Part shown: piece after piece, positions 1 to 64,000 of the stretch | Layout: the number at the start of each line of letters is the position of its first letter | Numbering within the stretch: position 1 is the first letter of the stretch | Assembly: GCA_965205265.1 (NCBI GenBank) | Contig: CBDBGH010000003.1 | Span: forward strand, 2,400,001-2,464,000 | DNA from: Alphaproteobacteria bacterium | GTDB lineage: Bacteria; Pseudomonadota; Alphaproteobacteria; Bin95 | DNA length: 64,000 bases | Reading direction: 5' to 3' | Notes under the pieces: model-generated | Database searches by the model: none | Seen by the model: the letters and a program-made list of their open reading frames with translations, nothing else | Told to the model about the DNA's origin: nothing | Program-made: the position numbers and the translations under genes

Positions 1-587
1 TCGCGCCCTTTCCGGCGATACCGCTTGATACCCCGGCACGGGTTTGAGCCTTCCGGACGCAGACCCATCTTCTCCGCCTCCCTCATGATGACGGAAAGTA
101 TCGGCATGGACCTGTCGGCCGCGGATGGCGTGGCGCGCAGCGAGGCGAACCAGTTCTGGACGTCCCGCCGGGCGATGTCACCAATTTCGCAGGTCGCGAA
201 ATAGGGCATGATCTGATTCTTCAAATAGTGCCGGTTCGCATAAAGCGTTCCGGGCTTCCAGACCCGTTCGTAGCTCTGGAACACGGCCTCGGCGACGCTT
301 TCGAAGAGCGACTCGTCGGGCCTGCCGGGTGCTTCCTCTCCGCGCCGAACTGCTGCGAGAACTTCGCTCGCCGAGGCCCGCGCCTCCTTCACGCTCATCG
401 ACCCGCCATCGCCGACGATCTTCCAGACGCGCTCTCCTCGATGCTGACACTGGATGAAGTAGCGTTTCCGGCCGGAGGGTAGCACCCGGACGCCGAAACC
501 CCTGAGTTTGCCATCGCGGACGTCGCGGACCGTCTTGCGGGGTTGAAGCGCCTTGACGCGCGCTTCGGTGAGAGTGACATTCGCCAT
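1..587 (-). CDS. Tyrosine recombinase/integrase, N-terminal part (arm-binding and core-binding regions); runs off the window edge
   Basis: Manual translation from ATG 587: MANVTLTEARVKALQPRKTVRDVRDGKLRGFGVRVLPSGRKRYFIQ...SNPCRGIKRYRRKGR, open to position 1. The pattern is typical of phage/island integrases. Not in the ORF track. Confidence 0.85.
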   Translation of the reverse strand, partial: MANVTLTEARVKALQPRKTVRDVRDGKLRGFGVRVLPSGRKRYFIQCQHRGERVWKIVGDGGSMSVKEARASASEVLAAVRRGEEAPGRPDESLFESVAEAVFQSYERVWKPGTLYANRHYLKNQIMPYFATCEIGDIARRDVQNWFASLRATPSAADRSMPILSVIMREAEKMGLRPEGSNPCRGIKRYRRKGR

Positions 588-713
588 ACGTTGTCTCCCG
601 GCTCCTGTTGCAGCCGGGGAAGCGCCGGTGGCAGTATTCGTTCCCCAGTTGCAAATTTTTAGGAGAAAAAACGACGCTATTTCAGATAGTTAGCACCCGC
701 CGGTGCGAGGCCG

Positions 714-1475
714 GTGTCTAGGCTCCGCGTCCTGATCCTGGGCGGGACCGGAGAAGGAGCCGCAATCGCGCGCGCCCTGGAGGGAAAGGCCTCGATCGTG
801 AGTTCCCTTGCGGGCCGGACGCGGCGTCCGGCTGCGCTTGCGGGCGCAGTCAGGACCGGCGGCTTCGGCGGCGCCGAGGGCCTTGCGCGCTATCTCCGCG
901 AGCAGCGCATCGACCGGCTGATAGACGCAACGCACCCCTTTGCCGCGCGCATCTCCGCCAATGCGCGCGAGGCGGCGGAGCGGGCGGGCGTGCCCCGGCT
1001 TGCAGTCGAGCGGCCGATGTGGCGGCGGCAGCCGGGAGACCGCTGGATCTGCGTGGCCGACGCGGCGGCGGCCGCCCGGGCGCTGGCGGACCTGCCGGAC
1101 GCGGTGTTCCTGACGCTCGGCCCCGGCGACCTCGACGCCTTTGCGGGCCTGCGCGACCGGCAGTTCGTGCTGCGCCGCATCGACCCCGGCCCCTCGCCGC
1201 TCAAGGGTGCGGAGGTGGTGCTGGCGCGCGGCCCCTTCGGTCTCGCGGGGGAACGCAGGCTATTCGCGGACTACGGCGTGGGCGCGCTGGTGACGCGGGC
1301 TTCCGGCGGCCCGGCGACGGAAGCCAAGATCGCCGTGGCGCGCGAACGCGGCGTTCCGGTCGTGATGATTCGCCGCCCGCCGCCGGAACCGGGCCCGCGC
1401 GTTTCCGGTATCGAGGAGGCTGTCGCCTGGGCGCTTTCGGGGGCGCTCAGCAACGCCGGCAGCGGATCTTCCTGA
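714..1475 (+). CDS. cobK: Precorrin-6A/cobalt-precorrin-6A reductase
   Basis: LILGGTGEG, RTGGFGG, IDATHPFA and ARGPF motifs. Confidence 0.9.
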   Translation: MSRLRVLILGGTGEGAAIARALEGKASIVSSLAGRTRRPAALAGAVRTGGFGGAEGLARYLREQRIDRLIDATHPFAARISANAREAAERAGVPRLAVERPMWRRQPGDRWICVADAAAAARALADLPDAVFLTLGPGDLDAFAGLRDRQFVLRRIDPGPSPLKGAEVVLARGPFGLAGERRLFADYGVGALVTRASGGPATEAKIAVARERGVPVVMIRRPPPEPGPRVSGIEEAVAWALSGALSNAGSGSS

Positions 1476-1632
1476 ACACCTGGTCGCGGTCGCCGTCCGC
1501 GGCCAGCCAGTCCAGCAGGCAGCGCAGCGCCTTGCCGCGGTCCGGCAGCCGGTAGTCCTTCACCACATCGTCGAGCAGCGCGAGCATGTCGGGGTTCAGC
1601 TCGACCTCGACCGTCACCTTGTCACCGGCCAT
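1447..1632 (-). CDS. Small hypothetical protein, possibly ribbon-helix-helix-like
   Basis: 61 aa ORF with upstream GGAGGA RBS; sequence ends KALRCLLDW...IRCRRC. Confidence 0.6.
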   Translation of the reverse strand: MAGDKVTVEVELNPDMLALLDDVVKDYRLPDRGKALRCLLDWLAADGDRDQVFRKIRCRRC

Positions 1633-1647
1633 CGCCTGTCCTCCCCG

Positions 1648-1779
1648 CTACAGAAGCGTTGCCGCCAGAATGACCAGCAGGAGGATCACCCCGCCGGTGG
1701 ACCAGCCGAGGAACCTGCAGAAACCGACCCAGATATGCTGGTGGCGCGCCTCTTCGGCCGCTGCATTGTATTCCGCCAT
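1648..1779 (-). CDS. aa3-type cytochrome c oxidase subunit IV-like small membrane protein
   Basis: Manual translation MAEYNAAAEEARHQHIWVGFCRFLGWSTGGVILLLVILAATLL (43 aa): HxxxWxGF pattern plus one TM helix; GGAGG upstream. Confidence 0.65.
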   Translation of the reverse strand: MAEYNAAAEEARHQHIWVGFCRFLGWSTGGVILLLVILAATLL

Positions 1780-1839
1780 CGGACGCAAACCTCCCCCGCG
1801 AGACAAGCCGTCGGCACTATAGCCGCACGCCTGTTGCCC

Positions 1840-2463
1840 TCACTGCGACGGATTGACCGGCGAACGGTCCGGATCGACCGCCACGACCCGCTCGTTCTCC
1901 ACTCTCACGCGGCCTTCCGCAATCCAGCCGACCGCCAGCGGCAGCACATGGTGCTCGCGCGCAAGCACGCGGGCGGCCAACGTTTCTTCCGTGTCGTCCG
2001 GGCGCACCGGCACCGCCGCCTGGAGGATAATCGGCCCGGCGTCCAGCTCCGCGCGGACGAAATGCACCGTGCAGCCATGCCAGCGCACACCGGCCTCCAG
2101 AGCGCGCCTGTGCGTATCGAGGCCCCGGAACGCCGGCAGCAGCGAGGGGTGGATATTGACGGACCGGTCGCGCCAGCGATCCACGAACCCCGCCCCGAGC
2201 ACGCGCATGAAGCCCGCCAGCACGACGAGCTCCGCCCCCGCCGCCCGAAGCCCGGCATCCAGCGCATCCTCGAACGCCTCGCGGCCGGCGAAATCGCCGT
2301 GCGGCAGGGTCAATGCGGGCACGCCTGCCGCCTCAGCCCTCGCGAGGCCCTGTGCTCCTGCAACATTGGAAATCGCCACGGCGACCTTCCAGGAGGCCGC
2401 GCGCGCATCCAGCAGCGCCTGGAGGTTGCTGCCCCTGCCGGACAGCAGCACACCGACCTTCAC
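1840..2463 (-). CDS. purN: Phosphoribosylglycinamide formyltransferase
   Basis: [29 protein letters not shown] and GCTVHFV motifs; GTG start overlaps the purM stop. Confidence 0.95.
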
Positions 2464-3506
2464 CGCCGCCACCCTTCCAGGCCGTCGAGCGTGACGCCCT
2501 CGCCTTCCACGACCTCGCCGATGCGGAAGACCGTCTCGCCCGCCGCCTCGAAACATGCCGCCAGCGCGTCGGCCCGCTCCGCTTCGACCGCAACGGTCAT
2601 GCCGATGCCGCAATTGAAGGTGCGGGCGAGCTCCGCCGGCGCGACACGGCCCGCAAGCCACGCGAAGACGGGCGGCAGGGGCCAGGCGGCGCCGTCGATC
2701 CGCATGGCGAGGCCCGGCGGCAGGCCGCGCGGCGGGTTCTCCACCAGGCCGCCGCCGGTGATATGCGCCAGCGCCCGGACCCCGCCTTCGGCGAGCGCCG
2801 CCAGCACGGGGCGGACATAGATGCGCGTCGGCCGGAGCAGCGCCTCGCCGAGCGGCGTGTCCTGGAAGGGCGACGGATCCCCGAGGTCGAGGCCTTCCCG
2901 CTCGACGATGCGGCGGACGAGCGAGAAGCCGTTGGCGTGCAGGCCGTCCGAGGCGAGGCCCAGAACGGCGTCTCCCGGCCGGGCCCCGGGCCGTTCCATC
3001 CGTTCGCGCTCGACCGCGCCGACGGCGAAACCCGCGAGGTCGTAGCGCCCGTCGGGATAGAAGCCCGGCATTTCCGCCGTCTCGCCGCCGATGAGCGCGC
3101 AGCCGGCGGCAATGCAGCCCTCCGCAATGCCTTCCACCACTGCCGCCGCCGCATCCGCGTCCAGCGCGCCGGTCGCGAAATAGTCGAGAAAAAACAGCGG
3201 CTCCGCCCCCTGCGCGGCGAGGTCGTTGACGCACATCGCCACGAGATCGATGCCGACGCCGCGATGGCGGCCGAGCGCCTGGGCGACCTCCAGCTTGGTG
3301 CCGACCCCGTCGGTTGCGGCCACCAGCACGGGATCGCGGAACCCGGCCGCGCGGAGGTCGAAGAAGCCGCCGAAACCGCCGAGCCGCGCATCCGCGCCCG
3401 GCCGCGCCGTTCGCGCCGCTGCTGGCGCGATGCGGCGCACCAGCGCTTCTCCGGCGTCGATATCGACGCCGGCCGTCTTGTAGGTCGTGCCTTCGCTGCT
3501 CGCCAT
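2460..3506 (-). CDS. purM: Phosphoribosylformylglycinamidine cyclo-ligase
   Basis: [34 protein letters not shown] and RTFNCGIG motifs. Confidence 0.95.
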
Positions 3507-3563
3507 GTTCCCTCGGGGGCGGTATAGTCCGGGCCGACAATATCCATCGGGCGAAGAGGCGCA

Positions 3564-4757
3564 ATGCGAGCGTTGTTCGGGCCGGCGGCGGCGACGACGC
3601 CGCCATCCCTGAGATTCGCCGCGTTGCGCGCGGCGGCGGCGATGACGCCGCCATCCCTGCAAACTGCCGCGTTGCACGCGGCGGCGATCCTTGCATCGCT
3701 TGCGGTCCTGTTGCCGGGCGGGCCGGCCGCCGCGAAGGTCGATCTCTATACGGTGCAGGGTATTTCCGTGGATGAGTCGGCGCCCTCGACCGCCCAGGCG
3801 AAGCGGGCCGCCATGGCCGAGGCCCGCGCGGAAGCCTTCGACACCCTCCTGCGCCGCCTGACGCTTCGCAGCGACCATGACCGGCTGCCGAACGCGGACC
3901 CCGAAGCTGCAGCGGCGGCGATGCGCAGCGTGCAGGTTCTGGATGAGCGCCAGTCGCCAGTGCGCTATATCGCGCGCGTCTCCATCGGCTTCCACCCCGA
4001 GCCGGTGCGCGCGCTGCTGCGGGAGGCCGGCATCCCGTTTTCGGAGGCCGTAAGCGGTCCCGTGGCGGTCTTTCCCGTCTATGACTGGGGGCCGCTGCGC
4101 CTCCTGTTCGAGGACGCCAACCCCTGGCGCGCGGCCTGGGCGCAGCGCCCGGCGGCGAACGAGCCGGTGCCGCTGGCGCTGCCGGCGCCCGGCGACCCCG
4201 CCATGCCTGCGGCGGACAGCGCGGCAGAGGGCGACCGCGCCCGCCTGTTGCAGGCGGCCGTCCGCATGGGCGCCCGGCGCGCGCTGGTCGCCCATGCCGT
4301 TTATCGCCTGGACGGACAGAGCCCCCGCCCGGTGCTGGAGGTCGCGCTCAGGCGCTTCGGGGCGGGCGAGGCGGCGGCGGCCGGGATGCTGCGCATCGAA
4401 GGCCGGCCCGGGGAAACGGTGGAGAGCCTCTGCGCGCGCGCCGCGGCCGCGGCGGCGACGCAAATCCAGGAAAGCTGGAAGCGCGCCAATCTGGTCGCAG
4501 CCGACACGCCGGCGGAGCCGTTCGAGGCGACGGCATCGCTCGGCGGGCTCGGCGACCTCATCGCGGTGAAGGATGCGCTCAAGGCGGCCGGCGGCGTGCG
4601 GCAGGTCCGGCTCGTCGAACTCGCCCGCAGCCGGGCGGTCTTCCGGTTCCGCTTCGCGGGCGGTGCGGAGCGCCTCGGCGGCGTGCTGGAACGACAGGGC
4701 CTCGCGCTCGAACGGGGCGGCGGCAATGCCTGGACGCTCCGCCCGCTGGACCGCTGA
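3564..4757 (+). CDS. DUF2066-like exported protein
   Basis: Signal-like N-terminus, [10 protein letters not shown]...[11 protein letters not shown]; position divergent from purM is conserved in alphaproteobacteria. Confidence 0.65.
3585..3680 (+). repeat. Two imperfect 48-bp tandem units inside the 5' end of the DUF2066-like gene
   Basis: gcggcggcgacgacgccgccatccctgagattcgccgcgttgcgcgcg followed by gcggcggcgatgacgccgccatccctgcaaactgccgcgttgcacgcg. Confidence 0.85.
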
Positions 4758-4775
4758 GGCCGGCGCGACCGGGCG

Positions 4776-5333
4776 ATGACCTGGCCGAACGCGATCACGC
4801 TTGCCCGCTTGCTGGCGGTGCCGCTGGCCGTCTGGCTGGTAGTGCGCGGCTGGTACGAGGCGGCGCTCTGGCTGTTCCTGCTCGCCGGCCTTTCCGACGC
4901 CGTGGACGGCTGGCTGGCGCGACGGCTCGGGCAGGTGTCCCGCCTCGGCAGCCTGCTCGACCCGGTCGCCGACAAGGCGCTGCTGGTCTCGGTCTTCATC
5001 TCCCTCGGCGTCCGCGACCTGCTGCCCGCCTGGCTCGTGATCCTGGTGGTGTTCCGCGACGCGCTGATCGTCTCCGGCTGGCTGCTCGGCCAGATGCTCA
5101 TGCCGTCCGCCCAGCCGGTGCGGCCGCACTGGACGAGCAAGCTGAACACCTGCGTGCAGCTTGCCTTCGCCGCGGGCGTGCTCGCCATGCTGGCCTGGCA
5201 GTTCCATATCCCGGTCGCCCTGGAGGCCGCCTGCGCCGTCGTCGGCGTGACGACGGCCGTGTCCGGCGGGGTCTATGTCGTCACCTGGATGCGCGGCATG
5301 ATGCGGCTCGAACGCGGAGGCGGTGCGGCGTGA
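4776..5333 (+). CDS. CDP-alcohol phosphatidyltransferase (PgsA-like)
   Basis: PNAITLAR and [27 protein letters not shown] signature. Confidence 0.9.
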
Positions 5334-6394
5334 GTCCTGCGAAGCAAACCGGAGTCTGGCTTCTTGTCGCGCTCGGGGCGGTGCTCTTCCTCGCGCTTTT
5401 CCAGGACATATTGCTGCCCTTCGTCGCCGGCATCGCCATCGCCTATTTCCTCGATCCGCTTGTTGACCGGCTGGAGCGGCGCGGCGTCGGGCGGACGGTC
5501 GGGGCCCTGCTCGTGCTCGCCGGCTTCGCAGTGGCGAGCTTCGGCATGCTGCTGCTGCTCGTGCCGGTGGTGAACGCCCAGCTCGGCGGTCTCGCCGCCG
5601 CGCTGCCCGGCTATATCGAGACCCTGGAGCAGGCCGTCTCGCGGGTGACGGCGCGGCTGCAGGCGGAGTTCTCGCCGGAGGACATGGAGGGCATCCGCCG
5701 GGCGCTGGCCGGCCATGTCGCCACCGCCGCCGGCTGGGCGGGCGAGATCGCCGGGCGCGTGCTGGGCAGCGGGCTCGCGATCGTCAACCTGCTCGGCCTC
5801 GCGATCGTCACGCCCGTCGTCGCCTTCTACCTGCTGCGCGACTGGGACCGGATCGTCTCCGCCATGGACGGCCTGCTGCCGCGCCGGAGCGCGCCCGTCA
5901 TCCGCAAGCAGGCGGCGCTGATCGACGCCACGCTTGCCGGCTTCGTGCGCGGCCAGGCCACGGTCTGCATCCTGCTCGGCCTCGGCTACGGGTGCCTGCT
6001 GATGCTCGCCGGGCTCGATTTCGGCTTCATCGTCGGCATCTTCTCGGGCCTGGTTTCCTTCATCCCCTATGTCGGCAGCGTGCTGGGCGGGTTGATTTCC
6101 ATCGGGCTCGCGCTCGATCAGTTCGAGTCGCTCTGGCGGGTGGCGCTGGTCGCCGCGATCTTCGTCGCCGGGCAGGCCGTCGAGGGCAACTATCTCACCC
6201 CGAAGCTGGTGGGAGACCGGGTGGGCCTGCATCCGGTCTGGGTGATCTTCGCGCTGTTTGCCGGCGGGTCGCTGCTGGGCTTCGTCGGCATGCTGGTCGC
6301 CCTGCCGGCGGCTGCGGCCATCGGGGTGCTGGCGCGCTTCGCCATCGAGCAATACCGGGAGAGCCGCCTTTATGGCTCCGATGACGCGCCTTAG
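5330..6394 (+). CDS. AI-2E/PerM family transporter
   Basis: Multiple TM segments; FIPYVG and [18 protein letters not shown]. Confidence 0.9.
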
Positions 6395-6659
6395 CCCGCA
6401 TTTCTCACCAGGGTCATGGTCTGCGCGGCGCTGTCGGGCCGGCAGGGTAGGAGAGCCGCGCCGCGCGATGCGGGGCATCGGGCAAGCGGCTCGACGCAGC
6501 CTGCCGGCCCGACAGCGCCGCCTTTCGGGTCGTGCCCAGGCGTCCGCCCGCGGCGTCGCGGCCCTCAAGCGTAGGCTCCGCTACGCTTTTCGGCCCACTC
6601 CTTGCGGAGCGAACGCCTGGACAGCGACGCAGGCCGTGACCCTGGTGAGAAATGCGGGC
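6394..6659. mobile_element. Non-autonomous MITE-like element (266 bp) with terminal inverted repeats and TA duplication
   Basis: Perfect 25-bp inverted repeat tagcccgcatttctcaccagggtca (6392-6416) / tgaccctggtgagaaatgcgggcta (6637-6661), including the flanking TA; no transposase inside. Confidence 0.85.
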
Positions 6660-7365
6660 TAGTCGGCAATTCGTCCTGCATCTCGGCCACCGCGCGGCCA
6701 TGGGCGCCGAGGACTTTCTGGTCGCCGACAGCAATGCCGAAGCGGTGTCCTGGATCGACCGCTGGCCGGACTGGCCGGCCCCGGCGCTGACGGTCTGGGG
6801 GCCGGCGGGTTCGGGCAAGACGCATCTCGCCCATGTCTGGCGCGCAAGGAGCGGCGCCGTCACGGTCCCGCCGGCGGCGCTGGCGGAGGCCAATCCGGTC
6901 AACCTGCTCGGCGGGCGCGAGCATCTCGTCATCGACGGGGCGGACGGCGCGGTGGACGAGCTTGCCCTGCTGCATCTCTACAACCTGCTGGCGGGACGGG
7001 GCGGCTCGCTGCTGTTGACGGCGGCCGCGCCGCCCTCGCGCTGGGAACTCAGGACCGCGGACCTCGCCTCGCGCCTCGCGGCCGGCCCGGCCGTCGCCAT
7101 CCGCCCGCCCGACGACCGCCTGCTCGAAGCCGTGCTCGCCAAGCAATTCGCCGACCGGCAGATCGGGATCGGCCAGGAGGTGCTCGACCTGCTGCTTCGG
7201 CGCATCGAGCGCAGTTTCGCCGCGGCGCGTCGTGCGGTAGATATTCTGGACCGCGCCGCACTGGCCGGCCGGCGCCGCATCACCGCGGGCCTCGTGCGGG
7301 AACTGCTTGCCGAAGGGGCATTCGAACAGGGGGAGGACAGTCATGGATCTCGGAATCGCGGGTAA
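6652..7365 (+). CDS. hdaA: DnaA regulatory inactivator HdaA/Hda
   Basis: QFVL clamp-binding-like N-terminus, DFLVADSNAEA, Walker A GPAGSGKT, DLASRL; the present ATG lies inside the MITE end. Confidence 0.85.
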   Translation: MRASRQFVLHLGHRAAMGAEDFLVADSNAEAVSWIDRWPDWPAPALTVWGPAGSGKTHLAHVWRARSGAVTVPPAALAEANPVNLLGGREHLVIDGADGAVDELALLHLYNLLAGRGGSLLLTAAAPPSRWELRTADLASRLAAGPAVAIRPPDDRLLEAVLAKQFADRQIGIGQEVLDLLLRRIERSFAAARRAVDILDRAALAGRRRITAGLVRELLAEGAFEQGEDSHGSRNRG

Positions 7366-8122
7366 GCGGGCCATTGTCGGCGCCGCCAGCAAGGGGCTCG
7401 GCAAGGGCTGCGCCATGGCGCTCGCCGAGGAGGGCGTGCATCTGGTCATCAACGCCCGCACGGCCTCGGAACTCGAGGCGACGGCGGAGGAAATCCGCGC
7501 CGCCGCCGGCGTCGAGGTGAAGGCCGTCGCCGGCGACATCACGCAGCCCGAGGTCCGGCAGGCGATCCTCGCCGCTTGCCCCGAACCGGACATACTGGTG
7601 ACCAATGCCGGCGGCCCGGCGCCCGGCAATTTCCGCACCGACACGCGCGAGCGCTGGCTCGCGGCGCTGGAGGCCCAGCTTCTCGGCCATGCCGAGATGA
7701 TTACCGCTGTGGTGGACGGCATGGCCGAGCGCGGCTTCGGGCGGATCGTCAACATCACCTCGCAATCGACCAAGATGCCGGTGCCCAATCTCGGCCTCTC
7801 GACATCGGCGCGCCTGGCGCTCCAGGGCTTCTGCAACACCATCTGCCGCGAGGTCGTGGACCGCAATGTCGTCATCAACAACCTGCTGCCGGGGCCGTTC
7901 GACACCGACCGGCTGCAAAGCGGCATCGTCCATGCAGCAAAGCAGGCCGGCATCGACGTGGACGCAGCGCGCAAGCAGCGCATGGCCGCAACGCCGGCCG
8001 GGCGTTTCGGCACGGCCGAGGAGTTCGGCAAGGTCTGCGCCTTTCTCTGCAGCGAGCATGTCGGCTTCATGACCGCCAACAGCGTGCTGATGGACGGCGG
8101 GCTCTATCCGGGGACCTTCTGA
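7343..8122 (+). CDS. SDR family oxidoreductase (3-oxoacyl-ACP reductase-like)
   Basis: MDLGIAGKRAIVGAASKGLG, TNAGGP, GRIVNITS; GGAGGA RBS. Confidence 0.9.
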   Translation: MDLGIAGKRAIVGAASKGLGKGCAMALAEEGVHLVINARTASELEATAEEIRAAAGVEVKAVAGDITQPEVRQAILAACPEPDILVTNAGGPAPGNFRTDTRERWLAALEAQLLGHAEMITAVVDGMAERGFGRIVNITSQSTKMPVPNLGLSTSARLALQGFCNTICREVVDRNVVINNLLPGPFDTDRLQSGIVHAAKQAGIDVDAARKQRMAATPAGRFGTAEEFGKVCAFLCSEHVGFMTANSVLMDGGLYPGTF

Positions 8123-8193
8123 GCCGTGCGCGGCGCGGCCATTCGCGCTCCGCAGCGCAGAGGCGGCGCGGCGGCGCGGGAAGCGGGACGGAT

Positions 8194-8796
8194 ATGCTGA
8201 GAGCGGGCGATCTCGACCATTTCGTGCACGCGCTCGGCCGTGCGGTGCGAGAGGCGGTGCCGCCGGGCGGGCCGGAAGCGGCGCTTGCGGCGCGCATATT
8301 CGATGCGCTGGAGACGCCGGGAGAACTGCCGCCCGACGGTCTGAAGCCGAGCCGCCCCGCCCCGGCCGAGGCGCTGGACGCGGCATTCGCGCTCGCGGCG
8401 CAGGGGCCGGAGCCGGTGCAGCATGCGGCGGGCGCGCTCCGGGCGATGGACCCCCGGCTGGCATGGGGGCCGAGGCTCGGCAGCGAGGACGACCCGGCCT
8501 TCCGCAAGGCCCATGCCAACGCCGTGCTGACGGGCGCGGACGGTCTCGAACGGCGCGAGGATGTCCGCGTCGGGGTAAGTCTTGTGGCGCCGCACACCGA
8601 CTATCCGAGGCACAACCACCCGCCGGAGGAGCTCTATTTCGTGCTCGCGCCCGGCGACTGGTGGCGCGAGGACCTGGGCTGGCGGGCGCGGCCGGCGGGC
8701 AGCATCCAGCACAACCCGCCCCATGCCTGGCACGCCATGCGCACGGGCGAAACGCCGCTGCTCGCCGTCTGGTGCCTCTGGACGGCGGACGCCTGA
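8194..8796 (+). CDS. Cupin, dimethylsulfoniopropionate lyase family (DddL/DddQ-like)
   Basis: YPRHNHPPEELY and HNPPHAWHAMRTGETPLLAVW cupin motifs. Confidence 0.75.
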   Translation: MLRAGDLDHFVHALGRAVREAVPPGGPEAALAARIFDALETPGELPPDGLKPSRPAPAEALDAAFALAAQGPEPVQHAAGALRAMDPRLAWGPRLGSEDDPAFRKAHANAVLTGADGLERREDVRVGVSLVAPHTDYPRHNHPPEELYFVLAPGDWWREDLGWRARPAGSIQHNPPHAWHAMRTGETPLLAVWCLWTADA

Positions 8797-8860
8797 CGCC
8801 CGCGGCGAGAGGCGGGCATGGCGGTTCCGGCCATGACCGCTCAGTGAAATCCGGGCTAGA

Positions 8861-10126
8861 ATGGCCGCAATGCAGCGTTATTCGATCTTTTCGCTTCTGA
8901 GGGGCGCGCTCTCCGGGCATCGGGACTGGAAGCCGGCCTGGCGCGCGCCGGCGCCGAAACCCTCCTACGACGTCGTCATCGTCGGCGGCGGGGGACACGG
9001 CCTCGCCACCGCCTACTACCTCGCCCGCAACCACGGCATCGCGAATGTCGCCGTGCTGGAGCGCGGCTGGATCGGCGGCGGCAATACCGGTCGCAACACC
9101 ACCATCGTACGGTCCAACTACCTGCTGCCGGAAAACCAGCGTTTCTACGAACATTCGCTGAAGCTCTGGGAAGGGCTGAGCCGCGACCTCAACTACAATG
9201 TGATGTTCTCGCCACGCGGCGTCATCAACGTCTTCCACACCGACGCCCAGCGCGATTACTGGGTGCGCCGGCACAACGGCATGCGCTACGCCGGCATAGA
9301 CGCGGAACTGCTGACCCGTGCCGACCTGGCGCGGCTCGTCCCGGCGCTCAACCTCTCGCCGGACATCCGCCATCCCATCGTCGGCGGCGTGATGCAGCCG
9401 CGCGGCGGCGTCGCCCGCCACGACGCCGTCGCGTGGGGCTATGCGCGCGCCGCAGACGCGCTCGGGGTGGACATCATCCAGGACTGCGAGGTGACCGGCA
9501 TCGACATCCAGTCCGGCAGGGTGGCGGGGCTGCAGACCAGCCGCGGACCCATCGGGGCCGGCCGGGTCGGCCTTGCCGTCGCCGGGCATTCCTCGCGCCT
9601 TGCGGAAATGGCGGGCATCCGCCTGCCCATCGAGACGCATCTGCTGACCGCGACGGTCTCGGAGCCGGTCAAACCCTTTATCGACACCGTCGTCTCGATC
9701 GCCGCAACGCATGCCTATGTGAGCCAGACCGACAAGGGCGAAGTGCTGATCGGCGGCAGCCTGGACGGCTACAATTCCTGGTCGCAGCGCGGCAGCCCGG
9801 CGCGCCTGGAGGACATACTGGCGTCGGTCTCGGAATATTTCCCGCGCGTCTCGCGCCTGCGCCAGCTACGGCACTGGGCAGGCGTCATGGACATGAGCAT
9901 GGACGGGAGTCCCATCATCGCCAAACTGCCGGTGGAGGGCCTCGCCATGACCGGCGGCTGGTGCTACGGCGGCTTCAAGGCCACGCCCGCCTCCGGCTGG
10001 TGCCTCGCCTGGACGCTCGCCAACGACGCCCCGCATGCGCTGAATGCGCCGTTCTCGCTCGAGCGCTTCCGCACCGGCGCCGTGCTGGACGAGAACGGCG
10101 CCGGACCCGTGGCGTGGGGACATTGA
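8861..10126 (+). CDS. soxB: Sarcosine oxidase subunit beta
   Basis: GGGGHGLATAYYLA, GGGNTGRNTTIVRSNY, ARHDAVAWGYAR. Confidence 0.92.
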   Translation: MAAMQRYSIFSLLRGALSGHRDWKPAWRAPAPKPSYDVVIVGGGGHGLATAYYLARNHGIANVAVLERGWIGGGNTGRNTTIVRSNYLLPENQRFYEHSLKLWEGLSRDLNYNVMFSPRGVINVFHTDAQRDYWVRRHNGMRYAGIDAELLTRADLARLVPALNLSPDIRHPIVGGVMQPRGGVARHDAVAWGYARAADALGVDIIQDCEVTGIDIQSGRVAGLQTSRGPIGAGRVGLAVAGHSSRLAEMAGIRLPIETHLLTATVSEPVKPFIDTVVSIAATHAYVSQTDKGEVLIGGSLDGYNSWSQRGSPARLEDILASVSEYFPRVSRLRQLRHWAGVMDMSMDGSPIIAKLPVEGLAMTGGWCYGGFKATPASGWCLAWTLANDAPHALNAPFSLERFRTGAVLDENGAGPVAWGH

Positions 10127-10139
10127 GGGGACGCGGACC

Positions 10140-10400
10140 ATGCTTCTGATACCCTGCCCTTTCTGCGGTGCGCGCGACGAGACGGAGTTCGCCTATGGCG
10201 GCGAAGCCGGAATCGAGCGCCCGGCGGACCCCGAGGCCGCAACCGACGAGGCCTGGACGGACTATCTCTGCTTCCACGACAACCCGAAGGGTCCGCATCG
10301 CGAGCTCTGGTTCCACCGCGACGGCTGCCGGCGCTGGCTGGAGGTCGAACGCGACACCTACAGCTACGATCTGGGCGCGGTGCGGCTGAGCCGGCCATGA
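10140..10400 (+). CDS. soxD: Sarcosine oxidase subunit delta
   Basis: MLLIPCPFCGARDETEFAYGG...HRDGCRRW. Confidence 0.92.
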   Translation: MLLIPCPFCGARDETEFAYGGEAGIERPADPEAATDEAWTDYLCFHDNPKGPHRELWFHRDGCRRWLEVERDTYSYDLGAVRLSRP

Positions 10401-13348
10401 AGCGCCAGCCCTTCCGCGCGGCCGAGGGCGGTCATCTCATCGACCGCTCGGAACCGCTCAGATTCGACTTCGACGGCCACCGCCACGAGGGCTACCGGGG
10501 CGACAGCCTGGTCTCCGGCCTGCTGGCGGCGGGCGTGCGGATCGTGGCGCGGAGCTTCAAATACCACCGCCCGCGCGGCGTCTGGGGCTTCGGCCCGGAA
10601 GAGCCGAACGCCATGGTGACGACAGGCGTGCGCGGGGAGGCCCGGCCGAACCTGAAGGCGACCGAGGTCCCGCTCTCGGAGGGGCTGGAGGCCTTCGGGC
10701 AGAACGCCTGGCCCTCGGTTTCCTGGGACCTGGGCGGCGCGTTCGGCCTGGCCGGCGGGCTGATGCCGGCGGGCTTCTACTACAAGACTTTCATGGCGCC
10801 GGCGCGCTGGTGGCATGCGTTTTATGAGCCGCTGATCCGGCGCATGGCGGGCTTCGGGCCGGCGCCGCGCACACCGGATGACGCCTTCTACGCCAAGCGG
10901 CGCATCCACACCGACGTGCTGGTAGCGGGCGGCGGGCCGGCGGGCGTGGCGGCGGCGCTGGCGGCGGCGCGCGCCGGGGCCCGGGTGGTGCTCGCCGACG
11001 AGAATGTCCGCTTCGGCGGCGACCTGCTGCGCGCGCCCGGCGAGATCGGGGACAGCGACGGGCTTGCCTGGGTCGATGCCGCGACCGCCGAACTGGAGGC
11101 GATGAGTCATGTCCGCCTGCTGCGCCGCGCCACCGTCGCCGGCTATTACGACCACAACCTGCTGACGGTCGCCGAGCGGGCCGGACAGGAGGAGGGCGCG
11201 CCCGGCGCGCCGGCAATGCGGCTCTGGTTCGTGCGGGCCCGCGAGGTCGTGATTGCCGCCGGCGCGCATGAGCGTCCGCTGCTCTTCGACGGGAACGACC
11301 GGCCGGGCGTCATGTCGGCCTCAGCGGCCGGCGGCTATGCCCATGCCTATGGCGTGCTGGCCGGGCGGCAGGCTGTCGTCGCCGGCAACAATGACAGCAT
11401 CTACAGAGTGGCGCGGCTGTTGCGGAGCGCGGGCGTCGGCATCGCCGCCGTGGCCGACACCCGGTCCGGCGGCGATGTGCGCGACCTGCCCTGCCGCGCG
11501 GGCGAAGCTGTCGATCGGGTTCTGGGCAGCCGCCGGGTGCGCGGCGTCCTGCTCCGCCGGGCCGACGGCAGGGCCGGAGGCAAGGGCGAGCGAATCGCCT
11601 GCGACCTGGTGGCCGTTTCCGGCGGCTGGAGCCCGGCGGTGCATCTGCACGCCCAGGCGCGCGGCAGCTTCTGCTACGACGAGGAACGGGGATTGATCCT
11701 GCCCGACCGGCCGGGCGGCGCAAACCGGAGCGCGGGCGCAGCCGCCGGGCGTTTCGACCTCGACGGCTGTCTTGAAGAAGGCTGGGCCGCAGGCGCCGCC
11801 GCTGCGGCCTCCTCGGGGCACGAACGGGCCGCCGGCGAGCCGCCGCGCTCGCCCGACCGCAACGCCGGCGAGGCGCCCGTCTTCTGGCAGCCGGGCGGCG
11901 GCAAGCGCTTCGTCGATCTGCAATACGACGTAACCGCAGCGGATGTGGACCTCGCCGCCCGCGAGGGCTACCGCTCGGTCGAGCATGTGAAGCGCTATAC
12001 CGCGCTCGGCATGGGCACCGACCAGGGTAAGACCTCGGGCATGGCGGGCCTCGTTCTCCTCTCCGAAGCGCTCGGGCGGCCGGTGGCGCAAACCGGGACG
12101 ACGACCTTCCGCCCGCCCTATACGCCCGTACCGATAGCGGCCATGGCGTCGGGCCTCATCGGCGAGGGACGGGACGCGCTGCGCCGCACGGCGGCCGATG
12201 ACTGGCACGAGGCGCGCGGCGCTCCCTTCACCGCCGCCGGCCACTGGCGCCGGCCCCGCTATTATCCGCGCGAGGGCATGAGCGAGGAGGAAGCCATCGC
12301 CGCAGAAGTGCGCGAGACCCGCGCCGGCGTCGGCATCGTCGACGTCGGCACGCTCGGCAAGGTCGATATCCAGGGGCGGGACGCCGCGGCCTTCCTCGAC
12401 CTCGTTTATGCGAACCGGATGTCGAGCCTGAAGACGGGGCGCGGCCGCTACGGGCTGATGCTGCGCGAGGACGGGCGGGTATTCGACGACGGCGTCTGCA
12501 TGCGGCTTGGCGAAAACCACTTCTACCTGACGACTACGACCGCCCATCAGCACGAGGCGATGCAGCATATCGAACTGCTGCTTCAGACCGTCTGGCCGGA
12601 GCTGGAGGTCTATGCCACGGATGTCACCGAGCACTGGTTCGCGGCTGCGCTTGCCGGCCCCGGCTCGCGGGCGCTGCTGGAGCGGGCTGCGCCGGAGCTC
12701 GACCTTTCGGACGACGCCTTCCCGATGATGGCGGTGCGCGCGGCGACCGTCGCAGGCCTCTCGGCGCTCGTATTCCGGATGAGCTTCTCGGGCGAACTCT
12801 CCTATGAGATCGCCGTGCCCGCCGATCACGGGCTCGCGCTGTGGACGCGGCTCCTGACCGAGGGACGTGAGGACGGGCTCACGCCCTACGGCACCGAGGC
12901 GATGGGCGTCATGCGCATCGAGAAGGGCCATGTGACCCACGCCGAAGCGGATGGCCGCACGACGCCGGACGATCTGGGCCTCGGGCGCATGGTCAGGGCG
13001 GAAGGCCCCGGCATCGGCAAGCGCTCGCTCGACCTGCCCGCGCTCCGCCGGAACGGCCGCCAGCAGCTTGTCGGCCTCTCCGTCATCGACGCGCAAGCCC
13101 GCATCCCGCCCGGATGCCAGGTGGTGGAGAGCGACGACATGAAGCCCGCGCCGCCGCTCGGCCATGTCACCTCCTTCTGCTACAGCCCGACGCTCGGCCG
13201 GGCGCTGGCGCTCGCGCTGGTCGAGAACGGACGGGCGCGAACCGGCCAGACGGTCTATATCGCCTCGCCGGTCATCGACCTCTCCATGGCGGCGGAGATC
13301 GTCTCGCCGGTCTTCTACGACCCGCAAGGGACGCGGCTCAATGGCTGA
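10397..13348 (+). CDS. soxA: Sarcosine oxidase subunit alpha
   Basis: RSFKYHRPRG, AGFYYKTFM, KRYTALGMGTDQGKT, GcvT-like C-terminus. Confidence 0.92.
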   Translation: MKRQPFRAAEGGHLIDRSEPLRFDFDGHRHEGYRGDSLVSGLLAAGVRIVARSFKYHRPRGVWGFGPEEPNAMVTTGVRGEARPNLKATEVPLSEGLEAFGQNAWPSVSWDLGGAFGLAGGLMPAGFYYKTFMAPARWWHAFYEPLIRRMAGFGPAPRTPDDAFYAKRRIHTDVLVAGGGPAGVAAALAAARAGARVVLADENVRFGGDLLRAPGEIGDSDGLAWVDAATAELEAMSHVRLLRRATVAGYYDHNLLTVAERAGQEEGAPGAPAMRLWFVRAREVVIAAGAHERPLLFDGNDRPGVMSASAAGGYAHAYGVLAGRQAVVAGNNDSIYRVARLLRSAGVGIAAVADTRSGGDVRDLPCRAGEAVDRVLGSRRVRGVLLRRADGRAGGKGERIACDLVAVSGGWSPAVHLHAQARGSFCYDEERGLILPDRPGGANRSAGAAAGRFDLDGCLEEGWAAGAAAAASSGHERAAGEPPRSPDRNAGEAPVFWQPGGGKRFVDLQYDVTAADVDLAAREGYRSVEHVKRYTALGMGTDQGKTSGMAGLVLLSEALGRPVAQTGTTTFRPPYTPVPIAAMASGLIGEGRDALRRTAADDWHEARGAPFTAAGHWRRPRYYPREGMSEEEAIAAEVRETRAGVGIVDVGTLGKVDIQGRDAAAFLDLVYANRMSSLKTGRGRYGLMLREDGRVFDDGVCMRLGENHFYLTTTTAHQHEAMQHIELLLQTVWPELEVYATDVTEHWFAAALAGPGSRALLERAAPELDLSDDAFPMMAVRAATVAGLSALVFRMSFSGELSYEIAVPADHGLALWTRLLTEGREDGLTPYGTEAMGVMRIEKGHVTHAEADGRTTPDDLGLGRMVRAEGPGIGKRSLDLPALRRNGRQQLVGLSVIDAQARIPPGCQVVESDDMKPAPPLGHVTSFCYSPTLGRALALALVENGRARTGQTVYIASPVIDLSMAAEIVSPVFYDPQGTRLNG

Positions 13349-13946
13349 CGAACCCGCCGATATCCGGCGCAGCGCCCTTGCCGGGCTCGACCTCGGCTCG
13401 CGCGCCGGCGGGGCGGGCGGCGTGCTGCTGGCCGAGGGCGCGGCGCGCGAGGGTTTCGTGCTGCGCGGCCCGGCCGGCGACGCGGGGTTCGTGCAGGCCG
13501 TCGAGGCAGCTTTGGGAGCCGCCCTGCCGCTGGAGCCGGGCGAGGCGGCCGAGAACGGGGCCGGCGCCCTGCTCATCCGCCTCGGCCCGGACGAATGGCG
13601 GCTCATCGCGCCGCTCTCGGACGGTGGCCGGCTCGCGGCCCGCCTCGCCTCGGGGCTCGGCAGCGGTCCCGGCGCGCTGGTGAACGTCTCCTCCGCCGAG
13701 ACCGTCATCGCCGTCGCCGGCGAGCGGGCGGCGGACCTGCTGGCGACCGGCACCGGCATCGACCTCGACCCGGCTGCCTTCCCTCCGGGGCGGGCCGTCC
13801 GCACCCGCATCGGCAACGCCCAGGCGCTTGTCCACCGCAAGGCGGAGGATGCGTTCGACCTCCATGTCCCGCGCAGCTACGCCCGCTCCTTCTGGGAATG
13901 GCTGGAAGAGCGCGGCCGCGAGTTCGACGCCGCCGTCGCGCTGTGA
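13341..13946 (+). CDS. soxG: Sarcosine oxidase subunit gamma
   Basis: [25 protein letters not shown]; position in the operon. Confidence 0.88.
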
Positions 13947-13968
13947 CGCGGAAGGAAAGGAAAGCCTC

Positions 13969-14499
13969 GTGGCAGAAAGCATCCTCCGGGTCGAGCCGCT
14001 GACCCGCGTCGCGTTCGAGCCTTTCGGCGATGCGATCGAGGCGGACGGCGCACAGCATTTCAAGATCAACAACGGCTCGACGACCCGCTTCCACGACCTC
14101 GCCCGCGTCGATGTCGCGGCGGAAGGCGGGCATACGCTTGTCAACATCTTCCGCGCCCGTCCGCTGCCCATGCCGCTCACCATCGCCATGGTGGAGAAGC
14201 ACCCGCTCGGCTCGCAGGCTTTCGTCCCGCTGGAGGCCGCACCCTTCCTGGTGGTCGTCGCGCCGCCCGGAGACACCGTTAGGCCGGCAGACCTCCGCGC
14301 CTTCCTCGCGCGCGGCGGCCAGGGCGTCAACTACGCGCCCGGCGTCTGGCACCATCCCGTCATCGCGCTCGGCCGCGAAACCGACTTCCTCGTCATCGAC
14401 CGCGGCGGCCCCGGCGACAACCTCGCCGAGTTCTTCTTCGATGAGGGCGAACAGCGCGTCGTAGAGGTCATTCCACAGCCGGTGGCGGCAACGCCCTGA
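13969..14499 (+). CDS. allA: Ureidoglycolate lyase
   Basis: [45 protein letters not shown]. Confidence 0.9.
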
Positions 14500-16273
14500 G
14501 CGCCTCCAGAAACGCATCCCCGTAGCTGTGGAGCTTTGCGGCGCCGACGCCGGGGACTTCGGCCATCTCCTCCAGCGTGGCCGGGCGACGGTCCAGCATG
14601 GCGATGAGCACGCTGTCGTGGAACACGACATAGGGCGGCTTGCCCTGCGCCAGTTCCCGCCGGAGCGCGCGGAGCGCCTCGAAGCCTTTCCTGTCGCCTG
14701 ACGCGAGCGCGCGGGCTCCCTGTTCCTTTCGCTGCCGGGCCGGGCGGGGCTCCCGCTTCTCCAGCCGCAACTGCACCTTGCGCTCGCCGCGCAGCACGGC
14801 GCGCGCATCCGGCCCGAGGCGGAGCACGCTGAACCTGTCTAACGGTTCTGCGACCGCAAGCTCCGCCGCCATCAGTTGGCGGACGATCGAGCGCCATTCC
14901 GTCTCGCTGCGCGCCCTGCCGATGCCGAAGGTCGGCAGCCGGTCGTGCCGGAGCCTCTGGACCCGCTCGGTCTCGCGCCCAAGCAGCACATCGACGATAT
15001 GCCCGCCGCCGAAGCGCTGGCCCGTCCGGTAGATCGCGGAGAGCGCCATCTGCGCCGCCTCCGTGCCGTCGAAGGTCTCCGGCGGGTCGAGGCAGATATC
15101 GCAATTGCCGCAGGGCTCGCACTCGTCGCCGAAATAACCCAGCAGTATCTGCCGCCGGCAGGTCCCCGCCTCCGCATAGCCGACAATTGCGTCCAGCTTG
15201 GCCCGCTCGACGCGCTTCTGCTCGTCGGAGGCCTCCGACCCTTCGATGAAGCGCCTCAATTGCGCCGCATCGCCCGGGCCGTAGAGCATCCAGGCTTCCG
15301 CCGGCAGGCCGTCGCGCCCGGTTCGGCCCGTCTCCTGGTAATAGGCTTCGAGGCTCTTCGGCAGATCGAGATGGGCAACGAAGCGCACATCCGGCTTGTC
15401 GATGCCCATGCCGAAGGCGATCGTCGCCACCATCACCGCGTCATCCGAGGCGACGAAGCGGGTCTGCCGCTCCGTCCGCTCGGCGGCTTCCAGTCCGGCA
15501 TGGTAGGCGAGCGCCGGGACGCTGGCCCCGTTCAGCGCGGCAGCGACCTCCTCGACCCGCTTGCGCGTCATGCAATAGACGATGCCGGCCTCGCCCCGCC
15601 GTCCGGCGAGGAAGGCCAGCAATTGGCGGATGCGCTCGCGGCGCGGCTTGACCGTATAGCGGATGTTCGGCCGGTCGAAGCCGGAGACGAAACGCTGCGC
15701 CTCCTCCAGCCGGAGCTCGCGGGCGATGTCGGTGCGCGTCTCGGCGTCGGCCGTCGCCGTGAGCGCAATGCGGGGCACGCCCGGAAAGCGCTCTGCCAGC
15801 ACGGCGAGGCGCCGGTAGTCCGGGCGGAAATCGTGACCCCACTGGCTGACGCAATGCGCCTCGTCTATGGCGAACAGCGCGAGCGGCACCTTGTCGAGAA
15901 AGTCCAGGAAGCCCGGTGCGGCGAAGCGCTCCGGCGAAACATAGACGAGGTCGAGCCGGCCCTCGCGCATCGTCCGCTCGACCTGCCCGCGCTCCCGCCC
16001 GTCCAACGCCGAGTTGAGGGCGGCCGCGCGGACGCCGTTCTGGACGAGCGCAGCCACCTGGTCCTGCATCAGCGCGATCAGCGGCGAGACGACGACGGCC
16101 GCGCCCGGCCGGACCAGCGCCGGCACCTGGTAGCAAAGCGACTTGCCCGCGCCTGTCGGCATCAGCACCAGCGCGTCCTCGCCCTGGACCACCGCGTCGA
16201 TGGCCGCGCGCTGGTGGCCGCGGAACGCCTCGAAGCCGAAAACCCGCCGGAGAACCTCCAGCGGGTCCGGCAC
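14468..16273 (-). CDS. recQ: ATP-dependent DNA helicase RecQ
   Basis: [30 protein letters not shown] Cys cluster, HRDC C-terminus. Confidence 0.95.
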
Positions 16274-16299
16274 GGTCCGCGAGCTGTTTTTAGGGGGCG

Positions 16300-17004
16300 T
16301 CAGCCTTTCAGCGCCTTCTCGAACAACGCGGCCGTGCGCCCGTTGGCGAGCGCGGCGTTCTCCTCGTCATAGGGCTGGCCGCCGATGCGCGCGAAGGCGT
16401 GGTCCATGCCTGGATAGGAATGCACTTGCGTGTGGGCGTGGCCGGCAAGCCCTTCCCTGACCGCCGCCTGCGCCTCCTTCGGCACGAAGCCGTCCTCCTC
16501 CGCGATATGCAGCATCAGCGGGGCGGAGATGTTCGCCGCCTCGTCCAGCATCTCCTCGATGCCGACGCCGTAATAGCCGACATTGGCGTCGAGGTCCGCC
16601 CGGCAGGCCAGCATGTAGGCGAGCTTGCCGCCGAGGCAGAAGCCGACCGAGCCGATCTTGCCGGTGCAGCCCGCCATGGCGCGCATGTGAGCGGCCGTCG
16701 CCTTCAGGTCGTCGATGCCCTTGTCCACGTCGAAGCCCCCGTAAAGCTCGAACGCCTTCGCCCATTCCTCGTCGGTCCGGTCCGTGATATCGACACCCGG
16801 CTCCTGCCGCCAGAAGAGGTCGGGCGCCACGGCGATGTAGCCCTGGCCCGCCCAGTATTCGGCGATGTCGCGCATGGCGTGGTTCACACCGAAGACCTCC
16901 TGGATGCAAAGCACGCCGGGCCCGGAGCCCGAAGCCGGCATGGCGCAATAGGCGGTGAACTCTCCCGAGCCGTCGCTGGCCCGGATGGTGATGGTCTCGG
17001 CCAT
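16300..17004 (-). CDS. Dienelactone hydrolase family protein
   Basis: QEVFGVN, APDLFWR, GFCLGG nucleophile elbow, HAFAR. Confidence 0.92.
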   Translation of the reverse strand: MAETITIRASDGSGEFTAYCAMPASGSGPGVLCIQEVFGVNHAMRDIAEYWAGQGYIAVAPDLFWRQEPGVDITDRTDEEWAKAFELYGGFDVDKGIDDLKATAAHMRAMAGCTGKIGSVGFCLGGKLAYMLACRADLDANVGYYGVGIEEMLDEAANISAPLMLHIAEEDGFVPKEAQAAVREGLAGHAHTQVHSYPGMDHAFARIGGQPYDEENAALANGRTAALFEKALKG

Positions 17005-17239
17005 GTCCGGCCTCCCTCTCGAACTGCCGGGCCCGCCCGCCGGGCCCATGAACCGGTGCCGGCCGGCACTCTCCCAAGGGCTGCCGGACCGCATCCTCTC
17101 CGCCACCATAGCCGCGCGCTCCGCCGCCGCACAAGCCAAGCGGCGGCGGAAGCCGGGCCGCACACCTGCCGGGAGTGTCATGAAGGCAAATCATGCACTT
17201 TAAGCATCGTATCGATAGCAATTTCGGTATCATGCCGGA

Positions 17240-18271
17240 ATGGTGGAGATGTTCTCTAAACGCGCGAGTTCCCGCTCGCTCGCGAACCTTGCCCCGGGCG
17301 AGGTAAAGTCCGTGGTCGAGGGATACAACGCGATTTACGACGCCGGCGAGCAGGGCAGGAGAGAGCAATACCGCTCGCTCGTAAATCACTACTATGACCT
17401 GGTTACCGACTTCTACGAGTTCGGCTGGGGCCAGTCTTTCCACTTCGCGCCCCGGCGGCGCGGCGAGAGCTTCAAGGCGTCGCTGCTCAGGCACCAGCAT
17501 TTTCTCGCCGACCGGCTGGCCCTGAAGCCGGGGATGCAAGTGCTCGATGTAGGATGCGGGGTCGGCGGGCCGATGGGCAACCTGGCGCGCTATGCCGGCG
17601 CCGGCTTTGTCGGCATCAACAACAATACCTACCAGATCGAACGCGCGAAACATCATACCCGGGATGTGCGCTCGTTGTGCCGCTTCATCCACGGCGACTA
17701 CATGCGGATTCCCGAAGGCGACGATCGCTACGATGCCGCGTTCGCCATCGAGTCCATGCCCCACGCGCCGGACAAGACGGGGGCGTTCCGCGAAATCCTG
17801 CGCGTCCTGCGCCCGGGCGCCTGTTTTGCGGGTTACGAGTGGTGCCTCACCGATGATTTCGACCCCGCAAACGCGGAGCACCAGTGGATCAAGAACGAAA
17901 TCATGGTGGGGGATGCGCTACCGGAGATCGCGTCCATGCCGGAGATTTGCGACGCCTTGCGCACGGCCGGGTTCGAGCTTCTGGAAGCCGGGGACCGCGC
18001 GCCCGAATCGGATCCCGGGACGCCATGGTACCGCGCCCTGCAGGGCCGCGACCTCACTCTTTCGAGCATTCCGCGCACGCCTTTCGGTCGGGCTCTCACC
18101 AATCTGACGCTGCGGGCGGGGGAGAGGCTGCGGCTGTTCCCGAAAGGCTCCCGCGCAGTCAGCACGCTGCTGAACGCGGCGGCGGATGCGCTGGTCGAAG
18201 GCGGCAGGACGGGCATCTTCACGCCGATGTATTTCTTCCTGGCCCGCAAGCCTCAGCGCCCCGGCGGCTGA
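17240..18271 (+). CDS. Sterol C-24 methyltransferase (Erg6/SMT family)
   Basis: YYDLVTDFYEFGWGQSFHFA (SMT region I), LDVGCGVGGP (SAM binding), IESMPHAP, YEWC and C-terminal GIFTPMYFFLARKP. Confidence 0.9.
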   Translation: MVEMFSKRASSRSLANLAPGEVKSVVEGYNAIYDAGEQGRREQYRSLVNHYYDLVTDFYEFGWGQSFHFAPRRRGESFKASLLRHQHFLADRLALKPGMQVLDVGCGVGGPMGNLARYAGAGFVGINNNTYQIERAKHHTRDVRSLCRFIHGDYMRIPEGDDRYDAAFAIESMPHAPDKTGAFREILRVLRPGACFAGYEWCLTDDFDPANAEHQWIKNEIMVGDALPEIASMPEICDALRTAGFELLEAGDRAPESDPGTPWYRALQGRDLTLSSIPRTPFGRALTNLTLRAGERLRLFPKGSRAVSTLLNAAADALVEGGRTGIFTPMYFFLARKPQRPGG

Positions 18272-21105
18272 ACGCGGCGCGTCCCCGGCCGCAGGGCCAC
18301 CGGCGCTCAGGAAAGGGAACGGGCGGAAACCGCCTCCGGCAAGGGCGGCGCCGACCCGCCGGTGCAGGCAGCAGGAGCGGCGAGGTCCACCCGGTTCCGG
18401 CGGCGGCGCTCATAGAGGCCGAGCGCGTGCAGCGGGAAATACTGCCGGTAGAGCACGTAATCCAGAAGCGCCGTGCGGAAGAACACGCCGGCCATGTCCT
18501 GTTTGGGCCATGCCCCTTCGCCGTCCTGCGTGTCGAGCAGGAACCGGGCGCCCCGCGAAATCGCGGTCCAGTCCGGGTCTCCCGCCTCGAGGAGCGCGAT
18601 CAGGGCCCAGGCGGTCTGGATGACCTGGCTCTCCTCGTGCGGGACATAGCGGCCGGTCAGGCAGCCGCTGTGGTGCTCGCCCCATCCTCCGTCTTCACGC
18701 TGGCGCTCCAGCAGCCAGCGGCAGGCCGAACGCAGCGCGGGATCGCCGGGACGGGCCCCGGCGGCAAGCAGGCCCCTGATGCCGAACAGGGTGCCGTAGA
18801 TGAACTGGACGCCCCATACGCCGCGCCATGACCCATCGATCTCCTGGGCCCGGCGCAAACAGGTCTCGGCCCTCGAAACGGCCTCCGTCACCGCCCCATC
18901 CGCAATTTCGGGAAACCGCTCCCTGCAGGCGGCCAGCGCGGCGAGGCAGGAAGCGGTGCACTCCACGAAGGAATGCTCGGTCATCGAATCGCCGAACATC
19001 TCGGCCGGATTCAACCATTCCAGACCGAAAACCGAACGCTGCGCCTCATAGCTGCCGAATCCGCCGTCGCGGTTCTGGCCGCGCAGCATGAAGGCGACCG
19101 CATCGCCGAGCGCCGCCCAGTCCGCACCGCCGGCCGCGATGAGTCCGAGCACCGCTTCCGCCGTGCAGTCGCTCACCGGCCAGCCATGCCAGCCGCCCGC
19201 AAAGCACCAGCCGCCTCTGGGGTCGGTCCGGTAGGCCTCGCGAAACCCCTCGAAGCTCCTATCGATCTGCTCACCCAGCAGGAAACCGGCGCCGCGCCCG
19301 AGCGCCTCCTCGATCCCGGCGGGTTCGGGCAGCGCCGCCAGCGCCTGCAGCGCGAACCCCGTGTCCCAGGAGGCGCTTCTCGCGCCGGTGACGCGCGCGC
19401 CTTCGTCCTCGTCTTCCCAGATCCACCCGTCCAGCTGCTCGAGTGCCTGCTCGCAATCGGCATCATCCGGATCGTGCAGCCATAGCGCCAGAATGTTGAG
19501 GAGGCCGCTGACCGGGGAGATGCTCGTGTGGCTGGTGGTTTGCAGTTCCCATTTGATGCGCCCGACAAGCGCCTCCGTGCATCTTGCGCGAAGGCGCCTG
19601 GCGTGGAACCGCTCGAACAGCCGCGCCAGCCCGTATCCGGCCCTGAGCCAGAGGCTCGGCCACCGATAGAGGTCGGCCACCCGCAGGCGATTTCGGGCGG
19701 CAGAGAAATCGACACTGGCAAAGCCTTGCGGGAACAGCTCCTCCCGCAGCGACTCGGTCAGTGGCGTAACGGGCGCCTGGAACCGGCGCGCGTAAATCGC
19801 CGCCATCGCCATGTAGATGAGCCGGGTATGGCAGTACCAGTTCGAGGGGTGCAGCGGCAACCGGCGCGGCAGACTCCAGAGTTCCGGCAGAACCGCGTTC
19901 ACCCCGCGCCAGTCATAGAGGTTGAGGAGCGCCAGCCAGAATTTTCCCCAGCTCGGAATGCCCAGAACCCCTTCGGCCTGAAGGAACCGCCGGGCCGGCT
20001 CGACCAGGGGATCGTCCCGCCCGACGCCCAGCAATCTCGCCGCGACATAGACGAGCGCGGTGACGAACAGGTGGGGCGGCGAGTGCTCGTGCAGGCCCCA
20101 TGCGCCGCCTTCGAGACGGGTCCGCTCGAAGGAGCGCAGCACGCGCCGGCGGCGGCCCGGTTCCAGCGGCCGTCCGACAATGTGATGCAGCAGCGCATAT
20201 TGCGCGGTGAGCATGGGGCACCAGACCATCTCGCCTTCCCAGGCGCCGTCCTCTCTCTGGAGGCTCAGCAGGCGCGCGGCCGCGCTTTTCAACGCCGGCC
20301 CGGCATCGGGCGGTTCGACCTCCCTTGAGCGCGCGGGCCTGGAGGGTTCGCCCCCGGAAGGCATGGAGTACAGGAAGGCGCGGGCAAGGGCGTCGCGGGT
20401 TTGCCTGTTTTCTTCCCGGCCCTCGCGACTCGCCTTCCGCAACTGCCGAACGCCGCGCTGGAGCCACCAGATGCGAACGGCGAGCGCACTGAAGACGGCC
20501 CGCGCCCGATGCGAGGCGAAGCGGCGGAACGAGAACGGATTCTCCCGGGTCAACGCCCGGGTCACCGTGCCGCAAAATGCGAGTGTCATGCCGATCGCGG
20601 ACCGGTCCTCGCAGGCGAGTATCCGCGTGGTCCGGTCGCGGTAGGCCGAATTCGCCCGCCAGCCTCGGTAGATCGCGGATCTGAGGGCCATCGACTCGAT
20701 GCGGTAATCGGCGAAGACCTCATAGAGCCCCATTGCCAGGAACTCGGGAATACGGGTCGCCCGGAAGCGTTCGGCGGTGAAGTCCCGGAAGCGCTCGTTC
20801 TCGGCGAGCGTCAGCGCATCGCCGAAACCGAGCGTCATGCCGACCGCCGTCATGGGATGGTAGTGCCCGGCCGCGTCGCCGATCAGCACCCGGCGCGGGC
20901 TGCCGTACGTGACGCGCGGCCTCAGCCGATTGGCCGCCGCATGGAATTGGCCCGCCCGCAGCGCCTCGACGAAGGCCGGCCCGAGAGCCCCCGGCAGCAG
21001 CCCGGCACAGGATTCCGACAGGAAGGCGACCCGGTCCCGGGGCGTCCAGCGGTCCAGCGGCAGATCGACGATGATCCGGACGCAACCGCCCGCCAGACCG
21101 TATAT

Positions 21106-21223
21106 GAGGATCGGACCGGGCCCGCCCAGCACCACATGCCCGTAGCCTTCGAAGGGCAGGTCCGCCCCGCCTATCGTCACTCCCAGCATCCGCGAGCAGA
21201 GCATCGGGTCCGTGGAGAGCCCC
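21106..21223 (+). repeat. Left copy of the 118-bp target-site duplication
   Basis: gaggatcggaccgggccc...gtggagagcccc, identical by eye to 23138-23255. Confidence 0.92.
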
Positions 21224-23137
21224 CTGACTTCGACGGTTGATTCGCATAAGTAGTTGATATTGCCTGGTTCTCATTTCGGCTAGGCACTACATCCGGCATT
21301 TCTTCGAGCCGTGCTTCGTCGACGGTCAGGCGAGTTGATACGGGGTGATCGTCAGGGGCAGCCCCATGGTTGCGTAAATCTGCTCCGCCGCCGGTGTCGG
21401 CTTCGAGGGGATGACGTAGCGGTTGCCCGATTGCCGACAGCGCAGCAGGGAGCACTGGCGGTGGACGAGGGCGGAGCGGATGACCTCCGGGGACATCCGC
21501 CGCTTCTGGATGGCGACGCGGTACGCAAGGTGTCGAACGCAGGCGAAGGCCAGGAAGGCGATGGCGATGTGAGCGCGGATCCGGTCCGGGTTCCAGTGCC
21601 AGATGGGACGTATCTTCAGGTCGTGTTTGGTGATCCGGAAGCTCTCCTCGACCTGCCAGAGCCCCTGGTAGTGAGCCATCACTTCGGTGACGCGCGCGTC
21701 GCGCAGATTGGTGATGACGCCGGTGAGCCCGTCCCATCGTGCGGCCTCGGCGATCTTCTCCGGGTTCACCGTGAGCCGTGCGTCGCCCTCGACGGCGATG
21801 AAGCGCTTCGCCCCGTGATTGGAGAGCAGTTCCCTGGGATTGTCGCTGCGGGCCAGCCTGTCGAGCAGGCGTTCCACCTGATGGCGGCGCTCGTGCGCGT
21901 CCTTGCGTGCGCGCTGGGGGCAGAAGACGACGATCAGGCGACGGCCCTTGTACTCCCACTCGCCGACCCGGCGGTCCTGTGAGCCCTCCAGCGGGGCATA
22001 GGTCCCGGGGTCGAGAACCTGCCCCAGCAGCGCGAGCGGCAGCTTGCGCAGCCGCGCGCCGACGACATACTCGCCGCCGATGGCGTCCATGGCGTCGAGG
22101 TTGTCGGCGCTCAGCATGCCCCGGTCGGCCACGCATACCGTGCGCTCCACCTGGTGGCGGCGCTGCATGTCCTGCAGGACCGGGACCATGCTGTGTCCCT
22201 CGTAGGTGGCGCCGGGGAAGACCTCGTAGCTGATCGGCAGCCCTTCGCGCGTCACCATCAGCGCCAGCAGAACCTGCGAGTCCTTGTGTTTGCCGTCCTT
22301 GCTGAAGCCGTGCTGGCGAAGCTCGTCCTCGGCGGCCGTCTCGAAGTAGAGCGTGGTGCAATCGAAGAAGAGGATCGCGACCGGCTCCGGCAGCAGCGAC
22401 CGGCTCGCCTCGCCGACGCGCGTGCGCAGTCGCTCGATCACCGTCGCGTCGAGCTGATCCATCATCCGGTAGACCTTCTCGAGCGGAAGACTCACGCCGA
22501 AGTCCTCCTCGAGCCGGCGCACGCTGCCCCGCTTGCTGTCGGGGTTGGCTACCCGCGCCATCACCACATGGAACAGCGCGTCATGGGAGGCCCGGTAGCG
22601 CGAGCGCGGCAGCAGCGCGTCGAGGCCCAGCAGCCGGTAGATCTCGCCATAGACCTCGTGGATGCCTGTGATCAGGCGCTGCTCCTCTTCAAGCTGCTTG
22701 AGGTCGACCGGGAGTTCCTCCTTGCCGTCCCCCCGGCGGCCGACACGGATCGCCTGCTCAGCGATCTTCTCGGGCGCAAACAATGCCGGCTGACGCTCGT
22801 CCTCCAGCTTCGCCTTGACGTACTCGCCGAGCTGCCTCAGGCGCTCGAGCTCGTCCTCGTCCATGGCCACGCCGACATGGCGGACGATGCGCTGTCGGAC
22901 CTTGCCGCCGTCGCGCACGGCCTCGACGATCTGGACCGAGCGTCGCGGGCTGTTGGGGGAGGTCTTGATGCGCACGAACATGGGGGGAGTGTAGCGCGTG
23001 GCGGAGGCATTGACAGTCTCAAAGATTTACTAGGCACTACAACGCAGCTTGACCGCACCGCAACTGCCAACTCATTGGCTTTACTGAAAACTCCAGACGC
23101 GAGATCGGTCAGAAGTCAGCCCAACCGTCGAAGTCAG
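21224..23137 (-). mobile_element. IS1634-family insertion sequence (~1914 bp)
   Basis: 16-bp perfect terminal IRs ctgacttcgacggttg / caaccgtcgaagtcag, a single transposase and long flanking direct repeats; each boundary is ambiguous by 1 bp. Confidence 0.9.
21326..22981 (-). CDS. IS1634-family DDE transposase
   Basis: FFDCTTLYFE, GFSKDGK, VADRGM, YQGLWQVEESFRITK, IRAHIAIAFLA. Confidence 0.92.
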   Translation of the reverse strand: MFVRIKTSPNSPRRSVQIVEAVRDGGKVRQRIVRHVGVAMDEDELERLRQLGEYVKAKLEDERQPALFAPEKIAEQAIRVGRRGDGKEELPVDLKQLEEEQRLITGIHEVYGEIYRLLGLDALLPRSRYRASHDALFHVVMARVANPDSKRGSVRRLEEDFGVSLPLEKVYRMMDQLDATVIERLRTRVGEASRSLLPEPVAILFFDCTTLYFETAAEDELRQHGFSKDGKHKDSQVLLALMVTREGLPISYEVFPGATYEGHSMVPVLQDMQRRHQVERTVCVADRGMLSADNLDAMDAIGGEYVVGARLRKLPLALLGQVLDPGTYAPLEGSQDRRVGEWEYKGRRLIVVFCPQRARKDAHERRHQVERLLDRLARSDNPRELLSNHGAKRFIAVEGDARLTVNPEKIAEAARWDGLTGVITNLRDARVTEVMAHYQGLWQVEESFRITKHDLKIRPIWHWNPDRIRAHIAIAFLAFACVRHLAYRVAIQKRRMSPEVIRSALVHRQCSLLRCRQSGNRYVIPSKPTPAAEQIYATMGLPLTITPYQLA

Positions 23138-23255
23138 GAGGATCGGACCGGGCCCGCCCAGCACCACATGCCCGTAGCCTTCGAAGGGCAGGTCCGCCCC
23201 GCCTATCGTCACTCCCAGCATCCGCGAGCAGAGCATCGGGTCCGTGGAGAGCCCC
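23138..23255 (+). repeat. Right copy of the 118-bp target-site duplication
   Basis: Matches 21106-21223; both copies encode MLCSRMLGVTIGGADLPFEGYGHVVLGGPGPIL on the minus strand. Confidence 0.92.
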
Positions 23256-23754
23256 AGCGACCGGCGCACGATCGAGGCCCGGCCGTCGGCGCCGACGATG
23301 CGCGCGGCGGTTACGGCGCGCTCGTCGCCGCCTACGGAAAAGGCGACCTGCCCGTCATCGACCGCCTTGACCCGTGCGTGGGAAATGAAATCGACACCGG
23401 CCTCCTCCTCGATCGCTTCGCGGAGGCTCGAGACAAGCAAGGCGTGGTCGCACGCCAGACCGCGGGACCCGTCCGGGTAAGGAAGCAGGATCGGCTCCGA
23501 GCCGTCCTCCGGAAACACCGCGAATCCGTTGCCCGGGGTGCTGCGGGGCAGCGCGTCGATGTCTATCCCGACCTCGCGCAATATCCTGACGGCCGGCGGA
23601 TGCAGCCATTCGCCGGCCAGGCGCCCCGACGCCCTGGGATTGGCTTCCAGCAGGGCCACGCGGGCGCCCCGGCGCGCATGGGCGAGCGCGCACAGGCTCC
23701 CCACCGGGCCCGCGCCGACAATGGCTACGTCGTAAGGCCGCCCCGCGGCGGCGC

Positions 23755-25164
23755 TCATCGGAAAACGCTCGGCTCCGCGCGGCGGCGGTAGCGGACCCGG
23801 CACGGGGCCTCGGGCCCCGTCACCCAGCTGCCGTAATTCGGGCGCGGGAACCTCGAGTCGGCAGTGAAGTCGAAGCGGTCGAGCAGAACCGTCCAGATCG
23901 CCTTGAGCTGCATATAGGCGAAGTTCTTGCCCATGCATGCATGTTTGCCGCCGCCGAAGCCGATCAGGGCGTAATGGTGCTGCCTGTCCTCGCTGGCGGG
24001 GGGCGCGAAACGGTCGGGGAAGAACCGCTCCGGGTCGGCGAAGACATGGGGCAGGCGGTGGGAGACCGCCGGCGACACCATGGCCATGGTGCCGGCAGGC
24101 ACGACACTGCCCCTGTAGCGGAGCGGTTCGAGCACCTTCCGGATCAGCAATATCAGCGGCGGGTGCAACCGCTCGCATTCTCGCACGGCGTTTTCCATCG
24201 CCGGCTGGCGCTGGAGGCTGTCGAGGCTTATGGACCCCGCTTCGCGGTAAACCTCCCGCATCTCCTCCCTCAATCGCGCCAGGTAGGAGGGCGCCCTGAA
24301 GAGCTCAAGGCCGGTCCAGGTCGCAAGCACCGCGCTGGTGTGCTGGCCCGCGAACAGCACCGTCAGCAGAATCCCCGTGATCTCGTCGTCGCTGAGAGCG
24401 CGGCCATCCTTGTAACGGGCATTCATGAGCGTCTGCATGAAGTCGTCGGGGCCGCCCCCTGCATGGCGGCGCGCCGCCATGATCCCGCCGAAGATCTCCG
24501 CCACCTTCCGCCGGGCCCGGTCACGGCTTCTGTGCGCGGGGGTGGGAAGTCTCGGAAGGAAGAACCCGAGCGTGTTAATACCCTTCTGCAGGTCGTGGTA
24601 GGCCTCGGCGAATCCGGTGTCCACCCGGTCGCGGACCTCCTGCCCGATCAGGCAGCGGCTGGCGATCCTGACGGTGAGCTCGTTCATCGCATGCGGCAGG
24701 TCGATGTTCCCCTCCTCGCCGAGGGCGTCGGCGAAAGCGCTCGCCTCCTCGAACATGATGAGGGCGAATTTCCGCATGGCGGCCTCGCGGAGCGCGGGAA
24801 ACAGGAATCCCAGCTGCTCCGCCATGATTTCCGGCGAGGTGTCATAGGCCACGCCGCGCCCGAAGACGGGCACGGTGAAGCGGTAGACCGCCTTGGCGTT
24901 CAGCTGGGTCTCCGGCGCCCTGAAATAGAAGTCGTGGGCTTCGGGCCCGGCGAAGAGGACGAAATCGCGGACACCCAGCCTGAAGCGGAAGAGGTCGCCA
25001 TGCTCGCGCCAGCCGCGGCTCAGCATGGCGACCGGGTCCCGCTGGAATTCCCTGAGATGGCCGATCAGCGGCCAGCTGCCCGCCAGTTCCGGAACGGGCT
25101 CTTCCGGCCGCGGCGGGGGGTCCGCGGCATGCAGGGTCGCCATGCTGTGAGACCGGTTCGCCAT
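23755..25164 (-). CDS. cyp51: Cytochrome P450 CYP51 (sterol 14-alpha-demethylase)
   Basis: YRFTVPVFGRGVAYD, I-helix LFAGQHTS, ExxR (ECER), heme motif FGGGKHACMG; stop overlaps the ATG of the SE-OSC gene. Confidence 0.9.
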   Translation of the reverse strand: MANRSHSMATLHAADPPPRPEEPVPELAGSWPLIGHLREFQRDPVAMLSRGWREHGDLFRFRLGVRDFVLFAGPEAHDFYFRAPETQLNAKAVYRFTVPVFGRGVAYDTSPEIMAEQLGFLFPALREAAMRKFALIMFEEASAFADALGEEGNIDLPHAMNELTVRIASRCLIGQEVRDRVDTGFAEAYHDLQKGINTLGFFLPRLPTPAHRSRDRARRKVAEIFGGIMAARRHAGGGPDDFMQTLMNARYKDGRALSDDEITGILLTVLFAGQHTSAVLATWTGLELFRAPSYLARLREEMREVYREAGSISLDSLQRQPAMENAVRECERLHPPLILLIRKVLEPLRYRGSVVPAGTMAMVSPAVSHRLPHVFADPERFFPDRFAPPASEDRQHHYALIGFGGGKHACMGKNFAYMQLKAIWTVLLDRFDFTADSRFPRPNYGSWVTGPEAPCRVRYRRRAEPSVFR

Positions 25165-25172
25165 CCCCGCCC

Positions 25173-26273
25173 TCAATGGATGAACGGCAGCATCGAGAAA
25201 CGCGCCTGCTGCGTGTAGCGTTCCCACAGCTCGCCGTATTTGGCCCGGCAGCGGCGCTCGTCGCGTATCGAGCGGTGCCACAGGAGACCCGCCAGCCATG
25301 CCGGCAGCAGGTAGGGGACCCAGGATGCGAACCCGGTCGTCAGCGCGAAAGCGAGATAGATGCAGATCTCGCCGGTATAGTTGAGATGCCGCCCGATTCC
25401 CCAGAATCCGGAGACCAGGAGTCGCCCGTCCAGGGTCCGGGCGGGCTGCCCCCAGATCGTGACATCGGGGTCGCGCTTGAAGCCGTGCTTCTGCTGGTTT
25501 GCTCCGCGGAAGAGCCAGAAGCCGAAGGCGAACAACAGGACGACGGCCATGGCGGCGGCCGGAGACAGCGGGTCCGGCGCGTGAACCAGCCACCAGCCGG
25601 GCAGGCAATAGAAGAACGGCACCAGCACATAGTCGCCCCAGACCAGCATCCATCCGAAGCGCTCGCTGATGATGTCCCAAGTGTGGATCATGCCGTGCTC
25701 GAACTGGAAGTAGTTGAGCACGTAGAGGAAGGTGAACGCCTGATAGAGCGCCATCGCCAGGGTAAGCTCGCCATAGGTTTCCCACTGCACGACGGCGAAG
25801 GAGGCGTTGAAGAGCGCCAGGCCGATGAGGGAGGGGCGGTAGCTGAACAGCTTCAGGTCCAGCCCGAACCGGACCGGGCCGGCATCGACGCCGCCGAAAT
25901 AGCCCCGCCAGAATCCCGGCGGAGCGCCGGGCGCCCGCGCGCCCCGCAGATACAGCCAGCCCGCAAGCGCGAAGGCGAAGGCGTTCGCCGCCACGAACAG
26001 GGCGGCGAAGTGGGTGTAAAGCGCCGAAAGGGAGAACCAGCCGAAGAACTGGGCGAGGCCCGCCGCGAACGCGGCGATCAGGAAAAGCGCGAGGCCGTTC
26101 AGCTTGTAGATGCGCTCATTGCCCTCGGCGTCCGGCCCCGCGATGCGGCGGCCGGGAAGGACAATCGAACCCAGGAAGAGCAGCGCGACGAACACCAGCG
26201 CCATTGCCGCCGCTTCGAGCAACGCCCCGCCCGACAGCGCGGACGACAGGGGGGACGCTTCAGGCAGGGACAC
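25173..26273 (-). CDS. ERG24/ERG4/DHCR7-family sterol reductase (probably C-14 reductase)
   Basis: YKLNGL, WDIISERFGWMLVWGD, LLVSGFWGIGRHLNYTGE, RDERRCRAKYG; GTG start at 26273 is inferred. Confidence 0.88.
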   Translation of the reverse strand: MSLPEASPLSSALSGGALLEAAAMALVFVALLFLGSIVLPGRRIAGPDAEGNERIYKLNGLALFLIAAFAAGLAQFFGWFSLSALYTHFAALFVAANAFAFALAGWLYLRGARAPGAPPGFWRGYFGGVDAGPVRFGLDLKLFSYRPSLIGLALFNASFAVVQWETYGELTLAMALYQAFTFLYVLNYFQFEHGMIHTWDIISERFGWMLVWGDYVLVPFFYCLPGWWLVHAPDPLSPAAAMAVVLLFAFGFWLFRGANQQKHGFKRDPDVTIWGQPARTLDGRLLVSGFWGIGRHLNYTGEICIYLAFALTTGFASWVPYLLPAWLAGLLWHRSIRDERRCRAKYGELWERYTQQARFSMLPFIH

Positions 26274-27345
26274 CGCCGTCCCCCGACCCGCGGGCCAGAG
26301 TTTCCCGCCATTTGCGCACCGTGACTTCCTGAAAGGCCTTGACCACCGGATTGAACTCGACGGGCCGCGCGTCCCAGTGTTTCTCGTAACCCTCCTGTTC
26401 CGCTTCGAGCGCAAACCGGTCCTGGTCGAGCAGGGGGGCGATGAGCGCGCGGTTGGAGATTTTCATCACCGCAGTCATGGCGAAACGCGGAATGCGCACC
26501 GGCAGGAACGGTATTTTCAGAGACTTGAAATAGAACAGGAAGAACACCCGGGTGGTGCGTTCGTCCATGGGCAGCACGAACAGCCAGTGCTTGATCTCGT
26601 CATCGGTGTTCGACCACTGGTAGGGATATTCGTAGCAGAGCTCCATACGGTTGGTGTTGAGCCGCTCATGGTCCACGAACAGCCCCGAGATGCGCCCGCG
26701 CCCGACGCGCGTGTCATAGGCGAGATGCACATTGTCGCCGACGGTTTCGCAGGAGGCGAGCTCGGCTCCGTCGAAGGGCCGGTAGCGGCGGTGCAGATGC
26801 GCATGGGTGAAGTCGCTCACATTGTCGATCACCATCGAGTGGTGCGCCGCCCATGTGAAGCGCAGCGGCACGCAGGTCCAGCGGCCGGGCCCCTCCAGCT
26901 CGGGAATCTCCGGGATCCCGCGCTGCTCCGCCTGCTCCGGGTCGCCCGGGAAGAGCCAGACCAAGCCGTAGCGGACCTTCACCGGATAGGTCTTGAGCGC
27001 AAGCCGCGGGAAGCTTCGCCCGTTGCCGTCATAAGGGACCCCGGCAGGACGCTCCCTGCCGCCATATTCCCAGCCGTGATAGGCGCACACCAGCCGGCAT
27101 CCCTCCACATGACCGATGGAGAGCTTGAGCTGGCGGTGCGCGCAGCGGTTCTCGATCGCCTGGAAAGAACCGTCCGTTCCCCGGAACAGCGCAATCGAGT
27201 GCTTCCAGAAAACGACCTCGACCACCGTTCCCGGCTTGACCCGGCGCACTTCCTCCACCGCATACCAGTAATTCGGGTCCATGCCCGCGGCGCGCGCCTG
27301 CTGGCGGAGCGTGCCGGCCTCCTCGAAGCAGGGCGGCGGCCTCAT
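26260..27345 (-). CDS. Rieske non-heme iron oxygenase, SdmA-like sterol C-4 methyl oxidase
   Basis: CAHR...CAYHGW Rieske motif and DNVSDFTHAHLH mononuclear iron motif; sterol operon context. Confidence 0.75.
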   Translation of the reverse strand: MRPPPCFEEAGTLRQQARAAGMDPNYWYAVEEVRRVKPGTVVEVVFWKHSIALFRGTDGSFQAIENRCAHRQLKLSIGHVEGCRLVCAYHGWEYGGRERPAGVPYDGNGRSFPRLALKTYPVKVRYGLVWLFPGDPEQAEQRGIPEIPELEGPGRWTCVPLRFTWAAHHSMVIDNVSDFTHAHLHRRYRPFDGAELASCETVGDNVHLAYDTRVGRGRISGLFVDHERLNTNRMELCYEYPYQWSNTDDEIKHWLFVLPMDERTTRVFFLFYFKSLKIPFLPVRIPRFAMTAVMKISNRALIAPLLDQDRFALEAEQEGYEKHWDARPVEFNPVVKAFQEVTVRKWRETLARGSGDGGVPA

Positions 27346-28502
27346 GTCGCGCTCCCGCCCGGCATCGCCTGGAGGCCCGGGTGCGGCGCGGGATTTTCCG
27401 CCCCTCCCGCGGCGCGCTGATCCGGGACGTCGGCGCGCGGCGGTTTTGCGGACGGATTCACGATTGCGTTGCGGGCGAAGTGAAATGCGTAGGCTTCATG
27501 AACCGCGTCGCGGATGCCGGTCGGCCGGTAGCCGAGCTCGCGTTGCGCCTTGCCGGTGTCGGCATGGCGGCGCTTTTTCAGCAGGCGGATGGCGCCGGGC
27601 GTGAAGCGCTGGGGAAAGTCCGGATGGAACCGGCTCAGGTAAGAGCTCGCCACTTCCGAAAAGGCGAGCATCAGGGGGGCGGGAATCCGCCGGCGCGGCC
27701 TCGGGACGCCCGAGACCTCCTCATACAGACCCACGATCTCCGAGATGGTCTTGTACTCGCTGCTGAAGATGTATTTTTCGCCCGAGCGGCCGCGGCGCAT
27801 GCACAGCAGGTGCCCCTCGACAATGTCGCGCGCCGCGACGAACTCGAACCCGCCGTCGATATAGGCATGAAGCTTGCCATTGGTGTAGTCGCAGAGCGTC
27901 CTTCCCAGCCGCGAGGGCAGATAGTCGGCGCCTCCCACCACTGCGCAACAGGTCGCGACCACGACATCCTGCCCTGTGGCCGCCGCGCGCCAGCATTCCT
28001 GCTCGACCAGCGACTTGCTGCGCTCATAGGGCATCGTGCGTTCCATGGGATAGAACGGCATTGTCTCGTCGCTGGGCGCGGACGGATCGTCCAGATCGTA
28101 GCCGACCGCGCTGAAGGAGCCGGTCACGACCACACGGCCGGCCTCGGCTTCCCGCGCCGCCTGCAGCACGTTGCGGGTGCCGCGAACATTGCACTCGAAC
28201 ACCTCCCGGCGATGGGCCCGGTTGCCCTCGATGGTCGATATCTTGGCCGCGACATGATAGACGCCCCGGCAGCCGGCGAGCGCCTGCCTCGTGGCATTCA
28301 AATCCCGGATGTCGCCGAACACGCGCTCCACATCGAGGCCTTCCAGCCCCTCATTGTTGTCCTCGCACCTCAGCAACACCCGGACCCGCACGCCGTCGCC
28401 GAGCAACCGGCGCACGAGATTGGCGCCGACATGCCCGGCCGAACCGGTAACGAAAACGGGCGGCGTCGGCGAACCCGCCGGCATGCTCGATGGAGACGTC
28501 AT
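27342..28502 (-). CDS. NAD(P)-dependent extended SDR (3-beta-HSD-like), SdmB-like C-4 decarboxylase/reductase
   Basis: VTGSAGHVG and YERSK catalytic motif; stop overlaps the Rieske gene start. Confidence 0.72.
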   Translation of the reverse strand: MTSPSSMPAGSPTPPVFVTGSAGHVGANLVRRLLGDGVRVRVLLRCEDNNEGLEGLDVERVFGDIRDLNATRQALAGCRGVYHVAAKISTIEGNRAHRREVFECNVRGTRNVLQAAREAEAGRVVVTGSFSAVGYDLDDPSAPSDETMPFYPMERTMPYERSKSLVEQECWRAAATGQDVVVATCCAVVGGADYLPSRLGRTLCDYTNGKLHAYIDGGFEFVAARDIVEGHLLCMRRGRSGEKYIFSSEYKTISEIVGLYEEVSGVPRPRRRIPAPLMLAFSEVASSYLSRFHPDFPQRFTPGAIRLLKKRRHADTGKAQRELGYRPTGIRDAVHEAYAFHFARNAIVNPSAKPPRADVPDQRAAGGAENPAPHPGLQAMPGGSAT

Positions 28503-29121
28503 CGTAGCCGCTTTCCGCTAAAGGGAGCGGGGAGCCAATCCAGTTCCGTGAGATGGGGACAAAGTCTTGCCGACAACACCGTTCACTCACCGGCCGGCAT
28601 CGCAACGGCAGGTGCATTGAAGCGAATCCACGCCTGTTTGCGCCATGAGATATCGCAAATTCTTCATGCCTGTGCCTCCATCTCCGGGAAGGCTGCGGTA
28701 CCGGCGGGCCGGCATGAAACCGAACGGCATAGAGGGTATACAAAAAGGCTTATTTGTCAAATACAACACGCCCGTAGCGCTCTCGCTTCGTCCGGAAAGC
28801 GAATGCCCCACCCGGGAAAAAGACCCCTTGCGTCATCCCGGTTTTCTTCCGCCCCGGTGACGCCGCAGCCGGTGGAGAGGAGGCCGAAGCGGCGAGGTCG
28901 TCATGGCAGGCCGAAGACTTCGACCGCAGCCATGACGGCTCCGGCACTCGAGCCAAGAAGGGAACCTCTGTTGGACCGGTTGGACAAGACCGAATTTTCT
29001 TCTTTATTTTCAACGCCTCGGTTCGAGACGGTTGGACACTTTATGTCCTTGACCTTACTGCAAAAATAGATTTCCGTTGGGGTCACCACGCGGCACAGTC
29101 CCCGCCAGGAGGCGCAACCCC

Positions 29122-29343
29122 ATGTCCGAGCGGACCCTGTCCATCGAATATTGCGTGGCTTGAAACTACGAGCCGCGCGCCCTCCGTGCGAGGGACATCC
29201 TGCAGGCGAATACCGGCCTTGCCGTGAACCTGGTCAAGGGCGGCGGCGGCGTCTTCGAAATCCGGCGGGACGGCGAGATGCTGTTCTCCAAGAAGGCGAC
29301 GGGGCGCTTCCCGACCGACGAGGAATTGCACGCGCTGCAATAG
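29122..29343 (+). CDS. Rdx-family (SelW/SelT/SelH-like) selenoprotein with in-frame UGA (CxxU)
   Basis: MSERTLSIEYCVA-TGA(29161-29163)-NYEPRA...GGGGVFEIRRDGEMLFSKKATGRFPT; AGGAGG RBS; missing from the ORF track. Confidence 0.88.
29164..29196 (+). promoter_or_regulatory. Candidate bacterial SECIS hairpin
   Basis: ccctc-cgtgc-gaggg stem-loop (29180-29194) beginning 16 nt after the UGA, with G in the loop. Confidence 0.5.
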
Positions 29344-29348
29344 CCCGC

Positions 29349-30767
29349 ATGCGCCGCCCGACATTCCTTGCATGGCTTCTGGCGGCGCTGCTGCTGGCCT
29401 TCCAGCCGGCGCATGCCCATGAGCCCCGCGCGGCCGTTCCCGATTCGGCCGAGCAGCTGCGGCTCTCCTTCGCCCCTGTGGTGCGCGCCGTCCGGCCTGC
29501 CGTGGTCAATATCTTCACGACCGGGCGCAGGGTCGAGCGCCGGTCGCCCTTTTCCGGCTTCCCTTTCCTCGACGACCCCTTCTTCCGCCGTTTCTTCGAT
29601 CCGGGCGACCGGCGGCGGCAACGGGCGCAGAATTCGCTCGGCTCCGGCGTGGTCGTCGGCGCGGACGGGCTGATCGTGACCAACCACCATGTCATCGAGA
29701 ATGCCGGCGCCATCAAGGTGGTGCTCGCCGACCGGCGCGAGTTTCCGGCAAAGGTCGCAGCCTCCGACGAGCGCAGCGACCTCGCCCTGCTCCGGGCCGA
29801 GCTCGACGGCGCGACGCTCCAGCCAGCGGTGCTCGGCGACTCGGACGGCCTCGAAGTCGGCGACCTCGTGCTGGCGATCGGCAATCCCTTCGGCGTCGGC
29901 CAGACGGTGACCTCCGGCATCGTCTCGGCGCTGGCGCGCACCGGCCCTTCGGCCCGCGGCCCCGGCTATTTCATCCAGACCGACGCCGCCATCAATCCCG
30001 GCAATTCGGGCGGTGCCCTGGTCAATCTGGCCGGCGAGGTTATCGGCGTGAACACCGCGATCTTCTCCCGCAGCGGCGGCTCGCACGGCGTCGGCTTCGC
30101 CATCCCGTCCAACCTCGTGCGGGTCATGGTCGAGACCGCCCGGAGCGGCGGGCGCGTCGTGCGCCCCTGGCTCGGCGTCGAGAGCCAGCCGGTGACGCCG
30201 GACCTTGCGGACGCGCTCGGCCTTGCCCGGCCCGGCGGCCTTCTGGTGCGGGCCGTGCGCGACGACGGGCCGTTCGCGCGCGCCGGCGGGGCGCGGGGCG
30301 ATGTCATCCTGTCCGTGAACGGGCATCCTGTGCTGGACCGGACGGCGCTGCGCTTCCGCATGACGACGCTCCGGCCGGGCGAGGAGGCCGAGTTAGGAAT
30401 CCTCCGGCACGGCGAGGAGGCCATGCTCTTCGTTCCGGTAGAGCTGCCGCCGGAAGTGCCGCCGCGCGACCGCAGGCAGCTGCGGGGGTCGCATCCACTC
30501 GCCGGCGCCGAAATCGTCAATCTCTCGCCGGCGGTGATTGAGGAGTTCGCCTTCAGCGGGCGCGACACGGGCGTGCTGATCGCCGATGTGGCGCGCGGTT
30601 CGCCCGCCCGGCGTCACGGCTTCCGGCCGGGAGACCTGCTGCACAGCATAAACGGGCAGGAGATGGCCGACACGGCCGGGACCGAGGCCGTCCTCCGGGC
30701 CGGCGAGCGTCCATGGCGCATTTCCATCTGGCGCGGCGGGCGTTCGCTAACGACAATCTTCCGATGA
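29349..30767 (+). CDS. DegQ/HtrA serine endoprotease with PDZ domains
   Basis: SLGSGV, VTNHHV, IQTDAAINPGNSGG; signal peptide. Confidence 0.93.
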   Translation: MRRPTFLAWLLAALLLAFQPAHAHEPRAAVPDSAEQLRLSFAPVVRAVRPAVVNIFTTGRRVERRSPFSGFPFLDDPFFRRFFDPGDRRRQRAQNSLGSGVVVGADGLIVTNHHVIENAGAIKVVLADRREFPAKVAASDERSDLALLRAELDGATLQPAVLGDSDGLEVGDLVLAIGNPFGVGQTVTSGIVSALARTGPSARGPGYFIQTDAAINPGNSGGALVNLAGEVIGVNTAIFSRSGGSHGVGFAIPSNLVRVMVETARSGGRVVRPWLGVESQPVTPDLADALGLARPGGLLVRAVRDDGPFARAGGARGDVILSVNGHPVLDRTALRFRMTTLRPGEEAELGILRHGEEAMLFVPVELPPEVPPRDRRQLRGSHPLAGAEIVNLSPAVIEEFAFSGRDTGVLIADVARGSPARRHGFRPGDLLHSINGQEMADTAGTEAVLRAGERPWRISIWRGGRSLTTIFR

Positions 30768-32053
30768 CCGACTCGCTGTTTCAGGCCGCAGGGCTCGCGG
30801 ACGAAGCGCCGCGCCCGCTCGCCGACCGGCTGCGTCCGGCGTCGCTGGACGAGGTCGTCGGGCAGGACCATGTGCTCGGGCCGGACGGGCCGGTGGGGCG
30901 GATGCTGGCGGCCGGGCGGCTCGCCTCCATCGTCTTCTGGGGGCCGCCCGGCTGCGGCAAGACCACCATTGCGCGCCTGCTGGCGGGCGCGGCCAACCTG
31001 CATTTCACGGCGCTCTCGGCCGTCTTCTCGGGCGTGGCCGACCTGCGCAAGGTCTTCGCCGAGGCCGAAAGCCGGCGCGAGGCCGGCCGCGGCACCATGC
31101 TGTTCGTGGACGAGATCCACCGCTTCAACCGCGCCCAGCAGGACGGGTTCCTGCCCTGGGTCGAGAACGGCACGGTGGTGCTGGTCGGCGCGACGACGGA
31201 GAACCCCTCCTTCGAGCTGAACGCCGCCCTGCTCTCCCGCGCCCAGGTGCTGGTGCTGCGCAGGCTCGACGAGGACGGTCTGGAAACGCTGCTCAAGCGC
31301 GCCGAGGCGAGCCTGGGCGCGCCGCTGCCGCTCGACGAAGGCGCGCGCACGGCGCTCAAGGCGCTGGCGGACGGCGACGGGCGCTACCTGCTCAATCTCG
31401 CCGAGGAGATAACGGGCGGGCCGGTGCTCGACGCGGCCGGGCTCGCGCGCGTCGCGCAGCGCCGGGCACCGGTTTACGACAAGGACCGGGAGGGCCATTA
31501 CAACCTCATCAGCGCACTGCACAAGTCGCTGCGCGGCTCGGACCCGGACGCCGCGCTCTACTGGCTCGCGCGGATGCTCGACGGCGGCGAGGACCCGCGC
31601 TACATCGCCCGCCGCCTGGTCCGTTTCGCTTCGGAGGATGTCGGGCTGGCGGACCCGGCGGCCCTGCCCGCCGCGCTCGCCGGCTGGGAGGCCTATGAGC
31701 GGCTCGGCAGCCCCGAGGGCGAACTCGCGCTTGCCCAGACCGTGCTGTATCTTGCCACCGCGCCCAAGTCCAACGCCGCCTATGCCGCCTTCGAAGAGGC
31801 CATACGCTCGGCGCGCGAGACCGGCTCGCTCATGCCCCCGATGCACAGCCTGAACGCGCCCACCCGGCTGATGAAGGACCTCGGCTACGGCGAGGGCTAC
31901 GCCTATGACCACAACGCCCCCGACGCCTTCGCCGGCGTCAGCTACTTCCCGGACGGCATGGCGCGGCAGCAATTCTACCGGCCCGACGGGCGCGGCGCCG
32001 AGGCGGAGATCGCGGAGCGGCTGGCCGCCTGGGCCAGGCGGCGCAAGCCGTGA
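30764..32053 (+). CDS. rarA: Replication-associated recombination protein A (MgsA/RarA)
   Basis: PLADRLRP, WGPPGCGKTT, DEIHRFN, GATTENPSF, ISALHKS. Confidence 0.95.
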   Translation: MTDSLFQAAGLADEAPRPLADRLRPASLDEVVGQDHVLGPDGPVGRMLAAGRLASIVFWGPPGCGKTTIARLLAGAANLHFTALSAVFSGVADLRKVFAEAESRREAGRGTMLFVDEIHRFNRAQQDGFLPWVENGTVVLVGATTENPSFELNAALLSRAQVLVLRRLDEDGLETLLKRAEASLGAPLPLDEGARTALKALADGDGRYLLNLAEEITGGPVLDAAGLARVAQRRAPVYDKDREGHYNLISALHKSLRGSDPDAALYWLARMLDGGEDPRYIARRLVRFASEDVGLADPAALPAALAGWEAYERLGSPEGELALAQTVLYLATAPKSNAAYAAFEEAIRSARETGSLMPPMHSLNAPTRLMKDLGYGEGYAYDHNAPDAFAGVSYFPDGMARQQFYRPDGRGAEAEIAERLAAWARRRKP

Positions 32054-32427
32054 GCCTCTGGATCGCGGTCGCCGCCGGCGGGGCGCTCGGCGCGCTCGCG
32101 CGCTGGTTCATGGTCTTGCAGGCGACGCGGCTTCTGGGCCCGGAGTTTCCGGCGGGCACCATGGCCGTCAACGTGCTGGGCTCGCTGGCGATGGGGCTGG
32201 TGGCGGCCCTGCTGGCGCAGGGGCTTTCGCTCTCGGCCGAGCTCCGGACCTTCCTCACCGTCGGCTTCCTCGGCGGCTTCACCACCTTCTCCGCCTATTC
32301 GCTGGACGCAGTCGGGCTGGCCGAACGGGGCGCGTGGGCGGGTGCGGCCTTCTACACGGCAGGCTCGGTCGCGCTCGGCATCCTCGCCTTCCTCGCCGGG
32401 GCCCGATTGGCGCGGGTCCTGCTGTGA
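32050..32427 (+). CDS. crcB: Fluoride efflux channel
   Basis: GGALGALAR and GFLGGFTTFS. Confidence 0.93.
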   Translation: MSLWIAVAAGGALGALARWFMVLQATRLLGPEFPAGTMAVNVLGSLAMGLVAALLAQGLSLSAELRTFLTVGFLGGFTTFSAYSLDAVGLAERGAWAGAAFYTAGSVALGILAFLAGARLARVLL

Positions 32428-33362
32428 GCGGCGTTCGCCTGGAAGAGGTTGCCGCAGAGGAAGCCGGGCAGCGGCTGGACCGCTGGGTTGCGCGCCGGCG
32501 ACCGGACCTGCCGCAGGGCCGGTTGCAGAAGCTGCTGCGCACGGGCCAGGTGCGCGTGGACGGACGGCGCGCGCGAGCCGGCGACCGGCTGGAAGCGGGC
32601 GCGATGGTGCGGCTGCCGCCTTCCGGTCCGGCTCCGGAGGCCCGGCCCGCGCCGCTGCCCGACCGGCTGGTGGAAGAAGTGCGCGGCTGGGTGCTGCATC
32701 TCGACGAGGCGGTGATCGCGCTCGACAAGCCGGCCGGTCTCGCCGTCCAGGGCGGCAAGGGCACGGCGCGTCATCTGGACGGGATGCTGGAAGCGCTGCG
32801 TTTCGATGCGCCGGAGCGCCCGCGCCTCGTCCACCGGCTCGACAAGGACACGAGCGGCGTGCTGCTGCTGGCCCGCAGCGCAGCCGACGCGGCGCGGCTG
32901 ACGGCGGCTTTCCGGGCGCGCGAGGCGGAGAAGCTTTACTGGGCGGTGACGGCCGGCGCGCCGGAGCCGCCCGCCGGGCGCATCGCGCTTGCGCTGGCGA
33001 AGCGCGGGCGTCCGGGCGGCGAGCGGGTCGCAGCGGATGCAGGCGGCAAGCGCGCCGTCACTGACTACGAGACGCTCGCCCGCGCCGGAAAGCGCGCCGC
33101 CCGGCTGGCGCTCCGGCCGCTGACCGGGCGCACGCACCAGCTTCGCGCGCATCTGGCCGCGATCGGCTGCCCAATCCTGGGCGACGGCAAATATGGCGGC
33201 AGGGCGGCCTTTCTGGAGGGCATCGGCCTCGAGCCGCGCCTGCATCTCCACGCCCGCACCATCGCACTGGAGCATCCGCGCGGGCGCGGCCGGCTCGAAG
33301 TCGAGGCGCCGGCGCCGCCCCTGCTTGTAAACGCCTTCCGCCTGCTGGGCCTCGATGCATAG
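32424..33362 (+). CDS. RluA-family pseudouridine synthase (RluC-like)
   Basis: S4 domain QRLDRW, KPAGLAVQGG, HRLDKDTSG, TGRTHQLR. Confidence 0.93.
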   Translation: MSGVRLEEVAAEEAGQRLDRWVARRRPDLPQGRLQKLLRTGQVRVDGRRARAGDRLEAGAMVRLPPSGPAPEARPAPLPDRLVEEVRGWVLHLDEAVIALDKPAGLAVQGGKGTARHLDGMLEALRFDAPERPRLVHRLDKDTSGVLLLARSAADAARLTAAFRAREAEKLYWAVTAGAPEPPAGRIALALAKRGRPGGERVAADAGGKRAVTDYETLARAGKRAARLALRPLTGRTHQLRAHLAAIGCPILGDGKYGGRAAFLEGIGLEPRLHLHARTIALEHPRGRGRLEVEAPAPPLLVNAFRLLGLDA

Positions 33363-33454
33363 GCGATTCCGGGCCTCTCGAAAGGACCGCCTTCCTGTCG
33401 CACCGGCCGCAGCTATGCTATCTTCGCCGCCCCGGCCGCCGGGAGGTCCATGAC

Positions 33455-34027
33455 ATGAGCAGGCAGCAGGCCGCAACCGCCCGTTCCCGACGCCGTGCGA
33501 CCTACCGCGACGTGCTGGAAGCCCCGCCGCACATGGTGGCCGAAATCGTCGCCGGTACGCTGCATACGCAACCGCGCCCGGCCCCGCGCCATGCGCGCGC
33601 CGGTTCCGCGCTCGGCGCCAAGATCGGCGACCCCTTCGACTATGGCGGCGGCCCGGGCGGCTGGTGGATACTGGACGAACCGGAACTCCACCTGGGCGAG
33701 GATGTCCTTGTGCCCGACCTGGCCGGCTGGCGACGGGAGCGGATGCCGGACCTGCCCGACACCGCCTATTTCACCCTCGCCCCCGACTGGGTCTGCGAGG
33801 TGCTCTCGCCCTCGACCCGTGACCTTGACCGCCACGGCAAGCGGCCCGTCTATACGCGCGAGGGCGTGCGCCATCTCTGGTTCGTCGATCCGGCCGCGCG
33901 GGACCTGGAAGCGTTCGAACTGCGCGACGGCGCGTGGGTGCTCATCGCCGCGTTGCGCGACGACGACGCGGTCTCCGTCCCTCCGTTCGAGGCGGTCTCC
34001 TTCCCCCTCGACACCCTCTGGCCCTGA
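33455..34027 (+). CDS. Uma2-family endonuclease
   Basis: AEIVAGTL, LVPDLAGW, APDWVCEVLSPST, WFVDP. Confidence 0.9.
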   Translation: MSRQQAATARSRRRATYRDVLEAPPHMVAEIVAGTLHTQPRPAPRHARAGSALGAKIGDPFDYGGGPGGWWILDEPELHLGEDVLVPDLAGWRRERMPDLPDTAYFTLAPDWVCEVLSPSTRDLDRHGKRPVYTREGVRHLWFVDPAARDLEAFELRDGAWVLIAALRDDDAVSVPPFEAVSFPLDTLWP

Positions 34028-34033
34028 CGCCGC

Positions 34034-34522
34034 TCAGGCCGCCAACTCCTTCCGGTAAAGTGCCTCGGTCGCTTCGTCGAAGCAGGCGAAGACGATGCGC
34101 GCAAAGCCGGCGCCATGGGCCTGCGCCCCGGCGACGGCAATACCGGCAGCGCGGTCCGGCGGGAAGCCGTAAACGCCGGTGGAGATGGCCGGAAAGGCGA
34201 TGGAATCGAGGCCGTGCTCGCGGGCGAGCGCGAAGCAATTGCGGTAGCAGGCGGCCAGTAGCACGTCTTCGGTTCCCGCGCCGCGCCAGACAGGCCCGAC
34301 CGTGTGAATGACATGGCGGGCCGGCAGACGATAGCCGGCGGTGATGCGCGCCTCACCGGTCGGGCAGCCGCCGAGCGTGCGGCATTCGGCCAGCAATTCG
34401 GGTCCGGCGGCCCGGTGGATGGCTCCGTCCACCCCGCCGCCGCCGAGCAGCGTCTCGTTGGCGGCATTGACGATGGCATCCACCCCAAGCGTCGTGATGT
34501 CGCCCCGGAACAGTTTGATCAT
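34034..34522 (-). CDS. Macro-domain O-acetyl-ADP-ribose deacetylase (YmdB-like)
   Basis: [34 protein letters not shown]. Confidence 0.93.
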
Positions 34523-35865
34523 GGCCGTGTCTCCTCTTCCCTGTGCCTTCGCCAGAGCGGGCGCAGCAGCAGCAGGCCCGGCAGGCAGGCGAGCGCCGTC
34601 AGCGCGAAGAAGGCGTTCCAGTCCCCGCCCAGACTGTCCACGATCCAGCCCGACGGCGCGGAGAGCACGATCCGGGCGGACGCCATGAGCGAGGAGAGCA
34701 GCGCAAACTGCATCATCGTATAGGAGATGTTGCAGAGGCTCATGAGGTAAGCGAGAAAGGCCGTGGTGCCGAGCCCGGCAGTGAAGCCTTCCAGCGCGGC
34801 GACGCCGGCCAGCCACCCAATGTCGTGCCCCGCTTCGTTGAGCGGGATGAAGGCCAGGTTCGAGAGCGCCTGCAGGACGCCCGCCGCCAGCAGGCTCGGC
34901 AGCAGGCCCAACGCATGGACCGCGAGGCCGCCCGCGAGAATGCCAGCCAGCGAGGCGATGAAGCCGCCCGTCTCGACCGCCGCCGCAATCTCCGTCTTGG
35001 AGAAGCCGAGCTCGATATAGAACGGGATGGCCATGGCGGCGAGCGCGGCGTCGCCGAGCTTGTAGAACAGGATGAAGGCCAGCACTGCGCCCCATCCGGG
35101 CCGGGCGAAGAATTCGGCGAGCGGCGCTACGGCCGCGCCGGCGAACCGCGCGGCGGCGGCCCCGCCCCAGGCCGCCGCCCAGCCGGCCAGCCGGCGCTCC
35201 CGCGCCTCGGCCTCGGGATCGGCGCCGCGCGCCGGTTCGGGCGCAAGCAGGGTGACGGCGACGCCGACCAGCAGCAGCGCCGCCATGACGGCATGCGCGC
35301 CCGCCCAGCCGAGCGCGTCCGCGAGGAACAGCCCGCCCGCGCCGGAGACGAACATGCCGACCCGGAAGCCTTTCACGAAGACCGCCGCGCCGGGCCCGTA
35401 CTGGCCTTCGTCCAGAATCTCGATGCGGTAGGCGTCCAGCACGACGTCCTGGCTCGCGGAGGAAAAGGCGACCAGGCAGGCGAACAACGCGACGACGCCG
35501 AGGTCGGCCGTCGGGTCGGAGAGCCCGAGCCCGGCAATTGCCGCCATGCAGGCGATATGGGTCGCCAGCATCCAGCCCCGCCGCCGGCCGAAGCGGCGCG
35601 TCAGCCAGGGCAGCCTCAGCCGGTCGATGCCCGGCGCCCAGAGGAATTTCAGGCCGTAGATCGCCGTGACGAGGGTGAACAGGCCGATGCTGGTCCGGTC
35701 CACGCCGGCCTCGGCGAGCCGGGCGCTCAGCACCTTCACGGTCAGCATCAGCGGCAGGCCGCTGGAGAAGCCGAGCGCCAGCATCATGGCGACGCGCCGG
35801 CTCCGGAAGGCGTCCGCCGGTCGGTGCAACCGGCCGGACCGAACAGGCGCGGGCGCTGTTTCCAT
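34519..35865 (-). CDS. ampG: AmpG-family muropeptide MFS transporter
   Basis: [34 protein letters not shown]; true start may be further downstream. Confidence 0.9.
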
Positions 35866-35879
35866 TCGGACGCTTCGCC

Positions 35880-37544
35880 TCAGGCCGGCGGGGGGATGTC
35901 GCCGCCGTCGGCCACCGGATATACGCGGAGCGGGCGTTCGCGTCCGCGAATCTCCACCAGGCGCGACGGAATGGCGGAGAAGTCCGCCCCGGCGAGGCGC
36001 ACGACGCGCTGCGAGATCACGGCCTGGCAGGCGAACTCCTTGGTCATCGGCTCCAGCCGGCTCGCGACATTGACGGCGTCCCCGATGGCGGTGACCGAGG
36101 TGGCACGGCTATAGCCCATCTCGCCGACGATGACGGCGCCGGCATGGAGGCCGACGCCGATGCGCAACGGCTCGGAAAGCTCCTCGCCGAGTGCGGTATT
36201 GAGCTCGCCGAGCGCCGCCGCCATGGCGCGCACCGCCTCCAGCGCGTTCCGGCAGCCCTCGCGGGGGTCGCCGTCGATGCCGAACAGCGCCATCACCCCG
36301 TCGCCGATGAACTTGTCCACATGGCCGCCCGCCTCCTCGACCGCGCGGCCCATGGCGAGAAAGTAGCGGTTCAGCAGAAAGACCACATCATAGGGCAGCT
36401 TGTCCTCGGACAGCTTGGTGAAGGCGCGCAGGTCCGCGAACAGGATGGCGATCTCGCGTTCCGCGCCCTGCTGGCTGCCGGTCCGCGCCCGCGCTTCCGC
36501 CGGCCCGGCCGAGGCCGGCAGCAGGGGCATGAGCGTCACGTCGCCCGCGGGAACCGTCTGGCAGGCGAGGCGCACCCGCTCCGGCGCGCCGATGCGGCCC
36601 AGCAGCGCGCGTTCGCCGTCGGCCGGCGGCGGCAGCGCGTCGAAGCCCCGTGACACATGCACCCGGCAGGTGGAGCAGCGCCCACGCCCGCCGCAGACCG
36701 AGGCATGGGGGATGCCGGCGGCGCGGCTCACCTCCAGCAGCGTCGCGCCGGGTTCGGCCCGCACCGTGCGCCCGTCGGGATAGGTGACGCGGACCGGCCG
36801 CTGGCGCCGCGCCCGGAGCGCGCGGACCAGCCGCCACGCCACCAGCGTGGCCACGCCCATGCCGGTCATGGCGCTCATGCGCGCCTCGATACCCTGCACC
36901 CATTCGACGCCCTCGCGGCCGGGGAAGCGGATTTCTTCGAGCATCGCGCCGACCCAGCCGGAGTCGGCCGCCGCCAGCGCCAATATGTCCCTGCCCCCGA
37001 CCGCGAAGCCTGCCAGCGCCAGCGCCGGCAGCAGCAGGGCGGCGGCGAAGAAGAACGGCAGGCCGTTTCGGTACCAGGGCTGCAGCCTCAGCCAGAAATG
37101 GATGCCGATGCAGCCATGCGTCCAGGCCGCGGCCATGAGCGCGATCTGCTGCAACGGTTCGTTCCAGGTCGCCCAGAGGACGAAGGGATAGCTCGGGTCC
37201 ATGCCGAACCGCAGCGAGAGCCCGAGCGTGCCCAGCATATGCAGGCAGAGCAGGAAGGGAATCGCCAGGCCCAGAAGCTGCTGCGCTGCTTCCCAGACCG
37301 GCATTCTGAGATCGCGCTTGCGGAAGAGCCGCGCGACCGAGAGCGCGCCGTGCATGGCGAAGCTGCCGACCAGCAGCACGATGCCGGGCGGGCTGCGCCA
37401 GATGGCGGCGAAGACGCGCCGCCCGGCCTCCATCGCCTCCACCGAAGCGAGGCCGAATGTATGGTTCAGCAGGTGGCCTGCGACATAGACGAACAGGACG
37501 ACGCCGCTCCAGAGCCGGAGCTGCTGGATCAGGCGGCCGCGCAT
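35880..37544 (-). CDS. Membrane-anchored 2Fe-2S ferredoxin-adenylate/guanylate cyclase
   Basis: TM N-terminus, [10 protein letters not shown]...[31 protein letters not shown]. Confidence 0.9.
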
Positions 37545-38596
37545 GGGTTCCCGATGCCCGGGGACGCGGCGGCGGCGTCAACGCCGCCATTCGCAACGTT
37601 CGCCGCGTTCAAAGCGGCGGCGGGCAGGCAGGCCAGCGGTTCGTCGGGCCGTGCTCCCATCTGCTCGATAATCCGCCCGGCCGCGAGGCTGCCCAGCCAG
37701 GCGCATTCGGCGAGTGGGCGGGACCGGGTATAGGCATGCAGGAAGCCGGCGGCGTAGAGGTCGCCGGCCCCGGTCGTGTCCGCGAGCCGGGCGACCCGCG
37801 CGGCCGGCACCTCCTCGCGCCCTGCACCCGACACGATGAGCGAACCTTGCGCACTCCGCGTAAGCGCCGCCGTTTCGACGATCCCCGAGACCATGTTCGC
37901 GGCGTCCCGGAGATCGGCGGCGCCGGTCAGCGAAACCGCCTCCTCCTCGTTCGCGAACAGGATGTCCACCCGCTCCGCGATCAGTTCCAGAAAGGTCTCC
38001 CGGTGCCGGTCCACGCAGAACGGGTCGGAGAGGGTGAGCGCGACCCGGCGCCCGGCGGCGCGGGCGGCATCGGCGAGCTTCACCATTGCCGCCTTGGCCG
38101 CGGGCGCATCCCACAGATAGCCTTCCAGGTAGGTGACGGCCGCCTCGGCCGCAGCGGCTTCGTCAATGTCCGCCGGCTCGATCTCGGCGGCGGCGCCCAG
38201 CATGGTGAGCATGCTGCGCTGGGCATCGGGCGTCACGAAAACCAGGCAGCGCCCCGTGGCGGCGCCGACGGTTGCGGCCGGCGTGTCGAACCGCACGCCC
38301 GCCTCGCGGATGTCGCGGCGAAAGGCGGCGCCGGCACCGTCGTCCCGCACCCGCCCGATATAGCCCGCCCGGGCACCGAGCGAGGCAATGCCCGCGGCCG
38401 TGTTGGCCGCCGAGCCGCCCGACCTCTCGGCGGCCGGAACGACCTTGCCGTGAAGCTCTGCGGCGCGGGCCTCGCCGATCAGGGTCATCACGCCCTTTCC
38501 GACGCCATGACCGGCGAGCCAGCCGTCATCGACACGAACCAGCACATCCAGCATGGCGTTTCCGACGGCAAGCACATCGAGGGAGGCGTCGCTCAT
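37529..38596 (-). CDS. PfkB-family carbohydrate/adenosine kinase
   Basis: SGGSAANT, YLEGYLWD, DTTGAGD. Confidence 0.9.
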   Translation of the reverse strand: MSDASLDVLAVGNAMLDVLVRVDDGWLAGHGVGKGVMTLIGEARAAELHGKVVPAAERSGGSAANTAAGIASLGARAGYIGRVRDDGAGAAFRRDIREAGVRFDTPAATVGAATGRCLVFVTPDAQRSMLTMLGAAAEIEPADIDEAAAAEAAVTYLEGYLWDAPAAKAAMVKLADAARAAGRRVALTLSDPFCVDRHRETFLELIAERVDILFANEEEAVSLTGAADLRDAANMVSGIVETAALTRSAQGSLIVSGAGREEVPAARVARLADTTGAGDLYAAGFLHAYTRSRPLAECAWLGSLAAGRIIEQMGARPDEPLACLPAAALNAANVANGGVDAAAASPGIGNPCAAA

Positions 38597-38692
38597 GTCA
38601 GCTCCGGCGCGCGGGGAACGGCGGCGAGTATAAGGAGGTCGGCGCCGGAAAGCCCGCCGCGATATCGGTGTCCGGTTACAGGGCCGGGGCGC

Positions 38693-40111
38693 TCACGCGA
38701 CCACCTTGCCGGGGTTCATCAGGCCGTCGGGATCGAGGGCGCGCTTGACGACCTGCATCATCTCGATCTCCGGACCGGGCTTGTAGTGGGTGATCTCATC
38801 CACCTTGAGCCGCCCGACGCCGTGCTCGGCAGAGACGGACCCGTCGAGCGCATTGACGATGTCGTGGACGGCGGCATTCAGCTCGTCCCAGCGCGCGAGA
38901 TAGGCCTGCTTGTCGGCGCCGACCGGTTGCGAGACGTTGTAGTGGATATTGCCGTCGCCGACATGGCCGAAGGGGCAGGGCCGGGCGCCGGGAATGGTGC
39001 GCGCGACGGCTTCGTCAGCGGCTTCGATGAAGTCCGCGACCCGGCTCACCGGCACCGAGATGTCGTGCTTGATCGAGCCGCCTTCCGGAATCTGCGCCTC
39101 GACCACCGCTTCGCGGATGCGCCAGAGGGCGGTCGCCTGCGCGCCGCTGTCGGCGATGGTCGCGTCCAGCACCAGCCCGTCCTCGAAGGCCTGTCCCAGC
39201 GCCTCCTCGACGATCTCGCGCAGCCCCGAGCCTTCGCGGCCGGCATCGGCGCGCAGGAGCGCGTAGTGGGCGAAGGTCCGATCGAACGGGTCGCGCACGC
39301 CCGGCACATGCTTCAAGGCCAGATCGATGCCGAAGCGCCCGATATATTCGAAGGCGGAAACCTGGTCGCCCGTAGCGGCGCGCAGGCGCGAGAGCAGCTC
39401 GATCACATGCGGGATCGAGGGCAGCGCGGCGAAGGCCGTCACCTCCTCGCGGGGCCTGGGGAAGAGCTTGACGCAGGCCGCCGTCAAGATGCCGAGCGTG
39501 CCTTCGCCGCCGATGAAAAGCTGCTTCAGGTCGTAGCCGGTATTGTCCTTGCGCAGGCGCCTGAGGCCGTTCCAGATGCGCCCGTCCGGCAGCACTGCCT
39601 CCAGCCCCAGCACCAGCTCGCGCATATTGCCGTAGCGCAGCGTGTTGATGCCGCCGGCATTGGTCGAGATATTGCCGCCGACGGTGCAGCTTCCCTCGGC
39701 GCCGAGGCTGAGCGGGAACAGCCGGTCGGCTTCCTCGGCCGCCGCCTGGACATGCTGGAGGATGCAGCCGGCCTCGACCGTCATGGTGTAGTTGAGCGCG
39801 TCCAGTTCCCGGACGCGGTTCATGCGCCCGAGGCTTACCAGAAGCTGGCTGCCGTCCTCCGCCGGCACGGCTCCGCCGCAAAGCCCGGTATTGCCGCCCT
39901 GCGGCACGATGGCGACGCCCGCTTCGCGGCAGAGCCGGACGACGGCCGATACCTGCTCGGTCGTGGCCGGGCGGGCGACGAAGGGCGCGGCGCCGCGATA
40001 GAGGCCGCGCGGCTCGACCAGAAGCGGCGCCAGCTCATCCGGGTCGGCGGAGAGCCCGCGCTCGCCCAGAAGCGCCCTCAGCGGCTCCGCCAATGCCTCG
40101 GCCCTCGCCAT
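38693..40111 (-). CDS. FAD-binding oxidoreductase (D-2-hydroxyglutarate/D-lactate dehydrogenase-like)
   Basis: PQGGNTGL, NAGG, KDNTGYDL, GHVGDGNIH, SAEHGVG. Confidence 0.9.
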   Translation of the reverse strand: MARAEALAEPLRALLGERGLSADPDELAPLLVEPRGLYRGAAPFVARPATTEQVSAVVRLCREAGVAIVPQGGNTGLCGGAVPAEDGSQLLVSLGRMNRVRELDALNYTMTVEAGCILQHVQAAAEEADRLFPLSLGAEGSCTVGGNISTNAGGINTLRYGNMRELVLGLEAVLPDGRIWNGLRRLRKDNTGYDLKQLFIGGEGTLGILTAACVKLFPRPREEVTAFAALPSIPHVIELLSRLRAATGDQVSAFEYIGRFGIDLALKHVPGVRDPFDRTFAHYALLRADAGREGSGLREIVEEALGQAFEDGLVLDATIADSGAQATALWRIREAVVEAQIPEGGSIKHDISVPVSRVADFIEAADEAVARTIPGARPCPFGHVGDGNIHYNVSQPVGADKQAYLARWDELNAAVHDIVNALDGSVSAEHGVGRLKVDEITHYKPGPEIEMMQVVKRALDPDGLMNPGKVVA

Positions 40112-40241
40112 CTCCCGATTTCCCTTCAAGCGAACGGGACGCGCTCACATAAGCGCCGCCTGCCGCCGCCGCAAGGGCAAGCCTTTGACATGACCGGAAC
40201 CGACTGCTAGTGGACGGCGTATCGAACCGTCGAGTTTCCCC

Positions 40242-40454
40242 ATGGCGAACACCTATACCGCTGTCGTGGAACGTTGCGCCGAAACTGGGCTCTATGTCGG
40301 CTACGTTCCCGGTTTTCCCGGCGCTTACAGCCAAGGCGAAACGATGGAAGAACTCAACGAAAATCTGATTGAGGTTATTTCAATGCTGCTGGCCGATGGC
40401 GAGCCTGAGATGGAAGGAGACTATATCGGCACCCAGACGGTTGTAGTCGCATAA
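40242..40454 (+). CDS. hicB: HicB-family antitoxin (short form)
   Basis: YVGYVPGFPGAYSQGETMEEL. Confidence 0.88.
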   Translation: MANTYTAVVERCAETGLYVGYVPGFPGAYSQGETMEELNENLIEVISMLLADGEPEMEGDYIGTQTVVVA

Positions 40455-40572
40455 CCTGATGTTTTTCTTCTTTTCGGGCCGGGGAGAAGCATCCGATGTG
40501 CATTCGTCACCGTCACAATCCGGAAGTGGGAACAAAGAACCTGTTTCATCCACTACTCCAGAGGTGCTTTTC

Positions 40573-40797
40573 GTGAGTCTCCCGGTTCTCAAGCCGCGAG
40601 AGGTGATTTCTATTCTTGTTTCTCTCGGATTTCGAGAGATGCGCCAGCGAGGCTCCCACAAGCAATTCCGCCACGAAGACGGGCGAACAGCGACAGTACC
40701 GGTGCATGGCGGCAGGGATATTTCACCGATTCTGCTCCGGCAGATCGCACGTGGGGCGGGCCTGACCGTCCAGGAATTCGTCGCGCGGCGCAAATAG
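40573..40797 (+). CDS. hicA: HicA-family toxin
   Basis: LGFREMRQRGSHKQFRHEDGRTATVPVH; GTG start with upstream GAGG. Confidence 0.88.
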   Translation: MSLPVLKPREVISILVSLGFREMRQRGSHKQFRHEDGRTATVPVHGGRDISPILLRQIARGAGLTVQEFVARRK

Positions 40798-40803
40798 ACG
40801 CCA

Positions 40804-41862
40804 CTATCCCGAAGCTTCCGCCAGCTCCCAGGCGCGTTCGGCCATGAGCAGGCCGAGGCGGCCGACCTCCTCGGCATTGTCGGAGGCGGCGTTGCCGGCG
40901 AGGCCGCGGGCGCGCACGCCGTCCAGGATCGAGGCGAAGCGGAACATGGCGTGGACATTGTGGACCGGCGTCAGCCCGTCGGCGCGCCCGGCGGCGAGGC
41001 GGTAGGCCTCCACGAACTCGTCCTGCTCCGGAATGCCGAGCGCGCGCCGGTCGAGGTCGCGCACGCCCCAGTATTCGCCCGAGGTGGTGTTGAACAGGAT
41101 GCAGAGATAGGCGAGGTCGGAGAGCGGGTGTCCGAGCGTCGCGAGCTCCCAGTCGAACACGGCGACGACGCGGGGCTCCGAGGCATGGAACATGACATTG
41201 CCGACCCGGAAATCGCCGTGCGCAACGCGCGTCTCGTCGCCATCGGGCATGCGCGCCGGCAGCCAGTCCATCAGCCGGTACATCTCCGGGATCTCGCGCG
41301 TCGCCGTCTCGCGGTAATTGCGCGCCCAGCGGTTGAACTGGCGCTCGAAATAATTGCCGGGACGCCCGAAACCGCCGAGCCCGACCGCGTTCGGATCGAC
41401 CTTGTGCAGCGCCGCCAGCACCTCCGCCAGCGCGCGGTACATGACGCGCCGCTCCTCCGGCTCGACGCCGGGTATGGCGCTGTCGGTATAGACGCGGCCC
41501 CGCATCCGCTCCATGACATAGAAGGGCGTGCCGATCACGCTCTCGTCATCGCAATAGAGATACTGCGTTGCGACCGGCACGGGCGTGTCGGCCAGCGCCT
41601 TCTGCACCCGGTATTCCCGGTCCACGGCATGCGCCGAGGGCAGCAGCTCGCCGGGCGGCTTCTTGCGCAGCACATATTCGGCATTGGGCCAGGCGAGCAC
41701 GAAGGTCGGGTTGGACTGGCCGTAACCGAACTGGCGCACCCGGAGCCGGCCTTCCGTGTCCGGCAGCCGGTCCTTGAGCCAGGCGTCCAGCGCTGCCTCG
41801 TCGAAGCGGTGCGCCTCGCGCACATCGGCAAGGCGCGTGCCCTCCCCCGGATCGATCGCCAT
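40804..41862 (-). CDS. Aminoglycoside phosphotransferase-like protein (ACAD10/11 N-terminal type)
   Basis: GQSNPT, SAHAVDREY, HGDFRVGN, DWELATLGHP. Confidence 0.9.
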   Translation of the reverse strand: MAIDPGEGTRLADVREAHRFDEAALDAWLKDRLPDTEGRLRVRQFGYGQSNPTFVLAWPNAEYVLRKKPPGELLPSAHAVDREYRVQKALADTPVPVATQYLYCDDESVIGTPFYVMERMRGRVYTDSAIPGVEPEERRVMYRALAEVLAALHKVDPNAVGLGGFGRPGNYFERQFNRWARNYRETATREIPEMYRLMDWLPARMPDGDETRVAHGDFRVGNVMFHASEPRVVAVFDWELATLGHPLSDLAYLCILFNTTSGEYWGVRDLDRRALGIPEQDEFVEAYRLAAGRADGLTPVHNVHAMFRFASILDGVRARGLAGNAASDNAEEVGRLGLLMAERAWELAEASG

Positions 41863-41992
41863 GGCCGCCCGCTCCGTTCCGCTGCGCCGGCCACGATAGG
41901 CGGCGGCGGTCGCGCCCGCAACGCCGCCCCGCCCGGTCGCGCAGGCCGCGCGGATGGGGCATGATGGCGATTCGGGCAGGGAGGCAGAACCG

Positions 41993-42931
41993 ATGAAGAT
42001 TGCAGCGGCGCGCGACTTCCACGATCTGGTGGCGGAGAGGGCGGCGGCCATCCGCTCCGACATCGAATGGGCGCTCTCGGACGCGAGCGGCGGATGGACC
42101 GTTCCGCCCGAAGGCTCGGACGCCATCGTCTATGCGGGCACCGCCTACACGGACAGCTTCGTGGACGACATGCTCTCGATCACGCCGCCGAAATGGGCGC
42201 ATACGGAAGACGCCGGCATAGACGGGCGCTTCTATGACGGCATGCGCGCCAGCGGCGTGCCCGTGACGCACAGCCCCGGCGCCAACGCGCCGGAAGTGGC
42301 CGAGCTTGCCTTCGCCGGCCTCATGTGGGGGGCGAAGCGGCTCGGCGAATTGCGCGGCCAGCAGGAGGCCCACAAATGGGGCAAGCTCATGCTGCCGGGC
42401 TTGAGCGCCACGACCGTGCTCATCGTCGGGCTCGGCAATATCGGCGGCCTCGTCGCGCAATACGCCAAGGCGTTCGGCATGACGGTCCACGGCATCAGGC
42501 GCTCGCCCGAGCCGGTCCCCGGCGTGGACCGCCAGGGGACTATGGGCGACCTCGCGGCCTTCCTGCCGGACGCGGATTTCGTCGTGCTCGCGCTCCCGAT
42601 TTCGGACGACACGGCCGGCATGATCGACCGGGCGGCGCTTGCCGCCATGAAGGAGACGGCCGTGCTGGTCAATGTCGGCCGCGGCGCGCTGGTCGATATC
42701 GACGCGCTTCGCGACGCGCTCGGCTCGGGCGCCATCGCATCGGCCTTCCTGGACGTGCTGCCGGTCGAGCCCTGGCCCGCCGACAGCGACCTCTGGGACG
42801 TGCCGAACCTGTTCATCACGCCGCATAACGGCTCGCTCAGCCCCCTCTACGCCGTGCGCGTGGGCGAGATCTGGCTGGAGAACCTGAAGCGCTTCACCGC
42901 CGGCGAGCCGCTGCTGCACCGCGCGTTCTGA
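41993..42931 (+). CDS. D-2-hydroxyacid dehydrogenase family protein
   Basis: GLGNIG, NVGRG, LDVLPVEP, ITPH. Confidence 0.9.
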   Translation: MKIAAARDFHDLVAERAAAIRSDIEWALSDASGGWTVPPEGSDAIVYAGTAYTDSFVDDMLSITPPKWAHTEDAGIDGRFYDGMRASGVPVTHSPGANAPEVAELAFAGLMWGAKRLGELRGQQEAHKWGKLMLPGLSATTVLIVGLGNIGGLVAQYAKAFGMTVHGIRRSPEPVPGVDRQGTMGDLAAFLPDADFVVLALPISDDTAGMIDRAALAAMKETAVLVNVGRGALVDIDALRDALGSGAIASAFLDVLPVEPWPADSDLWDVPNLFITPHNGSLSPLYAVRVGEIWLENLKRFTAGEPLLHRAF

Positions 42932-42946
42932 AGACGGGCGCCCTCG

Positions 42947-43351
42947 CTACCAGAAGGGCGTTTCGCTGACCGTGGAGACGTGGGCGGCCACGACCTTCCA
43001 GCCGAGGTCCGGGAAACGCGCCCAGGTCTGGCTCTGCCGCCCGACCAGGTCCCGGCCGCGCACCTTGAACTCGAGGTTGACCACGGCCCAGTCGCGCCCG
43101 AGGGTCAGGATTTCGAGCCGCCGGCGCGCCTCCTTGATGCCCGGCCCCGGCGGGCGGGCGACGCGGTGGGCGTGGATCTCGTCGAAGCCGTAGCCGTTCT
43201 CGTGCAGCGCGTAGCGGATCGTGTGCGGGCTCTCCCAGAAGGTTGCGTCCAGCACCGCGACATCCTTCGCCTCGAGCGCGGCCTCATAGGCTTCGAAGCG
43301 GGCGCGGACTTCGGCAACCACTTCCGGGATATTGGGCGTCATGTCCGTCAT
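42947..43351 (-). CDS. AtzH/HpxZ-like (DUF3225) NTF2-fold protein
   Basis: EVRARFEAYEAAL, GRQSQTW, WKVVAAHVS; follows an amidase gene. Confidence 0.8.
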   Translation of the reverse strand: MTDMTPNIPEVVAEVRARFEAYEAALEAKDVAVLDATFWESPHTIRYALHENGYGFDEIHAHRVARPPGPGIKEARRRLEILTLGRDWAVVNLEFKVRGRDLVGRQSQTWARFPDLGWKVVAAHVSTVSETPFW

Positions 43352-44520
43352 CCGGTTCGCTCCATTGCAAGCGCCAGCGCGACGAGGCCAGCATCGGTTC
43401 CATGCCCGCCGACTATCGAAAGCCCGACCGGCAGGCCGTTCACGGTAGCGCCCGGGAGGCTGACCTGCGGCACGCCGGTGAGGCCGCCATGGCTCGCGAG
43501 CACGGAAATGCGGGTCCTCAACACTTCCTGCTCCGAGATCGACAGGCCCTTCGGCGGGGCCGGGAACGGCGTAGTCGGCAGGCAGAGCACCGCGCCCGGC
43601 GGCAGCAGATGCACCAGCCGCGCCCGCGCCTCCGCCCGGACCATCGACGCCCAGAGCCGGTCGGCCTCCGCGATGTCCGCGCCGCGCACGAGATTGCGCG
43701 CGACCGAATACGCCATGCGCGGATTGCGCAGGTCCAGCCAGTCGCGGAAAGTGAGCCAAGCTTCCCATGGTTGCAGCGTGCGCTGCGCCTTCGCCCAGGC
43801 GGAGAGGCCAGGCGGCGCCATCGTCACCTCCTCCGGGGCGCCCACGATCCGGCCGAGCCGTTCGACCGTCGGCCGGAGCGCCTCCGCCACCTCGTCGTCC
43901 GCAAAGCCGAAGGCATCGACGGCGACCAGCAGCCGGCTCGGCAGCGCCTCCGGGATCGCCTCCTGCAGCAGCACGGCCGAGACGCGCGCGAAGGTCCCGG
44001 CGTCCCGGGCGAACCAGCCCGCCGTGTCCGAGCCGGGCGCTTGGGCCATCATGCCCCGCAGGTCGAGCCGGCCCCAGCTCGGGCGGATGCCGTAAAGCCC
44101 GCAGAAACTCGACGGCACGCGCACCGAGCCGCCCGTGTCGGTGCCGAGCGCGGTGTCGCATATGCCGGCGGCGACGGCCGAGGCAGAGCCGGACGAGGAG
44201 CCGCCCGGCACCCGGCCCGGCGCAGCGGGATTGACGGGCGTGCCGTGGAAGGCGCTCTCGCCGAGTATGCCGAGCGAGACTTCGTCGGTGACCGTCTTGC
44301 CGATGAAGGCCGCGCCGGCGTCCAGCAGCGCCTCCACGGCCCAGGCGTGGCGTCCGGCCGGAACGTCGTTGCCCGGCCAGTCGGGATTGCCGCCGCCGGT
44401 CGGCAGGCCGGCCACGTCGAACAGGTCCTTGGCCGCGAAGGTCAGCCCGTCGAGCGGCCCGCCGGCGCGGCCCTCGATCCGGCGCTCCGTGCCCGGAACG
44501 AAGGCGCCGCCTTCCTCCAC
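43348..44520 (-). CDS. Amidase-signature family amidase
   Basis: KDLFD, PGGSSSGS, GTDTGGSVRVP. Confidence 0.92.
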   Translation of the reverse strand: MEEGGAFVPGTERRIEGRAGGPLDGLTFAAKDLFDVAGLPTGGGNPDWPGNDVPAGRHAWAVEALLDAGAAFIGKTVTDEVSLGILGESAFHGTPVNPAAPGRVPGGSSSGSASAVAAGICDTALGTDTGGSVRVPSSFCGLYGIRPSWGRLDLRGMMAQAPGSDTAGWFARDAGTFARVSAVLLQEAIPEALPSRLLVAVDAFGFADDEVAEALRPTVERLGRIVGAPEEVTMAPPGLSAWAKAQRTLQPWEAWLTFRDWLDLRNPRMAYSVARNLVRGADIAEADRLWASMVRAEARARLVHLLPPGAVLCLPTTPFPAPPKGLSISEQEVLRTRISVLASHGGLTGVPQVSLPGATVNGLPVGLSIVGGHGTDAGLVALALAMERTG

Positions 44521-44523
44521 CGC

Positions 44524-44907
44524 CTAGTCCCGCTCGATCAGCTGGTAGAGCACGCCGTGGCCGTCCGCCGGGTGGACGAAGACCATGCCGGTCGCTTCGA
44601 TCAGCCGCGCGCCGTTCTCCGCCATCTGCGCCTTTGCAGCCTCGAGGTCGTCCACGGCGAGCGCGACCAGATGCAGTCCTTCGCCGTTCTTTTCGAGGCT
44701 GCGGGCGATCGCGCCCTCGCCGAGCGGCTCGGCGAGCTCGATGAAGCGCCCGGAGTCACCCAGCGGCAGGATCGCGCGCCGGAGCCCCAGATGCGGCTCA
44801 TCCTCCGGCGGCGCTTCCGCCTTCAGGCCGAGCTTGGTTTCATAATCCTCGAGGCTCCGGTCCAGGTCCCTCACCCGGACGACGATATGGTCGATCCACT
44901 TGTGCAT
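44524..44907 (-). CDS. VOC family protein (methylmalonyl-CoA epimerase-like)
   Basis: IDHIVVRVRDL, GEGLHLVALAVDDL, FVHP..GHGVLYQL. Confidence 0.85.
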   Translation of the reverse strand: MHKWIDHIVVRVRDLDRSLEDYETKLGLKAEAPPEDEPHLGLRRAILPLGDSGRFIELAEPLGEGAIARSLEKNGEGLHLVALAVDDLEAAKAQMAENGARLIEATGMVFVHPADGHGVLYQLIERD

Positions 44908-45192
44908 GGCTTGCGCTTTCCTTCCTTTTCGCGTCCCGCGCCTTCCCGGCGCGGGCAGGGAACAACCCTCCGTGTGTCACGAAATGCCGGTTTTGTCATG
45001 GCCGGCGATGCGACAATCGGCACAGACCGGCCGACTTGAAGCGCGGAGGGCGGGCGGCTATATGCAGGGCATAATTATCTTCCGCGCCCATGACTGCATG
45101 GCCCCGACGCCGTTTACGGCGGAACGGGACGGGAGACTTACAGTCGCGGACAGACGAATGGACCGCGAAATCGAGGGAAGGAGAACCGCCCC

Positions 45193-45768
45193 ATGTCCGA
45201 CCAGAAGCGCCTTTCCGGCATGACCGTCGCCGTGCTCGTCGCCAACGGCTTCGAGGAAATCGTCATGACCGACACCCAGAAGGCGCTGGCTGCCGAGGGC
45301 GCCGCGATCCGCATCGTCAGCCATGAAATCGGGCTGGCCAACGGCTGGCATGAGGGGACCTGGGGTCACAATTTCTACATCGACACCCGCATTACGGACG
45401 CGCTGCCGAGCGACTTCGACGGCCTGCTGGTGCCGGGCGGGGAGCGCAGCATCGCCGCGCTCAGGGAGAACGCCCATGCCCGCCGCGTGGTCAAGGGCAT
45501 GATGGAAGCCGGCAAGCTCGTCGCCATTGTGGGCGATGCGGTGGAAATGCTGGTTGCGGCGGAAGCCGCGCGGTGCCGCAAGGTGACGGGGGTCGAAACG
45601 TCCCGTGCGCGCGTCGAGGCGATGGGCGCCGTCTGGTCCGAGGCGCCGCTCACCGTGGACGGCAATCTGGTCACCGCCGCGGGTTCGGACGAGCTGGAGG
45701 GCCTGATCGCCGCGGTGATCGACAGCCTCGTCGCCGCGCCGGAAGGCGAGCGCCAGCAGGCCGCCTGA
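45193..45768 (+). CDS. DJ-1/PfpI family protein, apparently lacking the catalytic Cys
   Basis: VAVLVANGFEE, FDGLLVPGG, VDGNLVT. Confidence 0.8.
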   Translation: MSDQKRLSGMTVAVLVANGFEEIVMTDTQKALAAEGAAIRIVSHEIGLANGWHEGTWGHNFYIDTRITDALPSDFDGLLVPGGERSIAALRENAHARRVVKGMMEAGKLVAIVGDAVEMLVAAEAARCRKVTGVETSRARVEAMGAVWSEAPLTVDGNLVTAAGSDELEGLIAAVIDSLVAAPEGERQQAA

Positions 45769-45805
45769 CCCCGCAACACAGGAAACGGAGCGCCGCCGAC
45801 GGCGT

Positions 45806-46273
45806 TCAGAACACGCCCGCTTCGAGCCCGGCGGCGAGCGTCATGCCGAGCTCCTCGCAGTCGGCGGCGAACGCCTCCCGCCATTCCCCCCGGCATAGCA
45901 CCGGCTCGGCCACAGCGCGCCAGCGCAGGCCCGTCGTGATCGTCTCGATGGCCCGCCTCGTGCCGGTGCCGTCATGGCCCGCGCGGATATAGAAGCCGAA
46001 GGGGCGGCCCTGGGTCTCCTCCAGGCAGGGATAGTAGATGCGGTCGAAGAAGTCCTTCAACGCGCCGCTCATATAGCCGAGGTTTTCCGTCGTCCCGAGC
46101 AGCAGCGCATGCGCCGCGAGCACATGGTCCGGCGTCGCGTCGAAGGGGCTCAGCACTTCCGTCTCGACGCCCTCGATATCGGGATGGCGCGCGCCGGCCA
46201 CCGCGGCGTCCCGCAGCCGGAGCGTATTCGGCGAGGGCGCGTGGGCGACGATCAGCAGGCGGCGGCCGGACAT
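45806..46273 (-). CDS. Flavodoxin-like protein
   Basis: GTTENLGYMSGALKDFFDRIYYP. Confidence 0.85.
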   Translation of the reverse strand: MSGRRLLIVAHAPSPNTLRLRDAAVAGARHPDIEGVETEVLSPFDATPDHVLAAHALLLGTTENLGYMSGALKDFFDRIYYPCLEETQGRPFGFYIRAGHDGTGTRRAIETITTGLRWRAVAEPVLCRGEWREAFAADCEELGMTLAAGLEAGVF

Positions 46274-47343
46274 GCCTGCTCCAGCAGGAAGGGCGCGCCC
46301 GAGCCGGCCGCGACGGCGCGGATTTCCTCGAACAATGTGTCGGTCATCGGGATGCCGGTCCCGAGCCGCTCGCGGCGCGCCTCATGCTCGGGGTCGCCCG
46401 GCACCAGCACCGGCCGGGCCGGGTCCGCCGGCGGCGTCGCCCGCAGCTCCGCCGTCAGCGCGCCCAGATCGTCGGGGAAACGGGCATTGAAGAAAGCGGG
46501 GTCGAGCGCAAGGAAGAAATGGCCAACCTCGATGAACCGGCCGGGCTCGCCCGTCGCGAGGTCGATTCCGCCCACATTCGCGCCGCCGAGCACGCTGGCG
46601 AGGATGTCCACCATCACCGCCAGGCCGTAGCCCTTGTGGCTGCCGAGCGTGCGGGTGCCGCCGAGCGGCGTCAGGCGCTTCGGCTTTGCATCGAAGGCGG
46701 CGGCCGCATCGGTCTCGGGCCGGCCGTCCGGGCGCACGGCCCAGCCTTCCGGCAAGGGTTTGCCCGCCCGGCGCGCGATGTTGACCTTGCCGACCGCAAC
46801 GGTGCTGGTCGCCATGTCGAGCAAGAACGGGTCGCCCTCGGCCGGGCGCGCGGCAAACGCGATGGGATTGGTGGAGAAGCGCGGCTCGCGGGCGCCGGTC
46901 GGCACCACGGAACGCTGCGTCGTGCCGGTGCAGGCGAAGCCGATGAGGCCGCGCTCCGCAGCGATGGTGGAATAGACGCCGGCCGCGCCGAAATGGTTGG
47001 AGTGGACGACGACCGAGACGCCAAGACCGGCCAGGGCCGCCTTGTCGCAGGCCCGCTCCATGGCGAAGCGCGCGGGCGGATGGCCGATGCCGTGGCCCGC
47101 GTCTACAAGGGTCAGAACGGGCCCCTCGCGGAGCGTGCGGACCTCCGCCAGCGGGTCGATCCTGCCGTCGCGCCGGCGCTGGTCGTAGGTCGGCAGCATG
47201 CCGACGCCATGGCTGTCTATGCCGCGAAGATCGGCCTCGACCATCAGCGCCACGGCGGTCTCGACAGGCTCCGGGCGCATGCCCCAGGCGAGAAACACCG
47301 CCCGTATTTGCGCCGCCAGCAGGGTGTGCGGGACCGTAATCAT
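46252..47343 (-). CDS. Ldh_2 family oxidoreductase (paralog 1)
   Basis: GIDSHG, SNHFG, TNPIAF, LDMATS, HKGYGL. Confidence 0.9.
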   Translation of the reverse strand: MITVPHTLLAAQIRAVFLAWGMRPEPVETAVALMVEADLRGIDSHGVGMLPTYDQRRRDGRIDPLAEVRTLREGPVLTLVDAGHGIGHPPARFAMERACDKAALAGLGVSVVVHSNHFGAAGVYSTIAAERGLIGFACTGTTQRSVVPTGAREPRFSTNPIAFAARPAEGDPFLLDMATSTVAVGKVNIARRAGKPLPEGWAVRPDGRPETDAAAAFDAKPKRLTPLGGTRTLGSHKGYGLAVMVDILASVLGGANVGGIDLATGEPGRFIEVGHFFLALDPAFFNARFPDDLGALTAELRATPPADPARPVLVPGDPEHEARRERLGTGIPMTDTLFEEIRAVAAGSGAPFLLEQACPAAAC

Positions 47344-47398
47344 GCGCGCTCCGGCAGCAACGGAGGGCCAAGGCGATGGCGTGGATGCAAGCCCGCCG

Positions 47399-47758
47399 CT
47401 ACCGGGTCTGTTGCGCCAGAATCAAGTCAATCTTGCGGTGCAGTTCGGATTGGCCGGTCTCCAGCCTCGCCACGCCGTCCTCAAGCCTCTCCACACTGGC
47501 TTCCACTTTCTCCAGCCGCGCGTCCATGGCTGCCAAATTCGTCTGCAGCACCGCGATAGCGACGCCGTTTTCATGGATTGCCTCCCGGTTGGCCTGCGTC
47601 TCGAGCGCGATCCAGCCTACCAGCGCCAGAAAGGCCACGACGAGCGCGACGGCCATCGGGTTGCGGGTAAGGTCGCCGCCGCCCGACTTCGCCAGCAGCC
47701 GGCGAAGGGCCTGCCTTTCCTCAGCGGTAAAAGGGGCGCCGGTCGATTCCGCAGCCAT
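47399..47758 (-). CDS. Hypothetical single-TM coiled-coil protein
   Basis: MAAESTGAPFTAEERQAL...VALVVAFLALVGWI...RLEKVEASVERLEDGVARLE. Confidence 0.6.
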   Translation of the reverse strand: MAAESTGAPFTAEERQALRRLLAKSGGGDLTRNPMAVALVVAFLALVGWIALETQANREAIHENGVAIAVLQTNLAAMDARLEKVEASVERLEDGVARLETGQSELHRKIDLILAQQTR

Positions 47759-47808
47759 CCGTTCCATCCTTGTCGATCCGTCGAGACTACAGGCCGGTCG
47801 CTTGCCTG

Positions 47809-48840
47809 TCAGCCCTCCAGCAGGAAGGGCGCGCCGGCGCGCCGGCAGACGTCGCGCAGCTCCTCGAAGAGCGTGTCCGTCATCGGGATGCCGTTCGCCT
47901 TGCGCGCGGCATGGGCGGCGTATTCCGGGTCGCCCGCCACCATGACCGGCTCTGCCGGGTCGGCGGGCGGCGTCGCGCGCAGCATGGCGAGCAGCCGGTC
48001 CATGTCGGTCTGGAACGCGCCCTCCTCCCGCAGATGCGAGGGATCGACGGCGAAGAAGAAATGCCCCGTCTCGCGACCGAGGCAGCCGGAGAGCGTCGCG
48101 CACAAGATCTCCACCATGGCGCCGAGCCCGTAGCCCTTGTGGCCGCCGAGTTCGCGCGTGCCGCCGAGCGGCGTCAACAGCCCGACATCGTGCCCGTGCG
48201 GGGCATCCGTAATCGGTGCGCCGGTCCGGTCCACCATCCAGCCTTCCGGGATCGCCTTGCCGGCGCGCCTCGCAATCGAGACCTTGCCGAAGGCGACTGT
48301 GCTGGTCGCCATGTCCAGCGCGAAGGGCCGGTTCGCCCGGGCCGGGGCGGCGAAGCCGATGGGGTTGGTGCCGAGCGCGGCGTCGGCGCCGAACATGGGC
48401 GCCACCTGCTTGGTCGGCGCATTGGTGAGCGAGAGGCCGACCAGCCCCTCTTCCGCCGCCATCCCGGAATAGTAGCCGGCCGCGCCGTAATGGTTGGAGT
48501 TGCGCACCGCGACCGCCGCCGCGCCGGCTTCGCGCGCCTTGTCCATCGCGGTCCGCATGGCGAGCACAGCGGGCGGGTGGCCGAGGCTCCGCCCGGCGTC
48601 GATGAGCGCCAGCGCGCCCGTCTCGCGCTCGATGCGGATGTCGGGCTTCGGCTCGATGCGGCCCTCCTCCTTCGCCTTCTGGTACCAGGGCAGCATGCCG
48701 ACGCCGTGGCTGTCGATGCCGGCCAGGTCGGTCTCGACCATGACATGAACGGTCGTCTCGATATGGTCCGGCGCCATGCCCCAGGCCTCGAAGACCGCGG
48801 CGATCTGGCGGCGAAGCAAAGCGTCGTCGATGGTGTGCAT
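47809..48840 (-). CDS. Ldh_2 family oxidoreductase (paralog 2)
   Basis: GIDSHG, SNHYG, GTNPIGF, LDMATS, HKGYGL. Confidence 0.9.
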   Translation of the reverse strand: MHTIDDALLRRQIAAVFEAWGMAPDHIETTVHVMVETDLAGIDSHGVGMLPWYQKAKEEGRIEPKPDIRIERETGALALIDAGRSLGHPPAVLAMRTAMDKAREAGAAAVAVRNSNHYGAAGYYSGMAAEEGLVGLSLTNAPTKQVAPMFGADAALGTNPIGFAAPARANRPFALDMATSTVAFGKVSIARRAGKAIPEGWMVDRTGAPITDAPHGHDVGLLTPLGGTRELGGHKGYGLGAMVEILCATLSGCLGRETGHFFFAVDPSHLREEGAFQTDMDRLLAMLRATPPADPAEPVMVAGDPEYAAHAARKANGIPMTDTLFEELRDVCRRAGAPFLLEG

Positions 48841-48892
48841 GGCGTCTCCCCCCGCTCCGGCGCATGATAAGCCCGCCGGGGGAGGAAGCGCG

Positions 48893-49342
48893 ATGGCCGA
48901 TTTCGATATGCCCGCCGAGGATGTGGAGGCGATCCGGGCCTGGTTCGACGACTGGGGTGCGGAGGTGGCGCGGCGGGACTTCGCCTCCGCGCGGCGGCGC
49001 TTCGACCCGGATGTGCTCGGTTTCGGCACCTGGATGGACCATGTCGAGGGGCTGGAGGCGCTGGAGGCGCGCCAATGGCGCAGCATCTGGCCGGGTATCG
49101 AGGATTTCGAGCACCGGACGGAAGGCCTGCGCTGCATGGTGTCGCCGGACCGGACGATGGCCTTCGGAATGACGGTGTGGACCTCGACCGGCTTCCACGA
49201 AGACGGGACCGCCTACGACCGGCCGGGCCGGACGACGGCGGTCTTCACGCGCGAGAAGCCCGGCGACCCGTGGCGCTGCGTGCACACCCATGTTTCGCTG
49301 TTCCGGGATGTGCCGCAACGCTCCTGGGGCCGCCGGGGCTGA
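48893..49342 (+). CDS. SnoaL/NTF2-like protein
   Basis: RPGRTT...WRCVHTHVSL; GGAGG RBS. Confidence 0.8.
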   Translation: MADFDMPAEDVEAIRAWFDDWGAEVARRDFASARRRFDPDVLGFGTWMDHVEGLEALEARQWRSIWPGIEDFEHRTEGLRCMVSPDRTMAFGMTVWTSTGFHEDGTAYDRPGRTTAVFTREKPGDPWRCVHTHVSLFRDVPQRSWGRRG

Positions 49343-50768
49343 AGGCGGGCCGCGGCGGCAAGCGGGGTCCGGACGCCGCCGGGCGATGCCGCCCCCGGCA
49401 TTGCGTATCCGTGGCCGGCGGCGGGTTCCAGACGCGGCCGAAAAGGGATGCGGCGACCCCGGCGCCGAAGCAGAACTGGCCGGCGGCGACACAGGCGAAC
49501 AGGGCCGCCGGGCCGCTGCCGAACCACAGCACGGCAACCGCCCCGCCGCCTCCGGCAACGATCAGCCGAATCGCCCCGGCGGTCACCGGCAAAGCCATGC
49601 TGCCGGTGCCCTGGGAGGCGAAGTAGAGGGCCATGCCGAGGCCGAACAGGCCGTAGAAGGGTGCTGCAATCCGTAGATATTGCGCGCCGAATGCGATGAT
49701 CGCAGCGTCCGAGGTGAACCGGTCGAGCCACAGGGACGGCCAGAGCGCCGCGGCCAGGCCGACCGCGCCGGCCGCGCCGCCGACGATCAGGCCGCCGGTC
49801 CAGGCGATGCGCCGCGCCCGGCCGATCTGCCGCGCGCCGAAATTCGCCCCGGTTGTGGCCGTCAACGCCATTCCCACGCCGGCGGACAGCGGGACGATCA
49901 GCAGTTCGAGCCGGCTGCCCAGCCCGTAACCGGCGAGAGCCCCGACGCCGAACTCGGCCGCCAGCCGGGTGACGATCAGGACGGTTCCGATGGTCATGAC
50001 GGTGTTGCCGCAGGCCGGCAGGCCGACCTTCAGGATATCGCGAAACAGGTCGGCGCTCAGGCTCCAGCCGGTCCGCAGCTGCGCGCCGCGCCCGCCGCGG
50101 GCCAGGTTCAGGGCGAGCATGAGCGCGATCAGGCCGTAGATCGCGGTGACCGACACCGCCGGGCCGACCGTTCCGAGCCGGGGCAGCGGCCCCCAGCCCA
50201 AGGTAAGCCCGCCGCTGAGCCCGACATGGAGCAGCGCTCCGACGCCGATCCACCGCGCGGGGGTAGCCATGTCGCCCGTCGCCCGGATCGCTGCCGCGAA
50301 CAGGTTGGCGAGCCACATGAAGATGCCGCCGGCAAACAGGATAACGGCATAATCGACGGCGCCGTCCAGCACGGCTCCCCGGCCGCCGAGGCCGGCGAAG
50401 ACCGGCCCGGCGAACAGGCCGAATGCCGCGAAATAGATGAACGCCATGACGATGGCGATAACGATGCCGTGGCGGACCAGGGCGTCGGCCCGGGCGGCGT
50501 CCCCGGCGCCGAGCGCGCGGGCGACCGCGGAGGAAACCGCGCCGCCCATCGCGCCGGCCGACATCATCTGCATCATGGCCTGAACTGGGAAGACCAGGGC
50601 GATCGACGCCAATGGCAGGGCCCCGAGCCGGCCGATATACCAGGCGTCGGCGATCCAGATCGCGGTGAGGGAGAAGGCGGTTGCAACGTTGGGCGCCGAC
50701 AGCTTCGCCAGCATCGGCGCGACCGGGCCGCCGAGCATGGCGGCGAAGCGGTTGTCGGGCTTCGTCAT
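49245..50768 (-). CDS. MATE family efflux transporter
   Basis: About 12 TM segments, SAGAMGGAVSSAVARALGAG, ALAGYGLGSRLE. Confidence 0.88.
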   Translation of the reverse strand: MTKPDNRFAAMLGGPVAPMLAKLSAPNVATAFSLTAIWIADAWYIGRLGALPLASIALVFPVQAMMQMMSAGAMGGAVSSAVARALGAGDAARADALVRHGIVIAIVMAFIYFAAFGLFAGPVFAGLGGRGAVLDGAVDYAVILFAGGIFMWLANLFAAAIRATGDMATPARWIGVGALLHVGLSGGLTLGWGPLPRLGTVGPAVSVTAIYGLIALMLALNLARGGRGAQLRTGWSLSADLFRDILKVGLPACGNTVMTIGTVLIVTRLAAEFGVGALAGYGLGSRLELLIVPLSAGVGMALTATTGANFGARQIGRARRIAWTGGLIVGGAAGAVGLAAALWPSLWLDRFTSDAAIIAFGAQYLRIAAPFYGLFGLGMALYFASQGTGSMALPVTAGAIRLIVAGGGGAVAVLWFGSGPAALFACVAAGQFCFGAGVAASLFGRVWNPPPATDTQCRGRHRPAASGPRLPPRPAFSPGGPRSVAAHPGTAKHGCARSATGRRASRA

Positions 50769-50871
50769 GGCGGACACACGGTTGTTACGGTGAGGGCGGT
50801 TGTCGGGCCGCCGGCAGGCGCGGCGCTCGGTCGGGGAGGGACGAGCGCCGCGCCGGGAAGGAGGGATACCG

Positions 50872-51048
50872 TCAGGCGCGCCGGGCGCCGCCATGCGCCG
50901 CCGGCTGGAGCAGACGGGCGAGGCCGGTGCGGATCGACCGTTCGAGCCGGGCGAAAGCGCCGGCGAAGGCCTCGGCGCGCAGCTGCCGGCCGCGGGCCAC
51001 GGCCCGGTCGATTTCGGCCTGGGTGAGGGTGTAGGGTCTCTGGATCAT
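50872..51048 (-). CDS. Small protein, RSP_7527-like, divergent from LysR
   Basis: Manual translation MIQRPYTLTQAEIDRAVARGRQLRAEAFAGAFARL... (58 aa); GGA-rich RBS. Confidence 0.6.
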   Translation of the reverse strand: MIQRPYTLTQAEIDRAVARGRQLRAEAFAGAFARLERSIRTGLARLLQPAAHGGARRA

Positions 51049-51135
51049 CTGTCCTGTCTCCGGGTTCGGATTTCCGTTGACGCCCTATTTATTATCGCCC
51101 CTCTTATTTACAATAAGATGAAAAATGATATGATA

Positions 51136-51152
51136 TTTGCAAATAAAGCAAA
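51136..51152. promoter_or_regulatory. Candidate LysR-binding box
   Basis: TTTGC-N7-GCAAA dyad containing T-N11-A, in the AT-rich divergent spacer. Confidence 0.55.
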
Positions 51153-51164
51153 GATGAGTGCGCC

Positions 51165-52106
51165 ATGAATTCGCTGAACGCCATCCGCCTTTTCACCGCC
51201 TCCGTCGATGCCGGCAGCTTCTCCGAGGTCGGGCGGCGGCTCGGCATGGCGCCGTCCTCGGTGTCGCGGCAGGTCGCGGCGCTGGAGGACAGCGTGGGCG
51301 CCCAGCTCATCCACCGCACCACCCGCAAGCTCAGCCTGACGGAGGCCGGGCGGCTCTATTTCGAGCGCGTCTCGCGCATCCTGGCGGCGCTCGACGAGGC
51401 GACCGCGGCCGTGTCGCATCTGGAGGAGTCGCCGCGCGGCGTACTGCATGTCAACGGACCGACGGCCTTCGGCGTCCGCCATGTCGCGCCGGCGCTGCCG
51501 GACTTCCTGGCGCGCTATCCGGAAGTGCGGATCGAACTCACGCTCACCGACAATTTCGTGGACCTGCTTGAGGTTGGCGCGGATGTCGCCGTGCGCGTCG
51601 GCGAGCTCGAGGATTCGAGCCTGATCGCGCGCCGGCTCGCGCCCAACCGGCGCGTCCTCTGCGCAAGCCCCGGCTATCTGGCGAAGGCCGGGGCGCCGGA
51701 GCGCCCGCAGGACCTCGCGGACCACAACTGCCTCGTCTATACGCGCCACCACGGCAATGTGAACTGGAACCTGGGCGGCCCGGACGGGCTCGCGGAAGTG
51801 CGCGTCGGCGGCAATATGCGCACCAACAACACCGAGGCGGTCCACGCCGCGGCGCTCGGCGGGCTCGGCATCGCGCTGCTCCCCTCATGGCTGGTGGGGC
51901 AGGAGGTGCAGTCCGGCCGGCTTGCGGAAGTGCTGCCCGGCTACCGCGCCGCGCCCGGAGCGCTCGACACCGGCATCCATGCCCTCTACCCCGCCGACCG
52001 GCATCTCTCCACCAAGGTCCGCGCCTTCGTCGATTTCCTGGTCGAACGCTTCGGCCCCCGCCCCTACTGGGAGGAGACGCCGGAGGGCGGGTCCGGAGCT
52101 CCTTGA
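51165..52106 (+). CDS. LysR-family transcriptional regulator
   Basis: GSFSEVGRRLG..SSVSRQVAALE, RTTRKLSLTEAG, KVRAFVDFL. Confidence 0.95.
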   Translation: MNSLNAIRLFTASVDAGSFSEVGRRLGMAPSSVSRQVAALEDSVGAQLIHRTTRKLSLTEAGRLYFERVSRILAALDEATAAVSHLEESPRGVLHVNGPTAFGVRHVAPALPDFLARYPEVRIELTLTDNFVDLLEVGADVAVRVGELEDSSLIARRLAPNRRVLCASPGYLAKAGAPERPQDLADHNCLVYTRHHGNVNWNLGGPDGLAEVRVGGNMRTNNTEAVHAAALGGLGIALLPSWLVGQEVQSGRLAEVLPGYRAAPGALDTGIHALYPADRHLSTKVRAFVDFLVERFGPRPYWEETPEGGSGAP

Positions 52107-52126
52107 ACAGCAGCCGGGGAAGAAAA

Positions 52127-52897
52127 ATGTCGGACCGCTTCCTGCCGGGCGTACACGGCCCGCAAGTCGAGGCGGCGTTCGGTGCTGCGCCGGGTAATGA
52201 AGTCGAGAGCGGAAAGTTCGACAGTCCGGAATCATCGGCCGCGCTTGCTGCCAATGCTCTCGGCTTCTTCCTGAACCGGGTGCAGGACTTGCCGCCGCTG
52301 CCGGGTTGCGAGGCGAAGATATGGCCGGCCCGGTCGCTGGCGCTTGAGGCGAGCGTGCGCTTTCCCTGGCGGGGTGGACGCCATCCGGTGCTGGACGGCC
52401 TCATCGCGACGTCTTCCGCACTTATAGGGATCGAATCCAAGCGGTACGAGCCGTTCCGGTCCAAGCGGAAATCATCCTTGAGCGGCGCCTATTGGCGGCC
52501 GTGCTGGGGAGACCGAATGGGCGGATACGAAAGCGTACGGGATACGCTGCGCAAAGATAACCGCTCCTATCTCCAGCTCGATGCGGCGCAACTGTTCAAG
52601 CACGCCTTCGCCCTGCGGACGGATGTTCACCGCGAAGGGCCGCACAAGGGCCTGCAACCGATCCTCTTCTATCTCTACGCCGAGCCGGATGCCTGGCCGC
52701 TCGACGGGAGAAAGGTGGATCGGAGCGCAAGGGCGCGGCACCGCGAGGAGATCGAGCAATTCGCCGCTGCCGTTGCAGGCGACGAAGTTGCGTTCGTCGC
52801 CTGCTCTTACAGGACGCTGCTCGGATGCTGGGCGTCCGGCGAGCAACCGGCCATCCGCGCCCACGCGCAGGCAGTCCTCGGACGCTATTCGCCCTGA
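52127..52897 (+). CDS. Putative PD-(D/E)xK restriction-endonuclease-like protein
   Basis: SPESSAALAAN, LDG...IGIESKRYEP, LDAAQLFKH. Confidence 0.55.
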   Translation: MSDRFLPGVHGPQVEAAFGAAPGNEVESGKFDSPESSAALAANALGFFLNRVQDLPPLPGCEAKIWPARSLALEASVRFPWRGGRHPVLDGLIATSSALIGIESKRYEPFRSKRKSSLSGAYWRPCWGDRMGGYESVRDTLRKDNRSYLQLDAAQLFKHAFALRTDVHREGPHKGLQPILFYLYAEPDAWPLDGRKVDRSARARHREEIEQFAAAVAGDEVAFVACSYRTLLGCWASGEQPAIRAHAQAVLGRYSP

Positions 52898-53427
52898 GCG
52901 CCGCGCCGAAACTCCCCCGCCCGCATCCCGTATCTCAGCATCTCCAATCCGAAGGCGCGGACGAGGCCGGGGCTGCGTTTCATGCCGAGGCGCTCCAGCA
53001 CGGCGATGGAGGCGGCGTTCTCCGGCAGGACGAAGGCCGCGACCTCCGGCAGGGCCAGCCGGTCGAAGCCGCAGGCCAGCGCGGCGTGCCCGCCCTCGGT
53101 CGCATAGCCCCGCCCCTGCGCACCGGGATCGATCAGGAACAGGAGCTCGGTCTCGCCCAGGTCCGGCAGCCGCCGGAGCCCCAGATGCCCGACAAGGCGG
53201 CCCGTGGCGCGTTCGACGACTGCCCAGGGACCGTAACCGTCCCGCACCCATGCCTCGCGGAAGGCTGCGACCGCCGCATCGGCACGGCGCGCGGCTTCCG
53301 CCGGGTCCTCCGTATGGCTCGGCAGAAAGCGCGTCACGCCGGGCTTCAGGCGGATCGCCCGATAGGCCGGCCCGTCGGCCTCCTGGAAGGGGCGCAGCAG
53401 CAGCCGGGCGGTCTCGATCCGGTCCAT
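52885..53427 (-). CDS. GNAT family N-acetyltransferase (RimJ/RimL type)
   Basis: IETARLLLRPF, QGRGYATE, ENAASIAVLERLGM. Confidence 0.9.
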   Translation of the reverse strand: MDRIETARLLLRPFQEADGPAYRAIRLKPGVTRFLPSHTEDPAEAARRADAAVAAFREAWVRDGYGPWAVVERATGRLVGHLGLRRLPDLGETELLFLIDPGAQGRGYATEGGHAALACGFDRLALPEVAAFVLPENAASIAVLERLGMKRSPGLVRAFGLEMLRYGMRAGEFRRGAQGE

Positions 53428-53446
53428 GCCGCCGCTCCGTCCCCGT

Positions 53447-53974
53447 TCAGCTCCGCCGCTTGGGCTTGCCGTGGACATGCGGGGCGAGCGGCTCGGGCGG
53501 GCCGCCGGGGCTGAGCGGGCGGGGGGCGAAGCGGCCGAGGGTCAGCGCGCGGTCGTACATCACGATGGCGCCCGCCATGGCGACATTGACGCAGAAGGAT
53601 GTGGGGATACGGACGACATGCGCGCAGCGCTCCAGCACCGGGCCGGAGAGCGAGTCGCGCTCGGGGCCCAGGATATAGGCCGCGCGCGCCGGGTGGCGGA
53701 AGCTCGGCAGCGCCACCGCCTCGTCCAGAAGCTCCACGCCCACCAGCGCGCAGCCGCGCGGCAGCACCATGGCGCCCGCATCGGGAAAGGCGTAGAGCGG
53801 CACCTTGCCCGGCGCATGGGAAGTATCGCCGCCTCCCCGCCCGGCGCGCTCCGCATAGCTCGCACCCACGGTGAACAGGAAACTCGCGCCGAAGGCCTGC
53901 GCCGAGCGGAACAGGTTGCCGGCGTTGAGCGGCTTGCTCAGCCCCTCGACGCCGATGCCGAAATAGCCTTTCAT
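53447..53974 (-). CDS. SpoU/TrmH family RNA methyltransferase
   Basis: NAGNLFRSAQAFG, ILGPE, CVNVAMAGAIVMYDR. Confidence 0.9.
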   Translation of the reverse strand: MKGYFGIGVEGLSKPLNAGNLFRSAQAFGASFLFTVGASYAERAGRGGGDTSHAPGKVPLYAFPDAGAMVLPRGCALVGVELLDEAVALPSFRHPARAAYILGPERDSLSGPVLERCAHVVRIPTSFCVNVAMAGAIVMYDRALTLGRFAPRPLSPGGPPEPLAPHVHGKPKRRS

Positions 53975-54012
53975 GACGGCGCCGATTCTGGACTTGGGAG
54001 GCGGGGCTGTCC

Positions 54013-55023
54013 ATGCGCGCGGTGGTCGTGGATGACTGGAAACCGTTCGACGAACTCGAAATCCGCGAGACGCCGCCGCCGGCGCTCGGGCCCCGCCATG
54101 TGCGCATAAGCGGGCGGGCCTGCGGCATATCCTTCGCCACCTCGCTGGTGGTCCGGGGCCGCTACCAGCGCAAGCCGCCGCGCCCCTTCGTTCCCGGCAC
54201 CGAATATGCGGGCGTCGTCACCGAGGTCGGCGCGGAGGTCACGCGCTTCCGGCCGGGAGACCGGGTGCTGGCGGTGCTCGACTGGGGCGGCCTGGCGGAG
54301 GAAGCCGCCGCGCTGGAGGTCAACACCTTCGCCATCCCGGAAACCATGGAGTTCCGCCACGCCATCGCCTTCACCAACTCCTACCACACCTCCTACGCCG
54401 CGCTTTGCTGGCCGAACATGCTGCGGCTCGCCAGGGGCGAAACGCTGCTGGTCCACGGCGCGGCGGGCGGCGTCGGCATCGCGGCCGTTGAGATCGGCAA
54501 AATCCTGGGCGCGCGGGTGATCGCGACGGCGGGCTCGGCCGAGAAGCTGGCGGCCGCGCGCGAGCACGGCGCGGACCATGCGATCAACTACCGCGAGGCG
54601 GATTTCCGCGAGGAAGTGCTGGCGCTGACCGACGGACGCGGGGCGGATGTCATCTACGACCCGGTCGGCGGCGAGGTCTTCGACCGGTCGCTGCGCTGCA
54701 TCGCCTTCGAGGGGCGCATCATGCCGGTGGGTTTCGCCGGGGGCGCGATCCAGCAGATCCCGGCCAACATCCTGCTGGTCAAGACGGTGAGCGTGGTAGG
54801 CATGAACTTCGGCACTTATGTCGGCTGGAGCCCGAAGGATATCCGCTACGAGATGGAGGACCGGCTGCGGGCCGGCATGGACAGGCTCTTCGCCTGGTTC
54901 GAGGAGGGCCGGCTCAAACCGCGCGTTGACATGACCTTCCCGCTGGAAGGCTTCAAGGACGCAATGGCGGCGGTGCTGTCGCGCCGTGCGATAGGCCGGG
55001 TCGCCGTGGTGATGGACGCATGA
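54013..55023 (+). CDS. NADPH:quinone oxidoreductase (MDR family)
   Basis: PFVPGTE, GAAGGVG, YDPVGG, GFAGG. Confidence 0.9.
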   Translation: MRAVVVDDWKPFDELEIRETPPPALGPRHVRISGRACGISFATSLVVRGRYQRKPPRPFVPGTEYAGVVTEVGAEVTRFRPGDRVLAVLDWGGLAEEAAALEVNTFAIPETMEFRHAIAFTNSYHTSYAALCWPNMLRLARGETLLVHGAAGGVGIAAVEIGKILGARVIATAGSAEKLAAAREHGADHAINYREADFREEVLALTDGRGADVIYDPVGGEVFDRSLRCIAFEGRIMPVGFAGGAIQQIPANILLVKTVSVVGMNFGTYVGWSPKDIRYEMEDRLRAGMDRLFAWFEEGRLKPRVDMTFPLEGFKDAMAAVLSRRAIGRVAVVMDA

Positions 55024-56099
55024 CGATGGCGGGGCTGAGGGCAATCCCGGCCGCCTTGCTGGCGCTCTTGCTCACCGCCTGCTCCGGCGTGGACCGGCCC
55101 GGCGTGCCCGCAACCGGCGCCGAGAAGCTGGAGGCGCGCCGCCTGTTGCAGGCGGGCGCCATTTCCCGGCAGAGGCAACTCGACGAAGCGGCCCAGCATG
55201 CCTCGCTCGCGCGCGTCGTCCGCCATATCCGCCCGGCGGCGCATCGCGTCTGCCAGCGCATGCGGGGCGCGAATTGCAATGCGATCCTGACTCTCAGCCC
55301 GCTCCGCTCGCCTGACAGGGAGATCAACGCCCATGTCGATGGCAGCCACCGGGTGACGATGAATGCGGGCCTGCTGCACGCCTCCGGGTCGGACGAGGAA
55401 ATCGCCGCCGTGCTGGCGCACGAATACGGCCATGTCATCGCCGACCATATCGACAAGCGCATGAAGGATGCCAGCGTCGGCGCGCTGGGCGGGCTTCTCG
55501 GCGGCGCGTTGATCGGGGCGGTTATCTGCGACCGTTCGAATGACGACTGCATGGGGGACATGGTGCGGACGGGCGGGCAATTCGGCCTCGGCATGGGCGC
55601 GCTCGCCTATTCGCAGCAGCACGAGCTGGAGGCGGACTATTACTCGGCGCTCATTCTGGCGGAAGCGGGCGTGCCGCTGGAGGCGGGGGAGCGGATGCTG
55701 ATGCGGCTCGCGCGCACCAAGGAGGGCCGGGAGGGCGGTTACGGACAACTCGGCATGGCGATGGCGCGCTCCCATCCCGCCAATGACGAGCGCATCGCCC
55801 GCTGGATCGCGAACCGGCGCGCGCTCCAACACGCCCTTGCCACCGGGCTTTCCACCGACGCCGCGCTGGCTTCCGAAGCGCGGCGCCGGGTGCTCGAAAG
55901 GGGCCTCGCCGAAACGCGCTGGGCCAATCCCGGCACCGGGCATAGCGGCGTCATATCGGTGAAGAAGCGCTGGCGCTCCAGCGCTGGCGGGGCCTGCGTC
56001 CGCTACGGCTGGAAGAGCTGGCAGGCGGCGGGCCGCGCCGAAACCGGGGGCGAGGAAACGGCATGCAGACAGGCCGGCGGACCGTGGCGGGTCCGGTAG
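55020..56099 (+). CDS. M48-family metallopeptidase lipoprotein
   Basis: Lipobox LTAC, AVLAHEYGH, YSQQHELEAD, SHP..DERI. Confidence 0.85.
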   Translation: MTMAGLRAIPAALLALLLTACSGVDRPGVPATGAEKLEARRLLQAGAISRQRQLDEAAQHASLARVVRHIRPAAHRVCQRMRGANCNAILTLSPLRSPDREINAHVDGSHRVTMNAGLLHASGSDEEIAAVLAHEYGHVIADHIDKRMKDASVGALGGLLGGALIGAVICDRSNDDCMGDMVRTGGQFGLGMGALAYSQQHELEADYYSALILAEAGVPLEAGERMLMRLARTKEGREGGYGQLGMAMARSHPANDERIARWIANRRALQHALATGLSTDAALASEARRRVLERGLAETRWANPGTGHSGVISVKKRWRSSAGGACVRYGWKSWQAAGRAETGGEETACRQAGGPWRVR

Positions 56100-59011
56100 C
56101 GGCCGAACGCGGGTCCGGCGCCCGGGTCGGCGATCCCCGGCTGGCGGCGCGGCTTCGTGCGGAGATCGAGGGCGAGGTGCTGTTCGACCCGTTCGAGCGC
56201 GGGCGCTATGCCACCGACGCCTCCATCTACCAGATCGAGCCGATCGGCGCGGTCCGGCCGCGCTCGGTCGCGGATGTGGAGGCGGCACTCGCGATCGCGC
56301 GCGAGGAGGGCGCGCCGGTGCTGGCGCGCGGCGGCGGCACCTCCCAGGCCGGCCAGACCGTCGGCGAGGCGCTGGTGCTCGACTGCGCCGCGCATCTGGA
56401 CCGCATCCTCGGGATCGATGTCGAAAACCGGCGCGCGCGCGTCGAACCGGGCGTCGTGCTCGGCCGGCTGAATGCGAAGCTGCGGCGGGACGGCCTCATG
56501 TTCCCGGTCGATATCTCGACGGCGAGCCGGGCCACGCTCGGCGGCATGGCGGCCAACAATTCCTGCGGCTCGCGCTCGATCCGCTACGGCAACATGGTCC
56601 ACAACACCCATGCCGTCGAGGCGATCCTGGCCGACGGCAGCCGCCACCGCTTCGCGCGCGTGCCGGGCAATCTCGGCTCCGGCGGCGGCACGCCCGGCTA
56701 TATCGACCTCGTGCGCCGGGTGCGGGCCATCGCCGAACGCGAACGCGACGCCATCGCGCGCGGTTTCCCGGACGTGCTGCGCAAGGTCGGCGGCTACAAT
56801 CTCGAAAGCGTCGATGCCGCCGGGCACAATATGGCGCATCTGCTGGTCGGCTCCGAAGGCACGCTCGGTTTCTTCACCGCCATCGAGGTCGATCTCCAGC
56901 CCGTGCCGCCGCTGAGGGTGCTGGGCGTGTGCCACTTCCCGCGCTTCCGCGACGCCATGGACGCCGTGCCCCGGCTGGTGGCGCTCGGCCCCGATGCGGT
57001 CGAGCTGGTGGACCGCACCATCATCGAGCTCGGGCGCGGCATCCAGATGTTCCGCGAGACCGTCACCGAGGTGGTGCAGGGACAGCCGGACGCGCTGCTG
57101 CTGGTCGAGTTCGGCGGCGAGGACGGGGCGGCGCTGCTCTCCCGGCTGGAGGCGCTGGACGACGCGATGAGCGACCTCGGCCATCCGGGCGGGGTCGTCC
57201 GGGCCGTCGATCCGGCACTCCAGGCCCGCATCTGGGGCGTGCGCGAGGCGGGGCTCAATATCGTCATGTCGATGAAGACCGAGGGCAAGCCAGTCTCCTT
57301 CATCGAGGACTGCGCCGTGCCGCTGGAGGACCTGGGTGACTTCACCGACCGGCTGACGCGCGTTTTCGAGAAGCACGGCACGACCGGCACCTGGTACGCC
57401 CATGCCTCTGTCGGGCTCCTGCATGTGCGCCCGGTGCTGAACCTGAAGCAGCCGCAGGGCGCGGCCGCCATGCGCGCCATCGCGGAGGAAGCCTTCGCCA
57501 TGGTGCGCGAATACAAGGGCAGCCATTCCGGCGAGCATGGCGACGGCATCATCCGCTCGGAGTTCCACGAGCGCATGTTCGGATCTTCGCTGGTGCGCGC
57601 CTTCGAGGAGGTGAAGGACGCCTTCGATCCGTCCGGGTTTTTCAATCCCGGCAAGATCGTCCGCGCGCCGCGGATGGACGACCGCTCGCTCTTCCGCTTC
57701 AAGCCGGGCTACGCGGCAACCCCGCTGGAGCCCGCCCTCGACTGGTCCGAGTGGCCCGGCGGCTTCCTCGGCGCGGCCGAGATGTGCAACAACAACGGCG
57801 CCTGCCGGAAGGCCGATCCCGGCGTGATGTGCCCCTCCTTCCGGGCGACCGGGCGCGAGCGGGACCTGACGCGCGGGCGTGCCAACACGCTCAGGCTCGC
57901 GCTCTCCGGCCAGCTCGGCCCGGAGGCGCTCGTCTCGGACGACATGGCCCGGACGATGGAGCTCTGCGTCGGCTGCAAGGGTTGCCGGCGCGAATGCCCG
58001 ACCGGGGTCGATATGGCGCGGATGAAGGTCGAGTTCCTGCACCATTACAAGGCCCGGCAGGGCCTGACGCTGAGGGACCGGCTGGTCTCCTCCCTGCCCC
58101 GCTATGCGCCGTGGCTTGCGCCTTTCGCCCCGCTGCTCAACGCCGCCGAGCGCGCCCGGCCGCTCAGGACGCTGCGCGAGCGCGCCACCGGTTTCTCCCG
58201 GCACCGCCGGCTGCCGGCCTGGCGGCGGGACCGCTTCGACCCGGCCGATGGCGGGGAACCGGCGAACGGGGGGCGGCAGGCCCTGCTGTTCGCGGATTGC
58301 TTCAATACCGCCTTCGAGCCGGAGAATGCGCGCGCGGCCGCGGCTGTGCTGGAGGCAGCGGGCTTCCGCGTCCGCCATCCGCGCGGGGCCGGCAGTGTGC
58401 GGCCCCCCTGCTGCGGGCGGAGCTGGCTGGCGGCCGGGCGGATCGACCGGGCGCGGGCGGAAATGCGCCGCAGCCTCGCCATGCTGCTGCCGCACGCCGA
58501 GGCCGGCACGCCCATTGTCGGGCTGGAGCCGTCCTGCCTGTTCACCTTCCGCGACGAGCTGCAGGCCGTGCTGCCGGGGCCGGAAAGCGCGCGCGTCGGG
58601 GAAAGCGCCGTCATGCTGGAGAGCCTGGTGTCGGAAGGCGAGGCGGCGGAGCGGCTGGCTTCACGGCTGAAGGCCCTGCCGGAGGGCCGCGCACTGGTCC
58701 ATGCCCATTGCCACCGCAAGAGCTTCGACGGGCCGGATGCAGTCCTGGCCGCGCTCTCCCTTGTGCCGGGCCTGAAGCCGGAGCCGGTCGAAAGCTCCTG
58801 CTGCGGCATGGCCGGCAGCTTCGGCTACGAGGCGGAGCATTACGAGGTTTCGATGAAGATGGCCGAGGCGGCGCTGCTGCCGGCCGTGCGCGCCGGGGGA
58901 CGGGACGCGCTCATCGCCGCCGACGGCACAAGCTGCCGCCACCAGATCGCCGACGGCGCCGGCAGACGGGCCGAACATCCCGCACGCATTCTCGAAAGGG
59001 CGCTTGCATGA
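56084..59011 (+). CDS. FAD-linked oxidase fused to 4Fe-4S/CCG domains (GlcD/GlcF-like, YdiJ type)
   Basis: YATDASIY, RGGGTSQAGQ, SGEHGDG, CNNNGAC, CVGCKGCRRECP, CCGMAGSFG. Confidence 0.9.
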   Translation: MAGPVAAERGSGARVGDPRLAARLRAEIEGEVLFDPFERGRYATDASIYQIEPIGAVRPRSVADVEAALAIAREEGAPVLARGGGTSQAGQTVGEALVLDCAAHLDRILGIDVENRRARVEPGVVLGRLNAKLRRDGLMFPVDISTASRATLGGMAANNSCGSRSIRYGNMVHNTHAVEAILADGSRHRFARVPGNLGSGGGTPGYIDLVRRVRAIAERERDAIARGFPDVLRKVGGYNLESVDAAGHNMAHLLVGSEGTLGFFTAIEVDLQPVPPLRVLGVCHFPRFRDAMDAVPRLVALGPDAVELVDRTIIELGRGIQMFRETVTEVVQGQPDALLLVEFGGEDGAALLSRLEALDDAMSDLGHPGGVVRAVDPALQARIWGVREAGLNIVMSMKTEGKPVSFIEDCAVPLEDLGDFTDRLTRVFEKHGTTGTWYAHASVGLLHVRPVLNLKQPQGAAAMRAIAEEAFAMVREYKGSHSGEHGDGIIRSEFHERMFGSSLVRAFEEVKDAFDPSGFFNPGKIVRAPRMDDRSLFRFKPGYAATPLEPALDWSEWPGGFLGAAEMCNNNGACRKADPGVMCPSFRATGRERDLTRGRANTLRLALSGQLGPEALVSDDMARTMELCVGCKGCRRECPTGVDMARMKVEFLHHYKARQGLTLRDRLVSSLPRYAPWLAPFAPLLNAAERARPLRTLRERATGFSRHRRLPAWRRDRFDPADGGEPANGGRQALLFADCFNTAFEPENARAAAAVLEAAGFRVRHPRGAGSVRPPCCGRSWLAAGRIDRARAEMRRSLAMLLPHAEAGTPIVGLEPSCLFTFRDELQAVLPGPESARVGESAVMLESLVSEGEAAERLASRLKALPEGRALVHAHCHRKSFDGPDAVLAALSLVPGLKPEPVESSCCGMAGSFGYEAEHYEVSMKMAEAALLPAVRAGGRDALIAADGTSCRHQIADGAGRRAEHPARILERALA

Positions 59012-59655
59012 CCGCCATCCATGTCTGGGGCATCGTCTCCATCCGCGCGCTCCGCGTCCACTGGACCCTGCAGGAGCTCGGCCTCGCCTACGGGACGACG
59101 CCGATCCGCACCCGCACGCCGGAGCAGACGGCGCCCGCCTACCGCGCCGTCAACGTGCTGCACAAGATCCCGACGATGGAGATCGACGGCGTGCGCTACA
59201 CCGAATCCGGCGCCATCGCGCTGGAGCTCGCGGCGCGCTTCCGCGACCGGGTGGACCTCTGGCCGGAGGCCGAGCGCGCCCGGGTGCTGGAATGGTGTTT
59301 CTATGTGGCGATGGAGCTGGATGCGACCTCGCTCTACGTCATCCGCCGCCACGGCGACCTTTCGGGGATTTACGGCGAGGCGCCGGTCGCGGTGTCGGGC
59401 GCGCGCGAATACTGGCTGAAGCAGGCGGCAAAGGCCGAGGCGGCGCTGGCCGACGGCCGGCCGTGGCTGCTGGGCGAGACCTTCTCGGTCGCGGACATCA
59501 TGCTCGGCTCCTGCCTCGGCTGGGCCGGTCGCCGCGACGTGGCCGTGCCGCAGGTCCTCCGGGACTACGACGCCCGCCTCCGGGCCCGCCCCGGCCGCCG
59601 GCGCGCCGAGGAAGCCAATGAAGGCCGGATGGATACGACGGCGGGCGGGGGATAA
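59008..59655 (+). CDS. Glutathione S-transferase family protein
   Basis: RVHWTLQELG, KIPT, ESGAI, GETFSVADI. Confidence 0.88.
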   Translation: MTAIHVWGIVSIRALRVHWTLQELGLAYGTTPIRTRTPEQTAPAYRAVNVLHKIPTMEIDGVRYTESGAIALELAARFRDRVDLWPEAERARVLEWCFYVAMELDATSLYVIRRHGDLSGIYGEAPVAVSGAREYWLKQAAKAEAALADGRPWLLGETFSVADIMLGSCLGWAGRRDVAVPQVLRDYDARLRARPGRRRAEEANEGRMDTTAGGG

Positions 59656-59747
59656 AGGCTATTGAAGCAGCAGCAGAATCGGGGTTTCATGTTTCTGTAT
59701 TTGTTCGCAACGCTGCCGGACTCCCGGCGAAGGAGCGGCCGGGTGTG

Positions 59748-61112
59748 ATGGCAAACCGGGAGACCATGCTGTTGCCTCTCGACGACCTGCAAAGCGATAC
59801 GAAGGAGGGTAACGACACCCGGTCGGATTTTCGCGATCTTGCATTTTCCTCGAACCGCAGCGAACCCGTTCATCGGTGGGTTCCGTGGATCGCGGGCTAT
59901 TCCCGCCAATTCGTAACGAGCGCCATCGACACTCATATGGACGGCCCCGGCGCCGTGCTCGACCCTTTTGCCGGTGTCGGGACGACGCTTGTAGAGGCCG
60001 ACCGCAAGGGACACGAGTCGGTCGGCTTCGAGATCAACCCCTATGCGGCGTTCGCGGCGCGCACGAAACTTGCCGCTCACCTCGTCGATACCGAACGCCT
60101 GCGCGGGGCCATCGGCGCCTTCGAGCGCTTCGCCCGCGATGCCGAACGGAGTGGCAGGGAGCCTCATGCAACGCCGCCGTCCGGTTTCAGCACAAGGGCC
60201 GCCTTCTACAGTCCTGAAGTTCAGTGGAAAGTATTGACCGCGCAGGATTTCATTGCGGGCCTCCCGGATTATCTGGTGGCCGACTTTTTCCGTCTCGCAT
60301 TTGCATCGACGATGGTGACCTATTCGAACTATTCCTACGAACCCAGCCTCGGGCGCAAGGCAACGGCCGGCCGGCCCGATGTCGATGACTATCCCGTATT
60401 CGCGGAATTAGCTGAAAAATTGACCGTTATGGCTGCCGACGCGGACTTCTGGAAACGAGATCGAGACAATCGGAAAGAAAGGTGCAGCAAAATACATGGC
60501 GTTTCCTTTTTCGAATTCTACAAGAAAGTAGAGCAGGGAAGCGTCGATCTCCTAATCACCTCACCGCCTTATCTGAACAATTATCACTATAACCGCAATA
60601 CGCGGCCTCATCTGTATTGGCTGGGATTTTGCAACTCTCCCAAGGATTTCAAGAAATTGGAGCAAAGGAATTTTGGAACTTATTGGCAAACAGCCCGGGA
60701 TATGGAACCTGTACCCCTAGATCCCGCGATTGAAATTGCTGAAATCGACTCTCTGATATCCGAACTGCGCGCCATAAATCCCGAAAAAGGAATATACGGG
60801 GGGAAGGGATGGGCCAATTACGCTGCGCTGTATTTCAACGACTGCCTGCGCTTTGCCGAAGGCATGAAATGGTGCCTCCGTCCCGGCGCTACCGCCCTGA
60901 TTGTTATCGGCAACAGCATCCTGCAAGGGATACCGGTGCCGACCGACCGCTTCCTTTCGGAAATCGCCGAACGCGCCGGCATGGAGGCAGTCGGCATTCA
61001 CACACCGCGCGATGCCCGCGTCGGCAACAGCATCGTCAATTCCAGCGTCCGGGTCGGCAAGGCCAATGGCAGCCGTCTGTACGAATCGGTGGTCGAATTG
61101 CGCCGGCCATGA
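59748..61112 (+). CDS. DNA amino-methyltransferase, probably N4-cytosine (motif I before motif IV, alpha-type order)
   Basis: HRWVPWIAGYS, DPFAGVGTT, ITSPPYLN; visibly more AT-rich than the flanks. Confidence 0.85.
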   Translation: MANRETMLLPLDDLQSDTKEGNDTRSDFRDLAFSSNRSEPVHRWVPWIAGYSRQFVTSAIDTHMDGPGAVLDPFAGVGTTLVEADRKGHESVGFEINPYAAFAARTKLAAHLVDTERLRGAIGAFERFARDAERSGREPHATPPSGFSTRAAFYSPEVQWKVLTAQDFIAGLPDYLVADFFRLAFASTMVTYSNYSYEPSLGRKATAGRPDVDDYPVFAELAEKLTVMAADADFWKRDRDNRKERCSKIHGVSFFEFYKKVEQGSVDLLITSPPYLNNYHYNRNTRPHLYWLGFCNSPKDFKKLEQRNFGTYWQTARDMEPVPLDPAIEIAEIDSLISELRAINPEKGIYGGKGWANYAALYFNDCLRFAEGMKWCLRPGATALIVIGNSILQGIPVPTDRFLSEIAERAGMEAVGIHTPRDARVGNSIVNSSVRVGKANGSRLYESVVELRRP

Positions 61113-61690
61113 GCGTAGAGCTGTACGACCCTCTGACTTACGAAAACCTTATGGCCGGTCTCGCGCTGCATTTCGGCGAGCAACCCAAAGTCCCTCTGGA
61201 CAGCACCGATGACGTTGCAGGACCGGGAATTTACGCCTTGTTTTACGCCGGCCCATTCGATGCTTATCGCCCGATTTCCGGAACCGACGATCCCATCTAT
61301 GTCGGCAAGGCCGTTCCGCCCGGATCGCGGCGAGGAGAGGATGTCGATGTCGGAAGGCCGGTCCTGCGCCAAAGACTGCGGGAGCACACACGATCTATTG
61401 AGGCCGCGAATAATCTCGATCTCCGGAACTTCACTTGCCGGCATCTGTCGGTGGTTCCCGTCTGGATTACCCTCGCGGAACGTTTCCTCGTCAATCATCA
61501 TCGGCCGCTTTGGAATGTCTGCCTCGACGGCTTTGGGGACCACGATCCTGGACGGGGAAGAAGCGGAAGCGACAGAAGCTGGTGGGATACGCTCCATCCC
61601 GGACGACCTTGGGCGGACAAGCTCCAGGCCAACAAATCGGAGGTCGATGCGTTGACAATAGTCCGCGCGTTCTTCGATTCCGCAGACTGA
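61109..61690 (+). CDS. Eco29kI-family GIY-YIG restriction endonuclease
   Basis: GIYALFY...PIYVGKA, RLREH..SI, PLWN...GFGDHDPG.GR, WDTLHPGR.WA; ATGA overlap with the methyltransferase. Confidence 0.85.
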   Translation: MSVELYDPLTYENLMAGLALHFGEQPKVPLDSTDDVAGPGIYALFYAGPFDAYRPISGTDDPIYVGKAVPPGSRRGEDVDVGRPVLRQRLREHTRSIEAANNLDLRNFTCRHLSVVPVWITLAERFLVNHHRPLWNVCLDGFGDHDPGRGRSGSDRSWWDTLHPGRPWADKLQANKSEVDALTIVRAFFDSAD

Positions 61691-61727
61691 TACCAGCGGC
61701 TGCAAGCAGGAACCGGTGAGTCTTTGC

Positions 61728-61839
61728 CGTCGTCCCGGACGGCGCGTCAGCGCCGTTCCGGGCCTCCTGGGGCAGGGGCAATGCCGCAAGGAGATCCCGG
61801 CTCCCCACTCCGCTTCGCTCCGTTCCGGCCGGGGTGATG
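61728..61839. repeat. REP-like palindromic intergenic element
   Basis: cccggacggcgc-gtca-gcgccgttccggg hairpin, then gatcccggc...gccggggtga; terminal segments are roughly complementary. Confidence 0.6.
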
Positions 61840-61966
61840 CCGAAGGGGGGACCAGTACGCCCCACACTTTCGCGAGGGTAGGCGGCGGGGCGCGTTCTCC
61901 ATGAGCCGCAATCCGGCACCGCTGGTATGAAGCATCGCAAACCGACCCATATTCTGCGTTGGCGGC

Positions 61967-61993
61967 AATATGGAGCGGATTCCGCTCCATATT
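61967..61993. repeat. 27-bp palindrome (13-bp arms, 1-nt centre); possible terminator or protein-binding site
   Basis: aatatggagcgga-t-tccgctccatatt downstream of dnaJ. Confidence 0.75.
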
Positions 61994-62026
61994 ATATGCT
62001 GGCGATAACATAGGCCGCCCGCCGCC

Positions 62027-63166
62027 TCAGTCCGTCAGGTCGTCCCAGAGTTCGCGGACGCGGGAGAAGAAGCCTTCGGTCTCGGGGGTCCGGTTCTGGC
62101 CGCCGCCTTCCTTCTCGAATTCGCGCAGCAGCTCCGCCTGGCGGCGCGTGAGGTTGACCGGCGTCTCGACCCGGACCGTCACCAGCATGTCGCCGCGCTG
62201 ACGGGTGTTCAGCACCGTCATGCCCTTGCCGCGCAGCCGGAAGCGGTTTCCTGACTGCGTGCCCGGCGGCAGGTCGATGCGCGCGCGCCGGCCTTCCACG
62301 GTCGGCACTTCGGCCATCCCGCCAAGCGCCGCCGCCGTCATCGACACCGGGACCTCGCAATGGATATGCGGCCCCTCCCGGTCGAATACCGGATGGTCCT
62401 CGACATCGAGGAAGATATAGAGGTCGCCGGGCGGGCCGCCGCGCTCGCCGGCCTCGCCCTCGCCGGCAAGCCGGATGCGGTTGCCGGCCTCGACGCCTGC
62501 GGGAATGGTGACGGTGAGGGTGCGCGTCCGCTGCACCCGGCCCCGGCCCGCACAGTTCCGGCAGGGGTCGCGCACCGTCTCTCCCGTGCCCTGGCAGGCC
62601 GCGCAGGTCCGCTCGACGGTGAAGAAGCCCTGGCTCGCCCTTATCCGCCCGGCGCCGTTGCAGGTCGTGCAGGCGACCGGCGGCGCGCCGCCTTCGGAGC
62701 CGGTGCCGGAACAGGCCTCGCAGGCTGCCGTGCCGGGCACCTCGATGGTCGCCTGCCTGCCCTGGAAGGCTTCCTCCAGCGTGATGCGCATGTTGTAGCG
62801 CATGTCCGCGCCCTGGCGCCGGCCGCCTCGCCCGCGCCGCCTGCCGGCGAGGTCGCCGAACATCTCGTCGAAAATGTCGCCGAAGCTAGAGCCGAAGCCG
62901 AAATCGAAGCCGGGGCTGGCGCCGCCTGCCTGGGCGCGCTGGGTGAACGCCTCATGGCCGACCCGGTCATAGACCTGGCGCTGCTCCGGGTCCTTCAGGA
63001 CATCGTAGGCTTCGTTGATCTCCTTGAAGCGCGCCTCGGCGGCCTCGTCCTCCGGGTTCCGGTCCGGGTGGTATTCCTTCGCCAGCCTGCGATAGGCGCG
63101 CTTCAGGTCGTCCGCGCTCGCCGTCCGGGATGCGCCCAGGACTTCATAGAAGTCTCGCCCGGCCAT
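62027..63166 (-). CDS. dnaJ: Chaperone DnaJ
   Basis: J-domain HPD, G/F-rich region, four CxxCxGxG repeats. Confidence 0.97.
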
Positions 63167-63187
63167 CGGAGCCGCCGCCCGGCCGGA

Positions 63188-64000
63188 TCAGGCCGAGCGC
63201 TTATGCTGGTCGTCGCTGTCGTCCACTTCCTCGAAATCGGCATCGACCACGCCGTCATCGCTTCCGCCCGCGCCGGCGTCCGGGCCGTCCGGACCGCCGC
63301 CCGCCTCCTCCTGCTGCGCGGCGTACATGGCCTCGCCGAGCTTCATCGCGGCGGCGGCAAGCGCGGCGGTCTTTTCCTGGATCCGGGCAGCGTCCTCGCC
63401 GTCCTTGACATCCTTCACCGCCTGGAGCGCCTCGTCGATCGCCGCCCTGTCGTCGGCGCCGATCTTGTCGCCATGCTCCTCGAGTTGCCGTTCTGTCGTG
63501 TGGATCAGGCCCTCGGCCTGGTTGCGCGCCTCGGCGAGTTCGCGGCGGTTGCGGTCTTCTTCCGCATTGGCCTCGGCCTCCTGCACCATCCGGTCGATCT
63601 CGGCGTCGGAAAGCCCGCCGGAGGCCTCAATGCGGATCGCCTGCTCCTTGCCGGTCGCCTTGTCCTTGGCGGACACATTGACGATGCCGTTGGCGTCGAT
63701 GTCGAACGTCACCTCGATCTGCGGCAGGCCGCGCGGCGCGGGCGGAATGCCCACAAGGTCGAACTGGCCGAGCAGCTTGTTGTCCGCCGCCATTTCGCGC
63801 TCGCCCTGCGAGACGCGGATGGTCACCGCATTCTGGTTGTCCTCGGCCGTCGAGAAGGTCTGGCTCTTCTTGGTCGGGATGGTGGTGTTGCGGTCGATCA
63901 GCCGGGTGAACACGCCGCCCAGCGTCTCGATGCCGAGCGACAACGGCGTCACGTCGAGGAGCAGCACGTCCTTTACGTCGCCCCTCAGCACGCCCGCCTG
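63188..64000 (-). CDS. dnaK: Chaperone DnaK, C-terminal part (start lies outside the window)
   Basis: [43 protein letters not shown]. Confidence 0.97.

Follow-up and report, generated by a model that had tools for sequence, protein, structure and literature searches.

An msb/CSG-type bacterial sterol operon, very probably inactivated recently by an IS1634-family insertion, in a Defluviicoccus-like alphaproteobacterium

The locus described here is very probably a sterol operon of the msb/CSG type known from sponge-associated bacteria, carried on the chromosome of a Defluviicoccus-like alphaproteobacterium and recently inactivated by an insertion sequence (IS). The kind of operon is already known, and what is new is a recently inactivated copy of it. 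Positions 17240-28502 of the window (the whole 64,000-nucleotide stretch that was analysed) hold an SdmB-like SDR, an SdmA-like Rieske oxygenase, an ERG24-like reductase, CYP51 and an epoxidase/cyclase (SE-OSC) on the minus strand and a sterol methyltransferase (SMT) on the plus strand. Gene identities, the SE-OSC fusion, the anatomy of the insertion and the conservation and spread of the cassette are shown by the sequence analysis. The features are as follows.

17240..18271, plus strand: ERG6/SMT-type, predicted sterol C-24 methyltransferase, 343 aa, intact (Sterol_MT_C, Methyltransf_11)
18307..21223, minus strand: SE-OSC 3' part, with the C-terminal epoxidase half, linker and whole cyclase (SE, SQHop_cyclase_N, SQHop_cyclase_C)
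21106..21223: target-site duplication copy 1, 118 bp, 100% identical to 23138-23255, abutting the IS
21224..23137, minus strand: IS1634-family insertion sequence, 1,914 bp, 16-bp perfect terminal inverted repeats
21326-22981, minus strand: IS transposase gene, 551 aa (NCBIfam transpos_IS1634)
23138..23255: target-site duplication copy 2, 118 bp
23138..23758, minus strand: SE-OSC 5' part, 207 codons, FAD-binding epoxidase domain (FAD_binding_3, translation)
23755..25164, minus strand: CYP51, predicted sterol 14-alpha-demethylase, 469 aa (PDB matches all CYP51)
25173..26204, minus strand: ERG24-like, putative delta-14 sterol reductase, ~343 aa (ERG4_ERG24, PDB 4quv)
26260..27345, minus strand: SdmA-like Rieske oxygenase, putative C-4 demethylation, 361 aa (Rieske, VanA_C)
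27342..28502, minus strand: SdmB-like NAD(P) SDR, putative C-4 demethylation, 386 aa (Epimerase/3Beta_HSD)

Layout of the locus and its tailoring genes

The five minus-strand genes are translationally coupled and face the convergent methyltransferase gene, with ATGA stop-start overlaps in two pairs (SdmB/SdmA and CYP51/SE-OSC), a spacing of 8 nt between ERG24 and CYP51 and 35 nt between the stop codons of SMT and SE-OSC. The genes on both sides of the cluster are housekeeping genes unrelated to it, with sarcosine oxidase, ureidoglycolate lyase, RecQ and dienelactone hydrolase on one flank and a DegP-like protease, MgsA and CrcB on the other. A sequence-only reading of this DNA had placed six sterol genes at these coordinates, which Pfam matches bear out; the gene identities and strand layout it gave are supported by domain searches and translation, and the alphaproteobacterial background by same-genus MAGs named Alphaproteobacteria bacterium or Defluviicoccus sp. 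It was mistaken in treating the IS as a spacer between genes, as the element interrupts SE-OSC.

The SMT combines Methyltransf_11 (PF08241, 62.3 bits) with a C-terminal Sterol_MT_C domain (PF08498, 81.5 bits against a cut-off of 21.7), the domain arrangement of the ERG6/SMT type, and C-24 methylation is its predicted activity. The window protein also has all 45 columns invariant among 18 bacterial SMT relatives, and its identity to over 120 protein clusters is 75% or higher. The p450 Pfam domain scores 198.8 bits in frame 23755-25785(-), and the best 56 PDB sequences for this protein are all CYP51 (E 3.8e-105 for the top match, 6mcw, to 2.8e-57), with the first match outside CYP51 at E 1.4e-38. 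Its translation includes stretches that we take to be CYP51 signatures. The top match is the Methylococcus capsulatus CYP51 structure, from which the window protein differs in having no fused ferredoxin domain (469 aa compared with 551 aa). The ERG24-like protein matches ERG4_ERG24 (PF01222, 226.7 bits, scored on frame 25173-26414(-)) and the Delta(14)-sterol reductase 4quv (E 1.6e-65), which points to a putative delta-14 sterol reductase, with C-14 as the predicted substrate position among C-14, C-7 and C-24; the start listed above is the first ATG after the Rieske gene. Among NCBIfam families, the two C-4 genes score highest with SdmA and SdmB of the Methylococcus capsulatus pathway, below the equivalog cut-off of 600 in both cases. 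The SdmA-like protein scores 399.9 bits over 338 of 351 profile positions of NF052579 (4beta-methylsterol monooxygenase SdmA), with the runner-up family at only 34.9 bits, and the SdmB-like protein scores 285.7 bits with NF052578, followed by HpnA at 234.8. We know of no SMT and no fused epoxidase/cyclase in Methylococcus.

Published operons and spread among relatives

The gene content and order match published descriptions of msb/CSG-type bacterial sterol operons. In a gammaproteobacterium living in symbiosis with the sponge Melophlus sarasinorum, the msb locus (msbA-F; Mohanty 2020, Mar Drugs 18:124, PMC7074536) is described as having these six genes in an identical order, namely overlapping NAD(P) oxidoreductase and Rieske oxygenase genes, a membrane sterol reductase, a lanosterol demethylase, a bifunctional protein that joins squalene epoxidase to sterol cyclase and has the diagnostic valine, and a SAM-dependent sterol methyltransferase. 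Whether this architecture had been reported was left unverified in the sequence-only reading, and msbA-F is such a report. The SdmB-like gene overlaps the SdmA-like gene as msbB and msbA overlap, and squalene synthase is encoded outside the cluster in the msb host, by that account, as is an SQS-like gene in this genome. This copy differs from msb in its host, a Defluviicoccus-like alphaproteobacterium, and in having its epoxidase/cyclase gene disrupted by an IS1634-family element.

"Clusters of steroid genes" (CSGs) are described from 115 of 537 Ircinia sponge MAGs in 10 phyla and 11 classes including Alphaproteobacteria, with horizontal transfer reported (Kelly 2022, Microbiome 10:164, PMC9531527). 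As presented there, CSGs share with the window an ERG24-CYP51-LSS core, a 'dihydroflavonol-4-reductase' and a hypothetical protein ahead on the same strand and an SMT at the 3' end on the opposite strand. The main text of that paper is free of the words 'fusion', 'fused' and 'transposase', has 'squalene' in the reference list only, and leaves SdmA/SdmB unannotated. It reports purifying selection on CSGs, whereas the window copy is freshly broken. A further study, in which 24 metagenomic bacterial SMTs were assayed in vitro (Brown 2023, Nat Commun 14:1859, PMC10070321), describes SMT clustered with sdmA, sdmB and OSC, as in the window. It names the Aplysina aerophoba metagenome, the sole contig named in its main text being _10000835; contigs JGIcombinedJ30088_10005958 and _10000241 of that metagenome carry the cassette, with SMTs 92% and 75% identical, respectively, to that of the window.

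The full cassette, with its genes in the same order, recurs in five of six congener loci, in 3 of 31 metagenome loci of at least 5 kb and in 17 of the 80 loci from species-representative genomes (MAGs), whose labels span many phyla; the arrangement is therefore not due to chance. The sequence-only reading held bacterial SMTs to be known mainly from a few lineages, which is too narrow, as SMT relatives are encoded by at least 494 stretches of species-representative genomes and the Ircinia account alone covers 10 phyla. Within the Defluviicoccus-like genus, 11 of 16 species representatives have an SMT-type gene, seven of the 16 have no match to the SE-OSC query, and in one congener the cluster is eroded.

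The SE-OSC fusion and its interruption

The epoxidase and cyclase are fused in one polypeptide. In-silico excision of the IS and one repeat copy gives a single frame of 1,139 aa, which single genes in five congener loci match along its whole length at 85-91% identity, unbroken across residues 1-1131. The 120 best database matches to SE-OSC all have 1098-1184 aa and both SE and cyclase domains, and the open frame at this position is 1234-1494 aa in seven congeners compared with 987 aa here. The two fragments match PF08491 (SE, 65.7 bits) and PF01494 (FAD_binding_3), and frame 18307-21204(-) contains SE, SQHop_cyclase_N and SQHop_cyclase_C. The best PDB match of an intact congener epoxidase domain is human squalene monooxygenase (6c6n, E 7.2e-25; next match 2.3e-07), indicating a probable flavoprotein-type squalene monooxygenase.

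A catalytic Asp within a VxDCTAE-type motif marks the oxidosqualene cyclases, and a VSDCTAE motif in the window cyclase aligns with the human motif. The cyclase scores 739 bits with NCBIfam TIGR03463 (2,3-oxidosqualene cyclase, cut-off 851) compared with 265 for hopene cyclase TIGR01507, and matches human lanosterol synthase 1w6k at E 1e-133 compared with 2.7e-52 for squalene-hopene cyclase 1gsz. Squalene-hopene cyclase was rejected as its identity on these PDB and NCBIfam comparisons and the motif. A Val aligns with human V453, a His with position 449 and an Ala beside a gap with position 381. Val at 453 is associated with lanosterol and Ile with cycloartenol (Wei 2016), and lanosterol is predicted here because of this Val. 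The residue is lanosterol-like at one of the three classical positions; as the Ala next to the gap at 381 is neither Thr nor Tyr, the product call hangs on one residue.

The IS lies after codon 207 of SE-OSC (207/208), and the 5' frame continues 18 codons into it before a stop, so that this copy differs from an msb/CSG-type operon with all genes intact. Its DDE transposase scores 341.3 bits with NCBIfam transpos_IS1634 (NF033559, cut-off 100), which places the element by sequence in the IS1634 family. IS1634 elements make long target duplications of variable length. There are 53 identical copies in the genome, with matches covering exactly 1-1914, and their perfect flanking repeats are 35-575 bp at 22 copies and 0-3 bp at 31; the 118 bp found here and the 35-575-bp repeats fit duplications of this type. 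The insertion into SE-OSC is recent, since the duplication is perfect, the 53 copies do not differ from one another, and CYP51, ERG24, SdmA, SdmB and SMT are each full-length. Contigs joining 21105 to 23138 are present in runs X5 and X7 (a sponge metagenome), showing that the DNA of relatives includes the uninterrupted allele.

Predicted pathway and its loss

We infer the enzyme activities, products and loss of function from these assignments. The locus is very probably a copy of the msb/CSG-type operon that circulates among sponge-associated bacteria. With the operon intact, squalene would be supplied by an SQS-like gene elsewhere in the genome (G000:C3, ~688 kb), for which the best NCBIfam family is squalene synthase and the best PDB matches are farnesyltransferase/squalene synthase entries. 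It would be epoxidised by the N-terminal flavin domain of SE-OSC and the product cyclised by the C-terminal domain to the predicted lanosterol, from which CYP51 would remove the 14-alpha methyl, the ERG24-like reductase would saturate the delta-14 bond, SdmA and SdmB would remove one or both C-4 methyls, and the convergent SMT would methylate C-24. In this genome the IS1634-family element has transposed into codon 207/208 of SE-OSC, duplicating a 118-bp stretch of its target.

In family searches across the genome, the cyclase model PF13243 and the SE model PF08491 each matched once, in both cases at the interrupted SE-OSC. De novo sterol synthesis is probably switched off in this genome because SE-OSC is split and Pfam family searches of the whole genome found no second SE-type epoxidase or triterpene cyclase. 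The "intact cluster" of the sequence-only reading does not hold for the same reasons, and its proposal of de novo 14- and 4-demethylated, 24-alkylated sterols stands as far as the gene identities go and probably fails here for the de novo route. The ATG at 21204 opens a 965-aa frame holding the entire cyclase domain, and the transposase gene is co-oriented with the operon, so a cyclase-only protein made through read-through is possible.

It is unlikely that only de novo synthesis has been lost and that the five intact genes still tailor sterols or protosterols from a eukaryotic host or neighbouring bacteria. The full length of all five would agree with such a role, as would the complete congener G012, which has three Sterol_MT_C matches and none to the SE-OSC query, and the runs with a sponge metagenome label that contain close relatives of the locus; however, the insertion looks too young for intactness to signal selection, no sterol uptake system was identified among the genes of the locus and its flanks, and the promoter of the four upstream genes may persist, their expression being putative. 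Slightly less probable again is a pathway that still works in the population, with the IS in part of the cells or the SE fragments complementing each other. The 118-bp repeat exceeds the 31-letter words and an empty-site allele therefore contributes no new words, which makes the contigs compatible with such an allele as a minority, and the 965-aa frame with its complete cyclase domain stays open. The epoxidase, however, is cut within the flavin-binding fold, after residue 207 of ~400, and the depths of the IS junction contigs in run X1 (19.3 and 28) are close to those of the flanks (20.2 and 30.6), from which uninterrupted cells may form a minority of roughly up to a tenth. An assembly artefact of the 53-copy repeat concealing an intact gene is very improbable, for although identical high-copy repeats often cause mis-joins, the perfect 118-bp duplication on both sides is a transposition signature with a length inside the 35-575-bp range of 21 other IS copies, and short X1 contigs bridge both junctions at single-copy depth (with the 118-bp repeat at 49.2, about twice single copy), X1 possibly being the assembly source data and therefore not independent support.

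For the recently inactivated msb/CSG-type operon, a tentative and rather doubtful extension is that a sponge-type sterol operon has been caught at its loss, de novo synthesis being repeatedly dispensable in the genus and the tailoring of external sterols perhaps outlasting it. This extension draws on the IS burst that has hit the sole epoxidase/cyclase and left five tailoring genes whole, and on the eroded congener cluster, the seven congeners without an SE-OSC match and the SMT-only complete congener. Bacterial 24-alkyl sterols affect the reading of sterane biomarkers, a point already made in published work on the same operon. Gene-presence surveys call for caution, as this genome would score as a sterol producer despite its split epoxidase/cyclase. 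Added here are a near-complete genome context for the operon in a Defluviicoccus-like genus and a natural and clean knock-out of the pathway's two initial committed steps.

Gene content and layout of the sterol cluster

The six sterol-pathway genes that the sequence-only reading placed at 17240-28502 are borne out by matches to Pfam, NCBIfam and PDB entries. They lie between unrelated housekeeping genes in a genome of 5.70 Mb (3 contigs, G+C ~68%) and are arranged as follows.

Features of the sterol cluster (window positions)
17240-18271, (+): ERG6/SMT-type methyltransferase (sterol C-24 methyltransferase, SMT); Sterol_MT_C 81.5 bits, cut-off 21.7
18307-23758, (-): fused squalene epoxidase-oxidosqualene cyclase (SE-OSC), interrupted; SE and cyclase domains
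21224-23137: IS1634-family element, 1,914 bp, inside SE-OSC, not between genes
23755-25164, (-): CYP51; all of the top 56 PDB matches are CYP51 sequences, with 6mcw first (3.8e-105)
25173-26204, (-): ERG24-like reductase; PF01222 226.7 bits; PDB 4quv, E 1.6e-65
26260-27345, (-): SdmA-like Rieske oxygenase (C-4 demethylation); Rieske and VanA_C domains; NCBIfam SdmA 399.9 bits, cut-off 600, next family 34.9
27342-28502, (-): SdmB-like SDR (C-4 demethylation); Epimerase and 3Beta_HSD domains; NCBIfam SdmB 285.7 bits, cut-off 600

The minus-strand genes are translationally coupled, with ATGA overlaps at SdmB/SdmA and CYP51/SE-OSC and a gap of 8 nt between ERG24 and CYP51. The G+C content is 65-69% over 16-30 kb compared with 70-74% on either side; elsewhere in the window it falls to 58% at 60001-62000 against ~70% nearby. 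A promoter and terminator scan of 16900-29300 was uninformative (1 promoter-like and 8 terminator-like sites compared with 1.3 and 7.6 in shuffles), and the RNA runs X19 and X20 gave small shares of 0.17 and 0.07, respectively. The PDB matches of the SMT are generic methyltransferases only, the best being MitM (1.8e-18), and NCBIfam contains no SMT model, every match there falling far under its cut-off.

The SE-OSC cyclase domain belongs with the oxidosqualene cyclases on its motif and its PDB and NCBIfam scores. The catalytic site carries VSDCTAE, the match to human lanosterol synthase in the PDB (1w6k) is at 1e-133 compared with 2.7e-52 for a squalene-hopene cyclase, and the NCBIfam oxidosqualene cyclase model scores 739 bits compared with 265 for the hopene cyclase model. 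In the alignment, the position of human V453 is occupied by Val, 449 by His and 381 by Ala. Val at 453 goes with lanosterol and Ile with cycloartenol in the tested bacteria, according to the available text of Wei et al. (2016); as 449 is His and 381 is Ala, the call of lanosterol as the SE-OSC product hangs on this one residue.

An IS1634-family element within the SE-OSC gene

The enzymology proposed from the sequence alone, in which the cluster would make 14- and 4-demethylated, 24-alkylated sterols, is reasonable for the gene set, but the first two committed steps are probably lost in this copy. The accompanying description of an intact cluster with an insertion sequence lying between genes does not hold, as the element at 21224-23137 sits within SE-OSC, between the two copies of a perfect direct repeat of 118 bp (21106-21223 and 23138-23255). 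It has perfect inverted repeats of 16 bp at its ends, and its transposase of 551 aa scores above the cut-off of the IS1634-family model (341.3 bits against 100). Scripted excision of the element with one copy of the repeat restores a single SE-OSC frame of 1,139 aa. In the present state the 5' fragment codes for 207 residues of the epoxidase followed by 18 from the element, and the 3' fragment retains an open frame of 965 aa that includes the whole cyclase domain.

The genome carries 53 exact, identical copies of the 1,914-bp element, all on the large contig, which looks like a very recent burst. Perfect direct repeats of 35-575 bp flank 22 of these copies, so the 118-bp duplication is normal for the element; 30 copies have no flanking repeat and one has a repeat of 3 bp. 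The first two committed steps were probably lost here through very recent transposition. In family searches of the genome, PF13243 (cyclase) and PF08491 (SE) each gave a single match, in both cases the SE-OSC at this locus. The copy is a probable natural knock-out, and gene-presence surveys would misclassify the genome as that of a sterol producer.

Contigs of sequencing run X1, possibly the source data of the assembly, tile the sterol region with zero differences. The element has a depth of 1743 compared with ~20-30 at the flanks, the contigs bridging its two junctions have depths of 19.3 and 28 beside flanks of 20.2 and 30.6, and the 118-bp repeat has a depth of 49.2. No X1 contig joins across the element; with a repeat that exceeds the word length of 31 letters, an empty site adds no new word, this result is not evidence of absence, and only the depth comparison carries weight. 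The depths fit an element present in most or all cells, and for the same reason of word length a minority of cells may be without it. In runs X5 and X7 (X7 is labelled as a sponge metagenome), contigs continue directly from 21105 to 23138 with ~1.5-5% differences, and the relatives in these runs have an uninterrupted SE-OSC. An X7 contig, aligning over 21331-23139, carries a relative of the element with 180 differences in 1,809 bases (~90% identity).

The cluster in the genus and in other bacteria

Within the genus, 11 of 16 species representatives have a Sterol_MT_C match; there is none in 20 representatives of two further genera in the family, nor in 24 drawn from other families in the class. 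An SE-OSC query has matches in 9 of 16 congeners, seven of them with open frames of 1234-1494 aa compared with 987 aa here. Six congener loci were compared. The six genes and their order are conserved in five of them, each with an unbroken fusion (85-91% identity) and one truncated at the end of a contig; the remaining locus, from genome G008, is eroded. Erosion of the sterol operon recurs within the genus.

The G008 locus (L034, G008:C1:2335000-2354500) retains whole SdmB, SdmA and fused SE-OSC genes at ~5600-15800. ERG24 is absent, two P450 C-terminal fragments are present, one in frame with a GPP34-like domain, and the SMT is reduced to a remnant of 59 residues. The eroded cluster also encloses a gene for an MMPL-family transporter that weakly matches the sterol-sensing domain. 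A further congener genome, G012 (5 contigs, completeness 100), has three Sterol_MT_C matches and none to the SE-OSC query.

The operon type is known and widely spread, which together with the broken state of the copy studied here lowers the value of the observation. Of 80 metagenome loci, 31 measure 5 kb or more; among these, the whole cassette occurs in three and a further two are truncated at contig ends. Contigs from the Aplysina aerophoba metagenome that Brown et al. drew on are among the cassette-bearing loci, and one A. aerophoba SMT is 92% identical to the SMT studied here. Among 80 loci from species-representative genomes, all MAG-titled records, 17 have all six genes with a single-piece fusion, several on contigs of 0.3-2.7 Mb. 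Their own titles label them Alphaproteobacteria, Defluviicoccus, Rhodospirillaceae, Opitutales, Rhodothermales, Bryobacterales, Arenicellales, Gammaproteobacteria, Chloroflexi/Chloroflexota and Ca. Versatilivorator. The best 120 database relatives of the SE-OSC 3' fragment are all fused (1098-1184 aa), a few being named FAD-dependent monooxygenase, FAD-dependent oxidoreductase or hypothetical protein, and remoter loci (labelled as myxobacteria and others) have separate epoxidase and cyclase genes. A variant of the cassette in loci L045, L047 and L132 (~70-79% identity), two of them sponge-metagenome contigs, has the SMT downstream of SE-OSC and on its strand.

Published precedents and unlinked sterol genes

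The available text of Mohanty et al. (2020; PMC7074536) describes the msbA-F locus of a sponge symbiont, in which the oxidoreductase and Rieske genes overlap and the other genes encode a sterol reductase, a lanosterol demethylase, a sterol methyltransferase and a bifunctional squalene epoxidase/sterol cyclase with a diagnostic valine (msbE); squalene synthase is encoded away from the locus. The studied cluster resembles it, as far as that text extends, in the overlapping oxidoreductase/Rieske genes, the epoxidase/cyclase fusion, the valine and the location of squalene synthase (here a squalene-synthase-like gene) elsewhere. Novelty of the fusion was dropped on account of msbE as named there; a word search found no mention of the fusion in PMC12324236, PMC9531527, PMC8237579 or PMC10070321. 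In the sections available, Kelly et al. (2022; PMC9531527) report that 115 of 537 Ircinia MAGs (10 phyla) contain an ERG24-CYP51-LSS core, which is bordered by the same cluster genes as here and has the SMT on the opposite strand, and make a case for purifying selection and horizontal transfer. Bacterial SMTs of such clusters attach one to three carbons to C-24 in vitro, according to the portion available of Brown et al. (2023; PMC10070321). Within a limited literature collection, no publication on sterol genes in the Defluviicoccus genus was found; one of the Defluviicoccus/sterol papers concerns hopanoids, and a Defluviicoccales/sterol paper is, by its title, about a coral holobiont.

A squalene-synthase-like gene stands alone elsewhere in the genome. 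A second ERG4/ERG24 paralogue, ~30% identical to the ERG24 of the cluster, also stands alone at G000:C3:3038614-3039663 (the contig whose positions 2400001-2464000 form the window; ~614 kb from the cluster), and may provide a second sterol reductase step. In two relatives, this divergent ERG4/ERG24-family gene adjoins the SMT (L032, 17527-18582; L125, ~7566).
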